Shown here in pieces: positions 1-64,000 of a stretch of 64,000 nt of DNA. Under the pieces are notes generated by a model. It saw only the letters and a list, made by a program, of their open reading frames with translations. It did not search any database and was not told where the DNA came from. The stretch's first letter is position 1. Every line of letters starts with the position of its first letter. Origin of the DNA: an uncultured Methanosarcinaceae archaeon (GTDB lineage Archaea > Halobacteriota > Methanosarcinia > Methanosarcinales > Methanosarcinaceae); contig CAWHXP010000020.1 in NCBI GenBank assembly GCA_963833425.1, positions 63,388 through 127,387 on the forward strand. Direction: 5' to 3'. The position numbers and the translations under genes were made by a program.

Positions 1-1
1 T

Positions 2-781
2 TTGCTTTTTGCCTCAAATACAGGAAATGTAGTTGACCCTACTGCCCTTTCCCAAAAGGAGATTCTTTCCACATTATGGAAAGGATTTACGAAAAATATT
101 ATATTGTCTATACTTTTAATTCTTTCATTTTTCCTTTTTGAGATGTTCATACAGTCCTTTTTCACGGCAGGTGCAATAGCGATGGCTAAGAAGGCATCTG
201 AGACTGGAGATACTACCCTCTCCGACATGTTCATCGCAGGTTCGAGAAATGCTTTCAGTTTTTTTTTGACAAATTTGTTAATAACCCTTCTGGAGGTGGG
301 AGGAATCATATTTATGGTACCTGGAGTCCTCATAGTAGGAGATTTAAGTACGCTGATCGAAAATCCAATCGCTCAGATGCAGGGAATGGGAATAATTGCT
401 GCAAGCTTAACTTTATTGGGAACATATCTAATAGCCATAAGTATAGTGTTTTCACCTACCTTATATGCCCTTGTAATCGATGAACTTGACACTTTTGAAG
501 CTTTAGGCACAGGTTTTCACTTCTTTATGGAGAATAAAATGGATGTTTTCTTAATCTGGATAATCTTTACAGTGTTGGCTTTTATCAACGTTCTTGTAAG
601 TGAGTATACTGATCCTGGAAATAGTCTGATCTCAGGTTTTATATCCATCCTCCAGATAGTTATTCTACAACCTCTTAAAACTGTAATATGGACACATATT
701 TATGTAAGTAAAAAAGGACATAAACTTTATGATCCATCTCATTTGCTTTCCTATCCAGCTAAGGGGAAAGAAGATTTATAG
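2..781 (+). CDS. multi-pass membrane protein, hypothetical (5'-partial)
   Basis: Long ORF running off the window edge with about 5 hydrophobic segments. Confidence 0.75.
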   Translation: MLFASNTGNVVDPTALSQKEILSTLWKGFTKNIILSILLILSFFLFEMFIQSFFTAGAIAMAKKASETGDTTLSDMFIAGSRNAFSFFLTNLLITLLEVGGIIFMVPGVLIVGDLSTLIENPIAQMQGMGIIAASLTLLGTYLIAISIVFSPTLYALVIDELDTFEALGTGFHFFMENKMDVFLIWIIFTVLAFINVLVSEYTDPGNSLISGFISILQIVILQPLKTVIWTHIYVSKKGHKLYDPSHLLSYPAKGKEDL

Positions 782-913
782 TACTTGAATATGTGTCTAT
801 TAAGCAGTAGATAAATCACCGAGTTCACAAAATTTGTTATATACTCCTAATAAAAACAACCAGCCAAAAATTTGGAATTATCGAAACGCTCGGTTCTATT
901 TTTATATTCGCTC

Positions 914-1822
914 TTAAGCTCGGCCTAACAGTTTGCAGGTCTGGCATATATCTTTAGTACAGGTTTCTCCACATATTCTACATTTTTCTATTTTTGTAAG
1001 GGAAAATTCTTTTGTAAGGGATCCTACAAGTTTGTCAAAACCTCGGAGCAGAGAATATTTGGTTCCCGGATGTCTTATCTCAAAATTATTCAGCATCTCC
1101 CTCACTTCTTCTCGTAGGGCTTCATCTGCATACTTACATTCGCTGAGGTCAACTGGGAGAGAATTTACGAGAGCATAGAGAGCTACTTCTTTTTCAGGAA
1201 TATTTCTTAGTGGTTTCGCCCTCAATACTAGGCCTTCTATAGCCGCAGGCGGAGCAAGCCTGATCATACGTTTTACATCTCCCCTTAAGTGGTTGAGTAG
1301 GATAGTCTGGGCTTCATCATCTAGGTTGTGGCCAGTGACTAACTTTGTTGCTCCAATTTCAAGAGCTATCCTATTGAGAATATTTTTTCGAAGGACGCCA
1401 CAGTAACTACATGTGCCTTTTGTTCTGTCAGTTAAAGCCAATTCGTCCATAGTTACTCCGTGTGTTTCTTTGAAAGATCTAATGATATGTCGGATCTCAA
1501 GTTTTTCTGCGAGATTCTTCGCAATTTCGAGGGAATTATGACGGTACCCCCATATTCCTTCGTCGACTGAGATCGCCACAATTTTAATGTCGAGTCTATC
1601 TCCTAGAATTTTGTGCATCACATAAAGGGCAACTGAACTGTCCTTACCTCCACTCAAAGCGACTGCTATTATGTCATTTTTCCGGATGCTATACTCTTTC
1701 CTAATTGTCAGCTTGATCTTTCTCTCAACATCCTCTACAAAGTGTTTCTTGCATAGGTGCATTCCGGAGTATTTCTGAAAAATAATAGATTCATGATTAC
1801 ATTTTTTGCATTTGATTGTCAT
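914..1822 (-). CDS. ncsA: tRNA 2-thiolation protein (TtuA/NcsA, PP-loop ATPase)
   Basis: N-terminal CKKC...CKKHF zinc finger, SGGKDS PP-loop, CSYC, GHNLDD, C-terminal CRIC...CQTC. Confidence 0.9.
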   Translation of the reverse strand: MTIKCKKCNHESIIFQKYSGMHLCKKHFVEDVERKIKLTIRKEYSIRKNDIIAVALSGGKDSSVALYVMHKILGDRLDIKIVAISVDEGIWGYRHNSLEIAKNLAEKLEIRHIIRSFKETHGVTMDELALTDRTKGTCSYCGVLRKNILNRIALEIGATKLVTGHNLDDEAQTILLNHLRGDVKRMIRLAPPAAIEGLVLRAKPLRNIPEKEVALYALVNSLPVDLSECKYADEALREEVREMLNNFEIRHPGTKYSLLRGFDKLVGSLTKEFSLTKIEKCRICGETCTKDICQTCKLLGRA

Positions 1823-2437
1823 TTAAAATCCTTTTTCTACCGATTTCCTGAAAATTACTTGAAAAAACGAAACTCACAAAATCTGACAATATGAATATTT
1901 GTGGGAATAAGTTGGTTAATAAATACTCAATATTATTAGTTGTATGTATAATTAGAGGATTGCTACAACCCTTTTATTTTCACAAATTTACATGTACCAA
2001 TAATTAGCATATGACAAAATTAAAGGATTTGTCGAAAACCTAAATAGTTTTTGTACCAGCTTTGTTCCAAATTTTGTGCCAGGTTTTTTTCTAGGAAAGG
2101 AGCTATTTTTATATATCTTTTGTTACTTGTTCAATATTCTAAATCTCATAGTTCCTAAACCATTTTTACAAATCATATTTATCATCAATTAATTATTTAA
2201 CGCAGCGAAATAATGTGCAAGGTCAATGAAGAGTTGATGAAAGATCTAAACGTTTACAAAATTGAGATGAACGAATTATAGGATTGAAAAAAAGTTTAAT
2301 TTTTAAAAATAGATAAACCCAATATAGTCTTAATAGTTTTAGACAAAGAAGGGATTTTAAAACTCGATTTTTTAAAATTATATGTTATTATCTTGATATT
2401 TCAATGTGATATTTCTAAATTACCCAAACTTACCTGT

Positions 2438-2528
2438 AGAGGGTTTCGATAAACCTCTGATTCTCATTAGTTATTTATATCCAGTTTATACGCACATGAT
2501 TAAATTTAAGGGTTTATCGGAATCCTCT
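2438..2528. mobile_element. ~91-bp MITE with AGAGGrTTTCGATAAACC terminal inverted repeats
   Basis: Imperfect terminal inverted repeats; related copies at 14362, 16415 and 23222 (partial). Confidence 0.7.
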
Positions 2529-2837
2529 GTAATGTAATTTTCAGTACTGCGTTCTCGAGGGTTATGAAAAATTTATTTCGTTTGCCCGACTCAATCATTC
2601 ACACATGACGAAAAATACGATATTGTCTCATACCCTTGCTGCCTGCTACATATTACGAGTTAATATTACTATAGTATAATCTTTGTTAAGGTCCTTTATA
2701 AATTCTGCAATCTTTGAAGTGGGTACAGGATCAGGAGCAGCTGCAGGATGCATCTAAAAAAGAGTGGGACCACAACATTTTAAAAAATTCGATGAGTATA
2801 CTTGATATGCTATTTCCAACAACTATTGGCAAGACCC

Positions 2838-3557
2838 TCAAACGTTATCTCTCGAACCTCTCCATGTAGGTATATTTCCATCTATGCATTCGATTTCTCC
2901 CTTTTCTGTAAGATAATCCAGGATTTCTAGGAGCTCTTTTTTTTTGATATCTAGATCGTATCTGGCCTTAAACTCGGATATAATGTGTAGAATATCCAAG
3001 GTCCTGTTCAAGATGATCTTTTCTATAAATCCAGCAATATCTTCATACCGAGCCCACGGATATATGATCCATCGCCATTTGATAATTTTTTGGGCATAAA
3101 AGTCAGGCACATAAGTAGAACAGGTCTTGTGCTGGAGCACTGCAGTCCTTACCTCAGAGGGCTTAAGACTCCATATATAGTTCACAGCAAGGTTGAGTGT
3201 ATCACCAGTATCAGTCAAATCATCAACAATCAGCATTTTTTTCCCAGTTATATCCACAGAAATAGGGAGCCGAATATTTGACTCTGGTCGCATGTCTGAA
3301 GCTCTTGCATAATGCTCAATCCTCATTGAAATAAGGTTATTGAAAAGCAATAAATCTGAAATCAGCCTCCCAGGAACATAGCCTCCTCTACCGATGGCTA
3401 CAATTATATCAGGAGTATAACCCGATCCTCTGATTTTTCGGGAAAGAATTTTGGAAAGCTTTAATACATAATTAAAGCTTATAGCTTCGCACCTTAAAAA
3501 GTTTTTATATTCCAGAGAGCAACTGGGATGCTGTAGTTGGCTATTTTTTTCTTGCAT
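2838..3557 (-). CDS. purine phosphoribosyltransferase (type I PRT)
   Basis: IVAIGRGG and LIVDDLTDTGDT PRPP-binding motif, WIIYPW; GGAGGTGA RBS before the ATG at 3557. Confidence 0.88.
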   Translation of the reverse strand: MQEKNSQLQHPSCSLEYKNFLRCEAISFNYVLKLSKILSRKIRGSGYTPDIIVAIGRGGYVPGRLISDLLLFNNLISMRIEHYARASDMRPESNIRLPISVDITGKKMLIVDDLTDTGDTLNLAVNYIWSLKPSEVRTAVLQHKTCSTYVPDFYAQKIIKWRWIIYPWARYEDIAGFIEKIILNRTLDILHIISEFKARYDLDIKKKELLEILDYLTEKGEIECIDGNIPTWRGSRDNV

Positions 3558-4214
3558 AAAATAAATCACCTCCTGCCTATTGTCTTGTAGGTAGTATATA
3601 ATACAAATTTATGGATGATGCGAATTAGTAGTGCGTTAAAAACATAAGAACAATTAACTTGGTACTTCAAAATCTCTCATATATCTTACTTCTTCAGCTC
3701 ATGAATATAAGGCATTTTGTTCTGCTTAATTTTCTGTCTTTTTCTCTTATCAGTACAGCCCTCTGCGAGAAAATTGATATATGGTATATGTTAAATATTT
3801 TATATAAAGATAATACTAAAAACCTTACATTAAAGTCGAAAAATCGCTACACTTTGTATTCAAAGTAGTGAATGAAAATCTTTAACCCGTGAAAAATGGG
3901 AACTGCTTAAAAAAAGTTTTTTTAGATTTCAAATGGAATGGTTACTTTAAGCAATAAACTGAACGAAAAAACATTTAATGCCTGTACTAAATAACATAGG
4001 CAATGCATAATTATTTTGGAATAATTTCCATGGCAGTTTCCTAATTTTGTGCCAATATCTATGAACAACAAACATCAAGCCTTTGTTTCGGGAAGAGTTC
4101 ATCAACTCAAATTATTTGAATCAATAGCTTCAATATCATAGTAGCAATATAGAAGGCTACAGAGAGTACTCAAAAACAGAAATTTAATGAAAGCTCACTA
4201 AGGAGAACATTTTT

Positions 4215-4682
4215 ATGTCAATAATAAACACATCACAAGGAGTGGGTGGTATCCTGAACATTTTTAGAGATCTTGCAGAAGGAGCGGAAAAAATCACTTT
4301 TGTAGGAACTCCGGGTTTTTGCACTCCCTTTGCTGAACTTCTAAGTTTCGTAGTTCGAGACAGAAAGCTTGCCTTCATCCCGAGTCTAGACTTTGAGAAA
4401 GCTAGATCAATCCATATGACTCCTGAAGGTATGCAGCTCGGAGAATCCACAGATGCACATGCAGACGTAATCGTCCTTCTAGGTGGGCTTGCAATGCCGA
4501 AAACCGGGATAAATCCTGAAAAAGCGAAGGTAATTGTCAGAAAGGTTCTCGAAAATTCGGGAAAAAAAAGAATTATAGGATTATGTTTTCATTCTATGTT
4601 CATGCAGCAGAATTGGGATAAGATGATCGACTTTGATTATATCATCAACGCTGATCTGGCTGTTGAAGTGACGGATATCTAA
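4215..4682 (+). CDS. DUF2124 family methanogen protein
   Basis: ITFVGTPGFCTPFAELL, VLLGGLAMP and GLCF motifs; AGGAG RBS. Confidence 0.75.
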   Translation: MSIINTSQGVGGILNIFRDLAEGAEKITFVGTPGFCTPFAELLSFVVRDRKLAFIPSLDFEKARSIHMTPEGMQLGESTDAHADVIVLLGGLAMPKTGINPEKAKVIVRKVLENSGKKRIIGLCFHSMFMQQNWDKMIDFDYIINADLAVEVTDI

Positions 4683-5706
4683 AATTTCATGCGATTCCTT
4701 CCTTTCTACCGATAAATAACACGGATAAAAACAATTTTTTATATTCAAAATCCAATTGATCCTTAATGTCATCATATGGTTTTGATCCTGTATCCGTGGA
4801 AATAATTTGCAAATGATGCTAAAAAGTAGTATATGAAAAATGAAACGGATAATCGGAAAATTCCTGTTCATCCTCCGACCTGAAGTTCCATATGCTCAGC
4901 TTAAGCCAGCTAGGATCTATTAATCCAGTTATTTTTTGAGGAACCTGCAGTTTAACAACTATCATAATGTTCATTATTAGGAGTACTTCTACATTTTTTG
5001 ACAGGTACCTTCTTTTCCAAAACTCTATTTTCTGCTTTCTTTGTTTAATTCTCTTTGATCTCTACAAAAGTTAAAATTCTGGCTGTAAAGCCCTATTTAG
5101 GTGTATTACAACATAACTTTATTTTGAAAGTTTATTGTTTTCGTTGAGATTCTTAGAACCTATGTACCTGAGAAGAAAAAAAAAAACCATGAGTGGAGAT
5201 TCCTAAATATTTTTATTTTGATTTTCCTAAATTTTATACTATCGATTTCATCATTTCAGCTGCGTATTAATCCTATTTACTTTTAAGCTTAATAAGGCAA
5301 TGTATCAAAAATTTTGTAAAATCTGATTGACTCTGTATCCTTTTTCTTTCACCACAAAAAAGGTCCAAAGTCAATGGATTATGTATTCAAAATGCGACTA
5401 TTTTTGTGTAAAATCACAAATATTAGTAAATTATAAAGGAGGAAATCACATATTGGAATAATCCACCTTCATAGAATGTGCAAATATTTGACATGAATTT
5501 ATAGTAAATTCATGACAATGCCAAAAATGTAGAGGGATATCTCTACGAAATAGAATTTGGTATCAACAGGACTTACGCAGTAGAACTGAAAAATCAATAA
5601 CATTAAATCTTTAATAGTTTTAAAATGAAAAATTTAAATTAATTGTTTATTGTGTTTAATTTTGTACTTCAAGCACCCAAGTCCTGAGACGATATGGAGT
5701 TTAAAA

Positions 5707-6862
5707 ATGGATATCTTAAAAAAACAAAGGGAAAAATATGCATATTGCGGACAATGCCTTGAAGTCTGCCCTCGATATAATGATCCCAAATTGATTGAAA
5801 AACTCTGCATGTATTTAGAAGGAAACTCAGACATTAATTTTGACTCTCTTCTTCGCTTTCTGACCTGTGGGCTTTGCACCTGCGCCTGTCCTGAAGAACT
5901 TGGGATCAAGCCACTTATTTCTCATGCCCGAAGAAGTGAATAAATGAAAACGGTCTTGTGGACCGGTAGACCATAGCGGACTCGGATGCTCAAAATAACG
6001 TTTTCAAAAAAATAGCTGAAATGAGTGAGATCCCAGTATATAAATATAGTATCGGTTCTGTAGTTTATTTCCCAGGTTGCGCAGATACCTGTATCAATAC
6101 AAACATTTAGAAAGCTACAGTAGCTTTTTTGGAGAAAGCAAGGGTAGATTACACTGTTTTGAGTGGAATTGAGTACTGTTGTGGAGCTGTATCTAAGGTG
6201 CTGGTGATCTAGTCCGATCCACAAGAACGGGCAGCTAAATGTTGAAGAAGTCCGAAAAAGAGGAGCAAAAATACTTATAACTGCCTGTCCAGGATGTTTC
6301 AAAGCTTTTAAGGATATATATCCAAGGCTGTTTGGAAAATTTGATTTTCAGGTCATGCAAGTTTCCCAGTATCTAGAACTTCTGTTAAGAAATGGCAAAC
6401 TTAGTCCAGAGGCTACTCTTATCACAAAGTTTTTTATCATGATCCCTGCCACTTGACTAGGGGAATTAGAGTCTATCAGGAAGCAAGAAATGTGCTGAAA
6501 AAATTAAGGGAACAGAACTTGCAAATAAAACTCCTAAAAATTCGTCATGTTGCGGTTTTGGAGGTGGAGTGAGGATTAACTATCCTTATGAATCCCTTTC
6601 CATGGCATCGGACAGATTCAGAGCTGCAGAAAAGCTGGGATGTGATGCAATCATCACGAATTGCGGGGGTTGTATGCAAAACCTCATTGAGGCTGGAAAA
6701 AATGAGAAAATAATAATCTTTGACCTTACTGAGTATCTTTCCCTTGCTTGCGGAATAAGAATCAAGCGTGGAAATAAAAATATTTTTGAGCTGGTCAACA
6801 GGGCTTATATGCTTTGTATTTCAGGCTACTGTGTTGCTAGTATTGAATTAGATACTTTATGA
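5707..6862 (+). pseudogene. Fe-S oxidoreductase (4Fe-4S dicluster plus CCG domains, HdrD/GlpC-like), disrupted
   Basis: Degenerate ferredoxin motifs (YAYCGQCLEVCP, FLTCGLCTCACP) plus YFPGC, YCCG, TACPGC, YHDPCHL, CCGFGGG and NCGGC motifs spread across several frames. Loss of Cys residues suggests real decay. Confidence 0.8.
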
Positions 6863-8072
6863 CCAGGACATTTTTGTTTTTCTGGAAAATCATAACTCAG
6901 CTGAAATAACAATATATATTTTTATAGTTCCATGAAATCTTAGGTTTTGGGTATGAGCTATTTAAAACTATAACCACACAAATTTCGATTTTTCGATAGC
7001 TTGCATAATTTTATGTAAAATTTGCTTTATCCCACCTTTAATCCTCTTTTTTGATTACTGCTCATTACAATAGATGTATGGGACCTATGAACTTGAGGTA
7101 CAAAATCAAGTACAATAAACACTTATGTTTTAATTTGAATCTTAGATAATTGAAGGTTTAATGCTATTGATTTTCGAATTCAACCAAGTAAATCCATATT
7201 AGTTCTCAGGTTCTCTATTGCAAGCTTAATATGTGGCTAGACTAATTATGGTCGACTTACGCATTAATTACATTTTGAAAAATAAATTTTAGTTGTAAAC
7301 ATAATTATTGACGCTTAAATTGCTCGAAATTCTATAACCACAGAAAAAAAATGAATTTATATAAAAAGATCATCTGATACTCTTTCTTGTTAGTCGGGTT
7401 TTCCGTAGTCCAACTCTGCATTTAAGTTTAGTAGAAAAAAGGTATGTACTTTAAGATGTCAGAAAAACACCAAATCGGATCAATTATCAAATTTTACTTC
7501 AGGCTTATTTCTCGCATTAACCTTTTCATTTGAGTTTGTCTTTATCTAGGTTCTCGTCACCCCAAAGCCTTTTCAAAATTATTTATTCACATATATACCA
7601 GTTATTCCTAACTTTTTTGACCACTTAATTTTCATTAAAATATAAAATAACCACCTTGGTTATTTTCAATTAATTATGCGAAAAATAATTTCTGGATAAA
7701 AATTACTTCTTCATAAAATGTTTTAAAATCAGAAAACAATTTGATATTAATTCGGTATATTTTACTTCAAAATATTTTCATAAATTTAATCTTTTTCCTT
7801 TTCCCAAAAAACACAGATTAATTTTATATGATTTCGTTTTTGTAGTGCACAATTAGCTGATTGATATTTTCATCATAGAATAAATTTTGTTCAAATGTAC
7901 CCGTTTTCTAAGCTTCTCTGCATACAGAGAACCAAAACTTTCATTGTTTGGGAAATGAGATTAGAGCGCAAGTATGTGACTTTTCTGGATAAACATCAAC
8001 TCATTATTGATGGAACAGCATAAATAATCAATGAATGAAATTAAGGAAACTGTGCATAAAAAATAATTATTT

Positions 8073-8303
8073 TTAGCCATCGTTTCCTATTGCGTCAACA
8101 GGACAGTTTTCTAGTGCCTCTTCACAAGCTTTTTTTTCCTCGTCGTTTTCAGGCTGCTTATATACGTAGGAATTTGAATTTTCGTCATTCATTTTGAAAT
8201 TCGTTGGTGCAGTATCCACGCATAACTGACACGCGATACATTCATAATCACAATAATAAGGTCCAGGAACATTTTCAGCAGCTTTATCTGATTTATCAGC
8301 TAT
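8073..8303 (-). CDS. single-cluster ferredoxin, 76 aa, ATA start (missed by ORF track)
   Basis: ADKSDKAAENVPGPYYCDYECIACQLCVDTAP...CEEALENCPVDAIGNDG; GGAGGAG RBS upstream. Confidence 0.85.
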   Translation of the reverse strand: MADKSDKAAENVPGPYYCDYECIACQLCVDTAPTNFKMNDENSNSYVYKQPENDEEKKACEEALENCPVDAIGNDG

Positions 8304-8717
8304 ATTTCACTCCTCCGACTGAATTTATCTTACAAGAAGAATACTTAAGAGGAATTCTATATATAATTTAACATTTAAAATAATTTTTCATCTTGAAAAT
8401 TCTTCCGTCTATCTAAATTTACACATTTGTGGTACAAAAATTATGTACAATTGACTTTAGAGCTAAACTTGTGTTTCAGACAATTTAAGGCTCTAATGCT
8501 ACTGATTTAATTTCAACCATATAAGTCCTGTACATAATTATGATCTTGAGCTTATCTCAACTTTGTTGTTAATAACTAACTCTATCTTTTCTATATAGTT
8601 GAAATCAAATAGTTCCCAAATAAAAAAATTCCATGAGCTCTTTATGCTCCAGGAGTCCCAAGAGCTCCAGGAGTCATAGATCAGCAATATTTTCTTATTT
8701 CGTATGGAACTTAGGGA

Positions 8718-8752
8718 ATTCAGAAATTTTAACACAAAAGAAAATTATGCAT
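8718..8752 (-). repeat. degenerate copy of the 31-bp recombination-site-like palindrome
   Basis: ATTCAGAAATTT-TAACACA-(AAAG)AAAATTATGCAT; its flanks are homologous to those of the 52165 and 52824 copies. Confidence 0.6.
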
Positions 8753-8773
8753 CGGATATTAGTTGATACTTGT

Positions 8774-11614
8774 CTATTTTTCTGTTAATGTGAATCTCAT
8801 CGCGAATTTCACCCCATTGTCCCTTCTCAGGTCAAATTTCCCATTTAATTGGTCTACGAGGGTAGCTACTAGCTGAAATCCAAGACTATTAAGGTCTTCA
8901 ATTTCAAAATTATCAGGAATACCAACACCGTTGTCTATGACCTCTAGGGTAAAACCAGTGCTTTTAAAGCTATCTTTTTTGTTTTCGTCTCTGTGAAGTT
9001 TGATTTGAATTTCTCCCTTAGCGTTGCTGGGAAATGCATGTTTGAGAGAGTTGGAAACGAGTTCATTAATAATCATTCCTAATGGGATAGCAGTATCCAT
9101 ATCAAAGAAAAGGCTCTCTTCCAGATCCAGGTTTAAACTGACATCGATATTTCCAAGTCTATATATCTGATAAAGGTTATCAACAAGCTTCTTAAGGTAT
9201 GATGTGAAACTCACTGTGTCTCCCTTTTTGCCTTCATGTAGTTCCTCATGAATGAGAGCCATAGATGTCACTCTGTATTGGCTTTCCCTGAAGGCTTCTA
9301 GGACTTCGTAGTCCTTTATACTCTTTCGGTCTCTGAACTTTTCAGCTTGGAGGTCAAGGAGAGAAGAGATAACCTGAAGATTATTCTTGATTCTATGGTG
9401 AATCTCCTTTTTGCGAGCTTTCTGAATATTTGCCAAAGCTTCTTCAGTTTTTTTACGGTTTGTAATATCCTGGACTGTCCCTTCCATTTGAATAGGAATA
9501 TTTTTTCCATCAAAAATAACTTCACCTTTCTCATTGACCACACGTTCTTCTCCATTAGCTAAAATAATCCTATGATCGATGTTATAGGGCTTTCCTTTTA
9601 AAGCTATTTTAACGGCATTATCTACATAGCCTCGGTCATCTGGATGCACATAGCTTAAAAATGCGTCGTAAGTTGCGCCGAATTCTTGAGGAGTGCGCCC
9701 AAAAATACGATAAATTTCATCGGACCAATATAATTCATTTGTTACAATATTCCAATTCCAATTTCCAAGGTGAGCTATTCTTTGAGCTTCAGAAAGACCT
9801 TTCTCACTTTTTTTCAATGATGTATAAGCTTCTTCAAGTTCATTTGTACGTTCTTTAACTTTTTCTTCTAAATTGTCGTATGCCCTTTTTATAGTTTCTT
9901 CAGCTTTTTTGCGCGCAGTAATATCACGTGCTGCAGCAAAAGCACCAATAATCTCACCAGATTCATCCTTATATACTGAAGCATTGAATAAAACAGGTGT
10001 TAAGCTTCCGTTTATATGTCGGATTTCAAGCTCATAGTTAAACACTGCTCCTTTTTTGAAAATTTGTTGATACCCTTCTTTCGCTTTTTTAAGATCAGTG
10101 AAATAATTCGTAAAATCGGTGCCAATGAGTTCTCTCCGTGAATATCCAGTAACTTGTTCTGTGGCTTCATTTACATCGGTTATTTCCCCATCACGCCCAA
10201 TGGTTACTAAAGGATCCAAGCTAGATTCAATCAAACTACGATTGTAAATATTTGACAACCTAACAATTTCTTCTGCTTTTTTGCGCTCAGTGATATCTTG
10301 GACATGAGCGATCGTATAGATCGGGCAGCCTTTAGCATCGCGTACTGGGGACGAACTAACTTCGCACCATATAATTTGTCCTTTCTTATTGATATACCGC
10401 TTCTCAATCCACAACAACTGCTTATCCTGATCAATAACTGCCTTGTGAGCCGAAAAGCTTGGATGCGTGTCCTCAGGATGGGTAAACTCAAGAAATGAAC
10501 GGCCTATAATTTCATCGTCTTTGAATCCAAGCAATTTACAGAGAGCATCATTAGACCTCAAAAATCGACCAGCTGGAGAAACTAATGCCATACCGACTGC
10601 ACTTTCATCAAAAGCTGAACGGAATCTTTCCTCGCTCTCCCGTAACGCCTTTTCAGCTTGAGTGCATTCATTGATATCACGAGCAACATGGATACATCCA
10701 GTGAGTTTTCCTTCAGAATCATATAGTGGCGAGACACTTACTATGAAATAGCCCCCCAGTGCTTCCTCGTGAACTTTCTTAACATGCTCAAGCTTGTCCT
10801 TAAGCAATCGCCTATATGGACAAAAAGATGGGGGGTAATCAATCCCATGTACAATATGATAACAGGTTAACCCTATACACTCTTCTTGTATCAGCCCTAA
10901 TCTTGTCGCCATTGCCTTGTTTACACGAACAAATCGATATTTATCGTCGAGTATGGCTATAAGGTCTGGGATAGCATCAAAGGTAAGTTCACACTCTTTT
11001 ATTGATCTAAAAGCTGCTTCTTCAGCTTTCTTCCACCATAAATTATCTATGTGGCCCCATTTTCCTTCCTTTTTGATCAAAGAAAATTGATGGATGGAGG
11101 CTACTTCAATAATCTCGGATGCCTTGCATCTATCAAGGGGATAGTTACAACAAATTATCCTCTGTTTATCGGTGGCTAGGTCTATTTTTTTACCATATTC
11201 AATGAAATCATTCCAATATTTATCCCCTATCCAAAAAGCGTTTATGCTCAACCTCAAGCCATCGTATCCACGAGCTAGGATCTGGTCGATTCTCTCAAAC
11301 CAATCGTTCCAGATTTTCTTAGGATCTAAAACATCATTTTTTATATGAGTGTAAGAAATAATTTCTATTTGTCTATTTTCCAGATAAGTATCAAAATCAG
11401 GAATAGTTCTTCTCAGGACTCTTTTTGCCTCTTCTACATCTGAAGGTTCTGATGTGATCCACATACAAAACTCGTTATTTTCCAGTCCTTCTTTGAAGTA
11501 GGGAACCAAGTTATCCATCAAATCTTCTTTTGTCTGGTAAAATTGGCAGAAGTGAGTTCCCCATGGCACATTTCCAATGATTTCAATACCAGAATTTATT
11601 AAGTTTTCCTTCAT
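8774..11614 (-). CDS. sensor histidine kinase (MEDS, multiple PAS/PAC, HisKA_2, HATPase)
   Basis: GTHFCQFYQTKEDL (MEDS), repeated DITERKKAEE PAC ends, EIHHRIKNNLQ H-box, ELVSNSLKHAF, DNGVG. Confidence 0.95.
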   Translation of the reverse strand: MKENLINSGIEIIGNVPWGTHFCQFYQTKEDLMDNLVPYFKEGLENNEFCMWITSEPSDVEEAKRVLRRTIPDFDTYLENRQIEIISYTHIKNDVLDPKKIWNDWFERIDQILARGYDGLRLSINAFWIGDKYWNDFIEYGKKIDLATDKQRIICCNYPLDRCKASEIIEVASIHQFSLIKKEGKWGHIDNLWWKKAEEAAFRSIKECELTFDAIPDLIAILDDKYRFVRVNKAMATRLGLIQEECIGLTCYHIVHGIDYPPSFCPYRRLLKDKLEHVKKVHEEALGGYFIVSVSPLYDSEGKLTGCIHVARDINECTQAEKALRESEERFRSAFDESAVGMALVSPAGRFLRSNDALCKLLGFKDDEIIGRSFLEFTHPEDTHPSFSAHKAVIDQDKQLLWIEKRYINKKGQIIWCEVSSSPVRDAKGCPIYTIAHVQDITERKKAEEIVRLSNIYNRSLIESSLDPLVTIGRDGEITDVNEATEQVTGYSRRELIGTDFTNYFTDLKKAKEGYQQIFKKGAVFNYELEIRHINGSLTPVLFNASVYKDESGEIIGAFAAARDITARKKAEETIKRAYDNLEEKVKERTNELEEAYTSLKKSEKGLSEAQRIAHLGNWNWNIVTNELYWSDEIYRIFGRTPQEFGATYDAFLSYVHPDDRGYVDNAVKIALKGKPYNIDHRIILANGEERVVNEKGEVIFDGKNIPIQMEGTVQDITNRKKTEEALANIQKARKKEIHHRIKNNLQVISSLLDLQAEKFRDRKSIKDYEVLEAFRESQYRVTSMALIHEELHEGKKGDTVSFTSYLKKLVDNLYQIYRLGNIDVSLNLDLEESLFFDMDTAIPLGMIINELVSNSLKHAFPSNAKGEIQIKLHRDENKKDSFKSTGFTLEVIDNGVGIPDNFEIEDLNSLGFQLVATLVDQLNGKFDLRRDNGVKFAMRFTLTEK

Positions 11615-12626
11615 TCAGCATTTTCTCCAATTAACGTTAAATTGACTACTAAATCTTGAAAATCATCTTTTGAATTTGCTCAGCAAACTTAGAATATAAC
11701 CTAATATATAAATATTTTTATTCAAACCATATGATGCCAAATAATAATTCTCATCAGCCTTTAAACTCTTGAATTTGATAATTAGTGATGTTGGTTGCTT
11801 CTTTAGGGAAAGACACAGTGTTAAATTTATGAAGGCCCAAAAAAATAACATAAACATAATTAATATATAATTATTATTTGATTTTAAAACATTTCATGAA
11901 CAATAAGTTTTACTCAGAAACGGTTATTTTTATAATTAATTTAAAATAAATAGTGGGTAATTTAATATTGTAGCTTAAATTCAATAGATAAAGAATGAGG
12001 AATGGCCGGTCGGGTCCATGAGCTTTGGAGTAATTGTAGAAGATTTAGATATCCCTTAACCATACCGATCTTTGCAGATCAGAGAGAATTATAAACTTGC
12101 ATGAAACTTTTTTAGTTTTCGATCTATCTTTAGACTATCTTTTTCTTAATTCAGCCATTCCACATCATGTAAAAATATACAACTTATGACCGAAAACTGG
12201 CGCATTAAAAGGAAAAATCAAACTGTTACTGCAATACATATGAGATAATCGATTTTCAAATATCATTAAGTTTATTTAGAATCCCACATGGAATTTATGC
12301 CTGTCAATAAAACTTCAAGAATCTGCTGACCAGCAGAATTCCCACGATGACAGGCCAGGACAGGACTTTCATTACATGTTGTCTTTTGTACTCATATCCG
12401 AAGATGTATCAATAGTAAAAAACTAAGTAGGCAGAGTTGTGATGCAATAAAAACTGTTTATTTTCTACGTTTATTCGAGTTAGTCATTTTCAGCTCTTAA
12501 ACAATCATTGTAATTCCCATCCAGTAGCACTTCTTGTCGTTGTATTCCTGTCCCGTACATTTCCACAGCTATACTGATCAGCGTTTCTATTCTAATCATG
12601 TTGTTAGCGTAATAGATATTCCATGG

Positions 12627-12849
12627 GCGTTAGAGGACGCTCAGATCTGGGTCCGAGACCTTACGTCTAACCAAGTGATGGATGATATCTAAAAATGCTA
12701 CTGTCCAGGCTAATGGGAAGGCGAGAGAAAGGAGCTCATAGAACGGTCCAGGAAACGTCATGTCAAAATGGCAGAAGAATCTCCGGACAAAAAAAAAACC
12801 TTTCCAGCATCCATATTATTGGGAAGTGTTTACAGTTAACGGAGCATGA
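12627..12849 (+). pseudogene. CHAT-domain C-terminal remnant
   Basis: ALEDAQIWVRDLT...PFQHPYYWEVFTVNGA* with internal stops and a frameshift. Confidence 0.6.
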
Positions 12850-13366
12850 AATTAAGGTCAAGATTAATAGTGCACATGTTTTAAAGCTAGGTTTTTTGCC
12901 TTCTTGACGTATTATTCTTTTTTGATCGATGTCGTCGCATTAGTTTTATGGTTCTTGAGCTTTTTGGAGACTCTACAACATGCCATTAATGACTTTTCGG
13001 ATAGTCTCTCATTTTTATCATTTCATACTTTCAAAGCGCTATTTTTGTTTGGCTACGATTTCTATAGAAATATCGTTATCTTTATAATATTATTTTGAAT
13101 AAACAACACAAAATAATAACATTTAAGTAAATGGTTTCTAACGTTTGTTACTGAAAAAGGTGATTATCCTGGACTATTTTTCTCTGGATCTGCAAATCGC
13201 AAAAGAGCCGGAAGGTTCTCAGAACCTGTACAAAGCTTCAATTTTGGAAAATGGAGATATTAAGGCTACTCGGAATTTTGAACTCGGGCACGACCTGAAA
13301 CTTACTCAGATGCTGGATATGATAGAGAAAAAGTAGTCAGTACCAAGCCCCAGCCTGAAGAAACAA

Positions 13367-13855
13367 CTAAAGACCACCTACTAGTGCTCCGGAACCAAAA
13401 GAAGCATCAGAAAATGTACCCATGTCATGAGTACCCCCTGTTATTGTTTCATCGACCGCCAATTCAATGCCGTTCGTGAATTGTTTATTCAGCACAACAT
13501 TTGCAGAAGATGTGTTACCAGAGCCTGACAACACCAGATGTCCGTTCTGCAGATCTACTGTTGAGTCATTGCTTCCTTTTTTGTAAGCTGTCCACTTTGA
13601 CGTATTTAACCTGCCTGAGCTAAAGTTATCATATTCCCACATGACTGTATCTCCATTGGGAGAATAGCCAGATGTATTGTACACATTGAAATATTGAGCG
13701 TTGCCATTCATGTTGACTTTAAGCCACAAATTGTGCTGTGGATCTATGTAATACGGCTGTGCAGCTGATTTCTTGATTGAGGATTCTGGAAGCGCAATCG
13801 CAGACAATAAAATTATGCTGATTAATAAAAAGAGTATATTATATTTTAGTCCCAT
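13367..13855 (-). CDS. secreted/surface protein, DUF2341-like, probably truncated
   Basis: Signal peptide; LWLKVN...YSPNGDTVMWEYDNF segment. Confidence 0.5.
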   Translation of the reverse strand: MGLKYNILFLLISIILLSAIALPESSIKKSAAQPYYIDPQHNLWLKVNMNGNAQYFNVYNTSGYSPNGDTVMWEYDNFSSGRLNTSKWTAYKKGSNDSTVDLQNGHLVLSGSGNTSSANVVLNKQFTNGIELAVDETITGGTHDMGTFSDASFGSGALVGGL

Positions 13856-14183
13856 AATATTCCATTTTTTAGTACTATTTAGATGATATTAATGAATTAT
13901 AGGCTAAGTTCCAAAATCGACTGTTTTTTTAATTTCATATCTACTGCTGAATTTTGAAAGCGCGACGAATGATACTTATGAAAATTTCAATAAACTTCTG
14001 ATTTGTCACGAATTAATTATATAAATTATATCAGCGTATGACTTAATTGATGAGTTTGTCGAAATAATATCACAGTTATTTTATAAACATTTTTGTTTTT
14101 AGTATTGCTTGATTTTAATAAAAATATGTATATAAACTTATTCTTAGATAAAATGTTCTCAAGTTTTGGCTGAAATTAAAAGA

Positions 14184-14218
14184 ATGCCTAGATTTTGCAA
14201 CAAAAAAAATCTATGCAT
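14184..14218. repeat. degenerate copy of the 31-bp palindrome (poly-A expanded)
   Basis: ATGCCTAGATTT-TGCAACA-AAAA-AAATCTATGCAT. Confidence 0.5.
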
Positions 14219-14361
14219 CAGTGAAAATAAGAAAGACAGAAACTTTGTTAGCATACCTTCGTTGACATAGTCTTTTTTAAGTCCACATTTTACAAAATGA
14301 TGAAAATTTTACCTAAGGGGATTTGTTCTAACCAGTTTCATAAAAATTGCGCTTAAATGAT

Positions 14362-14451
14362 AGAGGATTTCGATAAACCTCTGATTTCAACAAATTGCTT
14401 ATATACCCTTTATAAACTATCTACTAAAAAGTGGGGTTTATCGAAATCGTC
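14362..14451. mobile_element. ~90-bp MITE (same family as 2438)
   Basis: AGAGGATTTCGATAAACC...GGTTTATCGAAATCGTC; near-identical to the 16415 copy. Confidence 0.75.
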
Positions 14452-14564
14452 AATACTATTTGCAAACGAGTATATAATATCCTGCGCCTGATAGTACTTA
14501 TTTTCTAAAAAAATAACGGCTAATAAGTCGCTTAATTGAAAAAAAGTTTTTAGAAGGATGGAAT

Positions 14565-15199
14565 TTGTCGTTAAGAGGCACTAAATCTGAAAAATTTTAT
14601 TTGCTTGTAAAAAAGGCCCTGGAAATGGAGGCAATTGATGCTAAGATAATTCCCACTTCCAAGATTTTTATAGAAAAAAGATTTGTTTTAAAATGCAGGG
14701 GCTGTATCGGCTATGGGAAAAAACTTACCTGCCCACACCATGTTCCTACTGTTGATGAATTTCGAGAGATGCTCAAGGAGTACAGATATGCGCTGCTTGT
14801 CAAGTTCAGGTCTCCTGCAGTCGCAGACGAAGAAATTGCAAAAGCTTCATACAAAACCTGGCTTGACCCTACCGAGCCTGAGGAGACGAGGAAAAAAGCA
14901 GCTAAGTTCTGGTCAGATTATTTTGACTACAGCAAAAAGATGGCTTTCTCGATGCTCGAGCTTGAAAAGACAGCTTTTAATGAAGGTTTTACCTTTGCAG
15001 TCGCATTCGTAAACGGTTCATGTAGGCTTTGTGAAAAATGCAACGTGGAAAAGGGAATCTGTATCCATTCAAATATGGCAAGGATTCCTGAGCATGAGTT
15101 GGAATTAATATGAAGAAAACTGCCGCTGAATCAGAGATGCCCATAGAATTCCCCATTAAAGGGCAACCTGAACCAATGTCCATTCTATTGATTGACTAA
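14565..15199 (+). CDS. DUF2284 family Cys-rich metal-binding protein (1-nt frameshift near 15097)
   Basis: KCRGCIGYGKKLTCP and GSCRLCEKC; reading continues in another frame as VGINMKKTA...ILLID*. Confidence 0.75.
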
Positions 15200-15536
15200 A
15201 AATATCAATTAAAATAAACCTAATTGGGTATTTACTAATTTGAATTTAGGACTTACTCACTTGAGATCTAAAATTAAGTACAATAAACACTGTGGTTTTA
15301 TATTTATATAAAAATTAGCCAAAAAGTTATCATTACCATGTGACAGTTCATCACAACAGCTGACATACCCACTAATATCTGTCTATTAATACCATGTTGT
15401 GACTGGGTGAGGAACCCTTATATTAACCAGCGCATGTGGCTATGCTAATCATGAGATTCAAAAATAAATACAATATGATCAAAAAAGTTATATTTAATTT
15501 AGGGGGTATGAGATCATTCTCATACCTGCTGCTCCA

Positions 15537-15995
15537 TCACTCGATCATTATTTTTCTTTCTGCCAATTGACTTAATTTTGGAAGGGTAACCGTCAAGACC
15601 CCGTTTTTAAGCTGAGCAGATGCTCCGTTTTCGGTTACCCCGTTCGTGAGTGGGATCTCACGATAGTATTGCATAAGAGCCCGCTCTTTCCTGATGTAAC
15701 CTTCCTTTTTAGCCTCTTCCTCTTTTCCTTGTCCAGCATTGATTATGAGAGAATTATCTCTGAGGCTCAATTCAATATTTTCTCTATCAATGCCTGGCAA
15801 ATCTGTTGTGACAATTATCTTATCAGATTCTTCTATAACGTCGACAAATGGAGACAGGACTTCGCTACCGAACCGATTATCAAACATCGGGAAAGAGCTA
15901 AACATCTGCTCCATGTATTCATGCATCCTTCTGATCTCGTCAAAAGGGTTCCATGTGCATGCATCGTAAGACGGCCTTTTTACTGGCAGTGTCAT
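15537..15995 (-). CDS. Hsp20/alpha-crystallin small heat shock protein
   Basis: VDVIEESDKIIVTTDLPG and AQLKNGVLTVTLPK; GGAGG RBS before the ATG at 15995. Confidence 0.92.
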   Translation of the reverse strand: MTLPVKRPSYDACTWNPFDEIRRMHEYMEQMFSSFPMFDNRFGSEVLSPFVDVIEESDKIIVTTDLPGIDRENIELSLRDNSLIINAGQGKEEEAKKEGYIRKERALMQYYREIPLTNGVTENGASAQLKNGVLTVTLPKLSQLAERKIMIE

Positions 15996-16096
15996 GTATA
16001 CATTCCTCCGATACTTTTTTCCAAGATAACAAGCTTGTTCGAGGCTATTATTGACGTTATTTTCAATCTTTTCGCATACTTTCAGTGAGGGCCTAT

Positions 16097-16146
16097 ATAG
16101 TAACCACGTAGTTACTATCATATAGTAAGTGTTATTAATATTTAAA
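16097..16146 (-). promoter_or_regulatory. hsp20 promoter: TATA box plus palindromic candidate operator
   Basis: TTTAAATA on the minus strand (16139-16146), followed by alternating TAGTAA/TTACTA boxes at 16097-16128. Confidence 0.45.
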
Positions 16147-16155
16147 TGTTTTGTT

Positions 16156-16257
16156 TATAACCGGCTTTGCATCTAATGTCTGATAATTGCACCTAATGCC
16201 TAACATTCGCATCTAAAGTCGGGCTAAATTGGGACTTTAGGTGGAAAGCCGGTTATA
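16156..16257. mobile_element. ~102-bp MITE-like element
   Basis: Perfect 13-bp terminal IR TATAACCGGCTTT extended by an imperfect match; internal GCAyCTAAwGyC repeats at 20-bp spacing. Confidence 0.6.
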
Positions 16258-16414
16258 GCAGTAATTTCGATTTTCTATAGTTCCTAATGACTATTCTTAT
16301 ACAGTTTTTCTGGGCTAATTTGCAAAAGAGACTTGAATTTACCCAGAATAATGATATCTCTACAATAGTCCTAATATTTCAGTAATTTAAAGTTCTAAAG
16401 TGAAAATTATGTAT

Positions 16415-16504
16415 AGAGGATTTCGATAAGCCTCTGATTTCAACAAATTGCTGATATATCCTTTATAAACTATTTATTAAAAAGTGGGGTTTATCGAAAT
16501 CGTC
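16415..16504. mobile_element. ~90-bp MITE (same family as 2438)
   Basis: Near-identical to the 14362 copy. Confidence 0.75.
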
Positions 16505-17145
16505 ATAGTCTTCACTAACTCATTTCGTAATTCATAATTATATAGTTGGAATTAGATACCTTTTAATCGAGAGCATAGTGCTTAACTTCTTTCTCGATTA
16601 ACTTTATTTAAGTAATCCAGGAATGATTTGACTGAACTATTGCACAATGATTCGATTCCGCAGATTAATGTTTTGCTGATATTCGAATTGACAATTGATT
16701 TCATCTGATATGCTGCGAATCGAGCCATAGACGACTTTTATTCAGAGAACAGTTATGCTACCCTCATTGACGATGTCGCAGATAACACAGTACGCTCAAA
16801 ACCTTGTTCACAGTTAAAATGTATTTGCTGCATTTTGAACTGTTCGCCATCTCAAAAAAAACTTTGCATGAAGGATACTAAACAAGTACAATAAGTCTCA
16901 TGTTTCATCGCCTACAAGCAATTATGCCGCCTTAACGGCATGGCCTAAGCGCGTGCCATTTACTTCAAGTAATTTCAAGACTTTTTTCACAGCGATCGTT
17001 TTACTGGCTTCTTCTTCATCCTTGAAATTCAGTAGGTTCAGCATAACAATTATAACCTCATATGGATTCGAAGCCTTGGCATTCACTGCTTCATCATTTG
17101 TACAATAAAACTTATATAAAATTCTTTTAGTCAATAATGCCTAAG

Positions 17146-17513
17146 TGTATCCCCATTTGAGTCAACTGCTCGGTAAAGATATTTCCATTTACCTTTTACT
17201 TTGATATAGGTTTCATCAACTCTCCACGAATCATTTGTTGGTCTTAAATGTCTCATTATCTTCTTTTCTATTTCAGGGGAATATTGATGTACCCATCTCA
17301 TGATTGTTGTATGGTAAACTTTTATTCCCCTTTCTGCCATCATTTCCTTTAAATTTCTATAACTTAATGCATATTTTAAGTACCATCTTACATTTAATAG
17401 GATAATTTCCCCTTCATAATGCTTCCATTTAAAGGAATTAGATAGCATGTTACTACCTTTGGTTTTCTTTTTATTCTATTGTATCAGTAGAAAGGATTTT
17501 TTGCAACGGAACC
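17146..17513 (-). mobile_element. IS6-family element, 3'-truncated
   Basis: FKWKHYEGEIILLNVRWY...SWRVDETYIKVKGKWKYLYRAVD; left IR GGTTCCGTTGCAAAAAA. Confidence 0.9.
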
Positions 17514-17961
17514 GCTTAAAGTATAAACTCAGTTAGTTATAACACTGGTTTTCTGAAAAATTTTAGTCCCGAAACAAGCCATTGGGGATTCGATTTAAAT
17601 AAATTGTAATTTCTGCAAAAATGAATTAATTAAGCAATGTTAAGTTATGTGAATCTAGTAATCGCCCATTTAGAAAGTACTATAAAATCAAGGTATATAG
17701 GAGTGTTGCTTGGCTAAATAAATTACCCCCAATACGCTGGAGATCATTTGCAGATACTTCAGCTCGATATTTTTCATTTTACAGGTAAAATAGAGAGAGC
17801 ATCATTTGCTCTTGATTCAACGAAAATTAGACTATTGTACTTTAGGATTTCACTTGATTTTGTCCTAATGGTATATTCTTGATAGAGAACTAAATTTTCA
17901 TTATAAAGGAAATGGAATTATAAAGCCCTTCACTAAGTGACAAAGTGACAATAGTTTTTTG

Positions 17962-18111
17962 GGTTCCGTTGCAAAAAATCTGGCTCTCTTGCAAAATCAG
18001 TATAAACCTTTACAATTAGGAAATTTAATTAATCTAGTCACCGAGAAACTGACATACAAAGGCAAGAATTATAGTCCCAAACTAAGGAAATATTATTTTT
18101 GCAACGGAACC
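17962..18111. mobile_element. 150-bp MITE with IS6-type terminal inverted repeats
   Basis: GGTTCCGTTGCAAAAA ... TTTTTGCAACGGAACC, identical to the neighbouring IS6 IR. Confidence 0.85.
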
Positions 18112-18294
18112 CTATCCCTTGATTTAGGTTTAACTTGTTCTAATCTAGAATTTATTTGCATTGAGTGCAGTTGTTTCACTAAATTACTTTTATAAATTTT
18201 TATGTACTTGGTTTTTTTAAACGACAATCATTATTTAGGTTTAGAACAACTAAATTTGATTTAAATAAGTTAACCTTTACTTGAGATAATATTA

Positions 18295-18409
18295 AGACTT
18301 ACACAGTTTAACTGAAAAATCAATTGCATCAAACCATATGTTGTTTAGAATTCAAGTTTTAACCACTTAGTCTATTACACTTGGTTTAGTACTTCAAGTG
18401 TGTGAGCCC
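18295..18409. mobile_element. ~115-bp MITE (GGACTTACGCA-type ends)
   Basis: AGACTTACACA...TGTGTGAGCCC; related half-copies near 5569, 7081, 15249 and 56600. Confidence 0.5.
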
Positions 18410-18448
18410 AAAGCATATTTACTTGACTTAATATTTCATGGTGATCCT

Positions 18449-19156
18449 ATGCATATAATGGAAGGCTTTTTACCGATTTTTTGGTGTCTATTATGGTTTA
18501 TAGCATCAATACCAGTGATCGCATATGGTATTTACAAACTGAACAAGTTAGTGAAAGAAAAAAGCGATATATTACCTATCCTTGCTGTCGCAGGTGCATT
18601 TATCTTCGTACTTTCCTCACTAAAAATGCCTTCGGTTACAGGAAGCTGTTCTCACCCTACAGGAACAGGTGTGAGTGCAATAATGTTTGGCCCTGCGATT
18701 ACTGCAGTTCTTGGGACTATTGTGCTGATATTCCAAGCTCTCTTCCTAGCTCATGGCGGGATTACAACCCTTGGAGCGAATGTATTCTCTATGGGTATCG
18801 TTGGTCCGTTGGTGTCATACATAATTTATAAAGCTGGAATGAAAGCCAAAATTAACTTTTATTTTATTGTCTTTCTGGCTGCAGCTTTCGGAGACTGGGC
18901 TACTTATATTATAACTTCTATGGAACTTGCATTTGCATTTCCTGCAGAAGGACTATTAAATTCTGTGGGTTTCTTCAGCTCATTCAGCAAATTTTTAGAA
19001 GTCTTCGCAATTACTCAGGTGCCCCTAGCAATCATCGAAGGTGCTGTTAGTGCCCTACTCTTCAAGTATGTGATTGAAGTTAAGAGTGATATCCTTATTG
19101 AAATGAAAGTATTGAAAGAATCTTTAATTCGTAAACTTAGGGGGCTTTCTTCATGA
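18449..19156 (+). CDS. cbiM: cobalt ECF transporter S component CbiM
   Basis: [10 protein letters not shown]-terminus, [29 protein letters not shown]. Confidence 0.95.
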
Positions 19157-19500
19157 GCAGGAAACTTGAATTTATCGTGATGGCTATAATTTTGATTTTT
19201 GCAGCTCAGTTTTTTTATATGTCTTCTACCACACATGCCGACTATGGTGGAGCTAATGACAAACCCGCAGGTGTTATTGATCAAATTACAGGTGGGGCTT
19301 ACAAGCCCATTGCAAAACCTATATGGGTACCTCCAAGTGATGAAATTGAAAGTCTGCTTTTTGGCCTTCAGGCAGCTACAGGTGCAATAATTATTGGTTA
19401 CTTTCTTGGGTATTACAGAGCAAAAAATAGTTTTGAAAGCGATTTCGGTACTCAGATGGATAATAAGCTGCAAATGGACGAAAAAATTCAAAAAAGTTAA
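19153..19500 (+). CDS. cbiN: cobalt transporter accessory protein CbiN
   Basis: YGGAND...[23 protein letters not shown]; overlaps the cbiM stop codon. Confidence 0.92.
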
Positions 19501-19608
19501 TAGGTTTTGTAAAATGTGATTAGCTCTTTATCCTTTTCTTTCACTGCAAAAAAGCAAGCTGTTGAGTCAACTATTATGTTAATAAAGGTATGTTTCTATT
19601 GTTTATTG

Positions 19609-19639
19609 ATGAATAGTTTTTGCGCTAAAATCTTTGAAT
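19609..19639 (+). repeat. 31-bp palindromic site copy
   Basis: ATGAATAGTTTT-TGCGCTA-AAATCTTTGAAT. Confidence 0.65.
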
Positions 19640-19662
19640 TTCCTAAGCTCCATCCGAACGAA

Positions 19663-20224
19663 AAACTTGATTTGCCGAAAGTTAACGTTTTTAGGTAATA
19701 TTTTATCATCTTTGAGTTCATTTATAGCAGCTGGATAAACTGGATTTTTATCAACAGTTATTACCTTTGGAATTTGATTCTGATTAGAATCCAAAGCTTT
19801 CTTAAAAAACGTTTCGCAGCTTTTCTATCACGCTTTGCACTTAGCATAAAATCAATTGTGTTTCCATTTGAGTCAACTGCTCGGTAAAAATATTTCCATT
19901 TACCTTTTACTTTGACATAGGTTTCATCAACTCTTCACGAATCATTTGTTGGTCTTAAATGTCTTCTTATCTTCTTTTCTATTTTAGGGGAATATCGATG
20001 TACCCATCTCATTATAGTACTGTGATCAACTTGATTTCCTCGTTCTATCATCATTTCCTTTAAATTTCTATAGCTCAATGAATATTTTAAGTACCATCTT
20101 ACATTTAATAGGATAATTTCTCCTTCATAATGCTTCCATTTAAAGGAATTAGATAGCATGTTACTATCTTTGGTTTTCTTTTTATTCTATTGTATCAGTA
20201 GAAAGGATTTTTTGCAACGGAATC
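19663..20224 (-). mobile_element. IS6-family element, pseudogenised and 3'-truncated
   Basis: Close homolog of the 17146 copy. TGG>TGA stop in NDSW, a frameshift, then ITVDKNPVYPAAI; IR at 20205-20224. Confidence 0.9.
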
Positions 20225-20305
20225 GTCCAGATGTTACAAGGGCGTATGTTGCAAACACCAGTGGCAGATGTGAAATTTAATTCTTTTATCTATGTTTTTT
20301 ACTGC

Positions 20306-22287
20306 TTACATGAATAGACTTAGTAACCTGAATGCAATACCGCCTATCATGATTGCTGTGCCTATTTCTGCTATTGTTACAGCAGTTGCTTTTCTCCATC
20401 CAAATTCTGATGCCATAGCTAGTATATTGGCTAGGCATGGAATGTATATCATGCTGACCAACGCCAATACTATTAATTGCACCGGAGTCATTATCGAGCC
20501 AAAGTTCGTAGTATGGAAAATTACAGCCAGTGTTAATAGAGTCATTTCTTTCCTTACGATTCCGAATATCAACAATATACCAGATACTGCTGGCAATCCA
20601 AGCCACCAGACAGTTATCGGCATTAGTGCATTATTAATCGGAGTTAGTACTCCAAATGCATATAATGCTTGCACTGCAGCACTGCCGATTATGTAAGCTG
20701 GGAATACGATCATAATCAATGATTTGGTGCGTGCCCACGTCTGTTTGAGTATAACGCTGAGAGAGGGTACGTGATAATCTGCCATCTCTATGATAAGACC
20801 AACAGACTCTCCAGGCATTACTTTGAATGCTATGCGACCTACCACGATAATTAGCAGTATATCAAATACATATAGTGCCAGACCCCACCAAATACTTACA
20901 AATGTGGCTACCAATCCTAAAATAACGATAGTCCTCGCCGTGCAGGGTATTAGTGTAACCAGGTAGGCTAAGAGTGTTTTTTGCTTCGGGGTTTCCATTA
21001 TCCGACAAGAGTAAACCGCTGGCACATTGCACCCATACCCGAGAATAAGGGGAATTACTGCCTTACCATGCAATCCAAGCTTATGCATACCGCGATCGAG
21101 CATGAATGATATTCTAGTCAAGTATCCAGAATCCTCAATAAATGCAAGTATTAAGTAAAATGGTAGTCACATACGGGATTATGAGAGTTACTCCGGCTAC
21201 AAATCCGGTGAAAGCTCCATTCCATATGATATTTTCTATGGGACCTGTAATGACTGGTTCATACTGCTCTATCGCAGTTAAAAAGTCTTGTATAAAGTCC
21301 GAAACACGGGCGCCTATGAGGAACGTCCAGATCAACAGCCCCCCAATGACCATGATAGCAGTCACATATCCCAATACTGGGTGCAGAGCGATATTATCCA
21401 AGGTTTCTGTCAACGTTCTTTTTTTCACTCCTGACATGACGTCCCTGAAGACCTCGTGAGCAATCAGATCAGCTACATGATAGCGTTCACCTGTGATCAC
21501 TATTCCAGATGGCTCACCATGTATCTTCTCGATCTCGTCAGCCAGTGAATCAGCTAACATGGGAACATTCGGGTCAGCCTTTTCGAAGAGGCTGCGAATC
21601 TCAGCATCTTTCTCGATGAGTTTGATAGCCATCCACCGTGAAGGATATCCAGTTTTTACATTGCCCATGGCTGCTATAAGCTTCTCTAAGCGCTGCTCTA
21701 TTTCTTGACCATATTTTATTTTGTTTGGAAGTTTTTTATTTTCGATTGCATCGATGATTATTTCTGTCAGTTTATCGATACCAATTCCCTTGATTGCTAC
21801 AGTGGTGACTACAGACACTCCCAGGAATTTCCTCAAGTTTTTTAACATCAATGGATAATCCTTTTTTTTCCATGAGGTCCACCTGGTTGAGTGCCATGAC
21901 CATCGGTACGCCTAATTCAATCAGTTGTAGTGTGAAAAACAAATTTCGTTCCAGTGCCGATGCGTCTATGACATTTACGACTATATCCGGCTTTTCAAGA
22001 GCGATGAAATCTCGAGATACGATCTCTTCCATTGAATATGTGGAGAACGAGTATATTCCTGGCAGGTCGATTATCTTGATCCTCATACCTTTATAATGCA
22101 ATAATCCCTCGGCACGCTCTACAGTCTTCCCCGGCCAGTTGCCTATTATCTGATCCACGCCAGTTAATTGGTTAAATATGGCACTCTTACCCACGTTAGA
22201 GTTCCCTGCAAGAGCAACCACCCTTTTGAAATCTTTCATTTTTTTAGATGCGGAATCACACTGCCCACAACTTTTACATCCTGCCAT
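20306..22287 (-). CDS. feoB: ferrous iron transporter FeoB (split by two frameshifts near 21825 and 21168)
   Basis: GNSNVGKS, DLPGIYS, NQVD GTPase motifs; EDSGY and GYGCNVPA gate motifs. Confidence 0.9.
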
Positions 22288-22300
22288 TAAATACTCCGTT

Positions 22301-23005
22301 TTATCTTGACATGTTTACAAAAATATTATCTGCTATTTCCCTTGCTATCGCTAGATTAGTCCTTCTGACGCAGATTTCTATGGGGCCATTCATTGGTGCT
22401 TTTCGCAGTAGTTTGACTTCTGTATGCAACGTTAATCCAAGGTCAGATAACCGCTGTACAATTTTCTTATCTCCCCTAAGGAATTTGATGCGGCCCTTTT
22501 CACACGGTTCAAGGTCAGTGATCGGAACAATGCTCCCATCATTTGCTCTACGTTTCCGTGAACTGGTAACTCCGTTACATTCATCACATGTGCCTACAAA
22601 CATAGTACAGGAACTGATATGACTTCCATGTGGGCACCTCGCAGGAGCATTAAGAATCTTACATAAAGCGTTTTCCGTCTCGTCAGAAATATCATGCTCC
22701 ATCTTACATGCTTCAGCATGTGCCTTTTTTTCATCGATGTGAAGAGTATCTGTAAGAAATACTTCTAGAAGCCTATGTTTCCGTTTAATTTTAATAGCTA
22801 TTATCAACCCTTCCTTTGTAAGAGTAGCGCCTTTATAAGGCGCATAAACTACAAGGCCTTTTTTCGCCATATGCTGAATTGCTTCTGTAACACTTGCTGG
22901 CGATATTTTAAGGCATTTCGCTATCTCAGTAGTCCGTGCAGCGCCGTGTTTGCCTGCTATATCATAGATCGTTTTCAGATATTCTTCCACTTGTGCTGAT
23001 GGCAT
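22301..23005 (-). CDS. DtxR/MntR family metal-dependent regulator with C-terminal FeoA domain
   Basis: EEYLKTIY, RKHRLLEVFL, EACKMEH, CPHG; FeoA-like RLSDLGL...APMNGPI. Confidence 0.92.
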   Translation of the reverse strand: MPSAQVEEYLKTIYDIAGKHGAARTTEIAKCLKISPASVTEAIQHMAKKGLVVYAPYKGATLTKEGLIIAIKIKRKHRLLEVFLTDTLHIDEKKAHAEACKMEHDISDETENALCKILNAPARCPHGSHISSCTMFVGTCDECNGVTSSRKRRANDGSIVPITDLEPCEKGRIKFLRGDKKIVQRLSDLGLTLHTEVKLLRKAPMNGPIEICVRRTNLAIAREIADNIFVNMSR

Positions 23006-23046
23006 CGAATCACTACCACGGTTAAAAACAATCTACGTATATATAG

Positions 23047-23080
23047 ATTTTGGGTAACCTAAAATACGTAGCTTATATAA
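23047..23080 (-). promoter_or_regulatory. TATA box and DtxR-type operator for the dtxR-feoB operon
   Basis: TTATATAA at 23073-23080; 19-bp imperfect palindrome ATTTTAGGTTACCCAAAAT at 23047-23065. Confidence 0.65.
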
Positions 23081-23295
23081 CGCGGGACAAAGAAAATACA
23101 CTTTTCCGAGGCAATGAACCACATTGTCAAAGCCCAAAAAAATAAACATAGCTAGATACCAGAAGAAAATCAGCAAAACCTTCGTCAAGAATGGAAAAAT
23201 AGAACACAATTTAATAAACATAGGGGATTTTCGATAAACCTCTGATTCTCACGAGTAATTGAATATACTATTTTTAACTCTAAGGCAGATAGTCT

Positions 23296-23338
23296 CCTTC
23301 CTCGAATGGTATCGACCCATCGAGGAAGGGCAGTTCAC
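23296..23338 (+). mobile_element. IS200/IS605-type end hairpin remnant
   Basis: CCTTCCTCGA...TCGAGGAAGG stem followed by CAGTTCAC; reverse-oriented homolog at 60151-60195. Confidence 0.5.
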
Positions 23339-23349
23339 GCATATAAAAC

Positions 23350-24246
23350 TCACATCTCTTTCAGTCTCTTAATTCTCTCATCAATGGGTGGATGTGTGGC
23401 GAATAGAGAATTCGCATTTTTAAAAAGTAATGGATTAGTAAAATAAAGATGCGAAACAGCCCCATTCACCTTGGTATTAACATTATTGTCCTTAATCTTC
23501 TCAAGTGCAGAAGCAAGCCCCATAGGATTGCGCGTAAGGTACGCCCCACTTGAATCAGCAAGATACTCTCTCTGCCGTGAAACTGCGAGCTGAATCAACT
23601 GCGTGAAAATCGGTGCAAGTATAGCAAATACAATACCAATCCCCAAAAATATAATATTTCCATCCCTTCTGTCTCTGTTTCCACCAGAAAACCACAGACT
23701 TCTAAGAAAAATTTGTGAAGCAATCACTATAATACCAACAAGCACAGCAATCATCGAAGCGAATCTGATATCATAATTATTAATATGAGACATCTCATGT
23801 GCAATCACGCCCTCAAGCTCCTCTCTATTCATGGTCTTAAGAAGCGCAGATGTCACCGCAAGAACAGCATGCTTCGGGTCTCTCCCAGTCGCAAAAGCAT
23901 TTAGATTAATATCATCATCAATAATCACAAAACGTGGTGCAGGAATTCCTGCTGCTATCGCAAGCCCTTCAACAACATTCGAAAGACGTTCATTCTCAAG
24001 TGGCTTCGGTTCACGAGTCTTCGTCACTGCAAGCACAATAGTATCTGAATACCAGTAAGAGGCAATCGTGCCAAGAGTAGAAAGAACCACAGCGATAACC
24101 AAAAAGAGAAAAACAAGCGAAGGATCATAGATTTGCGCAAATACATAGCCAAAACCCACTAGGACAATGCTTACAATTCCAACAAGGATAAACGAATTTC
24201 TCTTATTCGCAGCTATTTGCTCTTCCATAGTTCGCAAAGACATCAC
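23350..24246 (-). CDS. htpX: HtpX-like M48 zinc metalloprotease
   Basis: NAFATG, HEMSH, SRQREYLAD, THPP. Confidence 0.93.
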   Translation of the reverse strand: MMSLRTMEEQIAANKRNSFILVGIVSIVLVGFGYVFAQIYDPSLVFLFLVIAVVLSTLGTIASYWYSDTIVLAVTKTREPKPLENERLSNVVEGLAIAAGIPAPRFVIIDDDINLNAFATGRDPKHAVLAVTSALLKTMNREELEGVIAHEMSHINNYDIRFASMIAVLVGIIVIASQIFLRSLWFSGGNRDRRDGNIIFLGIGIVFAILAPIFTQLIQLAVSRQREYLADSSGAYLTRNPMGLASALEKIKDNNVNTKVNGAVSHLYFTNPLLFKNANSLFATHPPIDERIKRLKEM

Positions 24247-24281
24247 ACCCTAACAAAATAAAGAGAAGGAAAATATTACTA

Positions 24282-24830
24282 TTAGAACTGAACCTTTACA
24301 GGCTCTCTTTCCTTAGACTCAGTCTCCAGATAAGTCCTTGTCTTCTTACCAAGTATTCCAGCAAAAATAGAGCCCGGTAGAGTAGTAACCAAGTTATTAA
24401 AAACAAGCACACTGTCATTATAGTGCTGCCTTGCATAAGCAACCTTATTCTCAATTCCAGAAAGCTCTTCCTGAAGCATAAGGAAATTCTGATTTGCCTT
24501 AAGTTCTGGATAATTTTCGGCTATTGCAAAAAGCGATTTAAGAGTCCCAAAAAGCATATTTCCAGCTTGATCCTTTTCTTCAATCGTCTTTGCGCCCATC
24601 ATCCTTGCTCTTGCATCAGAAACAGCCTCAAAAATTGATTTTTCATGCGCTGCATAACCCTTCACAGTTTCGACAAGATTTGGCACAAGGTCAGCCCTTT
24701 TCTTCAGCTGAACATCAATCTGAGCCCATGAATTATCTATTGTGTTAGAAAGCACATTAAGTCTGTTAAAATAATACACAAAGACTAGCACAAGTACCAA
24801 CAGTACGCCTAAAACGATATACTCCATCAT
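24282..24830 (-). CDS. lemA: LemA family protein
   Basis: IDVQLKKRADLVPNLVETVKGYA, AENYPELKANQNF. Confidence 0.95.
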   Translation of the reverse strand: MMEYIVLGVLLVLVLVFVYYFNRLNVLSNTIDNSWAQIDVQLKKRADLVPNLVETVKGYAAHEKSIFEAVSDARARMMGAKTIEEKDQAGNMLFGTLKSLFAIAENYPELKANQNFLMLQEELSGIENKVAYARQHYNDSVLVFNNLVTTLPGSIFAGILGKKTRTYLETESKEREPVKVQF

Positions 24831-24928
24831 ACAACTACCTCACAATATGTATATAATCTACTATCTACTACATCCAACTTTCTACAGGGTTGGATAGTTC
24901 ACTTATCTTAAGCGAAGTATAAGTTTTT

Positions 24929-26248
24929 TCAAAAAAAGTCTAACTTTGTAGACCTTGCTAATGGCCTTTTTAATTTTGACAAAACAATAGATTCAACATC
25001 AGTGTAATTATTTTTAATTATCTCGATATCCTGAATCTGAAACAAAGTTTCAATTACAGCCTCGATATCATTTGGCAAAGTTATATACCTAATATTACCC
25101 CGGCCTTCACGATACTCCGCATTAATAAGCTGTCTTGCAGAAAGAGTTGTTAATCGTGTTGATATGTATGTTTCGCCGTTTGGCTTTTGCTGTAAAAGTT
25201 CGCAAATTTTACGATATGTTACTACTATAACACCAGAATGTGCAGGAGTTTTTGAATTAGTTTGTTTGACAACATTATTAGCGATATAAACGGACAATAT
25301 CAAGTATTTGTCATGTAATGACATCCTTTTCAACATATCTATTGTGACTCTATCATTGACTACTTTTTCTGCCATATCTATATGTTCACTTGTAATTTTT
25401 GAGCCCTTCGTTTGGATTACAATTCTAGCAGCTTCGGCTAATATGTCAATGGCACGTCTAGCATCTCCATGATATCTATCCGCAACATTTTTAGCACAAT
25501 ACAAAATTACGTCATCAGAAATTACACCATCTGCAAAAGCATCTTTTCTTAACTGTAAAATTTCATACAATTCTTTATCATTATAATCTGGGAAATCACA
25601 ATACCTGAATCTTGCAGATGATTGCACTTTATTATTAAGTGTAGCTAAGAAGTCTTTTTGATTCGAGGCTGTTATAATTTCTATTGCTACATTACTCGAT
25701 TTTATTTTTTGATGTGCAAGCGCTCTACTGAACTGATAAAGGATATTGTCAGGTGATACGAAGGCATCTATTTCGTCAAAGAACAGAATTAATGTGTAAA
25801 ATGTATGTTCATGAGCTTTTTTATCTATTATAGACCAGATATCATTTAGATACTGATAAAATTGTCTCCCAGTTTGCATAGAGATGCCAGTTAACTGAGT
25901 CAATATTTCCACACACGCTGGAATTTCAGAAGAGAATGCTGTACAATCTATTACAACCGTATCAATTAGTATGTCTTTATCCTCTGCTTTTAACCCTTCA
26001 GTCAGGATTCTTAAAAGATATTTTACTGTGATTGTTTTGCCAACACCTGTATCTCCCCAAATATACATGTTACTAGGCTCACCCTGTCTCAAAATTGCAG
26101 AAAGATTATGGCCTATAACCTCCATTTGTTCATCTCTGGCAATTACAGTGTCAGGAACGTATCTACTATTTAGTAGATGCTCGCAAGCTATAATAGGACT
26201 AGCAGGGTCGAAAAACCTTGTATACGGCACTCTAATCTTATCTATCAA
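24929..26248 (-). CDS. cdc6: Orc1/Cdc6 family replication initiator
   Basis: Walker A GDTGVGKT, Walker B FFDEID, HGDARRAID, C-terminal winged helix; TTG start with GGTGG RBS. Confidence 0.92.
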   Translation of the reverse strand: MIDKIRVPYTRFFDPASPIIACEHLLNSRYVPDTVIARDEQMEVIGHNLSAILRQGEPSNMYIWGDTGVGKTITVKYLLRILTEGLKAEDKDILIDTVVIDCTAFSSEIPACVEILTQLTGISMQTGRQFYQYLNDIWSIIDKKAHEHTFYTLILFFDEIDAFVSPDNILYQFSRALAHQKIKSSNVAIEIITASNQKDFLATLNNKVQSSARFRYCDFPDYNDKELYEILQLRKDAFADGVISDDVILYCAKNVADRYHGDARRAIDILAEAARIVIQTKGSKITSEHIDMAEKVVNDRVTIDMLKRMSLHDKYLILSVYIANNVVKQTNSKTPAHSGVIVVTYRKICELLQQKPNGETYISTRLTTLSARQLINAEYREGRGNIRYITLPNDIEAVIETLFQIQDIEIIKNNYTDVESIVLSKLKRPLARSTKLDFF

Positions 26249-26370
26249 TATACCACCTACTTATTACATAGTCTATTTTAACATATAGAACTTACGATTT
26301 GAGAAGATATGATTGAAAGTACTTTTTTGACATCATGCGACACTATTAAATAACTACTTTCGATTGAGAT

Positions 26371-26746
26371 ACTTTCACTCGACCCCCTCCCCCCCTCCGC
26401 AAGTAATATAGTAGTTGTTGCAGGAAAAGAAAATAAATTTTTTGAAGCTTGTATGGATAAATTGTGATAATTTAGATTTTATTAGATATCTACTTATACT
26501 ATTAATTTCATAACTCTACAACAAGATATTTTTGATATATATCATTTTATCTGATAGATACCTTTTAGTCTCCAAACAAGCATCATAACTTCCTGAACCC
26601 TACCTACTATTAATATAAAATATTTCTATAAACCCCTATTTTTGGCTGGTCACTTATAAAGCTTGTATAAGCACTTTGGTGGAATTGGAGTTTGATCTAA
26701 CGTCTCTATAGTACCTTTGAGGGGGGAGGGGGTATTTAGTGAAAGT
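26371..26746. other. candidate replication origin (inverted G-string elements around an AT-rich core)
   Basis: ~41-bp imperfect inverted repeat at 26371-26411 and 26706-26746, lying between two divergent cdc6 genes. Confidence 0.6.
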
Positions 26747-26934
26747 TCTTGGTTTTTGTAAATTGAAAGTACAGTCAACCGATGCGCCTTCCAAAATCTA
26801 TATAGATCAAAAGAACTTATTTTAACCCCAACAGGATTTAAATTGGATGAATCTACTTCCCTATACAGGTACGCTGCCCTAGAAAAGAATGGGGCTGAAG
26901 CAGCTTGGAGCAAGTTAATAACTATCACAACTTT

Positions 26935-27170
26935 AAAGGCAGAATGAACTGGTAAACGTGTAGAGTTTGTTGACCCAAGAAATACATCTCAAATGCGCTC
27001 TGGATGTGGTAGAATAATGAGAAGAATTATCAGACAGAACATATAGTTATCTTTTCTGTAGTTTGATAGTGGATAGAGATTATAATACCGTCATTAGCAT
27101 ACTATGACTGGGATTCTAATTTGTGGAATGAGCCTAAATGCTAGTGGCTTCAGTCATGAGAGTCGCCACT
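26935..27170 (+). pseudogene. tnpB: IS200/IS605 tnpB 3' remnant with right end
   Basis: KAE*TGKRVEFVDPRNTSQMRSGCG...DRDYN, a degenerate zinc-finger/RuvC-III region. Confidence 0.75.
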
Positions 27171-27823
27171 AAATCTTCAATCCTATTAGTTGCTTTTGTT
27201 GGCAATAGTGTCTGTGTGGTTTAACGCTAAGTATTGAATTTTTCTCCCTAGACAAGCATCAGCGTTGCAGGTGGTGGATTAAAGCCTTCAACTTTATATA
27301 ATTTTTAAGGTAGAATATGTATATATAGCTATAGTTCTTTATTTAATTAGATAACTATCAAATACAATCTCGATCAATGGAGCTATTTGTTTGTGCACTC
27401 CACTACCATTTTGTACCATGCGCAAAATACAGAAGAAAACCTATTTATGTTCAATAGATAGTGGATTTACTGGAATCTAAAATTCATGATACGCCTTCTT
27501 AGAAGCGTGTTATGATTTGTGATTGCGATACCTATATTGATAGGGATCGAAATAGTTCTATCATTATTAAGCCATGTTTCCTACCCCAAAATACAGATGG
27601 AGGGGATATCAATAACTTGTTGACCTTCGATAATATAGAATTCCCGATGGACATTAAATTTGAGAACAGATGAAGGAATTGCTCGAAGGAATTCCCTTCT
27701 TCGGAGGGTATCAACTCGCTAGAGGGGAGAAGTTCACACTTATCCACGTGAATTGTTTATTTGTTGGTTATAGAGTTATTTTTCCAACAAAATTTAAATA
27801 CAACTGCCAACAATTAGCATACG

Positions 27824-29083
27824 ATGATTTCTGAAGACACCGAGATAACTGATTACGAAGAAATTTTTGAAACACGTCAAACAAAAATTTTTAAAGATTC
27901 TAGTGTGTTATCTCCTGATTATATTCCCAAAAAGCTAATTGGACGAACAAAAGAAGTATTGGAACTTGCCAAGGTCTTCAAGCCGATTGATTATAAGGGT
28001 TATCCGTTCAATGCCTTAATTTTTGGGAAAACTGGTTCTGGCAAGACAGTTGTAACAAAGTTCCTACTACAAAAATTGATGGAACGACTTGAAGCGACTC
28101 CTAATATCATGGATCATCATATTCAATGTATCTATATCCAATGCAAGACCAATTGTACAATAAATGGGGTATTAAATGAGATCATTAAACATGTAGATCC
28201 AGCAAATAAAATGCCTCGAAAGGGTTTTGCTCTTGGTTACTATTATGAAGAACTCTGGAATGTAATAAAAGAAAAAAGTGTGTCACTTGTAGTTGTGTTC
28301 GATGAGATAGACCGCTTAAAGGATGATGAAATCCTTTACAATTTAAGTAGAGCTGGAGAAATGCAAAAGCTGCCAGAAAGGCATTTTATCTGTATAATTG
28401 GAATTTCTAATGACCTTGATTATGGTAAGGAGTTAGATAGCCGGGTTATTTCTTCAATGAGTCCGAAAGATCATGTTTTTGCTCCGTACAATGCAGAGCA
28501 AATTATTATGATTTTGAATGAGCGTGTAAAGATAGCTTTTTGTGATGGCGTTGTGCCCCAAGAAACAATCAATTTATGCGCTGCTTATGCGGCTCAAGAT
28601 CACGGAGATGCTAGAAAAGCCATAAAGCATCTGAAAATGGCTGCTGTATATGCAGAAGAGAATGATTTTTCTCAAGTGCTACCTGAACATGTAGAGGCTA
28701 CTTTAGAAAGTTTAGATGTCGATAGGATTCAGGATATGGCAACGTATCTTCCACTACATGAAAAAATTGTTCTTCTTGCTATTTTAAAACTAACAAATTA
28801 TGGAAATCCAAGTACTAACTCTCAAACTGTAACTAGTTTGTACAATCAGATGTGTTTTGAAATTCATAAGAAGCCACTGCATCGAACAACAATAGCTAGT
28901 AAATTTGGAGATTTCAAGATGATAGGCCTCATAAAAACCTCTTCCGTGAGAAAGGGGAAGGGTGGAGGATGGAAAGATATTAGGCTATCAGTTCCTTCAG
29001 GTAGTGCAATTGAAGAAGTATTATATCAGGATTATAATTTAGAGATGTTGAGGGATTTCAAGCCTGCTCCATTTTCAAATTGA
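27824..29083 (+). CDS. cdc6: Orc1/Cdc6 family replication initiator
   Basis: IFKDSSVLSPDYIP, GKTGSGKT, VFDEID, HGDARKAI. Confidence 0.93.
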   Translation: MISEDTEITDYEEIFETRQTKIFKDSSVLSPDYIPKKLIGRTKEVLELAKVFKPIDYKGYPFNALIFGKTGSGKTVVTKFLLQKLMERLEATPNIMDHHIQCIYIQCKTNCTINGVLNEIIKHVDPANKMPRKGFALGYYYEELWNVIKEKSVSLVVVFDEIDRLKDDEILYNLSRAGEMQKLPERHFICIIGISNDLDYGKELDSRVISSMSPKDHVFAPYNAEQIIMILNERVKIAFCDGVVPQETINLCAAYAAQDHGDARKAIKHLKMAAVYAEENDFSQVLPEHVEATLESLDVDRIQDMATYLPLHEKIVLLAILKLTNYGNPSTNSQTVTSLYNQMCFEIHKKPLHRTTIASKFGDFKMIGLIKTSSVRKGKGGGWKDIRLSVPSGSAIEEVLYQDYNLEMLRDFKPAPFSN

Positions 29084-29494
29084 GGAAAGAAAGACTATGT
29101 AGGTATTGAATATTTTGCAGTTATTTCGACAGGAGATAAAATTGAGAATCCTAAATATCTAAAAAATTTTCTGCAAAGATTGAAATATCTACTGAAGAGA
29201 GTTTCATCTAAAATAAAAGGTTCAAATAACCGCAATAAAGCTAAATTGCACCTTTCAAAATCTAGACCAAAAAGATTATTACAGAGATCGAAAATATTTA
29301 GGAAATCAGGCAAACATTTTTGAATAAGCAAAAGAAAATTAGCTCCCGATTTTCGATATCAATAACTATTTTGCAAAATAAATCCTTTAAGAGAATTCAT
29401 CCTATCTAGAAAAAATAGCAATAGGTTTTGTTGAGTTTGGGATTATGACAGCGGATAATGGAAACTTGGTCATTTAAAATTTAAGTAAGTGAAT

Positions 29495-29870
29495 TTACCA
29501 AAATCTCCACCACGGTTTTTTAGCTCCAGGTGCTTCTATAGCTTTCTGATTGATGAGAGTTTGGACCTGTAGAACATGTTTATTGTACATTTCAATCAGA
29601 TCCTCTTTATCCTTCTTTAAGTCCTCTATCTGATTTTGTGCTTCTTCCAATCTTTTTTCCATTTCTGGAAATCGTGCTTCCTGGTTGCTTCCCAATGTTC
29701 CGGATTGCTTCCTAATGCTTCCTGGTTGCTTCCCAGTTCCTGATGTTCGATAAGCTTTTCAAATGCTGTAATTACGGCCTTTGTGGGGCTATCATATCCT
29801 AATGCTTCTACTTTCTTCCAAAGGCCTCCGGGACACCAAACATTGATTTTGTGTTTTCTTCCGCTGTCAT
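29495..29870 (-). CDS. RHH-like DNA-binding/coiled-coil protein ending KKPWWRFW (DUF3967-like tail); two 1-nt frameshifts
   Basis: Reconstructed: KHKINVWCPGGLWKKVEALGYDSPTKAVITAFEKLIE-(LGSNQEA-type)x3-coiled coil-KKPWWRFW. Confidence 0.7.
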
Positions 29871-29899
29871 GAGGAAGTTTTAGGAATTAATTCAATATG

Positions 29900-30680
29900 A
29901 AACTTCCTACATTTCCTACTGTTTATCAATATTTCCTAATGCTTCTCTATTCTTTTTTCGCTTGCAGTTCTTATTTTCTTCCCGATGCTTCCTATATTTC
30001 TCCCTCATGCTTTCTATATGACTTCCTATTGTTTCTGGATTGCTTTCTTGTACTTCCTATTTTCTTCCTGCTTTCTGCTCATTTCTTCTTATTTGCTTCC
30101 TAATTCCTCTTAAATACTTCTATTGCTTCTTTATTTTCTTGCTTCTATTTTCTTCCTAATGCTTCCTCTATATCGCCTTCATGTTTTCTATACGGCTTCC
30201 TATTGTTTCTGGATTGCTTTCTTACTTCCTACTTGCTTCCTTATTCTTCCTATTTGCTTCCTGCTTTCTGCTCATTTCTTCTTATTTGCTTCCTATTACC
30301 TCTTAAATACTTCTATTGCTTCTTTATTTTCTTGCTTCTATTTTCTTCCTTATGCTTCCTATATATCGCCTTCATGTTTTCTATATGACTTCCTATTGTT
30401 TCTGGATTGCTTTCTTACTTCCTACTTGCTTCCTTATTCTTCCTATTTGCTTCCTGCTTTCTGCTCATTTCTTCTTATTTGCTTCCTAATTCCCTCTTAA
30501 ATACCTCTATTGCGTCTTTATTCGCTTGCTTCTATTTTCTTCCTTATGCTTCCTATATATCGCCTTCATGTTTTCTTATGGACTTCCCATTGTTCCTGGA
30601 TTGCTTTCTCTTACTTCCTATTGCTTCCTATTCTTCCTAATTGTTTTCTAATTCATCCTGGATTAATTCCTAATACTTAC
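29900..30680. repeat. pyrimidine-rich tandem array: ~4 units of 174-194 bp built from ~10-11-bp phased CTTCC motifs
   Basis: CTGGATTGC anchor at 30035, 30209, 30402 and 30596. Confidence 0.9.
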
Positions 30681-30945
30681 TAATTATTTCTAATTGGCTA
30701 TGTGTCTACTTGTCTGTAATATAACAAATTTCAAGAATTTTTTGAGAATGAAATTCCACGTTTAGTATTGCTTGTTTACGAGACATTTTCTTATTTTCTG
30801 GGTTTTTGATTGATTGCAGTTAATTGACGGTGGAATTAATGGTAACTTTTTGCGATTCCCGAGATATTAATAACATAATTTTAGGCAAAAAGGGTGAACT
30901 TTTAAGCTTATAGAATTTTTATAATAGAAGATTCAATTAGATTCA

Positions 30946-31983
30946 ATGGAAAGACTTGTAAAAATGGTAATGGCACTTTTAACCATTATCCTCCTAACTG
31001 CAGTTATTGTTTATGCAACACTTCCTTATATAAACTATTTTTTAGGGGCCTTTATCCTTTACATTATATTCAGATCCATTTATCATTTTTTGTAAAGAAA
31101 ACCAGGCTCAATAAACAATTAGCGGCAGTTTTGGTGATAATTATTTCAATATGTGTTGTACTCATTCCATTGTATTTTCTCCTAGGTATAATTATTAATG
31201 AAATACAACAGCTTTTACTTAACCAGGCTTTATTATTACATCTATTAGATCTGAAAACCAATTTCTCACTACTTATCTTTCAGGGCTGGGTATTCCTACT
31301 GATGTTCTCCAAAAACAGATACAAGAAAGGGTTATGAGCATTGGTTCTGAAGCTGTCAATTACACAAGTAAGTTCATTCTTGGTTCAATTCAGATATTGA
31401 GCCAGCAGTCTATAGGCCTCTTAATTATGTATTTTTTGTTTTACTACCTCTTAACAGGAGAAGATTCTATTTTTGCACACAAAATTTATGCGGCAGTTCC
31501 ATTCAATGAAGAAAAACATCCACTCTACTGGACGAGTTCAGAAGAATTGTCAGGACAACTATGATTTCTAACGGGGCTATAGCCCTTTTTCAGGGTGCAA
31601 TTCTGACTATCACTTTTTTGATCGTAAAAATTCAGGGAGCTTTTCTCTGGGGTTCTATTGCAACACTCCTTTCTTTTTTGCCAGTTTTCGGATCAACTTT
31701 AGTCTGGGTTCCTGCAACAGTTATTGAGTTTCTACTGGGAGATTATACTGCAGGGAGTGCTATTCTTGCTGCAGGGATATTTGTAGGTGTAGTGGATAGT
31801 TTTCTTAGGCCCATGATCCAGAAAAGAGTTGGAGAAATACATCCTTTTCTATCTCTTATTGGGATTATCATAGGAGTATCCCTTTTTGGATTGATCGGAA
31901 TCATTATAGGCCCACTTCTCCTTTCCTACTTTATTCTGACCTTAGAAATGTTTTCCAAGGAGTACCTTTCTGAGCTGAAGTAA
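30946..31983 (+). CDS. AI-2E family transporter (several frameshifts)
   Basis: SFLPVFGSTLVWVP, DSFLRP, HPFLSLIGIIIGVSLFGLIGIIIGP. Confidence 0.8.
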
Positions 31984-32340
31984 AAATATAATTGTGAGGG
32001 TATTAAATGAAAGACAGACAAAATATAGGGGTGGCTAGCACAAATAATGTTATAAGCCAAAACCAGACCACAGACACAATAACAGTGGACTTTTATGATG
32101 GTATAGTAAATAAAAATAGACGGAGTTACGCTAGTAAATTCGGTCCGTGGCTTGGATAAGTAACATTATGGAGATCCACTTAAAATTACAACTTAAGCGC
32201 GAAAACTGCAATTTCTAAACTCAGGTGCACTCTATGTCATGATGGGAAGCAAAAACCTTGCTATATTTACCTCACGTAGGATAAAAAATAAATGAAAATT
32301 AAATGACTATCCAACTTACAAATTGGTTTATCTAATCTAT

Positions 32341-32881
32341 TTAATAGCTTTTCTTATTTTTCAAAGCTATTTCATTCTGAGGGTTAATTTCGATTGATTT
32401 GTCATATGCTTTTATTGCTTCCTTGGACTTACCTGATTTATATAGAGCAACTCCTTTATTGTTCCAAGCCATTGAATTCTTCGGATTAATTTGAATTGAT
32501 TTGTCATATGCTTTTATGGCTTCACCGTATTTATTTAAATTGGCAAGAGCAACTCCTTTAGTGTACCAAGCATTTGAAGCCCTAGGGTTAATTTTAATTG
32601 CTTTGTCATATGCTTTTATTGCTTCATCATATTTATTTAAATGAGCATAGAACAAGTCCTTTATTAAACCAAGCATCTTCATTTTTTGTGTTAAGTTCAA
32701 TTGTTTTATCAAATGCTTTTATTGCTTCATCAAATTTGCCTGATCGGCCTAGATCCACTCCTTTATTGTACCAATCCTTCGCATCCTTCGGGTTGTCTGA
32801 TGCAGCAGCAACAATTCCTAGTGTAAGAATGAGCATTATAACAGTTGTCAATGCTATTTGATTTAGGGTAATTTTTTTCAT
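32341..32881 (-). CDS. secreted TPR protein (frameshift near 32648)
   Basis: Signal peptide followed by four WxNKG...EAIKAYDK repeats. Confidence 0.8.
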
Positions 32882-33977
32882 GCTTTTCTCCACATTTTCC
32901 AATTTTAATTTGTATCGATATATTTAGTTTTTTTCAGCTCACTAATTGTCAAGAATCTGTCTTGTAAGTAGTGAGCTTAATAATCTTCTGCAAACGTTCT
33001 AGTGAGTCAGTTTTGATCCTTTATAAATTAATCCATTAGGTGGACGATATACTGATTACCTTGAAGGTATATATATATACGTATTATATAATTAAGAATC
33101 TTTATACAAATGATTTGAAGCCAATAAAATACGAAATTTAGTTTCTCTTATGAGAGCAAAATAGTTCTAAAAATTGAATTCCATGTAAAAGAATAAGAGC
33201 TTGAAAATTAGATAATAGCCGGATAATTATCTGACATACTTGATACTATAGTGAAAGTCATTTTTATATGAGAATGTATCTCAAAATTTCTTTCTTTCTT
33301 TTTGAGATTTTTTGATATCTTCTAGAATTGTCAAGATTTGCCATTAATTCAACTAGCAAACAACTGTAATCAATTGAAAACCTACAAAATATAAAATCAA
33401 AGTTAGGTCAGTAAAACTATTGACTTTCCATCAATTTCAACGAAAAACAACATAATGAGTGTTAGAGAAGATTCAGAAATAACGAGGGCAATATAGATAG
33501 TCTTAAAAATGTCATTATTTCCCTGAAAATCAGGTGATCAACCCATTTAAATTATCCATGGAGATCCCAACTATCAACACGAAGTTAACAACAAAAAAAT
33601 ATTGTTTGTGCAGTTAGTGAGATAATAAAGCCGATACTTTAAAACTTATTTTTCCCTAACAGTTTAGCTCGTTTTCCTAGCAGACTGAAAGTTCCTATTT
33701 TTCATTGGGGAAATACACTGCCATATCTATGTCATTTTTTTTTCATTTTACATCTAAGATGGTTGTTTAGGCTAATTATTTCCGAGTTTAATATAGCCCT
33801 GATTTTAATCACAATGAAGATATATTAGGCAGTGTGCCAATTTTTCTGTAAAATCAAAAATCAGATATCTTTCTATTATTATCCCAGCGCTGATAACTTA
33901 GGCATTTATAGAACTTAAAATATTCAGAAAAATATTGCTTTTGTCTTCAATGAAGTGGAACGATATATATTAATAAG

Positions 33978-33998
33978 ATATTAACACCTTGTTAATAT
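33978..33998. promoter_or_regulatory. candidate toxin-antitoxin autoregulatory operator
   Basis: Perfect IR ATATTAACA-cct-TGTTAATAT immediately before the antitoxin start. Confidence 0.55.
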
Positions 33999-34005
33999 GG
34001 TATAT

Positions 34006-34218
34006 ATGGTTCAACCGATTATAAACATTGATGACTGGGCCAATAGAATTTTGAATATTATCAAAGCTAAATATGGTTTAAAAGATAAAAGTGCCGCCAT
34101 TAATCGAATGGCAGTTGAATATGAAAAAGAAATTTTGGAGCCAGAGTTAAAACCTGAATATATTGGAAAATTGAAAGGAATCAAAAAACAAAAAACGACA
34201 ACTATAAGCACTAGTTGA
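34006..34218 (+). CDS. DUF2683 family antitoxin
   Basis: MVQPIINIDDWANRILNIIKAKYGLKDKSAAIN...LEPELKPEY, upstream of a RelE-like gene. Confidence 0.75.
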   Translation: MVQPIINIDDWANRILNIIKAKYGLKDKSAAINRMAVEYEKEILEPELKPEYIGKLKGIKKQKTTTISTS

Positions 34219-34252
34219 AAACTTGAGAAATAGAAACTATTCCTTGATTTTT

Positions 34253-34518
34253 ATGTACAGTTTGGAAATCAAACCTGAACTTGATAGAAAATTTGAAAAG
34301 TTAGCAAAAAAGAATAAAAAACAATTTGAAATTATTATAACTAAAGCCAATGAGATCCTAGAAAATCCACATCGATACAAAGATCTAAGAGCACCAATGA
34401 ATCATCTCAAACGAGTACACATTGATAACATTTTGTGCTAATTTTTTCTATAAATGAAGAATCAGGAAGCGTTACACTGATTGATTATGATCACCATGAT
34501 GATATTTATAAGTACTAA
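34253..34518 (+). CDS. RelE/YafQ-like toxin (frameshift near 34428)
   Basis: MYSLEIKPELDRKFEKL...NPHRYKDLRAP...RVHI, continuing HFVLIFSI...DYDHHDDIYKY*. Confidence 0.8.
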
Positions 34519-34690
34519 GTTATTGAGCCTATCAGAGAATTGGTTATAGATTCTTTACTGTAGGATACCAAACCTTAATCCAAAAACATCACAGTCTTAT
34601 TTATTATTGACATTGTGCTGAAAGTTATGTAGAAGAGACTATTTCTCACCCTTTTCTTACATTATAAACCAAGGTTTTTTGATTTCATCG

Positions 34691-34721
34691 ATGCATAGAT
34701 TTTAGCACAAAACTTATGTAT
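34691..34721 (-). repeat. 31-bp palindromic site copy
   Basis: ATGCATAGATTT-TAGCACA-AAACTTATGTAT; a one-armed copy with the same spacer lies at 35155-35185 and a degenerate one at 36636-36665. Confidence 0.75.
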
Positions 34722-35680
34722 ATCCCAGCATAAATTCTCCATTAATATTTTATTCACTAGTTCCCTAATTCTCACAAACTGGAAACTATAGAAAAATGCA
34801 TACCAATTTGTTCTTAAAACAAGTTTGTTTTTCCAGTTTAATTTGCTTTTCTGTTTATAAGTTTAATATCAAATGTTGCCCCATTTTCATGACTGTAAGG
34901 CAGGAAGCTCCCTGATTTATATATGGATACGCTACCTTGTAATCACTTGCACTTAATGTATTTTCCGCTGGTAGTGTAGACAAACATTTAAGGTGCTTAA
35001 ATCGTTGTATCTAGCTGGGTACTATTTAGTGATGTACATAAATTACGTTAGCAAGGTTTTTGTCTATTTAGCATCGCATATGTTCTAACAAAAATATGTA
35101 TTTATCCAAAACTTACATAAAAAGGTTCTATCATCCTGGCTTAAAGACTAAGTAGTTCGTCTGTTTTAGCACAGAAACTCTGCATCGAATGGAATAAAAA
35201 ATAAATTATAGCTCAACACGATCATCGACTCTGCATTTTGCTTTTTACAATTGGAGAAAAGGGCATAGAATAAGTCATATTCTCTAGAAGTTTTGGTATA
35301 CTGTCGAGTTTATCAGGGAATACAATTAAACAGTGGATCAAGTCAGTTTATGTCCCGAAAAGGTGGAAGTTCGGGTATTAAATGGTGATCTATCTGCATG
35401 AAAACACTCACTTTTAAAATATAATATTTATTTATAATCAAATAAAAAGATAAATATTTATATATATTGCTGTCGTCAAATTTCTCAGTACGTTAGATAA
35501 CTATAAATTTACCAATAAATGAGTTTTCATTTAAAAAACGAAGTTTTATAGTTCAAAAACATGCAATGAAATTTCTTCCTAAGGAAAATGTGTTAAAAAA
35601 CTCCAAGACTTGGAGTTGTATCAGATTGAACACACAGATAATATGCTCAAGTCATAATATGGAGAAACTGGAGTGATATA

Positions 35681-35977
35681 ATGGGAATTAAAAAGACAAC
35701 CTTAATCTTGTTAACAGTCTGCATGGTGGCTTTTTTGGAGCTGTTACAGTAAACGCTGCGAGTAGCCATGGTTCGCATAGTTACAGCAGTTCCAGTAGAA
35801 CAGCCAACACCACAGTATCGTTGTTGGGCAGCGTAGGCAATGTTTATAGTGCAGGCAATGGTACAGGCGTATCTGAAGCCCAAGCACCAGGCATCGCTGC
35901 TGGAGCGAGGTAATGTTTATAGTGCAGGTACAAGCAGTACAGGTACAGCAACTAACAGCTCAGGAAGCACGAAGTAG
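35681..35977 (+). CDS. small secreted Ser/Gly/Thr-rich protein (frameshifted; missed by ORF track)
   Basis: GGAGTG RBS; MGIKKTTLILLTVCMVAF signal, then AASSHGSHSYSSSSR and GNVYSAG-type repeats. Confidence 0.55.
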
Positions 35978-37304
35978 TCGCATATGGAACCAAAGCACCT
36001 TTGGAATAAGCAACCTCAAAAAGTATTAAAAAAATATAGGTAAAAATAAATCCACTTGATGTCTATTCTATTACGATTATAAGGTAGGCCCTACATCTAA
36101 GTAATCGGTAACCTACATTATAATCGTGATAAAGAGACAACAATTTGTATCCTGCTTTTAAATATAAATGTAAATTGAAACTGCACTTATTTTGTTTAAA
36201 ATCATTTTGGTATGTGTTTTTAGTATACTCTTTATAAAAAAAAGAATTTCGAAAAATTCCGAACTCAATAAATCATTTATATAGGCGCTATAAACAACCG
36301 GCTAAACTAATGAATTTTATTGAAATACTCTTAGGTTACTGGATACATTTCAAGTCGTTTTATCTACTTTTTCAAGTTGCTATTCACAAACAAATTAGTC
36401 GTATAGCTATTGTTTTACTACTACTGACGGTTATATATTATGGTTTCTGTTGCAAATGTTGACGCCTCCGCTTCTCCCAGATGTTACAAACCACAATAAT
36501 ATTTCATGGGTTTCCCATTGGTTTCCATGATTATGGTTTTTGTCCCTACTTCTGGTTTTTATCCCTAATTTTGGTCTTCTCTCCTACACAATTGAATCCA
36601 GAGTCAGCGAACAGACTTATAAAACTGATCTTTTATTGCAGATTTTCCCTAAAAAACATATGCAACAGTGAAACCGAAAAATTCTGTTTTGCAGTGAAAG
36701 AAAAGGATGAAGCACCGTCATTTTTACGGAACTTTCATTACCCTGCTAACTTGAATAGCGCTGAAAAATCTGCTGTGAAGCCAATGCTAAATTTATGCAA
36801 TTTGTGTGATCGCGTTCTTCCGAGGTGTGATTTCCTTTATCACAAATTCTTGATATTTGTTATCCCACAGAAAAGTTGGTACACTGACTAAATAAATGTT
36901 CGACTTGAAATTGTATTTATATCTGATTAAAAAAATTTAGCAGCTTCTTTGTTTAGATAACCATCTTAAGCTTATCGAATGCTTAAATTTTTCCATAACT
37001 TCTTGTACTTTTTGATATTTTTTCAGCAACCAAAAGCTGTCGATTTTATTGAGATGAAAGTATTCTTCTGCAGAGGTTTTCTTTTTTTACTTTAATTTAT
37101 TGTATTTCGATAATTATATTCGTATCCAAAAAACGTGTTCAATGGAAGTTTAAGAATCAATTTTATGTAGAATATTAACAAGGGTATATTGTTTAGTAAG
37201 TAATACAGTAATTAGTACATAATATATTTAAACAAAAATGAAAGATATAGAACTCAATATAATAAGTTACTGGAATTAATAAGCTCTCTAGGTTCTAAAA
37301 ATCA

Positions 37305-37429
37305 CATTCAGTGGCAATGGGAGAAAAGTATGCTAGCCCCCACAAAATATATTATAGAGCCACTGAATTTATTGGTTTTCCAAAAAAGAAGGGGGTGTGG
37401 GAAATGGAATTAAATCCGGCTCCTTTAAT
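37305..37429. repeat. left arm of ~125-bp inverted repeat
   Basis: Reverse complement of 39142-39269 with scattered mismatches. Confidence 0.9.
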
Positions 37430-37618
37430 GGGCATCAAAGGAACAATAGGTAGATCGGAGAAAAGAAAAAAATCAGTGACTACTGATATTATTCATTTAT
37501 GTAAATTGCTTCGTATTAGAGATAACCGTATGTCTACGGGTTTGGAGTAGGATGAAATGCTTCATATGCACATTTTATCCGAAAGGCAGGTCAGCTATCG
37601 AAAACACCAGTAAGCCGA

Positions 37619-38653
37619 TTAATTTTTGGACTTATAAGCTTTCAATAGACTGGCCGCTCTATTAGCATGTTCTGTGACGGAATTGATATTTTGAAGAGCT
37701 TGTTTCATCTCAGATTCTCCAGCTTCAATATTTCCTTTTTTATATGCTTCGATTCCATAATAGATATAAACTGAAGCACCTTGAGCCTGTAACATTTCTA
37801 ATTTATATTCATCCTTTGCACTTTGTAAACCAGGCGATACATTATATAAATCACTATTATTCATAGCTTTCTGACTATCTTTATACAAAGTATTTGCATA
37901 TGTAGAAGCTGACATGAAATCGTTGTTAACTGATGTGAAATTGGTGTTTATTAACGCAGTCCCGAGGTATTTCATATCATTAGCTACAACAAGCGAATCT
38001 GCTATAAAAGTTGTTAACCATTGAGAGTCTTGATAGTTTGTTGTTTCATTTATTGGTATAGGAGCCAGGGTAGGAACATAAGCTTTCAATAGTTTTTCCG
38101 TTTTATTAGCATGTTTTGTGACGGAATAAAGACTTAGAGTAGCTTGTTCCATATCAGAGTTTCCAGCTTCAACATTTCCTTTCTTATAAGCTTTGACTCC
38201 ATGATAAATATGAATTGCTGCACTATTTGCCTGTACCATTTCTAGTCGATATTCATCTTTTGCACTTTGTAAATCAGGCGATACATTGTACAAATCACTA
38301 TCATTTATAGCTTTCTGACTATCTTTATACAAAGTATTTGCATATGTAAAAACTGACGTGAAATTGTTGTTAGCTGATGTGAAATTGGTGTTTATTAGCG
38401 CAGTACCTAGGTATTTCATATCATTACTTACAACAAGCGAATTTGATAGATACGTTGTCAACCATTGAGAATCTTGATAGTTTGTTGTTTCATTTATTGG
38501 TATAGGAGCCAGGGTAGGAACTGGCATTGCAACTCCTATTGGCGCTTTTCCATAACACAAAGCTATTGGAATAGTTGCCAAAATCAAAAAACAAAGAATT
38601 ATCATGAAAATACTCAGTATTTTTTTTGTCTTCTCGAATGATTGTTTTCCCAT
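37619..38653 (-). CDS. secreted protein with a tandem 148-aa internal duplication
   Basis: MGKQ...KKIL signal; VPTLAPIPINETTNYQDSQWL repeated at a 444-nt period. Confidence 0.85.
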   Translation of the reverse strand: MGKQSFEKTKKILSIFMIILCFLILATIPIALCYGKAPIGVAMPVPTLAPIPINETTNYQDSQWLTTYLSNSLVVSNDMKYLGTALINTNFTSANNNFTSVFTYANTLYKDSQKAINDSDLYNVSPDLQSAKDEYRLEMVQANSAAIHIYHGVKAYKKGNVEAGNSDMEQATLSLYSVTKHANKTEKLLKAYVPTLAPIPINETTNYQDSQWLTTFIADSLVVANDMKYLGTALINTNFTSVNNDFMSASTYANTLYKDSQKAMNNSDLYNVSPGLQSAKDEYKLEMLQAQGASVYIYYGIEAYKKGNIEAGESEMKQALQNINSVTEHANRAASLLKAYKSKN

Positions 38654-38680
38654 TTATTATACACCTATTTTTGCACAATT

Positions 38681-38901
38681 TTTATGTGCTGATGATACAT
38701 GCCTAAAGATATTTATTTTGATTGCCCCAGTTATTTTAAATTAATTGTGCGAAAAATAGTTTCTAAAAGAAAAATAATACCACATAAAATATTTCACAGC
38801 CAAAAAATAATTAAATATTAATAATGATTTTTTTATTGTTTCCGAGTACTTCAGAATTTAACATTAACTGTTTCCTAATAAAGCAATCTATATTTAACCT
38901 T
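38681..38901 (-). promoter_or_regulatory. shared ~220-bp upstream element of secreted-protein genes
   Basis: Close direct copy at 40601-40823, inverted copy at 45734-45871, weaker copies near 7661, 51100 and 52710. Confidence 0.65.
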
Positions 38902-39141
38902 AGATTAGTTCTAAGTTTTTTTAAGTTTGATGTCGTGTCCCTGGGTCATCGAACAAATCTGATTAACGATTATATCACCCATTTTTGGAAAACTGTAGTT
39001 CCCACTGCAAAAAATGAAAGTTTCATTAATCTTGCCCATGTGCTTGTAAACTCAATCATTCCGTTATATGCAGGAATATACTACTTGTGACCGGTTACAT
39101 GCTAAGTAAATGAAATAAGTATTAAAATTCATTTGGTGCTA

Positions 39142-39269
39142 ATTAAAGGAGCTGGGTTTAATCCAATTTCCTCCAACTCCCCTCTCTTTTTTGGAAAACC
39201 AATAAATTCAGCGGCTCTACAATATATTTTGTGGGGGCTAGCATACTTTTCTCCCATTGCCATTGAATG
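39142..39269. repeat. right arm of ~125-bp inverted repeat
   Basis: Reverse complement of 37305-37429. Confidence 0.9.
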
Positions 39270-40115
39270 AGAACCTTACATTGAGCCTATAAGTAACCTA
39301 CTCCTTGGTTATATTTATGATTATAAAGTCGGATACCCATTGCTTCAAATGCAGGTACTCTACCTTATAATTTCAGTGAAATAGATCTAAAGTGGATTTA
39401 TTGATTTACCATATGCTTCGAATACTTATTTTGCATTTACTGGGATGTAATCAGCCAAATACTCTACATTCCTCTAGCCTATAGATTGTCCTACTTTTCA
39501 AATACATGGGGAAAAATCGAGCAAGATTACGAAATTTAAAACAGTAAGGTCATGTCATATTAGCCGGCTGATATTTTCATCTTATAACGTATTTTCATCA
39601 ATTGCACTTGTTTTCTAACCTTACCTGTATTCAGAGAACCAAAGAAATATACCGCGCAGAAAGTGAAATGAAGCTTATAACGGTACTTGGAGTGTTGCAG
39701 CTTGCTTTTTGAAAAAAATACCCATCTGAACAAGGTAGGATCCATAATTTTTGTTGTAAACAATAATCAACGACAATCCAATCGTATTCCAATAAATGGT
39801 ACAGTAGGACTAGCTTTGAAATATCTAAGCTATAGCTGGATAAGATCTAAACTAAGATACAACTAGCAAAAAAGCATATAATACAATCTGAGAAAAACAT
39901 GGAAGATTTATGTCCCTTCTTATTGTAAAATCTTGGATTATCAGTAAAATCTATTTTTATTGAATAGGGACCCAATCTTATAGGAAAATCAAAATATAGC
40001 CATCAATTCAAGGCAGTTTATCAGAAATTTATTCTAAATGCCTTGAAAATGGCTATTATGCTGTTTTATTTCATACGCCCTAGCTCCAGATTCAGTGACT
40101 GTTCTTACGGCTCCA

Positions 40116-40544
40116 TCAGCGATGACGGTGGTCGCCGTGATGGTCGCCGTGATGGTCGCCGTGATGGTCGCCGTGATGGTCGCCGTGGTGGCCGCCGTGA
40201 TGGTGCCAGTGATGATAGCTGTCCCAGTATCCATCTCCATCGTATCCGTCGCCATATCCGCCTACTACAACGGGTGTTTCTACAACGGGTGTTTCTACAA
40301 CGGGTGTTTCTACAATGGGTGTTCCAACAACAACTGGTTCTTCATAATAACCACCATAACCACCATAATAACCATCACCCCTATATCCGTGGTGATGGTG
40401 GAATCCACGGTGCTCACCGTGGTGTTCGCGGTGCTCTCTCCCATCTGCGGCGCTTACTGCCGTAGCTGTTACTGATGCTACAAAAAAAACTACCAGTAAA
40501 ACACACAGTATCTTTTTTGTTCTGTTAACTATTTGTTTTCCCAT
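40116..40544 (-). CDS. secreted His/Gly-rich protein with HHGD and VVETP repeats
   Basis: Signal peptide ending AVSA; 12-nt and 15-nt coding tandem repeats. Confidence 0.8.
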   Translation of the reverse strand: MGKQIVNRTKKILCVLLVVFFVASVTATAVSAADGREHREHHGEHRGFHHHHGYRGDGYYGGYGGYYEEPVVVGTPIVETPVVETPVVETPVVVGGYGDGYDGDGYWDSYHHWHHHGGHHGDHHGDHHGDHHGDHHGDHRHR

Positions 40545-41040
40545 GAAATTTGCACTTCCTATTTATTTTCATAAATATATGATGTTATAGATTCCATTTT
40601 TTTTATGTACTGATGATGTACTATACCTAGGGAGGTTATTTTTCTCATCCCCAGTATTTCAAATTAACCATATGAAAACTAATTTCTAAAAGAAAAATAA
40701 TACCACATAAAATATTTCACAGCCAAAAAACAATTAAATATTGATAATAATTTTTATATTGTTTCCGAATTCTTCAGAATTTAACTTTAACTTTTTCTTA
40801 AAAAAGCAATCTCCATTTAACTTTAAATCCGTTCTGAATTTTAAAGGCCTGATGAGATTCATGTACACTAATAAATGAATGACGCTTTCAGAGACTTTTA
40901 TTATTTCTTAGTTTCCAGATTTTCTAGTAGCTTGCAAGTAGTCGATTGATATTATTCTAAAATAATCGGAATATAGTTTTCAGCTCTTTATTTCCTCGTG
41001 ATTTTGGCACTATTGGAGCTAATCTATAATCAATTTGTTG

Positions 41041-41494
41041 TGCGAGATAGCAGGCTACTGTTTAACGACAGATTGCTCACAACAAAAAGCATTTATGCTA
41101 CATAGCGTGGGCTCAAATGGCAAAAGTGTATTTCTTGCACGGTTAGAAGCTCTAGTAGGTAAAGAAAATACTTCAGCAGGGAAGTCTTCAGAAACTTGAA
41201 TTCGACAAGTTTAGACCAGCTAAAGTGTTTGGAAAGCTGGTTAATATTTGTGGAGATATCCCATACATCAAAATGAATAAGTCTGAGCATTTCAAAAAGT
41301 TGACTAGCGGGCTTGATCTTATAGATGGAGAAAACAAGTACCAGGATCCATTCACTTTCAAAAACACAACTAAATTAGTTTTTTCTGCGAATGATCTTCC
41401 TGAAGGAACGAAGGATAAAGCATACTATCGTATGTGGATTCTCATTCGATCTCCTAACAATTTTGATGACGAAAATGCAGATAAATCGGTGTGA
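41041..41494 (+). pseudogene. phage/plasmid P4-family primase-helicase (SF3) remnant
   Basis: GYCLTTDCSQQKAFML-SVGSNGKS (degenerate Walker A), GKLVNICGD, KLVFSANDLP. Confidence 0.8.
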
Positions 41495-42358
41495 GACAAA
41501 CGACTAATAAAAAATATATATTGAAGTGCGCTTTCAATTCATTTATTAGTAAATGCTGAAAGTGCAGAACTCTCAAATAATACCCAATCTACAGACAATA
41601 ATAATTTAATTATGGATGAGAATAAAGTTCAACATTCTGCATAAGTATCTGAGGATGATTTGCAGAAACAACGAGCACTAACGAAAAATATGCATTTTGG
41701 TGATAAAACTATTAGTTAATCATATGTTTACTGATGCACATGTGAATCAGGTAGACGGTCTGATCTTTTTAGGAAGGCATAACGAAACTATAGATGCATA
41801 TAATGAAGCACTTAAAAAATCCATTCTTGAGTGATGGAACTAAAAGTTTAATCATAGAGAAACGGAATAAACTAATGGAACAGACAGGTCAATTTGTCGA
41901 TATTCCATTGATAGACCTACAACTACTAATTACATGTAAAGGGGATATATCTATCAATAAAAATGTTGGCATAGGGATCGTATTATTAATATCGGTGGTG
42001 CTTTCTGCTCTCTTCAGTTCATCAAATTCGCATGAATCGTTATCTAAACCAATGACTATAGAACAGGAAGATGCAATTGAAGACCACAAGATTCACGCCA
42101 ATCAAAAAAAAAGTATATAGTGAATGCATGTAATGATGCAGAATGGTTTGAAAGTCAAGATGAAGACGAAGCTGCAATGGACAAATATCAAGAAATTATT
42201 AATAATTATCCTAACGAAAAGAAAGCTAGAGATAAATTCTCTCACTTAAAACATGTACAAAAAATAAGTGATGAAGAAGATAAATTATTAGAGGTACCGC
42301 CAAGATATCAATCATTTACATAATATGGGTGTATCTCATTTTCTAAGGAGATCGTGAT

Positions 42359-42574
42359 ATGGAGAACAAAATAATTCAAATTGGATTATTACTTTTAATT
42401 ATCGGAACTATTTTGATGCCAATTGCAGCTGAATCTGATTTCCCAAATAGTCCAGGTATTTATAATTCAGACGGTAGTAAGAAAAGTTATGCATAGTTCC
42501 ATTCAGAATCAAGTGATTGGAGTAACAAAGTATATGCATGGAACGCAGAACGTGATGCTAAAATGAATGTTTAA
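42359..42574 (+). CDS. small secreted protein with an in-frame TAG at 42494
   Basis: AAGGAG RBS, signal peptide; the frame stays open for 25 codons after the TAG. Confidence 0.4.
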
Positions 42575-42807
42575 TCATAAAAAGAGATAAATAAGCTTGA
42601 GTCATAGTGGATTATGTAACGTACTAAATACATTGAGTCTGGATCTAGCACGTTACCGGACTGACTTTAATTAATGGGTGAAAGATTTTGGGTTAGGGGT
42701 TCCAGAAAAACCCCTACTAAAGGCCGTTTTTCAGATAACATCAAAAATCTCCCATTATTAAGGTCGGTTCTATTTCTGGATCAACTATTAATTTTTCATT
42801 CTATGCT

Positions 42808-43101
42808 TCATTTTATGGTGTTATGGGTTCCGTCATTGTCCCCGTTTCCGTTTCCGTTTCCTATACCTACGTTTCCGTTTCCACTACCGTCTCCGTTTCC
42901 GCTTCCGACATTATTTATTGTGTTTGATTTTCCGCCGAGTCCGACAACGTTCCCGTCTCCGTTTCCGCTAAGAGCACCATTTCCAATAGTTTTAACGTGA
43001 CTAAAACTAACTGAACGACCCTTACCACCAGCGGATGCTGTTGCTGCTGTAAATGCCACTACAAGTGTTACTACCATCAAAAGGACTAATGCTTTCTTCA
43101 T
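42808..43101 (-). CDS. small secreted Gly/Asn-rich protein
   Basis: Signal peptide ending ASA; GNG repeats; AGGAG RBS. Confidence 0.8.
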   Translation of the reverse strand: MKKALVLLMVVTLVVAFTAATASAGGKGRSVSFSHVKTIGNGALSGNGDGNVVGLGGKSNTINNVGSGNGDGSGNGNVGIGNGNGNGDNDGTHNTIK

Positions 43102-43148
43102 TTTATATCGTCTCCTGTGTGTTTATTTTTGTGATTAATTTATGATAT

Positions 43149-44584
43149 TCAGGAACCTAGGGGAGCTACTGGAACGTCACCATAGCCGATAATACCATTT
43201 TTAGTATTTCCGTAACCAATGTCACTGTTACCGGTGTTACCGCTACCGATATCGTTGTTACCCTGGTTTCCGTTACCTATGTTGTTGTTACCATGGTCGT
43301 TTCCAACTCCGCTTGCAGCTACATTGTTTCCGTTTCCACTACCGTTTCCGTTTCCTATATTATTGTTCCCGTTGTTGCTTCCGTTGTTGCTTCCGGTGTT
43401 TCCGTTTCCGTTATTGTCTCCGTTTCCGTATCCTACGTTTCCGTTTCCGTTATTGTTTCCGTTTCCGTCTCCTTTGTTTCCGTTTCCGTTATTGTCTCCG
43501 TTTCCGTATCCTATATTATTGTTCCCGTTCTGGTTCCCGTTTCCGTTTCCGTTGTTTCCGTTTCCGTTTCCGTTTCCGTTGTCGTTACCTTTGTTCCCGT
43601 TTCCGTTTGTGTTCCCGTTTCCGTTTCCGTTGTTTCCGTTTCCGTTTCCGTTTCCGTCATAGCTACCTTTGTTTCCGTTTCCGTTCTGGTTTCCGTTTCC
43701 GTTACCTATGTTTCCGTTTCCGTTTCCGTTTCCATCATGGCTACCTTTGTTTCGTTTCCGTTCTGGTTTCCGTTTCCGTCACCTTTGTTTCCGTTTCCGT
43801 TTCCGTTTCCATCATGGCTACCTTTGTTTCCGTTTCCGTTCTGGTTTCCGTTTCCGTCACCTTTATTTCCGTTTCCGTTTCCGTTTCCATCATGGTTACC
43901 TTTGTTTCCGTTTCCGTTCTGGTTTCCGTTTCCGTATCCGGTATTTACGTTTCCGTTTCCGTTTCCATCATGGTTACCTTTGTTTCCGTTTCCGTTCTGG
44001 TTTCCGTTTCCGTATCCGGTATTTACGTTTCCGTTTCCGTTTCCGTCATAGTTACCTTTGTTTCCGTTTCCGTTCTGGTTTCCGTTATCGTTTCCAATAT
44101 TTACATTACCGTTAACGTTCCCGTTATAGCTGCCGCCGCCTGTCCAGCCGGCATAGTTATGATTTCCGTTTCCGTTTCCGTTCTGGTTTCCGTTTCCGTC
44201 ACCTTTGTTTCCGTTTCCGTTTCCGTTTCCGTTATAACTGCCTAATACACTGTATCCAGCACTGTTATGGTTTCCGTTTCCGTTTCCGTCTCCGTTTCCG
44301 TTTCCGTTCTCGTTGCCTTCGTTTCCGTTCCCGTTTCCGTTCCCGTTAAAACTGCCTACTACACCGTATCCAACATAGTTATGGTTTCCGTTTCCGTCTC
44401 CGTTTCCGTTTCCATTGTAGTTACCTTTGTTTCCGTTTCCGTTTCCGTTTCCGTTATAACTGCCTACTATACTATGTCTAGCACCGTGTCCAGCACTATG
44501 TCCAGCAGCTGCGACGGCAGTTGTTAATGAAATTATAAACCCCAAGACTATCAGTAGGGTCATTGTCTTTTTAATTGTAGTCAT
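43149..44584 (-). CDS. secreted Asn-Gly repeat protein, ~478 aa after restoring one base near 43752
   Basis: Signal peptide and (GGAAAC)n repeats. The span is 1436 nt, and adding 1 nt gives 479 codons ending YGDVPVAPLGS*. Confidence 0.85.
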
Positions 44585-44704
44585 AGTTATCCATCATTTC
44601 AATGATTATTCTAGATTGTCCCCATCATTAGAATGGTTTCCTCCCATCAATGAAATGATGGGTTCATATCGATTTATGTAATTTATGTTGGGAATTCAAC
44701 TTCT

Positions 44705-45040
44705 CTATTGCCAGCCATTCCCGTTTCCGTTTCCATTCCCGTTTCCGTTTCCTATGTTCCCGTTTCCATTCCCGTTTCCGTTTCCTACGCCGCGATTTCT
44801 ATAACCATTGCCATAGCCGTTACCTTCGCCGATGTTTCCATAACCATTGCCATATCCATTACCATGACCGTCTCCATCATGGCCTTCACCATAGCCATAG
44901 CCATAATGCCGAATGAGATGGCTGCCTATGCCATGTACGCCGCCATTGGCACTTGCAATAGCAATTGTTAATGAGAGTAATACTCCCATCACAATCAAAA
45001 GAGTCGTTGTCTCTTTCCCGTTCCTAGTTGATTCCGTCAA
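44705..45040 (-). CDS. small secreted Gly/Asn/Tyr-rich protein
   Basis: AGGAG RBS, TTG start, signal peptide, GNGYG and GNGN repeats. Confidence 0.8.
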   Translation of the reverse strand: MTESTRNGKETTTLLIVMGVLLSLTIAIASANGGVHGIGSHLIRHYGYGYGEGHDGDGHGNGYGNGYGNIGEGNGYGNGYRNRGVGNGNGNGNGNIGNGNGNGNGNGNGWQ

Positions 45041-45158
45041 TACAAACTCTCCTTAGTATACACTCGTAAGTAACGTGTGTCTTATTGTTAGTTCACTATG
45101 GGAGCTTGATGCTATCTGGTGTGCATTTACATGCAAATATAATCACAATTCTATATTT

Positions 45159-45420
45159 CTTAACATTTCCGTCCTGAAAAATAGTTTCTAAACAAAAATT
45201 CTGCTCAAAAAAAAAGTTTCGAAATTATTGAAGTTTTATCTATCTTAGTATATTCTGAACCTAACAAAATTTTCGCCGTCTAATTTATTCCTTAACATTT
45301 CCGTCTTGAAAAATACTCCTTTATCAAAAGTTTTGCTCCAAGAAAAGTGTTCGAAATTAGTGAAATTTTAACTATCTTAGTAGATTACGAAACCAGCCAA
45401 AATTTCACTGTCTAACACTA
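45159..45420. repeat. 132-bp tandem duplication upstream of the Asn-Gly operon
   Basis: CTTAACATTTCCGTCyTGAAAAATA at 45159 and 45291. Confidence 0.8.
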
Positions 45421-45621
45421 TTAAATTTATTTCATCTTGATATTGTTATATACCATGTTACTAATTGTTATTTGTCAGGTGGGTTTTTCATTGTCTTCCT
45501 ACCTGTCCCCTTAGTTTGGGTAAAACTACTGCATCAGTGACTACATATCCCCCTGGACTTAAGTTCACCTTAATCCAGGAGGATACTTTTATACAGAGTT
45601 TTTGTGGTAAAATCTATGGAA
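45389..45621 (+). repeat. ~230-bp non-coding two-hairpin unit ending in a 31-bp site (copy 1)
   Basis: Direct repeat of 47022-47255; site ATACAGAGTTTT-TGTGGTA-AAATCTATGGAA at 45591-45621. Confidence 0.85.
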
Positions 45622-46132
45622 CAAGGAAATCTAAAAATCCTGTTTTTTAATAAAAGAAAAGAATGAGAATAATCATCTTTACAGAACTTTTAATACATTA
45701 CCATTTAATCAGAATAAATAGCAAAGGAATTCATTTAATTGTTCTTTGACTGTGAAATATTTAATGCGGCATTATTTTTTTTTTAGAAACTTTTTTTCGT
45801 ATCATTAATTTAAAATAATTACGGTGGCAAAAATGAACATCACCAAGCATGTATATCATCAGCACATAAAATGATAATAGAATGTACAACACCACATCCT
45901 TTCAGAGATAAATTTAGATGATTAATTGGTAAACCGATGATTCAGTACTTATGAAGACGCGGTTATTTCAAAATCAGCATCCTTAAAATTGTATGGAATT
46001 GAATAAAAATAAGTGTATAATTAATAGGAAAACAAACATTTGATACAACAAAAAATGGGACTGAGTATTTTAATAGTAATCTTTTTTTGTAGTTATCCTT
46101 AAGCATTAAATATCTGAAAAGACACTGAGAGA

Positions 46133-46837
46133 TTGAAAATGAACGAAGTTCAATGTGATAAAGCAAGTAGAAAGCATACAATCATAACTGTTTTAGGAAT
46201 CACTGCACTGGTGCTTTTAATGCTAGTGAGTATCACAACCGCCTGGACGTCAGAATCAAAAATTTGGATCAATACAGGAAACGAGCTAAGCAACTTAAGC
46301 AAGTATAATGAAGCCATAAAAGCATATGACAAAGCAATTGAAACTGATCCCCAGTATTCAGATGCTTGGATCATGAAAGGCCTTGCTTTATTTAATTTAA
46401 ATAAGTTTGATGAAGCAATAACAGCATATGACAAATCAATTGAAATTAACCCGCAGAATTCACGGGCTTGGAACAATAAAGGGTTTGCTCTATATAACTT
46501 AAATAAATTTGATGAAGCAATAACAGCATATGACAAATCAATTGAAATTAACCCGCAGAATTCACTAGCTTGGACAAATAAGGGAGATGCTCTACTAAAA
46601 TTAAGTAAGTACAATGAAGCAATAATGGCCTATAACAAAGCACTTGAAATTAACCCGCAGAATTCAATGGCTTTGAAAGGCAAAGAAGCTTTATCTAATA
46701 CTGGACAACCGGCATCTCAAAGTACTGGCCAACCAGAGTATTGGAGTACTGGACAACCAGAATATTGGAATACTGGACAACCGGTATCTCAAAGTACTGG
46801 ACTACCAGCGTACTATAATCCAGTATTAGGGCTTTAA
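46133..46837 (+). CDS. secreted TPR protein with C-terminal TGQP repeats
   Basis: Hydrophobic leader, four TPRs, 8-aa TGQPxxxS repeats. Confidence 0.88.
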   Translation: MKMNEVQCDKASRKHTIITVLGITALVLLMLVSITTAWTSESKIWINTGNELSNLSKYNEAIKAYDKAIETDPQYSDAWIMKGLALFNLNKFDEAITAYDKSIEINPQNSRAWNNKGFALYNLNKFDEAITAYDKSIEINPQNSLAWTNKGDALLKLSKYNEAIMAYNKALEINPQNSMALKGKEALSNTGQPASQSTGQPEYWSTGQPEYWNTGQPVSQSTGLPAYYNPVLGL

Positions 46838-46979
46838 TTTAATAAATCCGGTATGGGACTTTATTTTAATCTAACAGTAACAATTTAGGTTTTTATTATT
46901 CAGTGATTTCATTAAAACATATATATTTAGCCTATATTTAGATAAGAATGCCCTTACAATTTAGATTGAAACTGAAAAA

Positions 46980-47010
46980 ATACATAGTTTTTGTGGCAAA
47001 ATATCTGCAT
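46980..47010 (+). repeat. 31-bp palindromic site copy
   Basis: ATACATAGTTTT-TGTGGCA-AAATATCTGCAT. Confidence 0.75.
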
Positions 47011-47021
47011 TTTTGGGTCAT

Positions 47022-47255
47022 GAAACCAGCCAAAGTTTCACTGCCCAACACTATCAAATTTAATTTATCTTGATACAGTTATATATTATGCCCCTGATTG
47101 TTATTTGTCAGGTGGGTTTCTCGTTGTCTCCCTACCTGCCACCATAGTTTGGGTAAAACTATTGCATCATCGGTTATATATCCCCCTGGACTAAAGTTCA
47201 CTCCATCCAGGGGGATATATCTTGATGCATAGTTTTTGTGAGAAAATCTATGTAT
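47022..47255 (+). repeat. ~230-bp non-coding two-hairpin unit ending in a 31-bp site (copy 2)
   Basis: Perfect 15-bp stem at 47176-47190/47206-47220; site ATGCATAGTTTT-TGTGAGA-AAATCTATGTAT at 47225-47255. Confidence 0.85.
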
Positions 47256-47536
47256 TATACTCATTTTTCAGCCGAACTTATGGAATATTTTACCTGATTG
47301 TGCAAAAAATAACAATTTTTTAATTAAAATATATATTACATTAGAAAGCAAAAAAGTTGCTATATTTATCTCTTTGAGGGGAAACAATGAATAAAAATTA
47401 AAAGCATATCCGAAAAGTCAAGAATAGCATGTTGGAAAAAATTATAATAGGTCTATAATATCCGAATCTCCATTCTGATTGTGCACATTGCTTATTGTAA
47501 CAACTACAGCAGATCACAAAACTTTTCGAATTGGCT

Positions 47537-47764
47537 CTAAAACAGTTCGATAAACTCTTCAGGTGTCAAGCCTGACTGCCTGATTATTGACTGCAAAGTT
47601 CCAACAGGAATTTCATTATAGTCAGGGATAATGACTATACGTGTTTCTTCCGAGGTTTTCTTTTTCATTTTGATGTGGCTGCCCTTTTGTGAAACCACCT
47701 TAAATCCCTGGCTATTGAGACCTTTTATAATCTCACGTGCTGACAGTATCGGAAGCTTTGTCAT
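47537..47764 (-). CDS. hicA: HicA family toxin
   Basis: GFKVVSQKGSHIKM...IPVGTLQSIIRQSG. Confidence 0.9.
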   Translation of the reverse strand: MTKLPILSAREIIKGLNSQGFKVVSQKGSHIKMKKKTSEETRIVIIPDYNEIPVGTLQSIIRQSGLTPEEFIELF

Positions 47765-47975
47765 GGGAAACCTCAATTATTGTGGTAAGGATCGAGCCTG
47801 CAGCAGGGATTTGAACATCTTCATCATCAAGATAAAGTTCTACAGCCTCTTTAAGGTTATCAATCGTTTTTTCAATAGTTTCCCCCTGGCTTGCCACGTC
47901 AAGTTCTGGGCACCATGATACGTACCATTTCCCTTCTTTATGGATTACTGCTGAAAACTTATAGGTCTCTTGCAT
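47733..47975 (-). CDS. hicB: HicB family antitoxin
   Basis: YVSWCPELDVASQGETIEKTIDNLKEAVELYL; overlaps hicA. Confidence 0.9.
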   Translation of the reverse strand: MQETYKFSAVIHKEGKWYVSWCPELDVASQGETIEKTIDNLKEAVELYLDDEDVQIPAAGSILTTIIEVSHDKASDTVST

Positions 47976-48078
47976 ATATGAAAAAAGGTTGTATGCGCTA
48001 TTAAAGATTTTCTCAAATACCATGTATTTTGAGAAAGTAATCATATCAGCGCTCATGGCTTACAAAACTGATATTTTA

Positions 48079-48109
48079 ATGCACAGCTTTTGCTATAAAA
48101 CCTATGCAT
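48079..48109 (+). repeat. 31-bp palindromic site copy
   Basis: ATGCACAGCTTT-TGCTATA-AAACCTATGCAT. Confidence 0.8.
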
Positions 48110-48245
48110 TCGTAAAAAAGATAAACTCCTATTTTTTGTGGCAAAGAAAGGAGTATAGAGTCGATCAGGAATTATAGAACTTTAGGTACACTGTCCTAAT
48201 TAAAAGTAGATAGCAAGCAAGTTTTTTGAATTTTGCTATGCTTTT

Positions 48246-49847
48246 TTAATATTTTTTCTGTATTCTTGAGCGTATGAAGCCACCAATTACTGTAGCAACA
48301 ATACCACATGCTACTGGAAATAATGGGTGTTTAAACATTGACTCTTCTTTAACAGTTAGTGTAAAAGCAGATGATGTGCTAGGTTTGAAGTTATTATTAC
48401 CAATATATTGGGCTGTGATTGAATGTGCGCCAACTGAAAGTGATGAAGTAGTCAAAATTGCCTGTCCAGAATTTACAGTTTCAGTTCCTATTTGTGTGTT
48501 CCCGTCTATGAAAGTAACGGTACCCGAAGGTTTTTCTGTTCTTTGTGACGTCGTATCAATTTTGGCAGTAAATGTTATTGGCTGGCCAGATATATACTCA
48601 TTAGCCGAAGAAGTTACAGCAGTTATTGTATCCAACATAGGATTCTCTATTCGAATAGGTTGTAGTTCTAAATCAGACTGATTTAGAATCATTAGTGTTA
48701 AAATAGATGATGTGCTGGGTTTGAAATTATTATCACCGATGTATTTGGCTGTAATTGAATGTGCACCAACTAAAAGTGATGAAGTAGTCAAAATTGCCTG
48801 TCCAGAATTTACAGTTTCAGTTCCTATTTGCGTGTTCCCATCTAGGAAAGTAACGGTTCCAGAAGGCTTTTTCACTCCTTGTGACGGCGTGCCAATTTTA
48901 GCAGTAAATGTAATTGGCTGACCAAATGTAGATTTATTGGTTGGTGAAGTTAACTCAGTCATTGTATCTACAAGATTCTCTACGTAAATAGGTTGTGGAT
49001 CTATACCAGGCTGATTTATTGTTAGTGTAAAAGCAGATGATGTGCTAGGTTTGAAGTTATTATCACCGATGTATTTGGCTGTAATCGAATGTGAGCCAGC
49101 TGAAAGTGATGAAGTAGTCAAAATTGCCTGTCCAGAATTTACAGTTTCAGTTCCTATTTGCACGTTCCCGTCTGTGAAAGTAACGGTACCTGAAGGCTTT
49201 TCTGTTTCTTGTGAGGTCGTATCAATTTTAGCGGTAAATGTTATTGTCTGGCCAAATGTATATTGATTTGCCGAACAAGTTAATTCAGTCATTGTATCGA
49301 ACTTAGATTCTATATTAGATAAACCACTTTTGCCTTTCAAGGCTATTGAATCTTGTGGGTTAATTTCAAGTGCTCTGTCATATGCTTTTATGGCTTCATC
49401 TGATTTCCCTAATTTACTTAAAGCTAAGCCTTTGCCGTCCAAAGCTATGGAATCTTGCGGGTTAATTTCAAGTGCTTTGTCAAACGCTTCTAGTGCTTCA
49501 TTATGTTTGTTCAATGCAACGAGAGCAACCCCGTTACGATCCAAAACTTCTGAACCCTGTGGGTTAATGTTAATTACTCTTTGATCTGGAGAAAGTGGGG
49601 AAGTAGCCATAAAATGGCCATGTGCAATAGGGTACTGTCCTACTTTTACTTTGCTTGTAAATGTATTAGTTGCTGTGTCAATTACAGGGACAGTTTCATC
49701 TTTTAAGTTTGTAACGTATGCATATTGCGGTGCAGGTGAGTTACTTTGTGCAGTAACTACAGATACCATGGACATAATGATCATTAAAAATAAAAAATGG
49801 ATTATTAAAACTGAATAAATTAGAAATGATTTTTCCGATTTTTTCAT
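48246..49847 (-). CDS. surface protein: YVTN blade, TPRs, three Ig-like domains, C-terminal membrane anchor
   Basis: YAYVTN; EAIKAYDRALEINP; three GQxITFTA...GTVTF...HSITAxYxG repeats. Confidence 0.9.
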   Translation of the reverse strand: MKKSEKSFLIYSVLIIHFLFLMIIMSMVSVVTAQSNSPAPQYAYVTNLKDETVPVIDTATNTFTSKVKVGQYPIAHGHFMATSPLSPDQRVININPQGSEVLDRNGVALVALNKHNEALEAFDKALEINPQDSIALDGKGLALSKLGKSDEAIKAYDRALEINPQDSIALKGKSGLSNIESKFDTMTELTCSANQYTFGQTITFTAKIDTTSQETEKPSGTVTFTDGNVQIGTETVNSGQAILTTSSLSAGSHSITAKYIGDNNFKPSTSSAFTLTINQPGIDPQPIYVENLVDTMTELTSPTNKSTFGQPITFTAKIGTPSQGVKKPSGTVTFLDGNTQIGTETVNSGQAILTTSSLLVGAHSITAKYIGDNNFKPSTSSILTLMILNQSDLELQPIRIENPMLDTITAVTSSANEYISGQPITFTAKIDTTSQRTEKPSGTVTFIDGNTQIGTETVNSGQAILTTSSLSVGAHSITAQYIGNNNFKPSTSSAFTLTVKEESMFKHPLFPVACGIVATVIGGFIRSRIQKKY

Positions 49848-50536
49848 TATCTCTAACCTTTTTATTATTTATATTTATAGATAAATCTCAGAATTTTCCA
49901 CCAGTTAATACGTAGAAATTAATTACGTAAAGACACGGAAAAATCAATTTGCTATTTATTATTCACTTGCTTTCCAGTATCATGGAATATAAGTAAATTA
50001 GATATAAAGGTTCACATTAGAATATAACAAAAATGCATCACAAACATAATGTATATTATGAGATTTATATAATTTTCTATTTGAATATTAAGGATATTAA
50101 ATTAAATCTTAAAATTCTTGATATAATTTAACAATGGCTTATGTAAAGACATCTTCAAGATTAATCGTTGTCTACAACTTTGTTCTGCATTTCTGTCAGC
50201 AACAGTAGTTGATGCGCTATGAACTGATTTCCCGCCGATGTCATTCCAGTTTTCACAATTATTTCTGCTATTGTTTTTCTGAAACTGTTTGCTAATTCTA
50301 AACTACTCTTCGCGCACATCTTCAAAAGAATACCATTAAATCCGGAAGACTCCACAAATGATAAAAAATCATTATTGATACTGAAATTTTTTTTGATTAT
50401 AAAAATTATCATGTGGGATTATTCTTTAAACAAAATATCTTTTTCCTATGAATATGTTATAATAAGTTGCTGCAGTTGTGAATACATTGCAGGGATCTTC
50501 TCGTGGTTGTCTTGATTCCTGCACCTATACTAAAAG

Positions 50537-50758
50537 TTAAATTTTTGTTCCAACCGGAATGACTGCAACTCCAAAAGGACCGGTTCCTACGGAAACTGTT
50601 TTTATTACTTGGTTAGTTAAAGTGTCAATTACAGAGACAGTATTGCTTCCATAGTTAGTAATATATGTATATGGCGCTGCACTTTCAATACTTGTCAGCA
50701 TTAAAATCATAGCTGCTGAAACTAAGGCTATAGAATACAACTTGTGTTTATTTACCAT
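50537..50758 (-). CDS. short secreted protein with one YVTN repeat (possible fragment)
   Basis: YITNYGSNTVSVIDT...VGTGPFGVAV. Confidence 0.7.
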   Translation of the reverse strand: MVNKHKLYSIALVSAAMILMLTSIESAAPYTYITNYGSNTVSVIDTLTNQVIKTVSVGTGPFGVAVIPVGTKI

Positions 50759-50994
50759 TTATTTTACCCTTCTGGAAAGCAATACATATGGGAGTTAAAT
50801 TATTAATAGAAATATTTAACAATTAATAGTCACTTAGAACTATAAAAACGTATTTAAAAATGTAAAAGCAAATGTTAAATTTAAAAGAATATCTGTAGAA
50901 AGCAATTATTTAATGCAGTCATTTTGATAAAAACTATTTATCATTCTCTAAATTCGACTCAAAATATCCTATAATTCCAGCTGAAACTGAGAAA

Positions 50995-51025
50995 ATGCAT
51001 AGGTTTAGATACAAAAACTATGCAT
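50995..51025 (-). repeat. 31-bp palindromic site copy
   Basis: ATGCATAGGTTT-AGATACA-AAAACTATGCAT. Confidence 0.8.
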
Positions 51026-51466
51026 TTGATGAAGGCATGAGTATTATTCCTAAATTATAATATACATAATTTGTATTTAATTATTGTTCAGTGTTAAAAC
51101 ATTCCATTTGGAAATACTTTTTGTTTAGAAACTATTTTTTTTATAAATACATATACATAATAAATCAGAGTGATGTTACATACCAGTCAAAAACAGAGTT
51201 TATTGAATCTCTCTAATAAATTAATTAACTAAGATAAAATCAAAAGCTTATGATGTGGATTATAGATCTGTGTGAGAATGAAAAATATACCCAGTTCAAC
51301 AACATTTGATACCTTCTCCGTTAATATTAAAAACATTTTATTCAATAAACTCTAGTTTTTGGCTGGCTATTCAATAGATTATATAAAATATATTTAGTTA
51401 ACAATGATTCACAGCAGATATGATCTAAATTTTTGTGTTGTGAATTTGATAAAAGGAGTGAAATAA

Positions 51467-51841
51467 ATGTTAAAACAATCACCTAGTAAAATGAAAAAGA
51501 TACTGGCTGTTCTGCTGGCAGTTCTTTTCGTAGTATCCTTGACAGCAGTGTCAGCTAGTGCATTCCAACGCCATAATATGGGCGGTGGTATGGGCATGCG
51601 TGGCGGTTTTGGTCACCACGGTTTTGGCGGCGGTTTCGGTGGTGGCTGGGGCGGTGGTTGGGGCTGGCCTGGCTGGGGCTGGGGCTGGCCTTACATGGGT
51701 TATGGCTATCCAGGCATGGGTTATGGGTATCAACAACCCATGGAACAACCCATGATGCAACAAGAACAACCAGTTGTTAAAGAAGTTGTCAAAGAAGTTG
51801 TTTGCTGCCCACCGAATTCTGTAAAAAAATATGTTAAGTAA
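51467..51841 (+). CDS. secreted Gly/Trp-rich low-complexity protein
   Basis: AGGAGTG RBS; MLKQ...KKIL signal; GGGW/GWP repeats. Confidence 0.8.
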   Translation: MLKQSPSKMKKILAVLLAVLFVVSLTAVSASAFQRHNMGGGMGMRGGFGHHGFGGGFGGGWGGGWGWPGWGWGWPYMGYGYPGMGYGYQQPMEQPMMQQEQPVVKEVVKEVVCCPPNSVKKYVK

Positions 51842-52164
51842 TGAGTGGTAAAAGTAGATTCAATTTTGGAAATAATCAATTAAAAATTTATAAATACTGA
51901 AGAGAATTTTAAATAAATCTCAGTTTAGGGGTTGTGCTTTATAAAACCTACATAAGCAATTTATTACAAATCGGAGATTTATTGAATTCTCTATATTTTA
52001 GTTTTGTTTAGAGCTCTATACAATTATTTTTCTGATATCTTCTTTTTAGGATTGTAGTTTATATTAGTTCCAGATGTTCCATAAGCTCCATCTGTTCTAT
52101 AAGTCCCATAAGCTTCAAGAAGTAACAGAACTTCAATTTTTTTATTCCAAAAAGAGCTTAGGAA

Positions 52165-52195
52165 ATCCATAGATTTAATCACAAAAACTATGCAT
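52165..52195 (-). repeat. 31-bp palindromic site copy
   Basis: ATCCATAGATTT-AATCACA-AAAACTATGCAT. Confidence 0.8.
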
Positions 52196-52252
52196 GAAAA
52201 AGTAGAAAATAGTGAGAATTTGGATAAATCTAAATTTCAGGAAGAGCCCCCA

Positions 52253-52471
52253 TCATTTTATTGAGCCTGGGACACCTGAATTTCCGTAACCGTCATCAAG
52301 GCCATCGTTACCGACACCGTTATTGAAGCCGAAGTTACCGTAACCGTTATCGTGCGCGCCACCGTTTGCCGGGGTGACTGTGGGGGCACTGTGTCCACTG
52401 TGGCTACTAGCGACAGCTATTGTTGTTGTAGCTAAAGAAACTACAAAATAAGCTGTTATCAAAATTACCAT
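52253..52471 (-). CDS. small secreted protein with GNxG repeats
   Basis: Signal peptide, SSHSGHS, then NGYGNFGFNNGVGNDG. Confidence 0.65.
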   Translation of the reverse strand: MVILITAYFVVSLATTTIAVASSHSGHSAPTVTPANGGAHDNGYGNFGFNNGVGNDGLDDGYGNSGVPGSIK

Positions 52472-52823
52472 TGTCCTTTTAAATCCAATTTATATTACAC
52501 CTCATTCTTTATATTGGAACTGATTTCTAATCTACTTAGAATTGTATATAAAGCCCAATTTTTAGTTTTTTGCCATAAAACAAATTTCTCTTCAATTACC
52601 CAGTATATTCACATATCTTACCGATCAGCCCCTACTTTTAAACTCTTTAACTCTTTGTCTGGTAGCTTTAAGCTACAAAGTAAAATATTATTCACAACAT
52701 TATTTTAAATAAACTGTCAAAAAAATAGTTTCGGAATACAATTAATTTCCCTATAAAATATTTTAACATCAAACAATATTTTTATATTAATGTTATTTAT
52801 AATAATTTTATTTGGTCTTATTG

Positions 52824-52854
52824 ATGCATAGGTTTTATAGCAGAAACTATGCAT
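52824..52854 (-). repeat. 31-bp palindromic site copy
   Basis: ATGCATAGGTTT-TATAGCA-GAAACTATGCAT. Confidence 0.8.
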
Positions 52855-52874
52855 CTGATGTTAGTTGATGCCTT

Positions 52875-53110
52875 TTATTTTTCTATTAATATGAACTTCA
52901 TAGTGAATTTCATCCTATTGTCCCTTTTCAAGTCAAGTTCCCATCTAATTGATCTACACGGGTGCTACCAGCCGAAATCCAAGACGATTAAGATCTTCAA
53001 TTTCAAAGTTATCTGGAATACTCACTCCGTTATCTGAGACCTTCAAGGTAAAACTGGTGTTCTTAAAACCATCTTTTTTGTTTTCTTCTCATGAAGAATG
53101 AGTTTATTCA
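52875..53110 (-). pseudogene. histidine kinase HATPase C-terminal remnant, paralog of the 8774 kinase
   Basis: SFTLKVSDNGVSIPDNFEIEDLNRLGF...MKFILIEK*; DNA is homologous to 8774-9010. Confidence 0.8.
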
Positions 53111-53478
53111 GTACTAAAAAGATATTCAAAACAGGGAACTCTCTTGTCGTCGTTGTTCACAGAGTTAATCTGAAGGTATCATTTACAGCTTTTTGTTAGA
53201 ATCACTATCAATTGATGACATCGAAAATAAATTGAATATTTTACGGCTAGAGGAAACTATATTTGAAATCAAAGAATAATAAATCAGAAACGAAAAAATC
53301 GGATCAAATATAGGAATTGGTGAGAAAGATTTAAACAAAATTCTCACGAAGAAAAAAATAAGAGGTAAATTGAAATCCCCTTTATGCTCTACACATTTAA
53401 AGCTTTGAAGATAGATACTATAAATCAACATAGATTATCTTTCAATTAAATCCAGTTCAATATGGGGTTGATGAAAGG

Positions 53479-54132
53479 ATGGCACTTTTTAAAGATAGGC
53501 TAGATGCTGGTAGAAAACTAGCAAAAAAACTTTCAAAATATGCAAACCGCTCAGATATACTTGTACTTGGACTTCCGAGGGGTGGAGTTCCTGTAGCTTT
53601 TGAAGTTGCAAAGGAACTGAATGTAAAAATGGACGTTTTTGTAGTAAGGAAATTAGGTGTTCCAGGAAATGAAGAGTTGGCAATGGGAGCGATTGCTTCT
53701 GACAATATTATTGTGCTGAACGAAGATATAGTGAGATCTTTCCATATATCTAAACAGGTAATTGACGCTGTAGCTGCTAGAGAACTTAGGGAATTAGAAC
53801 GTAGGGAACGTATTTACCGAGGTAAACGTCCAAAACCAAGTATAAGTGGTTCAACAGTAATTTTGATAGATGATGGGCTTGCAACGGGTGCAACAATGAG
53901 CGCAGCTGCTTCAGCTATTAAAACTAAAAATCCGACTAAAATAGTTATTGCAGTTCCAACTGGTGCACCGGATACTTGCAGGTCTTTTGAAGGAAAGGTA
54001 GATGAAATTATATGTGTTTCTACTCCGGAACCTTTCTATAGTGTAGGGGCTTGGTACGAAGACTTCGGGCAAACTACCGATGAAGAGGTTTGTGAATTAC
54101 TGGACAAAGCTACAGATTTTCAATCGAAGTAA
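53479..54132 (+). CDS. phosphoribosyltransferase family protein
   Basis: FKDRLDAG, GLPRGGVPVA, ILIDDGLATGAT. Confidence 0.9.
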   Translation: MALFKDRLDAGRKLAKKLSKYANRSDILVLGLPRGGVPVAFEVAKELNVKMDVFVVRKLGVPGNEELAMGAIASDNIIVLNEDIVRSFHISKQVIDAVAARELRELERRERIYRGKRPKPSISGSTVILIDDGLATGATMSAAASAIKTKNPTKIVIAVPTGAPDTCRSFEGKVDEIICVSTPEPFYSVGAWYEDFGQTTDEEVCELLDKATDFQSK

Positions 54133-54181
54133 TACTTACAGTAAATTTGCTATTCATAAGTAACTTATTTGGGGGTTCAAT

Positions 54182-54853
54182 ATGACAGAATCATCAAGCA
54201 ACGGTAAAAACAATAGTGAGGTTCGAATCCCAATTAATTCGATCGTTCTTGAAGGAAACCTTGTTATTCCTGAAGGAGCACATGGAATTGTGGTCTTTGC
54301 ACATGGCAGTGGGAGCAGTCGTCACAGCTCACGGAATAAATATGTTGCATGGGAACTTCAGAAAAAAGGCTTTGGAACACTATTATTTGATTTGTTGACA
54401 GTCGAAGAGGAACGAATTGATATGGTAACAGCTCATCTAAGGTTTGATATTGACTTGCTTGCAAATCGGCTTGTTGATGTTACAAACTGGCTTTTAATAA
54501 ATCCTGTTACTGAAAATTTTAACATCGGTTACTTCGGTGCCAGTACAGGGGCAGCGGCTGCGCTTATAGCTGCAAAAGAGAATTCTAATGTTGTAAAAGC
54601 AGTTGTTTCCAGAGGGGGGCGGCCTGATTTAGCTGAAGAAGCTCTTCCTTATGTAAAAGCACCAACACTGCTTATTGTGGGTGGCAATGATTTTCAAGTC
54701 ATAGGTATGAATCAATGGGCATTTGAAAGATTAACTATAAAAGAAAAAAAACTCGAGATCGTCCCGGGTGCAACTCATCTTTTTGAAGAATCTGGGACTT
54801 TAGAGAAGGTTGCATATCTAGCAGGAGAATGGTTTAAAAGATACCTTATGTAA
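54182..54853 (+). CDS. dienelactone hydrolase-like alpha/beta hydrolase
   Basis: FAHGSGSSRHS, GASTG nucleophile elbow, GATHLFEE. Confidence 0.9.
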   Translation: MTESSSNGKNNSEVRIPINSIVLEGNLVIPEGAHGIVVFAHGSGSSRHSSRNKYVAWELQKKGFGTLLFDLLTVEEERIDMVTAHLRFDIDLLANRLVDVTNWLLINPVTENFNIGYFGASTGAAAALIAAKENSNVVKAVVSRGGRPDLAEEALPYVKAPTLLIVGGNDFQVIGMNQWAFERLTIKEKKLEIVPGATHLFEESGTLEKVAYLAGEWFKRYLM

Positions 54854-55119
54854 AATATAGAATATTTGATATGCATAGCAGAGCGTTTGAAAGTGGTGCG
54901 ATTGAAAATTTCAGTGGGCTTATTTTTATTAACTATCGGCGCAGGATAGTGTTTTAATTTTTCAGTTAGTTAGTAATTAAAAGTATCTATTGTATAAAAA
55001 TAAATAGCTGTTAACTGATTTTTGGTAGGTTTAATAGTTATGGGGAATCCGAAAAATAGGAATGTTTTGTTAGAAATCTCGCCATATCGAGATTATTGAC
55101 CCTGGGAGCTATTGTGATT

Positions 55120-55170
55120 CTAATTATTAGGTGCAATGCAGCTAAGAAACATCTATAGCTCTTTTGTAAT
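55120..55170 (-). pseudogene. hdrB: hdrB 5' remnant
   Basis: KEL*MFLSCIAPN directly after hdrC resembles the FLGCxxPN N-terminus of HdrB. Confidence 0.5.
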
Positions 55171-55180
55171 ATTTGCTCCC

Positions 55181-55666
55181 TCATCTTTCAGCTATCAATT
55201 CGTCAAATTTACAAATCTTGAGAAGGATTTTCAGTTCTTCGAGAGCTTCTGGACACTTCTGCACAGTCTCGGGTATAGGTTCAAGTCCTAGTTCTTCTCT
55301 TTTTTTCATTGTTTCTTCGTCTAGAGGAACGGCATGTCCGCGTTCCATCACCATTTCTGCAACTTTCCGGTGTTCAGGTAGTATTAAACCTTCTCTGACT
55401 GCAAGTCTTCGGAGATTAAGAATTGTATCTGTGATTGGTATTCCGCGTGGGCAGCGCTCCTGGCAGGTATAGCAAGTGGTGCATAGCCAGAGGTTATCAT
55501 CTGAGAGGACAGTTACCCTATTTTTTGCTGCGTCCCTAATAATTCTTCGGGTATTGAATCCGGTATTCCATCCAGACGGACAGCTTCCTGTGCATGTTCC
55601 ACATTGCATGCATGAAAGCACATCAAGACCTGAAGCCTTTAAAGCTTTTTGTATTTCTTCACTCAT
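55181..55666 (-). CDS. hdrC: CoB-CoM heterodisulfide reductase subunit C
   Basis: CMQCGTCTGSCPSG, LWLCTTCYTCQERCPRG, GHAVP. Confidence 0.93.
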   Translation of the reverse strand: MSEEIQKALKASGLDVLSCMQCGTCTGSCPSGWNTGFNTRRIIRDAAKNRVTVLSDDNLWLCTTCYTCQERCPRGIPITDTILNLRRLAVREGLILPEHRKVAEMVMERGHAVPLDEETMKKREELGLEPIPETVQKCPEALEELKILLKICKFDELIAER

Positions 55667-56037
55667 ACAGGTTCACTGCTTTGGTTTGATATAAATTAAT
55701 TCATTTTAGAAAAATAAACGTAGATCTAAGTATTTTTGATTGGTAATAAGGATTTTATGGAAGTGGATTTGGATAGCCAAAAGGAAAAAACCGGAAAAAG
55801 AAAGGTCATATTCAATAGAAAATTATAGAATAATGATAATATAAAGTTAACGAAGAATGTTTGCAGAAACCCTATGATTTGCAAAATTTAAATCGAAAAG
55901 CCGATGCTTGTATCTACTGAGCTAAAGACTCACGGGTTTTACGCTTCTTTATATAAATTAGTAGGAAAGAGCAATGTGCTCATCGAAAAAAATTGTTTTC
56001 CTACAAAGTACACCCAAATAAATCAAGGTTTAGTGGT

Positions 56038-56400
56038 TTAATAATAATATGGGGGTGTTGGGGGTGTGCCTGGAGACGGTGGTGATCCTGGTGAGCCCGG
56101 TGAGCTTGGGGATGCCGGTGAGCTTGGAGACAGTGGTGATCCTGGTGAGCCCGGTGAGCTTGGGGATGCCGGTGAGCTTGGAGACAGTGGTGATCCTGGA
56201 GATCCCGGTGAGCTTGGAGACAGTGGTGATCCTGGAGATCCTGGATATGGGTATGCCCCCATAGCTGGAGATATGCCTGCATCTGAGGATAGTGGTGTAA
56301 TAGTTGCATACACAGTTGTAGTGATCACTGACGTTACAAAAAAGAATAATAACAACAAAATTAGTATCTTTCCAATACTAGCAAATTTTTGTTTATCCAT
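56038..56400 (-). CDS. secreted Ser/Pro/Gly-rich repeat protein
   Basis: MDKQ...KIL signal; SPx triplet repeats; GAGG RBS. Confidence 0.8.
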   Translation of the reverse strand: MDKQKFASIGKILILLLLFFFVTSVITTTVYATITPLSSDAGISPAMGAYPYPGSPGSPLSPSSPGSPGSPLSPSSPASPSSPGSPGSPLSPSSPASPSSPGSPGSPPSPGTPPTPPYYY

Positions 56401-57063
56401 TTATTTTTCCTCTTGGTTATATAATTTAGAATGAACGTTATGTTAATTTGCAGTTATCTTCATCTATTTGTGCCTTTTATTCAACGAATTTTATTTTGTT
56501 TATTTTTTAAAACTTAGGTAGTTGACGAATGGAATAAAGTACATGCAACCTCTTCATTTTAATTGTGATTCAAACGATTAAGTGCTTAGTGATTCTTTTT
56601 TTCAGTTTAACTGCGTAGATTCTAATTTTGTTACACCTCAGTGCAATTTAACTGTTTTAATATTGTGTTTAATACACCCAAAAGCAAGATTAAATTGGAA
56701 TTTTCATCTAAAATGATATCAACTACCTATATAATAGAATAATGTTTTTCTTATATAAGACATTTTGCTTTTTTTTATACACTTTGTTTGTAGTCATCGC
56801 ATGAATTAAATGCACTTTTTAACCATATAGGTATAGGACAAACTTTTGAGCGTTTCTAGCTTCCTTTATATTCTATATCGAATGAGAAAACGAAAACCCT
56901 TATCCAACTCTTAACCACATAAAAACTATAGTAGCACGAAAATTTTGGAACTATGATTTATTTTTTCCTTATTTTCTGTGATGTTCTTCTGATTTTTATA
57001 GATGTTTTCGGAACTGAAGAGATTTGCAAACACTGCATGAAAGGATAAATTAATATATATCTG

Positions 57064-58032
57064 ATGGTTTTTTGCATTAAGTTTTTACTGCTTCATAGCC
57101 GGGTTCCGTATAATTCCATGATAGGGGTATCAGATTTGTTACAGAAGTTCCGAAAAATCCAGCGGGTCCTTGTCTATGTATTAATTATAAATATTGTAAT
57201 ATCACTTGCAAAAATTATTTATGGGACTCTTACAGGTGCTTTAAGTATGGTTGCAGATGGCTATCATTCTCTTTTCGATGGCGTCTCTAACATTATAGGC
57301 TTGGTTGGAAGTTTTATGGCATCCCGCCCACCGGATAAAGATCATCCTTATGGGCATCAGAAATATGAGACCATAGCTTCTTTTTTTATCGCATTACTGC
57401 TGATCTTTGTGGGAGTTGAAATTTTCAAAAACGCTTTCAATAGTTTCCTTATCCCAAACAAGCCCGAGGTTACAATTGTAAGTTTTCTCGTAGTAATTGG
57501 GACAATGGGTGTTGCATATTTGACCATGAAATATGAGCATAGACAGGGGCAATATCTCAGAAGCCAGGTGCTTATAGCGGATTCTATGCATCTGAAGAGT
57601 GATATTTACATCTCTTTTTCGGTTATAGTGAGCCTTGTTGCCATGAAGTTAGGTCTTTCCATAATTGACCCTATAGTTGCTTTAATTATCTCTTTTATAA
57701 TTTTCAAGACGGGATACAGAATTATAAAAGAGACATCTAGATCCCTTTTAGATATGTCCAGAATTGAAGAAAAGGAAATATGTGAATTGGTAATGAAAAT
57801 TGATAAAGTAAAAGGCTGTCATAAAATTCGGACACGTGGAAGTATGGGGGATATCAAGGTCGATATGCATCTGCTTGTTCAATCTGGCATGTCTCTTGAA
57901 GATGCCCATATTCTCTCTCACAAGGTTAGCAAAAAGCTGAGGGAAGAATATAGAGATATTTCTGATGTTGTTGTACATCTTGAACCCACCTTACAACAAC
58001 ATCAAGAATCAAATAGCAAAAAAACCAGTTAA
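57064..58032 (+). CDS. cation diffusion facilitator (FieF-like); true start probably ~57118-57136
   Basis: ADGYHSLFD, HPYGHQKYE, ADSMHLKSD, VVVHLEP. Confidence 0.92.
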   Translation: MVFCIKFLLLHSRVPYNSMIGVSDLLQKFRKIQRVLVYVLIINIVISLAKIIYGTLTGALSMVADGYHSLFDGVSNIIGLVGSFMASRPPDKDHPYGHQKYETIASFFIALLLIFVGVEIFKNAFNSFLIPNKPEVTIVSFLVVIGTMGVAYLTMKYEHRQGQYLRSQVLIADSMHLKSDIYISFSVIVSLVAMKLGLSIIDPIVALIISFIIFKTGYRIIKETSRSLLDMSRIEEKEICELVMKIDKVKGCHKIRTRGSMGDIKVDMHLLVQSGMSLEDAHILSHKVSKKLREEYRDISDVVVHLEPTLQQHQESNSKKTS

Positions 58033-58119
58033 GATGTATGGAAGGAAATGTTTTCAGGTGTGTATTTTGGATTACTACACTGGTTAATCTCACTGTCTTA
58101 CCACAATTATTGAGATTTA

Positions 58120-58335
58120 GGGGTGTAGAAGGTTAATCCAAGAAATAAATCTCAAATATGCTCAGGTTGCGGTTAAATTGTTAAAAAAATTATTGGAAAG
58201 AACACATAGTTGTCCTTTCTGTAGTCTTGTTCTTAATCGAGATCATAATGTTTCTACTAACATTTTCAGATTGGGATTACAATTTGTTCGTAAAATTGAT
58301 AGATATCTCTCACTTTCGTGAGGGAAGTAGTCGCA
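58120..58335 (+). pseudogene. tnpB: IS200/IS605 tnpB 3' remnant with right end
   Basis: VNPRNKSQICSGCG*...ERTHSCPFCSLVLNRDHN. Confidence 0.75.
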
Positions 58336-58668
58336 GTTACGGTGATATGAATAAGTTATTATGTTATATTGTATAAAGAAGTTAGAGAATGTTTAAGATG
58401 AATGATACTCCACGGCAGTCATTAATTGGTTGTTGGGGTAAGTTGCTAAAAATGGCAAGCAGAAGAATTCATCCTCATTTTATCAAAACAAAATGGATTT
58501 GTTCGCTTTCTCAGATTTTATTAATGAATTGTCATCAAGATTTTTTTAAATATTTGATGCTTATAGAGTATTGAACTGAACCTCAATTTTTGGCTGATTA
58601 TTCATAAAGTGCATATCAGTAATTTGTTGAAATCGAAGGCTATTGAAATTATCTATGATTGAATATAA

Positions 58669-60131
58669 GTGAATATAAGTGATAAAAATGGACGGAAAGT
58701 CCAGGATTACATAAGGCAAAATAAAAAGAAGATAGAAATTTCCGTTGTAATTCTGATTTTTTTGATTGCACTGGGTATAGCCGTCCTTTCAAGAATACAC
58801 ATAAATCCTCCCATTGTACCATCAAATAAAACGGTCTATGTAGCTGGGGATGGAAGTGGAGATTTCAACTGCAATGGGACTAATGACCAAATTGGAATAA
58901 ATCAAGCTCTTGTATATGTTGCAGAAAATCCACAGTTTACCACCGTCTATTTGAGGGGTCCTAATACATACGTCATCTCCAATAGCATTTTTATTGGAAA
59001 CAATACAGTCCTGCAAGGCGATCCTAAAGCCGTGATTAAACTTGAAAACGGAGCGAATTGGCCAGCTGGTAAGCCAATGATAACGGGAATGAACAGTTCT
59101 GGAATCCATGGAGTCACTATAAAAGGATTTGAAATTTACGGAAATCATGACAATAATGAGGACAAAAAAAATGGGGAAGGATATTACAATATGATCCGCT
59201 TCAGTTCTCTAAAGACGTACAGGTTCATGATATGTACATGCATGATGGGCATGGAGACGGATTGAGAATCAGGAATAGTTCCAATATTCAATTTTATAAT
59301 AATAAAGTGTATAAATTAGGGCATGATGGTCTTTATGCAATTGAGTGCGAAAATGTTTCAGCTTGGAACAATCGCATAACCTGTAGGACTGATAGTGGTC
59401 TTAGAGTACGGGATTCAAACCACATAAAATTTCATGATAATATAATTGACTCCTTTTATAACTGGAGTGCGGGTAGCTCGGGAATACAAATAGAGAAGTC
59501 AAAAAACAAAGTTAACGATGTAGATGTATATAACAATACTATCCATGACGCTTCTCCAACAGGAATCTGGCTGATAGGTTATGGGAAACCTTATTTTAAG
59601 GAAGATGCTAAAAATATACATATTTATAATAATACTTTTTATATTAGTGGTGATAACCCAAGTATTGACTGGGTAGGGGGTATAGTGACAAGTGGATTTT
59701 ATGATTCCCTCATTGAGAATAATGTGTTTGATGGTGTATATCATGCTGGGATTATTCATATGTACCCTAAAAGTGTAGATGATAACATAGATCTTCACCT
59801 AAAGGAGTGGGGTATACAACAATTGTCCGCAATAATATTATCGTAAATACCCAGAAACGAAAAAAAGACTCACGATGGAACAGGGTACGGGGTAATCAAT
59901 TATCTGCCTGAAACACATACCTTTGTGCTGGAAAATAACTTACTTTACAATAATATGGCTGGATGTTATAAAAACACCAATTCGAAGACTGATATATACA
60001 TGGATCCCTTATTTGTAGATCGGAAAAATCATGATTATCGTTTGATATCTAATGTGCAAAGGGATCAAAAAACTGCAATAAGAGAGTTTTTAAGATATGA
60101 AATACAAAAAATAAGAACAATTCTTACATAG
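58669..60131 (+). CDS. membrane-anchored right-handed beta-helix protein (disaggregatase-like), frameshifted
   Basis: VYVAGDGSGDFNC...QINQAL, MHDGHGDGLR, YKLGHDG, DPLFVD; spread over three or more ORFs. Confidence 0.8.
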
Positions 60132-61085
60132 TTTGAACCAAAGTGGAGTAGTGAACTACCTTTTTCTATGGGGTTGATACCCTTCGAGGAAGGGATTATT
60201 TTGTACTTTATTATTAAAAGAATTTAATATTAGTTTGGAAGGTAATTTTTCTTTCCGCCTTTTGTTTGTTACCTTCTTTTCCTAATTCTAAAAAACTATC
60301 TCAGTCCCACTTTTAATGATAACAATTTTTAGAGATTTTTGCAGCTTTTAATTAGTTTTATTATTTAATTGCTTTTATTTTTAGGCATTCCGTCACCAAA
60401 TTAATCCCACATACATACTATTGAAGCTTTCATGCTAAGGTCAAGTATCCATATATCTCTAAACTTCCGGAGAATTTATGTTTCTGAAGATTTCGAACTG
60501 CTCATAGTACTGAACACCTTAAACCAATCCTTTGAATATCTCTTCCATCGTCTTCACCTCCATTCACAAAAACTACCCTAGTACTTATTAATTTCAGCCT
60601 AGCGAAGTGAAAGTATTTTTGTCTAGTCTAAAGAGAATGGTTTTGATTCTATAGAGTCCATTAGGCTAGAAATATTTCGAAAAAATTCTAAAAAGAATAA
60701 GTTGAGCCAGTGTATAAAACGTTCTGTCAAATAAATTCCCGGTACTTTTTATTTTTCAGAGAATTCCGATTTACCCCCTGATTTTCATTTCGCGGGAATT
60801 CTGTCCCAAAATTTCTTGCCGATTTCTATATTTGATCTTCTTTTTCCTTCTTTTGTAACTGTACAATCACCTAAAATCATTTGGAGGATATCTGTTTCGA
60901 TGCATTAGATACCTTTGATTATAAATTAATTGGATAATAAAAAATGATCAATATCCAAAAATTATATAGATTAGCTCCACCAAAATTTGTGCATTTAATG
61001 GCAATAAAGATGGTTATTGATATTGTTTCCCCAAGGCTAAATAGCTACATCAGATATTTTGATTTAATTTTGAATCAAATATTTT

Positions 61086-62157
61086 TTATTTTTTCAAGTA
61101 TATTTCGCCAATTTTATCGACTATTCATTTTTTCCAGTTATTAGTCCTTTTTTTTTCCTGAATTCTTTTGTTTTTTTACCTTTTCCATTCCTTGCAGCAC
61201 TTTGATAATTTTTTCTTTTGTTAAGCCCACTCTATTCCAATACAATTTATTCCATCCACAAATTCCTCAAGTGCCCTCCCTTTTACAACCACACAGAGAG
61301 TACCTGAAGCCAGTGCTTCAGCAACCGTTATCCGTATGCCTCATAGGAAGAAAGCATCAAAAATACATCCGCATCAGCATAACATTCGAGAAGCTCTCTC
61401 CTTGAGATATCTTTAGCCATTCTATTCTTTCAGCTACTCCAATCATTTCTGCTATACTATGAAGTTCATCTTCATAAGGTCCTTTACCCACAATTCTTAA
61501 TCGAAAATCTTGGAGTTCAGGTAAACTTTGGATAATATATTGTACCCCTTTATATTCTTCCAGGCGACCAACGTAGAGAAGCATCTTTTCTTTGTTTTCA
61601 TTTTTTTGACGTTTCAGATTTTCAAATTCTGAGAGATTAAGACCATTTGGGATCGTTATAGTTTTTTCTTTGACATTAAAATCAGACTCTACAAGTTCTT
61701 TTTCGTATTCTGATACACATATAATAGCATCTGCACGAGAAAATATCATTTTTCCAAATAGTTTGTAGGGCTTATGGAGCAGAGTTCTTAATGGGGTGTG
61801 TCCCTCACGATGATAATGAGGGGAGAATATAAATCGTTTATTACGCTCACTTAGAGCGGCGAAAAAAGCAGGAAGCGCATGATAACTGTGCACATGAATA
61901 ACATCGTAGCTACGGTTCATCAGATAAATACATATTTGTGGGGCAAAGTAATATGCTTCTCCAGGGGCAAATGATTTGAATCTTGTAACCTTCACTCCAT
62001 TTATTATATCTTTTTTTCTGAGTTTTCCACTGGGATCCGTAGTTATTACTTCTACATCATGGTTATCTAAAACTAGTCTTTCGCTAATTTCTTTGACATT
62101 GGTTTCAACTCCTCCAATATATGGAAAATATCTCGGGCAAACCTGTGCAATATTCAA
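61086..62157 (-). CDS. glycosyltransferase family 4 (C-terminal frameshifts; end approximate)
   Basis: PYIGGVE, IPNG, YVGRLEEYKG, then EAYG-TVAEALASG in shifted frames. Confidence 0.8.
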
Positions 62158-62319
62158 TAAAAAACCTCTCTTAGCCTGTAAACTTCACAGAAAAGGAACA
62201 TGATCACTAGTTGCATAGCTACTGAAATTAGCTTCAGAATAAACTGCTCGTTTTAGAATGATTATTATAGCATCTTTTGATGTTCTACCATTTGATTGTT
62301 TATTGTAGATTTATTATAT

Positions 62320-62480
62320 CGTTTTCATGCATAATAAGTATTCTTTGGTTTTTGATCAATTGATTTAACCCCGTCATTAAACTCCAAGTTCCATATGATT
62401 GCATTTGTCGGTATTTTTGTAGACTGCACGAAAAATGGAGCATAGCAGCCGATTGCATTGCTACTGAAATTAGGGGTCTA
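62320..62480 (-). pseudogene. degenerate PKD-domain remnant
   Basis: NFSSNAIGCYAPFFVQST...WNLEFNDGVKSIDQKPKNTY resembles the PKD consensus. Confidence 0.4.
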
Positions 62481-62957
62481 GAAGACTAAGCCCTATTATT
62501 TCATGATGGAATACAACCATCAACTTCTATATCATTCTGTTTTCTTAATCAATGAGTTTAACTTTGTATTTATCAACTATTTTTCTTCCAGCATGTGCAT
62601 ACACGTTTGGTTGTATTTTTCGATCGGCTATCTCTTTCCATATATTTGCATCTAGCAAATGATAACAATCTGAACTCATAGTATATTTTAGATATCACAA
62701 ACTATTTTTCATCTTAGAATTAACTTCGCTTAAATACACTAGTTTTCTAAGCCTATCTGCATGAATAGAATCAAAAACTACACCAATAGAAAATGATATG
62801 CTAAGAGAAAATATATTATTTAGACAGTTAAAGGTTTAATGTTATTGATTCCTGAATTCAACAGCATAAATCATTACTGTAAAGGAGATAAATGATATTT
62901 TGATATCAACTAATCAATGATGGACCACTAGATCGATTATTAAAAGGATAACCCTGC

Positions 62958-63692
62958 TCATTCCTCAAGTGTAAAGTACATTCTACGATTGTTTTTTCCT
63001 TTATTTTGAAGCTTGGCGATCTTCATTCCTCTTAGTTAATTTGTATATTTAACGTGTGTTCCCCCGCAGGCTTCGATTGTCACTCCTTCGATCTCTACCA
63101 TACGGATTTCTTGAATTCCATCTGAAAAACCTTTCGCCAATGTGGTTAACCTTAAGAGCTTTCTTCAGCCTCTTTGCGGCTTACCAAGTAGAAATTAATA
63201 GAATTATTTTGGGCTATTATGTCATTGGCAATCTTCTCATACTCAATAAATTTATCTCTATCAAATGCTTCAAGGCTGAATCTTACCTGCCATAAATAAT
63301 ACCAAGCTGATTTCCGGTTATCTGAGCTCCTGCTTCTTTTTCAATTACATTTGCGATCACATGAGTTGCAGTATGCATCCGCATATGCATGTAGCGGCGA
63401 TCCCAATCAATTATTCCTTTTACATTATCCCCAGCTTTCAGGCCCATAACATTTATTATCAGAAGAAACAATTTCATGACTGATGTATCCATCGAATTTA
63501 CCTACATATAAGACTTCAAATTCAGCACTGTCAGAGTCTCTGATTAATCTGCCAGTGTCGCTGGGCTGAACACCACTTTCGGGATAAAAAAGCTGTACGG
63601 TCAAGAACTACGAATTTGTCATCTGTTATTTTTGTGACAGTTGCTTCAAATTCTTTTATGTAGCAGTTAAGGAAGTAAAGTGCTTCTGTCAT
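62958..63692 (-). CDS. alaXM: alanyl-tRNA editing protein AlaX-M (multiple frameshifts)
   Basis: MTEALYF...VLDRTAF, HMRMHTATH (HxxxH), ACGGTHV (CxxxH), ending NKGKNNRRMYFTLEE*. Confidence 0.85.
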
Positions 63693-64000
63693 TGGTAATC
63701 CTCTGTTCATAGAATTAATTTTGAAGGGGGGATTAAAACTGTAGAAATACCTATGAGATATAATTCTCGCCCTTATACAATCGAAAATTTTTGAGTTTTT
63801 TATCGCTTCTAGTTTTGAATCATATTGACCAATATATTCAAAGAAGCTTTCTATTTGTTCCAAATTTCGGCAGTCTACCAAAAGCGCTGTAGAATACGAT
63901 TGATTCTGTATCCTTTACTTTTACTACAAAAAACAGGATGTTAAATCAATGGTTATGCCTATAAATTTTGTGTCTTTCTCATTTGTACTTATGCAGATGT

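Follow-up and report, generated by a model that had tools for sequence, protein, structure and literature searches.

A candidate NTPase-free origin-to-membrane tether: a coiled-coil protein family and its GGAAG motif array beside the probable oriC of a Methanosarcinaceae archaeon

Introduction

RocS of Streptococcus pneumoniae, Par of plasmid pSK1 from Staphylococcus and RacA of Bacillus subtilis are bacterial proteins that tether or position DNA. pSK1 Par occupies repeats that precede its own gene, and RocS is active close to the origin. All three are described as consisting of an N-terminal DNA-binding domain, an oligomerising coiled coil and a C-terminal membrane or anchor element, and as acting without a dedicated NTPase, with RacA binding repeated centromere-like sites (PMC11500499, PMC13042908). 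In the account given of RocS, a single helix is insufficient for membrane binding and prior oligomerisation through the coiled coil is required; pSK1 Par is described as having the same coiled-coil/membrane module (PMC11500499). By analogy, the archaeal locus reported here appears closest in logic to these three proteins, with a different DNA-binding domain.

A second group, which the protein of this locus resembles as a likely array binder of the ribbon-helix-helix (RHH) type, consists of RHH proteins. ParG, omega of pSM19035 and ParR of R1 and pSK41, from partition systems of type Ib and type II, are RHH proteins that serve as both autorepressor and centromere binder. RHH centromere binders occupy arrays of short direct or inverted repeats upstream of their own operon, where neighbouring dimers touch. 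These proteins work with an adjacent ParA or ParM NTPase, whereas no such gene is present at our locus; they are not known to have a coiled coil or a membrane tail, whereas both are predicted for the family described here. An archaeal RHH protein, SegB of Sulfolobus, is described as binding specific sites and forming a chromatin-like higher-order complex for chromosome segregation, and SegAB is presented as the only archaeal segregation system with structures (PMC8682754). SegB partners the ParA-type ATPase SegA via its N-terminal tail, whereas the DNA analysed here carries no SegA-like gene. PDB profile searches with the new family returned no SegB-named entry.

The DNA in question, hereafter the window, is a stretch of 64,000 nucleotides from an uncultured Methanosarcinaceae archaeon (GCA_963833425.1 CAWHXP010000020.1:63388-127387). 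Like RocS, pSK1 Par and RacA, the protein encoded there is predicted to have a small N-terminal domain, a long coiled-coil helix and a short C-terminal tail. It also has repeated sites upstream of its own gene and near a probable origin, in this case 29 exact motifs that are predicted sites. The differences lie in the parts. While the three bacterial proteins carry a MerR-type winged HTH (PMC11500499), the domain here looks RHH-like, with two predicted helices after an extended strand, and no HTH or MerR match for the family was obtained in Pfam or PDB. DUF536 (PF04394), the C-terminal domain of RocS, was not detected in any of 19 members (Pfam, E ≤ 0.01); the position of the DUF536 block is occupied by a conserved block of the family's own, NNYMLQVQTLINQKAIEAPG. 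The tail is Trp-rich (KKPWWRFW) and not a MinD-like helix, save in two of 80 proteins. Finally, the family is archaeal, whereas RocS, pSK1 Par and RacA are bacterial.

Results

Over 24271-32100, the window shares synteny and about 90% of its DNA letters with L001, a contig of a Methanosarcina MAG. L001 is one of four related loci (L001-L004) that were obtained by a pattern scan for the close subfamily in one genome per species, covering 185,579 species. The features of the window that are needed for the following description are:

24929-26248, minus strand: cdc6-1 (Pfam), divergent from cdc6-2; 98.4% identity to the L001 protein
26249-27823: probable oriC between cdc6-1 and cdc6-2, a role read from gene order and ORB-like repeats
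26371-26411 and 26706-26746: inverted pair of 41-nt G-string elements of the ORB type, within the probable oriC
27824-29083, plus strand: cdc6-2 (Pfam Cdc6_lid and Cdc6_C); 96.4% identity to the L001 protein
29498-29870, minus strand: broken family gene, in three frames with two 1-nt deletions; N-domain profile match with E 4.8e-25
29498-29674, minus strand: coiled coil with conserved block YNKHVLQVQTLINQKAIEAPG, then the basic-aromatic tail KKPWWRFW
29675-29736, minus strand: heptad linker of LGSNQEA-type repeats, with the second frameshift inside
29737-29856, minus strand: N-terminal domain (N-domain), candidate DNA-binding (KHKINVWCP strand, helix, GYDSP turn, helix)
29871-29910, minus strand: putative promoter/operator with AGGAAGTTTC, TATA-like TTTCATATTG, ATTCCTAA, and CTTCCTC directly before the ATG
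29911-30700, minus strand: array of TAGGAAGYA-type motifs, all in one direction and with a spacing of about 10.7 nt, in four higher-order units
29972-30145, 30146-30338, 30339-30532 and 30533-30700, minus strand: array units, the fourth partial
30946-31983, plus strand: AI-2E family transporter gene, divergent from the array

The family gene and the second cdc6 gene converge, as had been stated in the first-pass annotation, which was made from the DNA alone and framed the locus in terms of a plasmid. This framing had to be given up. The window contains housekeeping genes (TtuA-like, phosphoribosyltransferase, FeoB in three pieces, DtxR-like, M48 peptidase and LemA), and because these occur together with a divergent cdc6 pair around ORB-like repeats, we read the locus as a chromosomal oriC region. 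The parallel drawn with the Methanosarcina barkeri plasmid holds insofar as a Cdc6 homologue of the Wiesmoor plasmid is indeed flanked by long direct repeats, but this plasmid carries neither a family member nor a GGAAG array. Its ordinary ParA-type gene lies directly behind an array of 16 nt × 16.6.

The absence of an NTPase, also part of the earlier proposal, was borne out. A six-frame scan for Walker A motifs found no ParA-type Walker box anywhere in the 64-kb window; the motifs that were found lie in cdc6-1, cdc6-2 and FeoB, except for a single one that is in no gene. Pfam matches were obtained for 41 of the 73 window ORFs of at least 90 aa, and neither ParA nor an actin-like family was among them; no ParA-, SegA- or ParM-like NTPase gene was adjacent to the family gene in L001-L004 when the ORF lists were read by eye.

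In the window, the coding sequence of the family gene is spread over three frames of the minus strand. Frame 1 (29870-29811) begins MTAEENTKSMFGV, frame 2 (29886-29629) contains KHKINVWCPGGLWKKVEALGYDSPTKAVITAFEKLIEHQELGSNQEALGSNPEHW, and frame 3 (29758-29498) contains GSNQEARFPEMEKRL and ends with KKPWWRFW and a stop. Alignment with L001 places the first break, a 1-nt deletion, in an AAAA run near 29851. At the second break, near 29705, a G is missing from CCGG(G)AACA when the window DNA is compared with intact relatives. A database search with the middle frame as query returned 15 proteins, seven of them full-length and all seven with the KKPWWRFW end. These intact relatives (111-125 aa) share the N-domain, the LGSNQEA heptads, the coiled coil and the C-terminal end with the window gene, and the main difference among them is the number of heptads: P0001 (125 aa) has three, P0002 and P0006 (118 aa) have two, and P0004, P0005, P0008 and P0010 (111 aa) have one. 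P0001 amounts to the window protein with both breaks read through. The intact relatives join the three frames exactly as proposed, indicating that the two 1-nt corrections made in the earlier annotation were right, and the layout that it described (strand-helix-helix N-terminus, LGSNQEA heptads, coiled coil, KKPWWRFW tail) is found uninterrupted in them. Three of the 15 proteins (P0003, P0012 and P0014) have out-of-frame tails that begin in or beside the heptads.

In L001, both the family gene (118 aa) and the AI-2E gene (346 aa) are intact. In a comparison with L001, the AI-2E gene of the window is missing a single nucleotide at three places and the family gene at one, and there are zero indels in the two cdc6 genes (2,580 nt compared). 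Since evenly spread sequencing errors would not concentrate in this manner, we read the breaks as real gene decay; a local assembly error may be an alternative source. The window copy is probably a pseudogene, to judge from its frames, and with two frameshifts in the gene the module in the window is therefore probably inactive. The N-domain profile detected no second family member in the window or in L001-L004.

The array extends over approximately 830 bp upstream of the gene, with CTTCC on one strand: the plus strand of 29871-30700 contains 29 CTTCC and only one GGAAG, and 76% of it is pyrimidine. The strand-biased array that had been described directly upstream of the gene is thus present. 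In the whole window, CTTCC occurs 126 times on both strands together, compared to 95.3 ± 9.5 in shuffled sequences, and 38 of the 126 fall within 29644-30637 (37 on the plus strand and one on the minus strand). The longer motif TAGGAAGYA is found 12 times in the window, compared to 1.18 expected. All 12 copies lie within the locus and on the gene strand, 11 in the array and one in the ORF. The flanks of GGAAG on the gene strand are also biased: of 30 sites, 28 carry A at -1 and 20 carry T at -2.

Higher-order units of 174-194 bp, as claimed previously, were recovered: the units start at 29972, 30146, 30339 and 30533, giving spacings of 174, 193 and 194 nt, and the copies of 193 nt match the reference copy at 95% and 65% identity. 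The proposed helical periodicity of about 10.5 bp stood in part. Among the 28 successive CTTCC spacings, 13 measure 9-11 nt, 11 measure 29-34 nt and four measure 56-75 nt. The spectrum of the exact sites has its peak at 10.8 nt, with a power of 0.47 that exceeds the 99th percentile of 500 permutations (0.30). When one mismatch was allowed (69 sites), however, the peaks at 10.8 and 10.2 nt (0.58) fell below the permutation control (0.74). Given that units are 95% alike and that the copy number differs between genomes with 90% identity, the extra length of the array may be due to neutral expansion.

Other interpretations of this DNA were considered and rejected. The array is not read as an array of ORB/Cdc6 sites: the ORB-like G-string repeats sit between the cdc6 genes instead, and the GGAAG motif accompanies the gene at loci without cdc6. 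ORFs on the plus strand within the array (for example, 30123-30500) were read as low-complexity artefacts of the pyrimidine strand. A search of 26000-31500 against Rfam gave nothing meaningful (three matches, E 0.67-0.84), and a scan for promoters and terminators of the bacterial type was uninformative, the host being an archaeon.

The motif is also found at the start codon. On the gene strand of the window, the TATA-like TTTCATATTG lies about 30 nt ahead of the ATG, and the motifs at the start codon form an inverted pair around it; we infer a promoter role for 29871-29910. The same order is seen in the window and in L001-L004, namely AGGAAGTTTC, a TATA-like TTTC[AT]TAT about 30 nt before the ATG, and one or two CTTCCT at the ATG. 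In four of the four related loci, GGAAG motifs cluster no more than 150 bp upstream of the gene. Within the 150 nt upstream, AGGAAG/CTTCCT occurs three times in L002 (0.10 expected) and six times in L003 (0.20 expected), and in L004 this stretch holds all four copies of the locus's four. The clusters of L002-L004 cover about 110 bp, contain both orientations and are operator-like. L001 is the only related locus with a one-directional array, which measures about 250 bp; it also carries a 300-bp tandem duplication of the array, the promoter and the 5' end of the gene, with the junction inside the heptads. The idea that homologues have an upstream array of their own therefore stands for the motif cluster, present in all four, but not for the one-directional array, present in L001 only.

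The examined stretches of L002-L004 contain no cdc6, indicating that the motif follows the gene and not the origin. In these sequences, the protein family and the GGAAG motif travel together. Since L002-L004 have short mixed clusters, and the array of L001 is shorter and duplicated, the operator-like cluster is the conserved feature, and the long array at the origin-proximal locus is read as a labile expansion of it. Moreover, only four loci were found among the 185,579 species, and the close subfamily is therefore not a core chromosome function.

Beyond this subfamily, the N-domain profile matched 69 clusters at 50% identity (E ≤ 0.001), and a wider profile matched at least 223 clusters at 90% identity. 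Among the 120 matches listed, 103 were without a precomputed Pfam domain, and PF01402 and PF04394 were absent from the precomputed domains. Searches of 19 diverse members against Pfam and NCBIfam produced only sub-threshold coiled-coil matches. This is a large Methanosarcinales family without a curated Pfam or NCBIfam model. A literature search, including the available portion of PMC4158269, found no published description of it. The members follow one plan: the N-domain comes first, then a linker made up of short repeated peptides, then a coiled coil that closes with the conserved block NNYMLQVQTLINQKAIEAPG, and finally a C-terminal tail. The N-domain is the best-conserved part and has the pattern K-K-I-x-x-W-[IV]-P-x-x-L-W-x-x-[IV]-E-x-L-G-Y-x-S-P-T-x-A.

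The tails were classified in the first 80 family proteins. A basic tail with WWxFW is present in 31, and K(K/R)SFLxRLKFW occupies the same place in two. At least nine have a Zn-ribbon tail replacing the membrane-type tail, and the other ends (38 of 80) belong mostly to short or truncated entries. K(K/R)SFLxRLKFW resembles KGFLKRLFGG, the sequence described as targeting MinD of E. coli to the membrane (PMC5471200). The two relatives with this MinD-like end support the idea of a membrane tail, and the KKPWWRFW-type tail is likely to seek the membrane.

P0001 and the N-domain were modelled with AlphaFold2. The models begin with an extended segment (residues 1-14), after which come helices at 15-23/24 and 29-48/52, with a turn of four to five residues (GYDSP) between the two helices in the monomer models. 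The heptad linker of P0001 is disordered (pLDDT <50, residues 49-65), and a long helix spans residues 68-113 (pLDDT 84-94). The modelled order of the N-domain is compatible with an RHH subunit. Of the RHH fold that had been proposed, the strand-helix-helix order was thus predicted, but significant sequence or fold matches were zero. Pfam returned no RHH family at E ≤ 10 (10 members) or at E ≤ 0.01 (19 members). PDB sequence profiles gave only weak coiled-coil or uL23 matches for one query (E ≥ 0.1) and none for a second, and the best E-values of Foldseek against the PDB were 4 for the whole protein and 5 for the N-domain. An Atlas search with residues 1-48 of P0001 yielded no usable match. Among the Atlas neighbours of P0052 are clusters that carry RHH_1 or NikA-like domains, as well as bacterial clusters joining a NikA-like RHH to DUF536; with scores of 0.87-0.90, these neighbours are treated as leads only. 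The best small-domain matches in Foldseek were plant TCP domains, which one paper on these domains does not, in the portion consulted, term RHH.

The motif continues into the ORF and encodes the heptads, in agreement with the first-pass annotation. Five GGAAGCA at 29675-29735 are spaced 10-11 nt apart, and once 20. Each 21-nt heptad contains GGAAGCA twice, 11 and 10 nt apart, and the two copies are read in two frames, GGA-AGC-A and G-GAA-GCA. Gly-Ser pairs are written GGA-AGY in 10 of 10 cases (window, L001, L002 and L003) and (Gln/Lys)-Glu pairs NAG-GAA in eight of eight, counts that are not independent because the heptad copies are related; the codon usage of 12 window ORFs predicts about 10% for each Gly-Ser pair as GGA-AGY. 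Codons within the motif stay constant; codons for Leu, Asn and Ala outside the motif vary, and the non-synonymous changes (Ala to Val, Gln to Lys) leave the motif intact.

In 185 family proteins, the type of linker repeat pairs with the type of the putative DNA-reading strand:

strand KINVW: linker LGSNQE
strand KINCW: linker LGNNxE
strand K[LI]NAW: linker DIEGYKQ
strand KKIQCW: linker SPEIPxx
strand KISAW: linker GDIPETI
strand KVNSW: linker GHxTDTT

The period of the linker is seven residues in nine of the ten aligned proteins in which at least half of the linker positions repeat, and four residues in the tenth. The pairing of strand and linker types could be explained by shared descent. A further reading is that the disordered linker is a translation of the protein's own binding-site array, one DNA serving as operator or centromere and as code, with strand and linker types changing together while the period of 7 aa (21 nt, or two helical turns) is maintained; we regard this as doubtful.

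Discussion

What the sequences show is the build of the locus, the tie between the protein family and its motif, the origin setting and the way in which the array varies. We propose, tentatively, that the family protein is an autoregulated binder that coats the phased array and tethers origin-proximal DNA to the membrane without an NTPase; this is a protein that we infer to bind DNA, to contact the membrane and to act in segregation. In such a mechanism, dimers would recognise TAGGAAGYA. Near the start codon, binding on either side of the TATA-like box would result in autorepression, while the upstream sites, one per helical turn and in a single orientation, would permit cooperative coating and the formation of a nucleoprotein filament. 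The coiled coils and the many tails of this filament would provide avidity for the membrane, and the origin-proximal DNA would be held there. The device would then be an NTPase-free tether or positioner following the logic of RocS, pSK1 Par or RacA.

Part of these observations would suit a plain autoregulated transcription factor with GGAAG operators, for which the array is an expanded operator, the tail has another role and DNA positioning is absent. Such a factor would act on its own promoter as a repressor, and the divergent gene for the AI-2E transporter may be a second target. Each of the five loci has motifs on both sides of a TATA-like box near the start codon; short clusters of mixed orientation, such as the approximately 110 bp of L002-L004, are typical of operators; and the length of the array is not conserved between the window and L001. 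However, neither a coiled coil some 45 residues long nor a conserved C-terminal tail is required of a repressor, and the membrane-type tail has been kept in 33 of 80 proteins (most of the full-length ones) across classes with 30-45% identity. Furthermore, 29 exact sites in one orientation, with about one per turn over 830 bp, are far more than an operator needs. We consider this alternative credible in outline, yet unlikely. The history of the locus could also be that of an integrated mobile element, a plasmid or virus, of which a maintenance or regulatory module landed by oriC and is now decaying. The patchy distribution over four loci and their varied contexts point in this direction, the L003 relative lying beside a toxin-antitoxin-like pair and Zn-ribbon genes, as do the TnpB fragment adjoining the gene in the window, the broken state of that copy and the 5' duplicate of the gene in L001. 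Yet tblastn found no family match in 72,556 plasmids (queries P0001, P0052 and P0045) or in 50,697 phage records (queries P0001 and P0018), no integrase or other mobile-element gene adjoins the gene in the window or L001, and two genomes have the gene at the same place, between cdc6-2 and the AI-2E gene. A mobile remnant therefore seems improbable to us.

The array might also be a functionless satellite that arose as in-ORF repeats and upstream copies underwent unequal recombination and slippage, so that the likeness of the motifs is a by-product. The 300-bp tandem duplication in L001 with its junction within the heptads, the 95% likeness of units and the variation from one to three heptads among close relatives are what such a process would leave behind. 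It would not account for the enrichment of the same 6-mer at unrelated loci, where it precedes the genes of distant relatives (50-63% identity), or for A at -1 (28 of 30) and T at -2 (20 of 30) being maintained across the array, and it needs neither strict orientation on one strand nor turn-by-turn spacing. We give this explanation very little credence and retain the membrane-tethered binder, tentatively, as our preferred reading.

To our knowledge, chromosome positioning and segregation in methanogens and in most other Euryarchaeota are largely uncharted. The family described here, with at least 223 clusters, joins a candidate sequence-specific DNA-binding domain, a coiled coil and a membrane-type tail, and the locus is a testable candidate for an NTPase-free origin-to-membrane tether that parallels RocS and pSK1 Par but is built from other parts. 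If the protein is only an autorepressor, the outcome would be the modest annotation of a new regulator family. The motif within the ORF offers a rare test case for DNA under two constraints, those of a binding site and those of a coding sequence. If the linker does translate the array, a switch in specificity would rewrite the upstream array and the protein's own linker together, and the resulting membrane-tethered filament at oriC would be the first device described in archaea that positions a chromosome without an NTPase.

Gene integrity and repeats in the window, L001 and L005

The stretches listed here lie in the window, in L001 (the syntenic Methanosarcina MAG contig) and in L005 (the M. 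barkeri Wiesmoor plasmid).

Window 20306-22287: FeoB, as three ORFs
Window 26371-26411 and 26706-26746: two 41-nt elements in inverted orientation, between cdc6-1 and cdc6-2
Window 29097-29257: tnpB-like fragment of ~160 nt between cdc6-2 and the family gene
Window 30946-31983: AI-2E transporter gene, split by three 1-nt deletions vs L001
L001 4560-5160: 300-bp tandem duplication that takes in the first 55 codons of the family gene, its promoter and a portion of the array
L005 1-1416 and 31703-32000: 143-nt and 70-nt repeats on either side of a Cdc6 homologue
L005 18884-19148: 16-nt repeat in 16.6 copies, immediately 5' of a ParA-type ATPase gene

The window's two cdc6 genes are unbroken, as is a 946-aa sensor kinase. 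Across the window as a whole, coding density is low, pointing to either decaying genes or an assembly of uneven quality. A second strongly strand-skewed stretch, with AT skews of -0.26 and -0.18 and GC skews of -0.12 and -0.20, lies at 42000-46000; both strands there carry overlapping ORFs (250-310 aa), none of which gave a Pfam match. On inspection by eye, two adjoining small ORFs at 33997-34441, of 73 and 72 aa, resemble an antitoxin-toxin pair.

The 41-nt elements contain a long G/C string, and the inverted pair looks like origin recognition boxes. On the M. barkeri plasmid, the 16-nt repeat looks like a conventional centromere.

Fragments and rearranged copies at the family loci

The tnpB-like fragment matches the 3' portion of IS200/IS605 tnpB genes from Methanosarcinales plasmids at 69-73% identity, and in L001 its place is taken by 37 nt. 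The junction of the L001 duplication was found within the heptad DNA, and the event left a truncated, 56-aa copy of the family gene (P0007).

Pieces of the family were also observed in the related locus L003, where a 62-aa ORF (4908-5096) carries the family's C-terminal block (FAHYFKSLEYKRLEA) without the N-domain. A truncated family gene at this locus is followed by a 145-aa Zn-ribbon gene (3345-3782); in other family members, a Zn-ribbon like the one encoded separately in L003 is fused to the C-terminus.

Follow-up and report, generated by a model that had tools for sequence, protein, structure and literature searches.

A family of 31-bp palindromes in the genome of an uncultured Methanosarcinaceae archaeon is rather likely to represent lox/FRT-type core sites that bound mobile gene modules, with a small tyrosine recombinase of about 200 amino acids acting on them in trans. 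The window analyzed here, a stretch of 64,000 nucleotides that begins at position 63388 of its contig (C20:63388), contains seven such sites in an array. A sequence-only reading had described self-contained units between the sites, and these are found as described: a TPR gene, a hairpin unit, a HicA pair, a Big_3_5/TPR gene and Gly-rich ORFs. Sites and units are as follows.

45591..45621, + strand: 31-bp site, weakest copy, four mismatches; orientation from position weight matrix (PWM)
46133..46837, + strand: TPR-repeat protein, 234-aa ORF (TPR_1, E = 1.4e-45); module cargo
46980..47010, + strand: 31-bp site, three mismatches; PWM orientation
47011..47224, no strand: non-coding module flanked by two sites; about 200 bp, structured by folding analysis
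47225..47255, + strand: 31-bp site, one mismatch; PWM orientation
47537..48056, - strand: hicBA-type toxin-antitoxin pair, with HicA at 47537-47776 (HicA_toxin, E = 2.5e-16); module cargo
48079..48109, + strand: 31-bp site, pattern match, 22 bp upstream of a hicB-like start
48246..50758, - strand: Big_3_5/TPR protein of 533 aa, plus two short ORFs of 83 and 73 aa without Pfam match; module cargo
50995..51025, - strand: 31-bp site, no mismatches on the - strand
51467..51841, + strand: 124-aa Gly/Trp-rich ORF, no Pfam match; module cargo
52165..52195, - strand: 31-bp site, one mismatch; PWM orientation
52253..52471, - strand: 72-aa Gly/Asn-rich ORF, no Pfam match; module cargo
52824..52854, - strand: 31-bp site, pattern match; PWM orientation
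19609..19639, + strand: further site copy, three mismatches
34691..34721, orientation ambiguous: further site copy, three mismatches on either strand

Architecture of the 31-bp site

All seven copies that had been read from the sequence are present at their coordinates, and the PWM assigns them the same orientations (+ + + + - - -). The window search pattern, ATGCATAGTTT-N8-AAANCTATGCAT with up to three mismatches, recovers six of them, the copy at 45591 having four mismatches; it has no match in 100 dinucleotide-preserving shuffles of the window. The two further copies at 19609 and 34691 were likewise found. Among the four copies described as degenerate, those at 8718 and 14184 are real and have spacers 4 bp longer, while those at 35155 and 36636 hardly go beyond half-sites.

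The site family extends beyond this 7-kb stretch and is genome-wide, with 129 loci at up to four mismatches compared to none for the reversed pattern. The PWM built from these 129 sites describes a 12-7-12 palindrome with an asymmetric center, and across the family conservation is limited to the 31 bp. This is the layout of lox/FRT-type core sites, in which inverted arms of 11-13 bp flank an asymmetric spacer of 6-8 bp. Orientation can be assigned with confidence for 116 of the 129 sites. The spacer had been read as always beginning with TG, which direct reading bears out for the seven window copies; in the genome as a whole, T occupies position 13 in 89% of sites and G occupies position 14 in 71%, so TG is a tendency and not a rule. 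Spacer diversity is very high, the commonest spacer, TGCTATA, accounting for 27/129 sites.

Mirrored variable positions show no covariation among 90 sites, with Watson-Crick pairs at positions 3/29 in 47 sites (51.4 expected) and at positions 6/26 in 38 (40.3 expected). There is therefore no hairpin constraint of the REP or attC kind, and the site appears to be recognized as double-stranded DNA rather than as a hairpin. Both arms are always adjacent: of 64 apparent solo half-sites, 40 were inspected, and most of these turned out to be complete sites whose spacer differs in length by 1-3 bp in either direction. The arms are therefore not separated terminal repeats. Termini of a known IS or MITE had been named as an alternative origin of the arms; judged from arm adjacency, the lack of arm covariation and the scarcity of true solo half-sites, an identity as REP, MITE or IS termini was rejected. 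The palindrome also carries T-runs on both strands, which could assist transcription termination.

Arrays, orientation and cargo

The sites are clustered, with a neighbor within 5 kb for 93/129 (27% expected), and 123/129 lie outside called ORFs of at least 70 aa. Neighboring sites point in the same direction in 49 pairs and in opposite directions in 9 (p = 9e-8), forming runs of up to nine, whereas the genes inside modules lie on the same strand in 31 cases and on the opposite strand in 39. Site direction thus tracks neighboring sites and not gene strand. The distance from site to gene can be as short as 7 bp or exceed 2000 bp; the fixed distance from TATA or TSS that would mark operator behavior, raised by the sequence-only reading, is not what these sites display. 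Among the 122 classifiable intergenic sites, 41 sit between convergent genes.

Modules have a median length of 1.3 kb and mostly contain one or two genes. The proposed surface and secreted proteins are only part of the cargo, which also comprises toxin-antitoxin pairs, defense-like genes, enzymes and two transposases; 36/67 cargo proteins have no Pfam match. Some cargo resembles housekeeping genes such as ThiC, a point against the shuffling of modules. In the window, the partner ORF upstream of HicA (47733-48056) has no Pfam match. The non-coding unit at 47011-47224 shows strong folding on either strand (z = -4.8 and -5.2) and has a second copy at 45389-45618 with 82.8% identity; it has no match in Rfam. 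The genome is also rich in other repeat families.

Homology breakpoints at the sites

Breakpoints, proposed earlier as a check, are enriched at the sites. Among 46 site pairs with similar 60-bp flanks, 45 share one flank only and one shares both. In these pairs the two loci remain highly similar from the shared flank through near arm and spacer, and identity drops to background level from the far arm outward, although the pooled switch profiles are noisier than single-locus comparisons.

Two site-to-site modules are found at different loci: C8:15301-16704 corresponds to C10:29219-30625 (97.2% over 1413 bp) and C8:16674-17641 to C10:118130-119096 (96.6% over 972 bp). When 600 bp were added on each side, homology of both modules ended at the bounding sites. 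The site they have in common, C8:16674, is a hybrid that combines the left arm of C10:30595 with the right part of C10:118130, the switch lying between positions 9 and 15. Comparisons of C8:15301 with C10:29219 and of C8:17611 with C10:119066 and C10:41082 place the switch at the opposite arm. Parentage in these recombinant sites changes at the spacer borders, as is characteristic of lox/FRT-type sites.

The hicBA copies at C2:189079 and C3:547515 are paralogous to the window pair; their homology with it stops at the outer edge of the site 48079..48109, and these copies have only the gene pair and one site in common. Homology ends within 22 bp of the center of another site in 8/28 flank-sharing pairs; 19/28 shared flanks, many of them short (median 465 bp), end at no site. 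The same boundaries recur in genomes G044 and G048. G031, the closest relative (92% identity), becomes syntenic at window position 52822, that is, at the site at 52824; in this comparison one of three synteny breakpoints falls exactly at a site, and one G031 junction lacks any site. These comparisons identify the sites as rearrangement joints, and whole gene modules have moved between loci at them.

A candidate recombinase encoded elsewhere

As had been noted, the window contains no tyrosine recombinase gene by PF00589 profile search, and the nearest match on the same contig lies at C20:39712. The candidate is a 202-aa tyrosine recombinase encoded by a single gene on another contig (C6:91890-92507), which matches PF00589 with 37.3 bits, above the cut-off. 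R56, K86/K88, K143-x-x-R146, H169 and Y178 do not vary among the 29 sequences compared. Its AF2 model (pLDDT 89.5) matches the catalytic domains of archaeal XerA and phage integrase; Foldseek matches to XerA and integrases have a probability of 1.00, the best being XerA (4a8e, 5hxy; TM about 0.6). By catalytic residues and fold it belongs to the tyrosine recombinase superfamily, with 15-18% identity to solved recombinases. It scores 19.4 bits on NF040815, the XerA/integron integrase model, against a cut-off of 220. Compared to XerA chains of 266-280 aa, it is without most of the N-terminal core-binding domain and consists largely of the catalytic domain, a point against the proposed reading of a 12-bp arm. 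Judged from its residues and predicted fold, the enzyme looks active.

Two palindromes precede genes of this recombinase type (P0001): one of the site type about 90-125 bp upstream and, nearer the gene, a 29-bp variant at 8-40 bp. In the clade of this archaeon the distal palindrome is degenerate and the proximal one lies 22-23 bp before the ATG in 6/6 loci, overlapping a TATA-like center; this position therefore probably reflects autoregulation. More distant subfamilies keep a TTTT-N-AAAA core with different outer arms. Such palindromes occur in 27/49 upstream windows of recombinase genes compared to 15/230 controls. On its own contig, the recombinase gene lies 33 kb or more from the nearest site.

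Distribution among genomes

Each of the five genomes with 31-84 sites encodes one intact ortholog of the small recombinase. Sites and recombinase were both scored in 23 genomes of the genus: 17 carry the two together, 5 neither, 1 the recombinase only and none the sites only; 12/12 genomes outside the genus have neither. Most species have only 1-11 sites. In six genomes, some of whose assemblies are only 75-92% complete, the only homologs are 40-50% identical or stop-broken (G001 with 11 sites, G005 with 9 sites, G002, G003, G006 and G016). Among the three of these homologs examined (G001, G005 and G016), each has its own upstream palindromes with different arms. At the subfamily level, the link between the sites and this particular recombinase is not clean.

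Alternative explanations

The sites may serve recombination by another tyrosine recombinase, either XerA as on dif, analogous to pdif modules, or a 380-411-aa integrase of the genome. In favor of this are 15 PF00589 matches in the genome (G000), a 411-aa integrase gene (C10:102770-103618) about 400 bp from the site C10:104023, and the six site-bearing genomes without a close, intact ortholog of the small recombinase. However, of four paralogs of 407-411 aa only this C10 copy is near a site, no match in this 80% complete assembly reaches the XerA model cut-off of 220 bits, the best scoring 121.8, site orientation is direct where pdif modules alternate, and palindromes matching the sites are found at the enzyme's own genes only in the small recombinase family. 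We consider another recombinase unlikely. XerA, suggested by the sequence-only reading, is probably not the enzyme, which more likely belongs to the small, approximately 200-aa family.

That the 31 bp are a passive dispersed repeat, REP/MITE-like or a terminator, offering identity for occasional homologous recombination with no dedicated enzyme, is quite unlikely. The other repeat families of the genome and the potential of the T-runs in termination agree with such a repeat, and a homologous crossover would likewise yield hybrid sites. The absence of arm covariation and the constant adjacency of the arms speak against it, and it leaves genus-wide conservation, array co-orientation and the link to recombinase genes unexplained. 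An operator role of the sites, with a DNA-binding regulator that may be the recombinase-like protein itself acting as repressor and an accessory-gene regulon in which module boundaries are incidental, is very unlikely. The proximal palindrome on the TATA-like center of the recombinase gene is operator-like, 1-11 sites per species is a typical regulon number, and the site at 48079 is close to the hicB-like start. A transcription-factor operator with a fixed promoter or start position was nevertheless rejected for the sites, that proximal palindrome being the exception: distances vary widely, a third of the classifiable sites separate convergent genes, a position in which a promoter would not be expected, orientation follows the sites and not the genes, the hybrid site and the site-to-site modules have no regulatory explanation, and the catalytic residues are invariant.

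Proposed mechanism

The earlier proposal of tyrosine-recombinase core sites and a trans-acting recombinase that shuffles modules is supported by the homology stops, the co-orientation and the palindromes at recombinase genes, all of which are consistent with recombination. Binding of the arms, strand exchange, circular intermediates and trans action belong to the inferred part of the following scheme, as would a requirement for matching spacers. Each inverted arm of about 12 bp would bind one recombinase monomer, and the asymmetry of the 7-bp spacer would give the site its direction. Two directly oriented sites, on recombining, would release the module between them, which carries its own promoters, as a circle with one site; the circle could then recombine with any other site and reinsert. 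Excision and reinsertion would build co-oriented arrays and leave hybrid sites at the joints. The small recombinase, encoded once on C6, would act in trans, and the related palindrome at its gene would probably mediate autoregulation. Classical tyrosine recombinases require identical spacers; given the diversity of spacers here, most site pairs might therefore not recombine. If the scheme is true, archaea possess an integron-like gene-shuffling system. We found no description of such a system in print.

Comparison with known systems

By analogy, the array would work like an integron array or a CALIN (an attC cluster without integrase). As in sedentary chromosomal integrons and CALINs, long co-oriented arrays of sites each bound a one- or two-gene module, toxin-antitoxin pairs and genes of unknown function abound in the cargo, and junction sites are hybrid; as in CALINs, arrays are far from any integrase gene. 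The integron integrase, IntI, is XerC/D-like with an extra IntI segment, and attC sites are imperfect palindromes of 55-141 bp recombined as folded single strands. Unlike these, the present sites are simple 31-bp palindromes without a sign of single-strand folding, the 202-aa recombinase scores far below the integrase cut-off, no attI or Pc platform lies beside the arrays, and genes occur on either strand, so that each needs its own promoter. While the arrays do keep one orientation, as integrons do, membership was rejected on integrase type, attC form, the attI/Pc head of the array and promoterless co-oriented cassettes.

The pdif modules of Acinetobacter plasmids are moved at XerC/XerD sites of 11-6-11 layout that alternate around each module. 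They too have short arm-spacer-arm palindromes around accessory modules, including toxin-antitoxin modules, and a recombinase encoded elsewhere. The sites described here are 12-7-12, lie on archaeal chromosomal contigs and are direct (49 same against 9 opposite), and no canonical XerA exceeds the cut-off in this 80% complete assembly; pdif membership was rejected on orientation. Of the two likenesses drawn earlier, the integron-like direct arrangement holds and the pdif-like alternating one does not.

Cre/loxP and Flp/FRT share inverted arms of about 12-13 bp, an asymmetric 7-8-bp spacer that sets orientation, and a switch of homology at the spacer borders of recombinant sites. They use one or two sites per replicon with a single fixed spacer, whereas more than 129 sites with many spacers are found here, and the candidate enzyme, far smaller, has no family-level relationship to theirs. 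Archaeal XerA, the best structural match of the candidate's catalytic domain, also acts on a palindromic site, but it has a core-binding domain (266-280 residues) and one dif site per chromosome. Minimal tyrosine recombinases of the FimB/FimE type resemble the candidate in being about 200 aa and essentially a catalytic domain; Fim recombinases invert one promoter segment adjoining their own genes, and an invertible segment of that kind was not found locally. A shufflon of the Rci/sfx type, which has inverted sites within the alternative 3' ends of a single gene, was rejected, as nearly all sites (123/129) lie outside called ORFs and their orientation is mostly direct.

Occurrence and shape of the sites

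We searched the window for the 31-bp site, a palindrome of two 12-bp arms around a 7-bp spacer whose asymmetry gives it a direction, using the pattern ATGCATAGTTT-N8-AAANCTATGCAT with up to three mismatches allowed. None of 100 shuffles of the window matched the pattern, and the window itself matched it at the following positions.

Matches to the site pattern in the window, at most three mismatches
46980 (+), array site
47225 (+), array site
48079 (+), array site
50995 (-), array site
52165 (-), array site
52824 (-), array site
19609, further site
34691, further site

The sequence-only reading had placed seven sites in the array, and all lie where it put them, six with at most three mismatches and the copy at 45591 with four; the same pattern recovers its two further copies at 19609 and 34691. 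Its four degenerate copies stood in part: those at 8718 and 14184 hold but with a spacer 4 bp longer, and those at 35155 and 36636 are near half-sites.

The source genome (G000), in which the window is C20:63388-127387, is a 4.07 Mb assembly in 21 contigs, with 35.8% G+C and a completeness of 80%, and belongs to Methanosarcina, judging from the public names of homologous proteins. It carries 129 site loci at up to four mismatches (2, 17, 33, 38 and 39 loci with 0, 1, 2, 3 and 4 mismatches, respectively) and no match to the pattern read backward. Beyond these loci there are 64 exact half-sites. Most of the 40 inspected are full sites with a spacer 1-3 bp longer or shorter. The genome thus has at least 129 sites, and their arms do not behave as the separated terminal repeats of an IS or MITE. 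T/A tracts stretch or shrink the spacer by 1-3 bp in full sites genome-wide (for example at C2:93781, C3:600562 and C5:44747), and slippage in them could inactivate or retune sites.

The sites lie outside called ORFs in 123 of 129 cases, with a crude caller whose ORFs of at least 70 aa cover only 52% of the genome. They are found between convergent (41), tandem (58) and divergent (23) genes, at distances to the gene spanning 7 bp to more than 2000 bp. They are clustered, 93 of 129 having a neighbor within 5 kb versus 27% expected under uniform spread, and contig C10 alone carries 30. Information content beyond the 31 bp is at most 0.4 bit. Recurrent flank families of ~40 bp adjoin many sites on either side (for example window 48110-48150; ...AAAAAGGATCTTTTTGGTTTCACTG); they hold T-runs and a motif like the site center (TTTTTGTGGCAAA) and could be accessory protein-binding or terminator elements.

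A palindrome of this kind might act as a folded RNA or single strand. The variable mirrored positions nevertheless vary independently: among 90 sites, Watson-Crick pairs number 47 at positions 3/29 and 38 at positions 6/26, versus 51.4 and 40.3 expected, and positions 9/23 are usually non-complementary. This independence ruled out an RNA or single-strand hairpin, argues against attC-, REP- or terminator-type hairpins, and suggests that each half-site is recognized in double-stranded form. Rfam gave no match at the gathering threshold on the whole window, nor at E up to 1 on 45000-53500, and no known RNA family accounts for the sites or for the hairpin unit of the array. A short peptide (MELRKC...) encoded across the site was also rejected, because by eye the frames differ between copies.

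The non-coding unit of ~200 bp occurs twice (47011-47224 and 45389-45618; 82.8% identity), and one copy is a module, that is, a unit bounded by two sites. It has a 15-bp G+C-rich terminal hairpin, with fold z of -4.8 and -5.2 on the two strands. Just upstream of the first site lies a 130-bp unit in two adjacent copies (45154-45283 and 45286-45415; 78% identity).

Sites as joints of rearrangement

Every pair that can be formed from 128 sites was compared over its 60-bp flanks, in register, with flanks of at least 75% identity counted as similar. A similar flank was found in 46 pairs, on one side only in 45 of them and on both sides in only 1; in 40 of the 45 one-flank pairs the other flank has less than 45% identity. 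For the 25 best pairs, identity is ~0.9-1.0 through the common flank and the near arm (0.84 and 0.92 at positions 3 and 6), 0.56-0.96 at spacer positions 14-18, at background at far-arm positions 26 and 29 (0.60 and 0.48), and 0.2-0.5 past the site. The oriented sites give the same profile, although noisily, from 8 and 15 non-independent pairs.

Extended outward, the common flanks remain homologous over a median of 465 bp. Of 28 pairs, 9 lose the homology no more than 60 bp from another site's center in one copy or both, 8 of these within 22 bp; 4 pairs do so in both copies and make up two complete modules.

Complete modules found twice in the genome
Module A, C8:15301-16704 and C10:29219-30625, 97.2% identity over 1413 bp
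Module B, C8:16674-17641 and C10:118130-119096, 96.6% identity over 972 bp

Realigned with 600 bp added past each bounding site, both alignments still end at the sites. The two modules are adjacent on C8 and 88 kb apart on C10. At the informative positions their junction site, C8:16674, equals C10:30595 at 3 and 9 and C10:118130 at 15, 26 and 29. It thus matches two parents at different positions, which identifies it as a hybrid with the switch between positions 9 and 15; a hybrid of this form is the footprint that would be expected of strand exchange at the spacer border.

Other genomes place the same boundaries. Homology to module A in G044 and G048 begins at the first base of site C8:15301, and in G044 homology to module B extends up to the last bases of site C8:17611. 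If the sites are recombination joints, as the sequence-only reading had it, synteny should break at them; between the window and G031, the closest relative (92% identity), synteny begins at 52822, at site 52824. Two results count against this reading: no site is present at the G031 junction between the Ig-domain module and other DNA, and a further module (C10:13.4-15.1 kb versus G031:C104:4.4-6.5 kb) has only its coding part in common, without exact boundaries from site to site.

Assembled contigs from four sequencing runs diverge at the site edges 47256, 48079, 48109, 51025 and 52195. This is neutral, as any repeat would cause it and contigs cannot show within-population variation. The sequencing-run search returned only 7 DNA runs, with 5-9% of the sequence words, and listed no RNA run with such words.

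Array architecture and cargo

With a position weight matrix refined by iteration, 116 of 129 sites were oriented by at least 3 bits. Confident neighbors no more than 5 kb apart point in the same direction in 49 cases versus 9 opposite (p 9e-8), in runs of up to 9 sites. Successive insertion of one-site circles would give such direct orientation, which differs from the alternating orientation of pdif modules. The 49 modules between co-oriented neighbors measure 1342 bp at the median; one called gene is present in 26, two in 11 and none in 6. The strand of the genes does not follow site direction (31 same versus 39 opposite).

The modules encode 67 proteins, 36 of which have no Pfam hit. Those with a hit include TPR proteins, HicA, a nucleotidyltransferase/HepT pair, pentapeptide-repeat proteins, nucleoside-deoxyribosyltransferase/TIR-like proteins, HD-CE, a GDSL lipase, a radical-SAM enzyme, ThiC, an ABC transporter pair and two transposases. 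The few sites of other species adjoin ParE and nucleotidyltransferase/HepT pairs and a SIR2-like gene.

A small tyrosine recombinase as candidate enzyme

In G012, another genome compared, the start of a 215-aa ORF (P0001) that weakly matches Phage_integrase is 92 bp away from a site, and 10 bp ahead of the gene there is a second palindrome, of 29 bp, that shares the arms of the site.

Ortholog of P0001 in the source genome
C6:91890-92507, single intact copy, 76-77% identity, PF00589 at 37.3 bits

Here the proximal palindrome is 23 bp upstream of the likely ATG, and in the five closest public orthologs it is retained at 22 bp; the distal copy of these orthologs is degenerate. We defined an upstream palindrome as 11-nt arms with at most one mismatch, containing TTT and AAA, within 330 bp. 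It is present at 27 of the 49 family loci with N-terminus present, versus 15 of 230 control windows of the same loci (odds ratio 17.6). The outer arms follow the identity group (ATGCAYAGG at 75-82% and 59-60%, TATCAGG at 63%, CAGTAG at 53-54%), with several others in the 45-50% subfamilies; the TTTT-N-AAAA core is constant across all subfamily palindromes. The G017-type palindrome has no dispersed copies in G017 and occurs there only at its own gene. Broken copies of the recombinase gene lie near sites in G014 (42 bp), G004 (~1 kb and 3 kb) and G002 (3.7 kb). No conserved gene partner was found in 12 loci.

Methanosarcina records name the family 'site-specific integrase' or 'tyrosine-type recombinase', and it also occurs in Methanococcoides, Methanolobus and Methanomethylovorans. 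Orthologs with 77-78% identity are present in isolates. R56, K86/K88, K143-x-x-R146, H169 and Y178 are invariant in 29 sequences. A PDB sequence search returned nothing meaningful. The AF2 model (pLDDT 89.5) has a fold matching archaeal XerA (4a8e, 5hxy) and phage/transposon integrases, with TM ~0.6 and 15-18% identity. With 202 aa versus 266-280 aa for the XerA chains, the protein is missing the greater part of the core-binding domain. Its score of 19.4 bits, versus a cut-off of 220, shows that it is not XerA itself, and no XerA above the cut-off was found in the incomplete G000 assembly.

Distribution of sites and recombinase

For comparison across genomes we used a degenerate pattern with at most two mismatches, whose reversed control gave 0 matches in all genomes scanned. 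G000 has 84 sites by this count and four close relatives have 42, 72, 79 and 31, so that the expansion is a clade feature; 12 of 18 other genus genomes have 1-11 sites, and 12 genomes of other genera in the order have none. The site family has probably grown in one clade from 0-11 to 31-84 copies per genome. Low-copy species have a more symmetric site (ATGCAYAGGTTTTAYAATAAAACCTRTGCAT). Decay of the distal palindrome of the recombinase gene, which may be an autoregulatory site, is a possible cause of the expansion.

Among 23 genus genomes, 17 have sites and recombinase, 5 neither, 1 the recombinase only and 0 sites only, and all 12 genomes outside the genus have neither; these genomes are related, and the counts are not a statistical test. 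The one exception, G013, has palindromes with other arms. The best homolog in each of G001, G002, G003, G005, G006 and G016 has no more than 40-50% identity, is partial or is stop-interrupted; either their arrays are orphaned as in CALINs, or the gene was missed by assembly, or another enzyme acts.

Proposed mechanism and relation to known systems

We infer every step of the mechanism from binding on. Recombinase dimers would bind the two arms, and two sites would synapse. Between direct sites a module would be excised as a circle with one site, which could reinsert at any compatible site; such excision and reinsertion would yield hybrid junction sites and co-oriented arrays. Inversion would be possible between inverted neighbors, of which the + + + + / - - - switch in the window is an example. 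The spacer is TGCTATA in 27 of 129 sites and scattered in the remainder, and compatibility classes among the sites may result from this diversity. Autorepression is suggested by the proximal palindrome, which lies over the TATA-like center of the recombinase gene.

Site-specific-recombination gene-cassette systems are a major route of rapid bacterial adaptation. In archaea, to our knowledge, only classical integrons have been reported, in a few metagenome-assembled genomes. We tentatively propose, with slightly less than even confidence, that Methanosarcina and probably other Methanosarcinaceae have an undescribed archaeal counterpart of integrons, in which a ~200-aa tyrosine recombinase, made up largely of its catalytic domain, acts in trans on chromosome-wide, lox-like 31-bp sites and captures, excises and reshuffles modules with their own promoters. 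These modules would include toxin-antitoxin, defense-like and surface or secreted protein genes. The system would work like a sedentary integron or CALIN, but differs from integrons in enzyme, site type, platform and cassette orientation. We found no such system described in the available portions of the Methanosarcina literature (PMC6749651 is, in its available part, not relevant), of a review of archaeal tyrosine recombinases (PMC8371274) or of PMC4158269, and Methanosarcina has 0 occurrences in the archaeal integron paper.

If true, a well-studied, genetically tractable methanogen genus has a simpler cassette system of minimal recombinase and 31-bp site. This would help account for the patchy Methanosarcina accessory islands of toxin-antitoxin, defense and surface-protein genes, and would give archaeal genetics a naturally paired recombinase and site of lox-like type, as well as provide a test case for site reading by a tyrosine recombinase with almost no core-binding domain.

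Other repeats and mobile elements

Near-identical genes for 350-392-aa tyrosine recombinases lie near the contig ends of C1, C6, C7, C18 and C21 (C8:240840 is also listed), which suggests a multi-copy mobile element breaking the assembly; none is near a 31-bp site. A ~205-bp element (G000:C10, L025:16743-16947), with dozens of copies, 93-96% identity in G046, G031 and G044 and several copies at contig ends, looks like a recently active MITE. The ~290-bp repeat at window 53096-53384 has well over 100 genome copies at ~70% identity and overlaps an 82-aa ORF without Pfam hit; a MITE and a small gene family are possible readings. A ~90-bp repeat with dozens of genome copies lies in the window at 45733-45821 and, inverted, at 52700-52800, upstream of the TPR gene and of a small Gly/Asn-rich ORF, and may be a common promoter or leader element of secreted-protein genes.

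Follow-up and report, generated by a model that had tools for sequence, protein, structure and literature searches.

The region around 52 kb of the window (the whole 64,000-nt stretch analysed here, from an uncultured Methanosarcinaceae archaeon) contains two direct 31-nt copies of a quasi-palindromic site, at 52165-52195 and 52824-52854, that are 81% alike, lie 659 nt apart from start to start, and enclose a segment of 628 bp. The features of this region are:

50995-51025, + strand: site copy; likeness to the contig of the closest species ends at its right edge
51467-51841, + strand: 124-aa Gly/Trp-rich ORF with a signal-peptide-like N-terminus
51996-52164, - strand: copy of the dispersed repeat module A; homology to the family spans 51996 to 52195-52200
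52165-52195, + strand: site copy, sequence ATCCATAGATTTAATCACAAAAACTATGCAT, with a left arm of module-A type
52253-52471, - strand: 72-aa orphan ORF with a hydrophobic N-terminus, the remainder Gly/Asn-rich
52583-52809 (core 52700-52809), + strand: AT-rich dispersed repeat, independent of the site
52824-52854, + strand: site copy, at which 92%-identical synteny with the closest species begins
52855-53095, - strand: frameshifted histidine-kinase 3' remnant (about the last 80 codons) with single-base gaps
53096-53385, no strand assigned: ~290-bp dispersed repeat that truncates the kinase remnant, with ~100 genomic matches at 68-78%

The flanking sequences quoted in the initial annotation are present, with CTTAGGAA leading into the site at 52165-52195 and CTGATGTTAGTTGAT following that at 52824-52854. 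The module A copy encodes a truncated form (…LMGLIEQMELMEHLELI*) of the 26-aa micro-ORF of its family. The 72-aa ORF belongs to no Pfam family and has no relative among 5.8 billion proteins in the size range 39-126 aa, and the DNA in which it lies (52196-52582) has no match among 58 congeners; the 124-aa ORF has sub-threshold Pfam matches only, and an Rfam scan of the whole window at gathering thresholds gave no matches. We considered whether the AT-rich repeat is linked to the site and rejected this, as only four of its 78 genome copies have a site just past the distal end. The kinase remnant is a pseudogene because there are single-base gaps within its coding part, and the ~290-bp repeat that truncates it is also present at the orthologous place in the closest species. 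Short contigs from four public sequencing runs match the repeats and diverge at site edges; in these four runs, contigs bridging 52195 and 52855 are absent and transcription is shown for no part, and we base no conclusion on them. Twenty-one public runs contain at most a tenth of the sampled words.

Structure and distribution of the 31-nt site

The site is composed of 12-nt inverted arms (ATGCATAGrTTT and AAAnCTrTGCAT) around an asymmetric 7-nt centre, and the logo derived from 123 copies begins with ATGCATAG and ends with CTrTGCAT. Allowing at most one mismatch, the 11-mer AAACTATGCAT occurs 20 times in the window (3.1 expected, with nine in the largest shuffle), and a 29-nt pattern gives 23+23 hits in the genome and none for the reversed control. 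A site HMM identifies 246 genome loci at E<10, and we treat the 144 that score 15 bits or more as good copies. All except two of these 144 lie outside ORFs of at least 90 aa, which make up 47% of the genome, and 110 have a neighbour within 6 kb, where random placement gives 49 on average and 70 at most. The arrays are gene-sized, with a median site spacing of 1.9 kb, and adjacent sites are predominantly co-oriented (62/82 pairs, p 3.7e-6); we note that orientations, flank families and ORFs were all called with crude custom scripts, and that orientation calls for a near-palindrome are noisy.

The 29-nt pattern has 46 hits in this genome and 38, 34, 29 and 22 in four congeners, with none in the reversed controls, and is lacking from 29 of the 58 congeners. 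It has no hits in 16 genomes of other families and no exact matches in viral contigs, and a search of 185,579 species genomes recovers 35 loci, nearly all of them titled Methanosarcina or Methanosarcinaceae. As judged from these pattern counts, the motif is confined to one Methanosarcina clade, and because the site-rich genomes are close kin, agreement among them is not independent evidence. A word search of the literature, which was not exhaustive, found no description of the motif. Absence from most of the genus is not odd for clade-specific accessory genes.

Modules attached to the sites and linkage of their arms

Module A, a dispersed repeat of ~200 bp, invariably has a site at its end; one query collected 32 copies, and HSPs occur at about 40 loci. 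The site ends 47 nt before the ATG of the micro-ORF, and in the 52-kb copy the family homology stops at 52195-52200. A general layout consisting of the 3' end of a secreted-protein gene, a site and module A was considered and set aside, as the far side of 21 module-A sites varied. Genes are also attached to sites elsewhere in the window, including a toxin–antitoxin pair:

47225-47255, - strand: site copy downstream of the hicA/hicB pair, from the profile search
47537-48056, - strand: HicA toxin (E 2.9e-16) and HicB-like antitoxin (weak, E 0.005) pair
48079-48109, - strand: site copy 22 nt upstream of the hicB start, from the profile search

The hicA/hicB pair fits exactly between these two co-oriented sites, and a paralogous hicBA pair elsewhere in the genome has the identical arrangement of site, 22 nt and ATG. 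Several kinase paralogs have a site ~20 nt past the stop codon. Among 92 inter-site segments, two families recur with sites at both ends, and one of these is present at three places with outer flanks that differ on at least one side.

The 287 site flanks fall into 29 families, and these pair combinatorially across sites, forming a mosaic of repeat families whose junctions the sites occupy. We compared the 637 site pairs that share a flank family on one side only, and find that the arm proximal to the shared flank has an identity of 0.845 against a baseline of 0.757 (z 6.2) and the centre 0.572 against 0.514 (z 4.0), with the distal arm at 0.752 against 0.760 (z -0.5). Inheritance ties each arm to the adjoining flank alone, and since the far arm does not follow that flank, the site is a hybrid in which two half-sites have been joined at the centre.

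Comparison with the closest species (G019) shows 92% identity from the site onward (window positions 52822-58158) and unrelated DNA on its left side, and the likeness likewise ends at the edge of the site at 51025. Of the 26 sites listed for G019, four fall where a conserved block ends. One site-bearing insertion of 3 kb in G019 is located between 14-bp direct repeats and not at a site, and therefore other mechanisms move such DNA too. In addition, an IS6-type end lies 10 nt from the G019 site orthologous to that at 52824, and the synteny break there may therefore owe something to an IS6-type element. IS6-type ends were rejected as a cause of the junctions, being within 150 nt of only 10 of the 144 sites; the genome contains 292 matches to such ends and at least 70 copies of a 282-bp IS6-derived fragment.

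Proposed exchange points and alternative readings

We propose that the sites are a lineage-specific dispersed quasi-palindrome marking exchange points of intergenic and accessory DNA in a Methanosarcina clade, a reading to which we give a probability of about one half. The initial annotation saw the site as the footprint of cassette integration or excision; we retain its suggestion of an exchange point in this general form, but not the pairing of an empty with a filled site. Hybrid sites would form when DNA is broken within the 7-nt centre or at its borders and then rejoined, and an arm-recognising protein would perform this in trans, as at the core sites of tyrosine recombinases. The 52-kb locus may then be seen as three junction-bounded pieces placed side by side: module A with a half-site, the orphan 72-aa ORF with an unrelated AT-rich repeat, and the kinase pseudogene. 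From the arrangement of its bounding sites, the 628-bp segment might in principle move as a circle, by excision or insertion. For annotation, such exchange points would account for half of the genome being a non-coding mosaic, and for synteny between close species stopping at 31-mers.

Several observations stand against this proposal. A recombinase or transposase gene adjoining the sites is not the rule, and just two of the 92 inter-site segments act as clean movable units. The centres differ, as the initial annotation had observed, with TATAGCA the commonest (31/123) and the others diverse, and classical tyrosine recombinases tolerate diverse centres poorly. Homologous recombination within the 31-bp repeats could also yield the hybrid-arm pattern.

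By analogy with known systems, the motif is best read as marking recombination junctions, in a way similar to the sites of pdif modules, integrons or BIMEs. Xer/dif-type sites have two ~11-bp inverted recombinase-binding arms and a 6-8 bp centre with strand exchange, and the sites described here have a comparable ~30-bp layout of arm, centre and inverted arm (12-7-12, with the arms inherited with their own flanks). As in pdif systems, small accessory modules including toxin–antitoxin pairs lie between sites, the same module occurs in different contexts, and an enzyme acting in trans need not be encoded nearby. The differences are that the sequence is unrelated, that the copies number in the hundreds and lie on an archaeal chromosome, that no Xer-type gene is linked to the sites, and that neighbouring sites are mostly co-oriented, whereas the pdif (Xer) modules of Acinetobacter plasmids are flanked by oppositely oriented sites. 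An integron array begins with attI and a tyrosine recombinase of the IntI type, its co-oriented sites separate small ORFs that mostly lack promoters and share one orientation, and its attC sites are roughly 55-140 nt long, contain paired inner and outer repeats, and fold as single strands. The likeness to integrons, chromosomal superintegron repeats included, consists of arrays in which imperfect palindromes share an orientation and are spaced a gene length apart between small orphan genes and toxin–antitoxin pairs, of repeat homology that ends at the crossover point, and of sites that are hybrids of two partners. However, the site falls outside the length and folding of attC, at 31 nt and with no sign of a folded single-strand substrate; its arrays have no integrase, attI and promoter platform beside them (14 places matching PF00589 tabulated), are many and scattered rather than one, and contain genes on both strands.

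Tentatively, the sites may be the 31-nt cores (12-7-12) of an archaeal cassette-exchange system in which a trans-acting recombinase, working in the centre of the site, builds and reshuffles co-oriented arrays of small accessory genes in a clade of peat Methanosarcina. It would be integron- or pdif-like in its working and unrelated in site structure, with toxin–antitoxin pairs, orphan secreted proteins and micro-ORFs as its cargo. A candidate enzyme is a putative 378-aa tyrosine recombinase encoded on a 1.25-kb multi-copy element, copies of which (at least 85% identical) are found only in the five most site-rich genomes; the link of tyrosine recombinases to the sites is this co-occurrence in one clade only. 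The ends of the 1.25-kb element contain nothing site-like. There are 15 genome matches to PF00589, and among the 14 places tabulated one is located 300 bp from a site, as part of a multi-copy ~6-kb element. If the sites are recombination cores, they would provide a methanogen with a simple, sequence-defined mechanism for shuffling small accessory genes, and would represent a natural archaeal system of two-site recombination that might serve as a genetic tool in Methanosarcina.

We consider it rather unlikely that the site is a selfish palindrome of the REP/BIME type, i.e. a non-autonomous 31-mer with short adjoining modules that is copied in trans by a transposase, either of a single-strand HUH/Y1 RAYT-like kind or another. 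On this view, insertion beside older copies and homologous recombination between copies would produce the junction effect and synteny breaks as by-products. The site does have the character of a short (20-40 bp), extragenic, high-copy palindrome (144 copies, 142 of them outside ORFs of at least 90 aa) with a conserved internal mismatch at positions 9/23, it has multiplied in lineage-specific bursts, and it is located at rearrangement end points. It also forms mosaics with other short motifs, as do enterobacterial BIMEs. The genome has 24 matches to Y1_Tnp (PF01797), and there is a slight excess of sites near gene 3' ends, with 47 gene ends within 300 nt of sites pointing toward them and 21 away. 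Yet none of the 22 Y1_Tnp places tabulated adjoins a good site: 21 have no site within 1.4 kb, and at the remaining place a match of 10 bits lies 237 bp from a degenerate site fragment. More generally, no RAYT, TnpB or integrase lies beside the sites as a rule, and no RAYT is flanked by copies of the site; a single-copy RAYT could be missing because the assembly is only 80% complete. REPINs are doublets of inverted copies some tens of bases apart; the site lacks such doublets, the sole pair within 300 nt being co-oriented, and the hairpins formed by its AT-rich single strands have little stability (-2.5 to -8 kcal/mol). At the paired arm positions 3/29 and 6/26 the bases vary independently, with no compensatory change and no selection for a hairpin, and in an element that is copied whole each arm would not track a different flank. 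REP palindromes are described (PMC3733652) as having a conserved GTAG or CGTC tetranucleotide at one end, and neither is present in the site. On such a modest reading the motif would be a REP/BIME-like junction repeat in an archaeon; REPINs are undetected in archaea according to a preprint (10.1101/2021.07.10.451892).

The neighbourhood of the sites is rich in MITEs and IS-derived fragments, which abound in this genome; the ~290-bp repeat at 53096-53385 is one example. MITEs have terminal inverted repeats at both ends, a target-site duplication, and ends shared with a resident IS, but in module A and the other flank families just one end bears the motif, and the search for a transposase gene with such ends found none. 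Half-site matches outside full sites are more numerous than in the reversed control (231 vs 81), and those inspected resembled degenerate or variant full sites; no transposase gene or IS was found between inverted half-sites. IS200/IS605-derived (PATE-like) elements share sub-terminal hairpins with resident TnpA/TnpB elements. The tabulated Y1_Tnp matches are not beside sites, and nor, on comparison of positions by eye, are the 13 TnpB-domain matches listed, most of which are short fragments.

There is a smaller chance, which we regard as quite low, that the site is a cis-regulatory palindrome (an operator, bidirectional promoter core or terminator) multiplied by duplication along with small transcription units such as the micro-ORF, hicBA and small secreted proteins. 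The fixed distances to the micro-ORF ATG in module A (47 nt), to the hicB ATG in two paralogous pairs (22 nt), and from the stop codons of several kinase paralogs (~20 nt) are consistent with this, and the independent variation of the arms would suit the half-sites of a dimeric binder. The centre of the site (TTTTATAGC / GCTATAAAA) resembles, read either way, what we take to be the consensus of the archaeal TATA box. However, site orientation is unrelated to the direction of the flanking ORFs (59 toward and 40 away on one side, 51 and 48 on the other), the median distance from site to ORF is 330-530 nt, and most complete genomes of the genus have few or no copies of the motif, which is odd for a regulator site. 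Regulation also gives no account of repeat homology stopping mid-site, or of synteny breaking there.

The 8.7-kb locus and its resemblance to the 52-kb locus

A second combination of module A, site and kinase is located near the left end of the window:

8620-8717, - strand: module A copy, comprising its 9-bp periodic part and the stretch to the site, with ~40 genomic matches
8718-8752, + strand: degenerate 35-nt site copy with four extra bases in its right half
8774-11614, - strand: intact histidine kinase (MEDS-PAS-PAS-PAS-HisKA_2-HATPase) with its stop codon 21 nt from the site

The initial annotation regarded this locus as an unoccupied site and the 52-kb locus as the same junction after integration of a ~660-bp cassette. 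The two share an order of parts (module A, site, at 52 kb the 628 bp and a further site, and a kinase 3' end), and a deletion between the direct sites at 52 kb would restore the 8.7-kb layout. The homology claimed for the right flanks is real, with 52844-53104 matching the 8.7-kb kinase at 80.8% over 265 nt, but the remnant is no nearer to this kinase than to those of four other species (81-84%). The left-flank similarity is statistically significant (70.5% over 112 nt, E 1.7e-6) but not specific to the two loci: positions 8629-8739 match ~40 genomic loci at up to 81%, with the 52-kb copy among the weakest at just 70.5%, and the pairing of the two flanks is outscored by 43 of the 65 other HSPs of the 52-kb flank and by 48 of the 55 others of the 8.7-kb flank. 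Both left flanks are copies of the dispersed module A, each with many nearer relatives elsewhere, and neither their proposed kinship nor the designation of the 8.7-kb locus as the empty form is borne out.

In the closest species the kinase remnant and its site are present, the sequence on the left is different, and there is no empty form at the orthologous place. The initial annotation asked whether the 52196-52823 unit occurs in other contexts; it exists once, and neither its own genome nor the 58 congeners contain it again as a unit. We therefore hold it very improbable that the two loci are the unfilled and filled states of one junction; the 8.7-kb locus is a look-alike assembled from other copies of the same repeats. 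Flank likeness in a repeat-rich genome cannot be taken as locus homology.

Neither an empty allele nor a second copy of the 628-bp segment was found in these genomes. The degenerate site at 8718-8752 is missed by the site HMM at E<10, and its hairpins fold no better than shuffles (z -0.4 and -0.1). The sequences quoted for this locus are present in the order given, with CTTAGGGA to the left of the site and CGGATATTAGTTGAT to its right.

The 31-nt site

An HMM built from seven copies of the 31-nt quasi-palindrome in the window finds 246 loci in the genome at E<10, 144 of them with at least 15 bits. The logo of 123 copies, each exactly 31 nt, runs A-T-(G/A)-C-A-T-A-G-r-T-T-T-T, then through an asymmetric centre to A-A-A-A-a-C-T-r-T-G-C-A-T; there are thus two inverted arms of 12 nt, in which the mismatch at 9/23 is conserved, and a centre of ~7 nt, where a conserved C18 makes the site directional. 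The variable positions of the arms, 3/29 and 6/26, are mutually independent, their observed and expected counts being equal, and single strands form weak hairpins (-2.5 to -8 kcal/mol); neither the hairpin energies nor these positions give a sign of selection for base pairing.

All but two of the 144 sites (142) lie outside ORFs of at least 90 aa, which by a crude call (non-overlapping, ATG-started) cover only 47% of the assembly (80% complete, 21 contigs), and the sites are oriented independently of the ORFs next to them. ORFs, flank families and orientations were derived with simple scripts of our own. Much of the non-ORF DNA is a mosaic built from numerous families of short repeats. The genome also holds a 282-bp IS6-type fragment (the type end plus the first transposase codons; for example C15:31033-31313 of the same genome and window 17229-17509 and 19940-20224) with at least 70 copies at ~77-93% identity, mostly at least 84%; the IS6-type end motif has 292 genome matches versus 12 in a reversed control.

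With up to one mismatch allowed, the pattern matches this genome 46 times and four congeners 38, 34, 29 and 22 times; the remaining congeners have at most nine matches, and 29 of the 58 have none. Reversed-pattern controls give 0 throughout, as do 16 genomes of other families and the viral contigs searched. A search of 185,579 species genomes returns 35 pattern loci, nearly all titled Methanosarcina or Methanosarcinaceae MAGs, and the motif is lineage-specific. Our literature searches, which were not exhaustive, found no description of it.

Hybrid sites, combinatorial flanks, arrays and synteny breaks

Around the 144 sites, the 150-nt flanks make up 29 families (module A, a ~200-bp dispersed repeat ending in a site, with 21 flanks; two related families of ~85-130 nt with 29 and 20; and others) that pair combinatorially across sites. 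The most telling test of the site as a junction is the linkage of its arms to these flanks, measured over 637 site pairs that have a flank family in common on one side only.

Arm identity in site pairs sharing one flank, against a label-shuffled baseline
Arm next to the shared flank: identity 0.845, baseline 0.757, z 6.2
Centre: identity 0.572, baseline 0.514, z 4.0
Far arm: identity 0.752, baseline 0.760, z -0.5

An arm is thus inherited together with the flanking DNA on its side, and the site is a hybrid joined in the centre. Module A illustrates this: the module side of its sites tends to ATTCAkAG… or ATCCATAG…, with the ordinary …CTrTGCAT on the other side. Homology within the module A family runs from 51996 to 52195-52200, the outer edge of the site. 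Module A also contains a micro-ORF of 26 aa (window 51996-52164; 32 genomic copies aligned; consensus MELMGLIEHMELMEHLELINLNHNHK followed by a stop) built of 9-nt (three-codon) repeats, with indels in multiples of 9 and codon entropies of 0.87, 0.48 and 0.71 at positions 1, 2 and 3, position 2 being the most conserved. Eight of the 32 copies run uninterrupted from M to stop and four more remain open; the others have an altered start, internal stop or frameshift, and the window copy is truncated.

The sites occur in clusters: 110 of the 144 have another one within 6 kb (random mean 49, maximum 70). Sites lie 1.9 kb apart at the median, and of 82 pairs of neighbours 62 are co-oriented (p 3.7e-6). 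The arrays lie among small accessory genes, namely putative pairs of nucleotidyltransferase/HEPN-like and RelE-like genes (names given on visual inspection of the translations), small secreted low-complexity proteins and IS fragments; a HicA/HicB pair lies exactly between sites 47225 and 48079. It is one of two paralogous pairs (window 47537-48056 and C3:547568-548038 of the same genome), and in both the site ends 22 nt before the hicB start codon, so any promoter must overlap the site. Window regions 40116-45040 and 51467-52471 hold a run of small ORFs (72-292 aa) with signal-peptide-like N-termini, extreme low-complexity bodies (His/Gly-, Asn-Gly- or Gly/Trp-rich) and no above-threshold Pfam match; other site-rich regions hold similar genes. 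Only 2 families among 92 inter-site segments recur with sites at both ends: a 642-bp non-coding unit in three places, where all left flanks differ and on the right one copy differs and the other two are alike for ~2 kb further, and a unit of ~800-860 bp in two places.

Within window 33001-53000, matches of at least 85% to G019, the closest species, are confined to 39429-39649 (86%), 48198-48968 (93%), 49431-50332 (89%) and the last 179 nt from 52822 (91%), where a 92%-identical block begins that reaches at least 58158. A weaker match stops at the right edge of site 51025. Across 14 G019 loci, a conserved block ends at 4 of the 26 sites listed, and at one of the four our genome retains only the final …ATGCAT.

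Proposed exchange at the site and alternative explanations

Hybrid sites, combinatorial flanks, co-oriented arrays and synteny breaks at sites are all features of this genome, and the more general proposal of the initial annotation, that the 31-mer is a place of DNA exchange, is supported by sequence comparison both genome-wide and across species. Exchange would occur between site copies, within the 7-nt centre or at its edges, and the neatest fit would be a protein binding both arms and cutting either side of the centre; in the core sites of tyrosine recombinases the arms are bound and the cuts lie on either side of the centre. A circle with one site could insert into a resident site and give a directly repeated pair, as at 52165/52824, and repeated insertion of this type would give co-oriented arrays. 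The diversity of the centres (the form TATAGCA makes up 31 of 123) and the scarcity of clean movable units (2 of 92 segments) speak against a dedicated enzyme, and there is as a rule no recombinase beside the arrays (14 tabulated PF00589 places, one of them 300 bp from a site). A similar gradient could arise by homologous recombination within 31-bp repeats, in which case some residual far-arm linkage would be expected.

The 378-aa tyrosine recombinase gene that is the sole content of a 1.25-kb multi-copy element (C8:240539-241784 of the same genome) is a candidate for the enzyme, as a lead and not as evidence. The element has at least five further copies, several at contig ends, and nothing site-like at its ends. 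Copies of at least 85% occur in exactly the five most site-rich of 59 genomes searched, and elsewhere among them there are only more distant relatives; as the five are close kin, this co-occurrence cannot count as independent. A 405-aa integrase family is the poorer fit, one site-rich genome having no full-length close copy.

In working principle the site is nearest to Xer/pdif modules and integron cassettes, and in look and distribution to REP/BIME repeats; it differs from both the REP/BIME and the integron classes in at least one tested defining feature. A selfish palindrome of the REP/BIME kind would fit the copy number, extragenic position, lineage bursts and mosaic, but in a repeat copied whole, the two arms would not each go with a different flank, and we consider this explanation unlikely. 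There are moreover no compensatory changes in the arms, no inverted doublets among site pairs, and no Y1 gene flanked by sites among the places tabulated in this 80% complete genome. REP palindromes are described as having a conserved GTAG or CGTC tetranucleotide at one end (PMC3733652), a tag that is absent from the 123-copy logo. Somewhat less probable again is a regulatory palindrome, which would account for the constant distances between site and gene (47 nt before the micro-ORF ATG, 22 nt before the hicB ATG and ~20 nt past kinase stops) but leaves the orientation data, the mid-site end of homology and the synteny breaks at sites unexplained.

The 8.7-kb and 52-kb loci

The initial annotation had also read the 8.7-kb locus as an empty site and the 52-kb locus as the same junction filled by a ~660-bp cassette, drawing on sequence facts that are correct at both loci.

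Features of the two loci
8718-8752: 35-nt imperfect palindrome, …CTTAGGGA before and CGGATATTAGTTGAT after
8774-11614, minus: 946-aa kinase (Pfam MEDS, PAS, HisKA_2, HATPase), its 3' end beyond CGGATATTAGTTGAT
52165-52195: site, directly preceded by …CTTAGGAA
52253-52471, minus: 72-aa ORF between the two sites
52583-52809: AT-rich repeat between the two sites; 78 copies in the genome, present across the genus
52824-52854: second site, direct repeat of the first, then CTGATGTTAGTTGAT
53096-53385: dispersed repeat of ~290 bp, ~100 genomic matches at 68-78%

This literal reading is wrong, both 'homologous' flanks being repeats, and is contradicted by the left-flank BLAST scores, in which each copy has closer kin elsewhere. 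The 52-kb left flank is not unique DNA but the last ~170 bp of module A (51996-52198), and the two left flanks match about 40 loci in the genome. They match each other at 70.5% over 112 nt (48 bits), whereas the 8.7-kb copy is outscored by 43 of the 65 other HSPs of the 52-kb flank (best 77% over 141 nt) and the 52-kb copy by 48 of the 55 other HSPs of the 8.7-kb flank (best 81% over 116 nt). Left flanks of a copied locus would be expected to be mutual nearest kin, at ~81% as on the right.

On the right, 265 nt beyond CTGATGTTAGTTGAT share 80.8% identity with the 3' end of the 8.7-kb kinase; single-base gaps interrupt the coding part, so this is a pseudogene remnant of ~80 codons, ending at ~53096 where the ~290-bp repeat (perhaps a MITE, with no relation to the IS6-derived 282-bp fragment) cuts in. 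The match is not diagnostic of the locus: other paralogs in the genome have a site ~20 nt beyond the stop codon and match, site included, at 78% and 75% (a flank family of 5), and four other species have kinases with 81-84% identity to the remnant. The G019 orthologue keeps the remnant and its site, and also the ~290-bp repeat, with a quite different left side; no empty allele of the 52-kb locus is seen in that species. The 8718-8752 copy is degenerate, is not reported by the site HMM, and forms a hairpin no better than those of shuffles.

The sites at 52165 and 52824 are 81% alike and point in the same direction. The 72-aa ORF between them matches no family in a Pfam scan and has no DNA relative in its own genome or in those of 58 congeners; a search of 5.8 billion proteins gave no relative of 39-126 aa. 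Only 4 of the 78 copies of the AT-rich repeat have a site just past the distal end, and the repeat is therefore independent of the site. Locus L035 of G019 (G019:C104, 1806-3384) has the part order of window 51996-52854, namely module A, site, minus-strand small secreted-protein gene, AT-rich repeat and site; its gene differs from the 52253-52471 ORF, being His-rich and resembling window 40116-40544, and at only 70-74% identity the two loci are paralogous copies, not orthologues. A true empty/filled pair, not at a site, is provided by G019 locus L038 (G019:C101, 5069-8088), where a 3-kb insertion containing a 110-aa secreted-protein ORF and one site lies between 14-15-bp direct repeats (…TCATTTACAAA…), and our genome is uninterrupted (C3:30347-30361).
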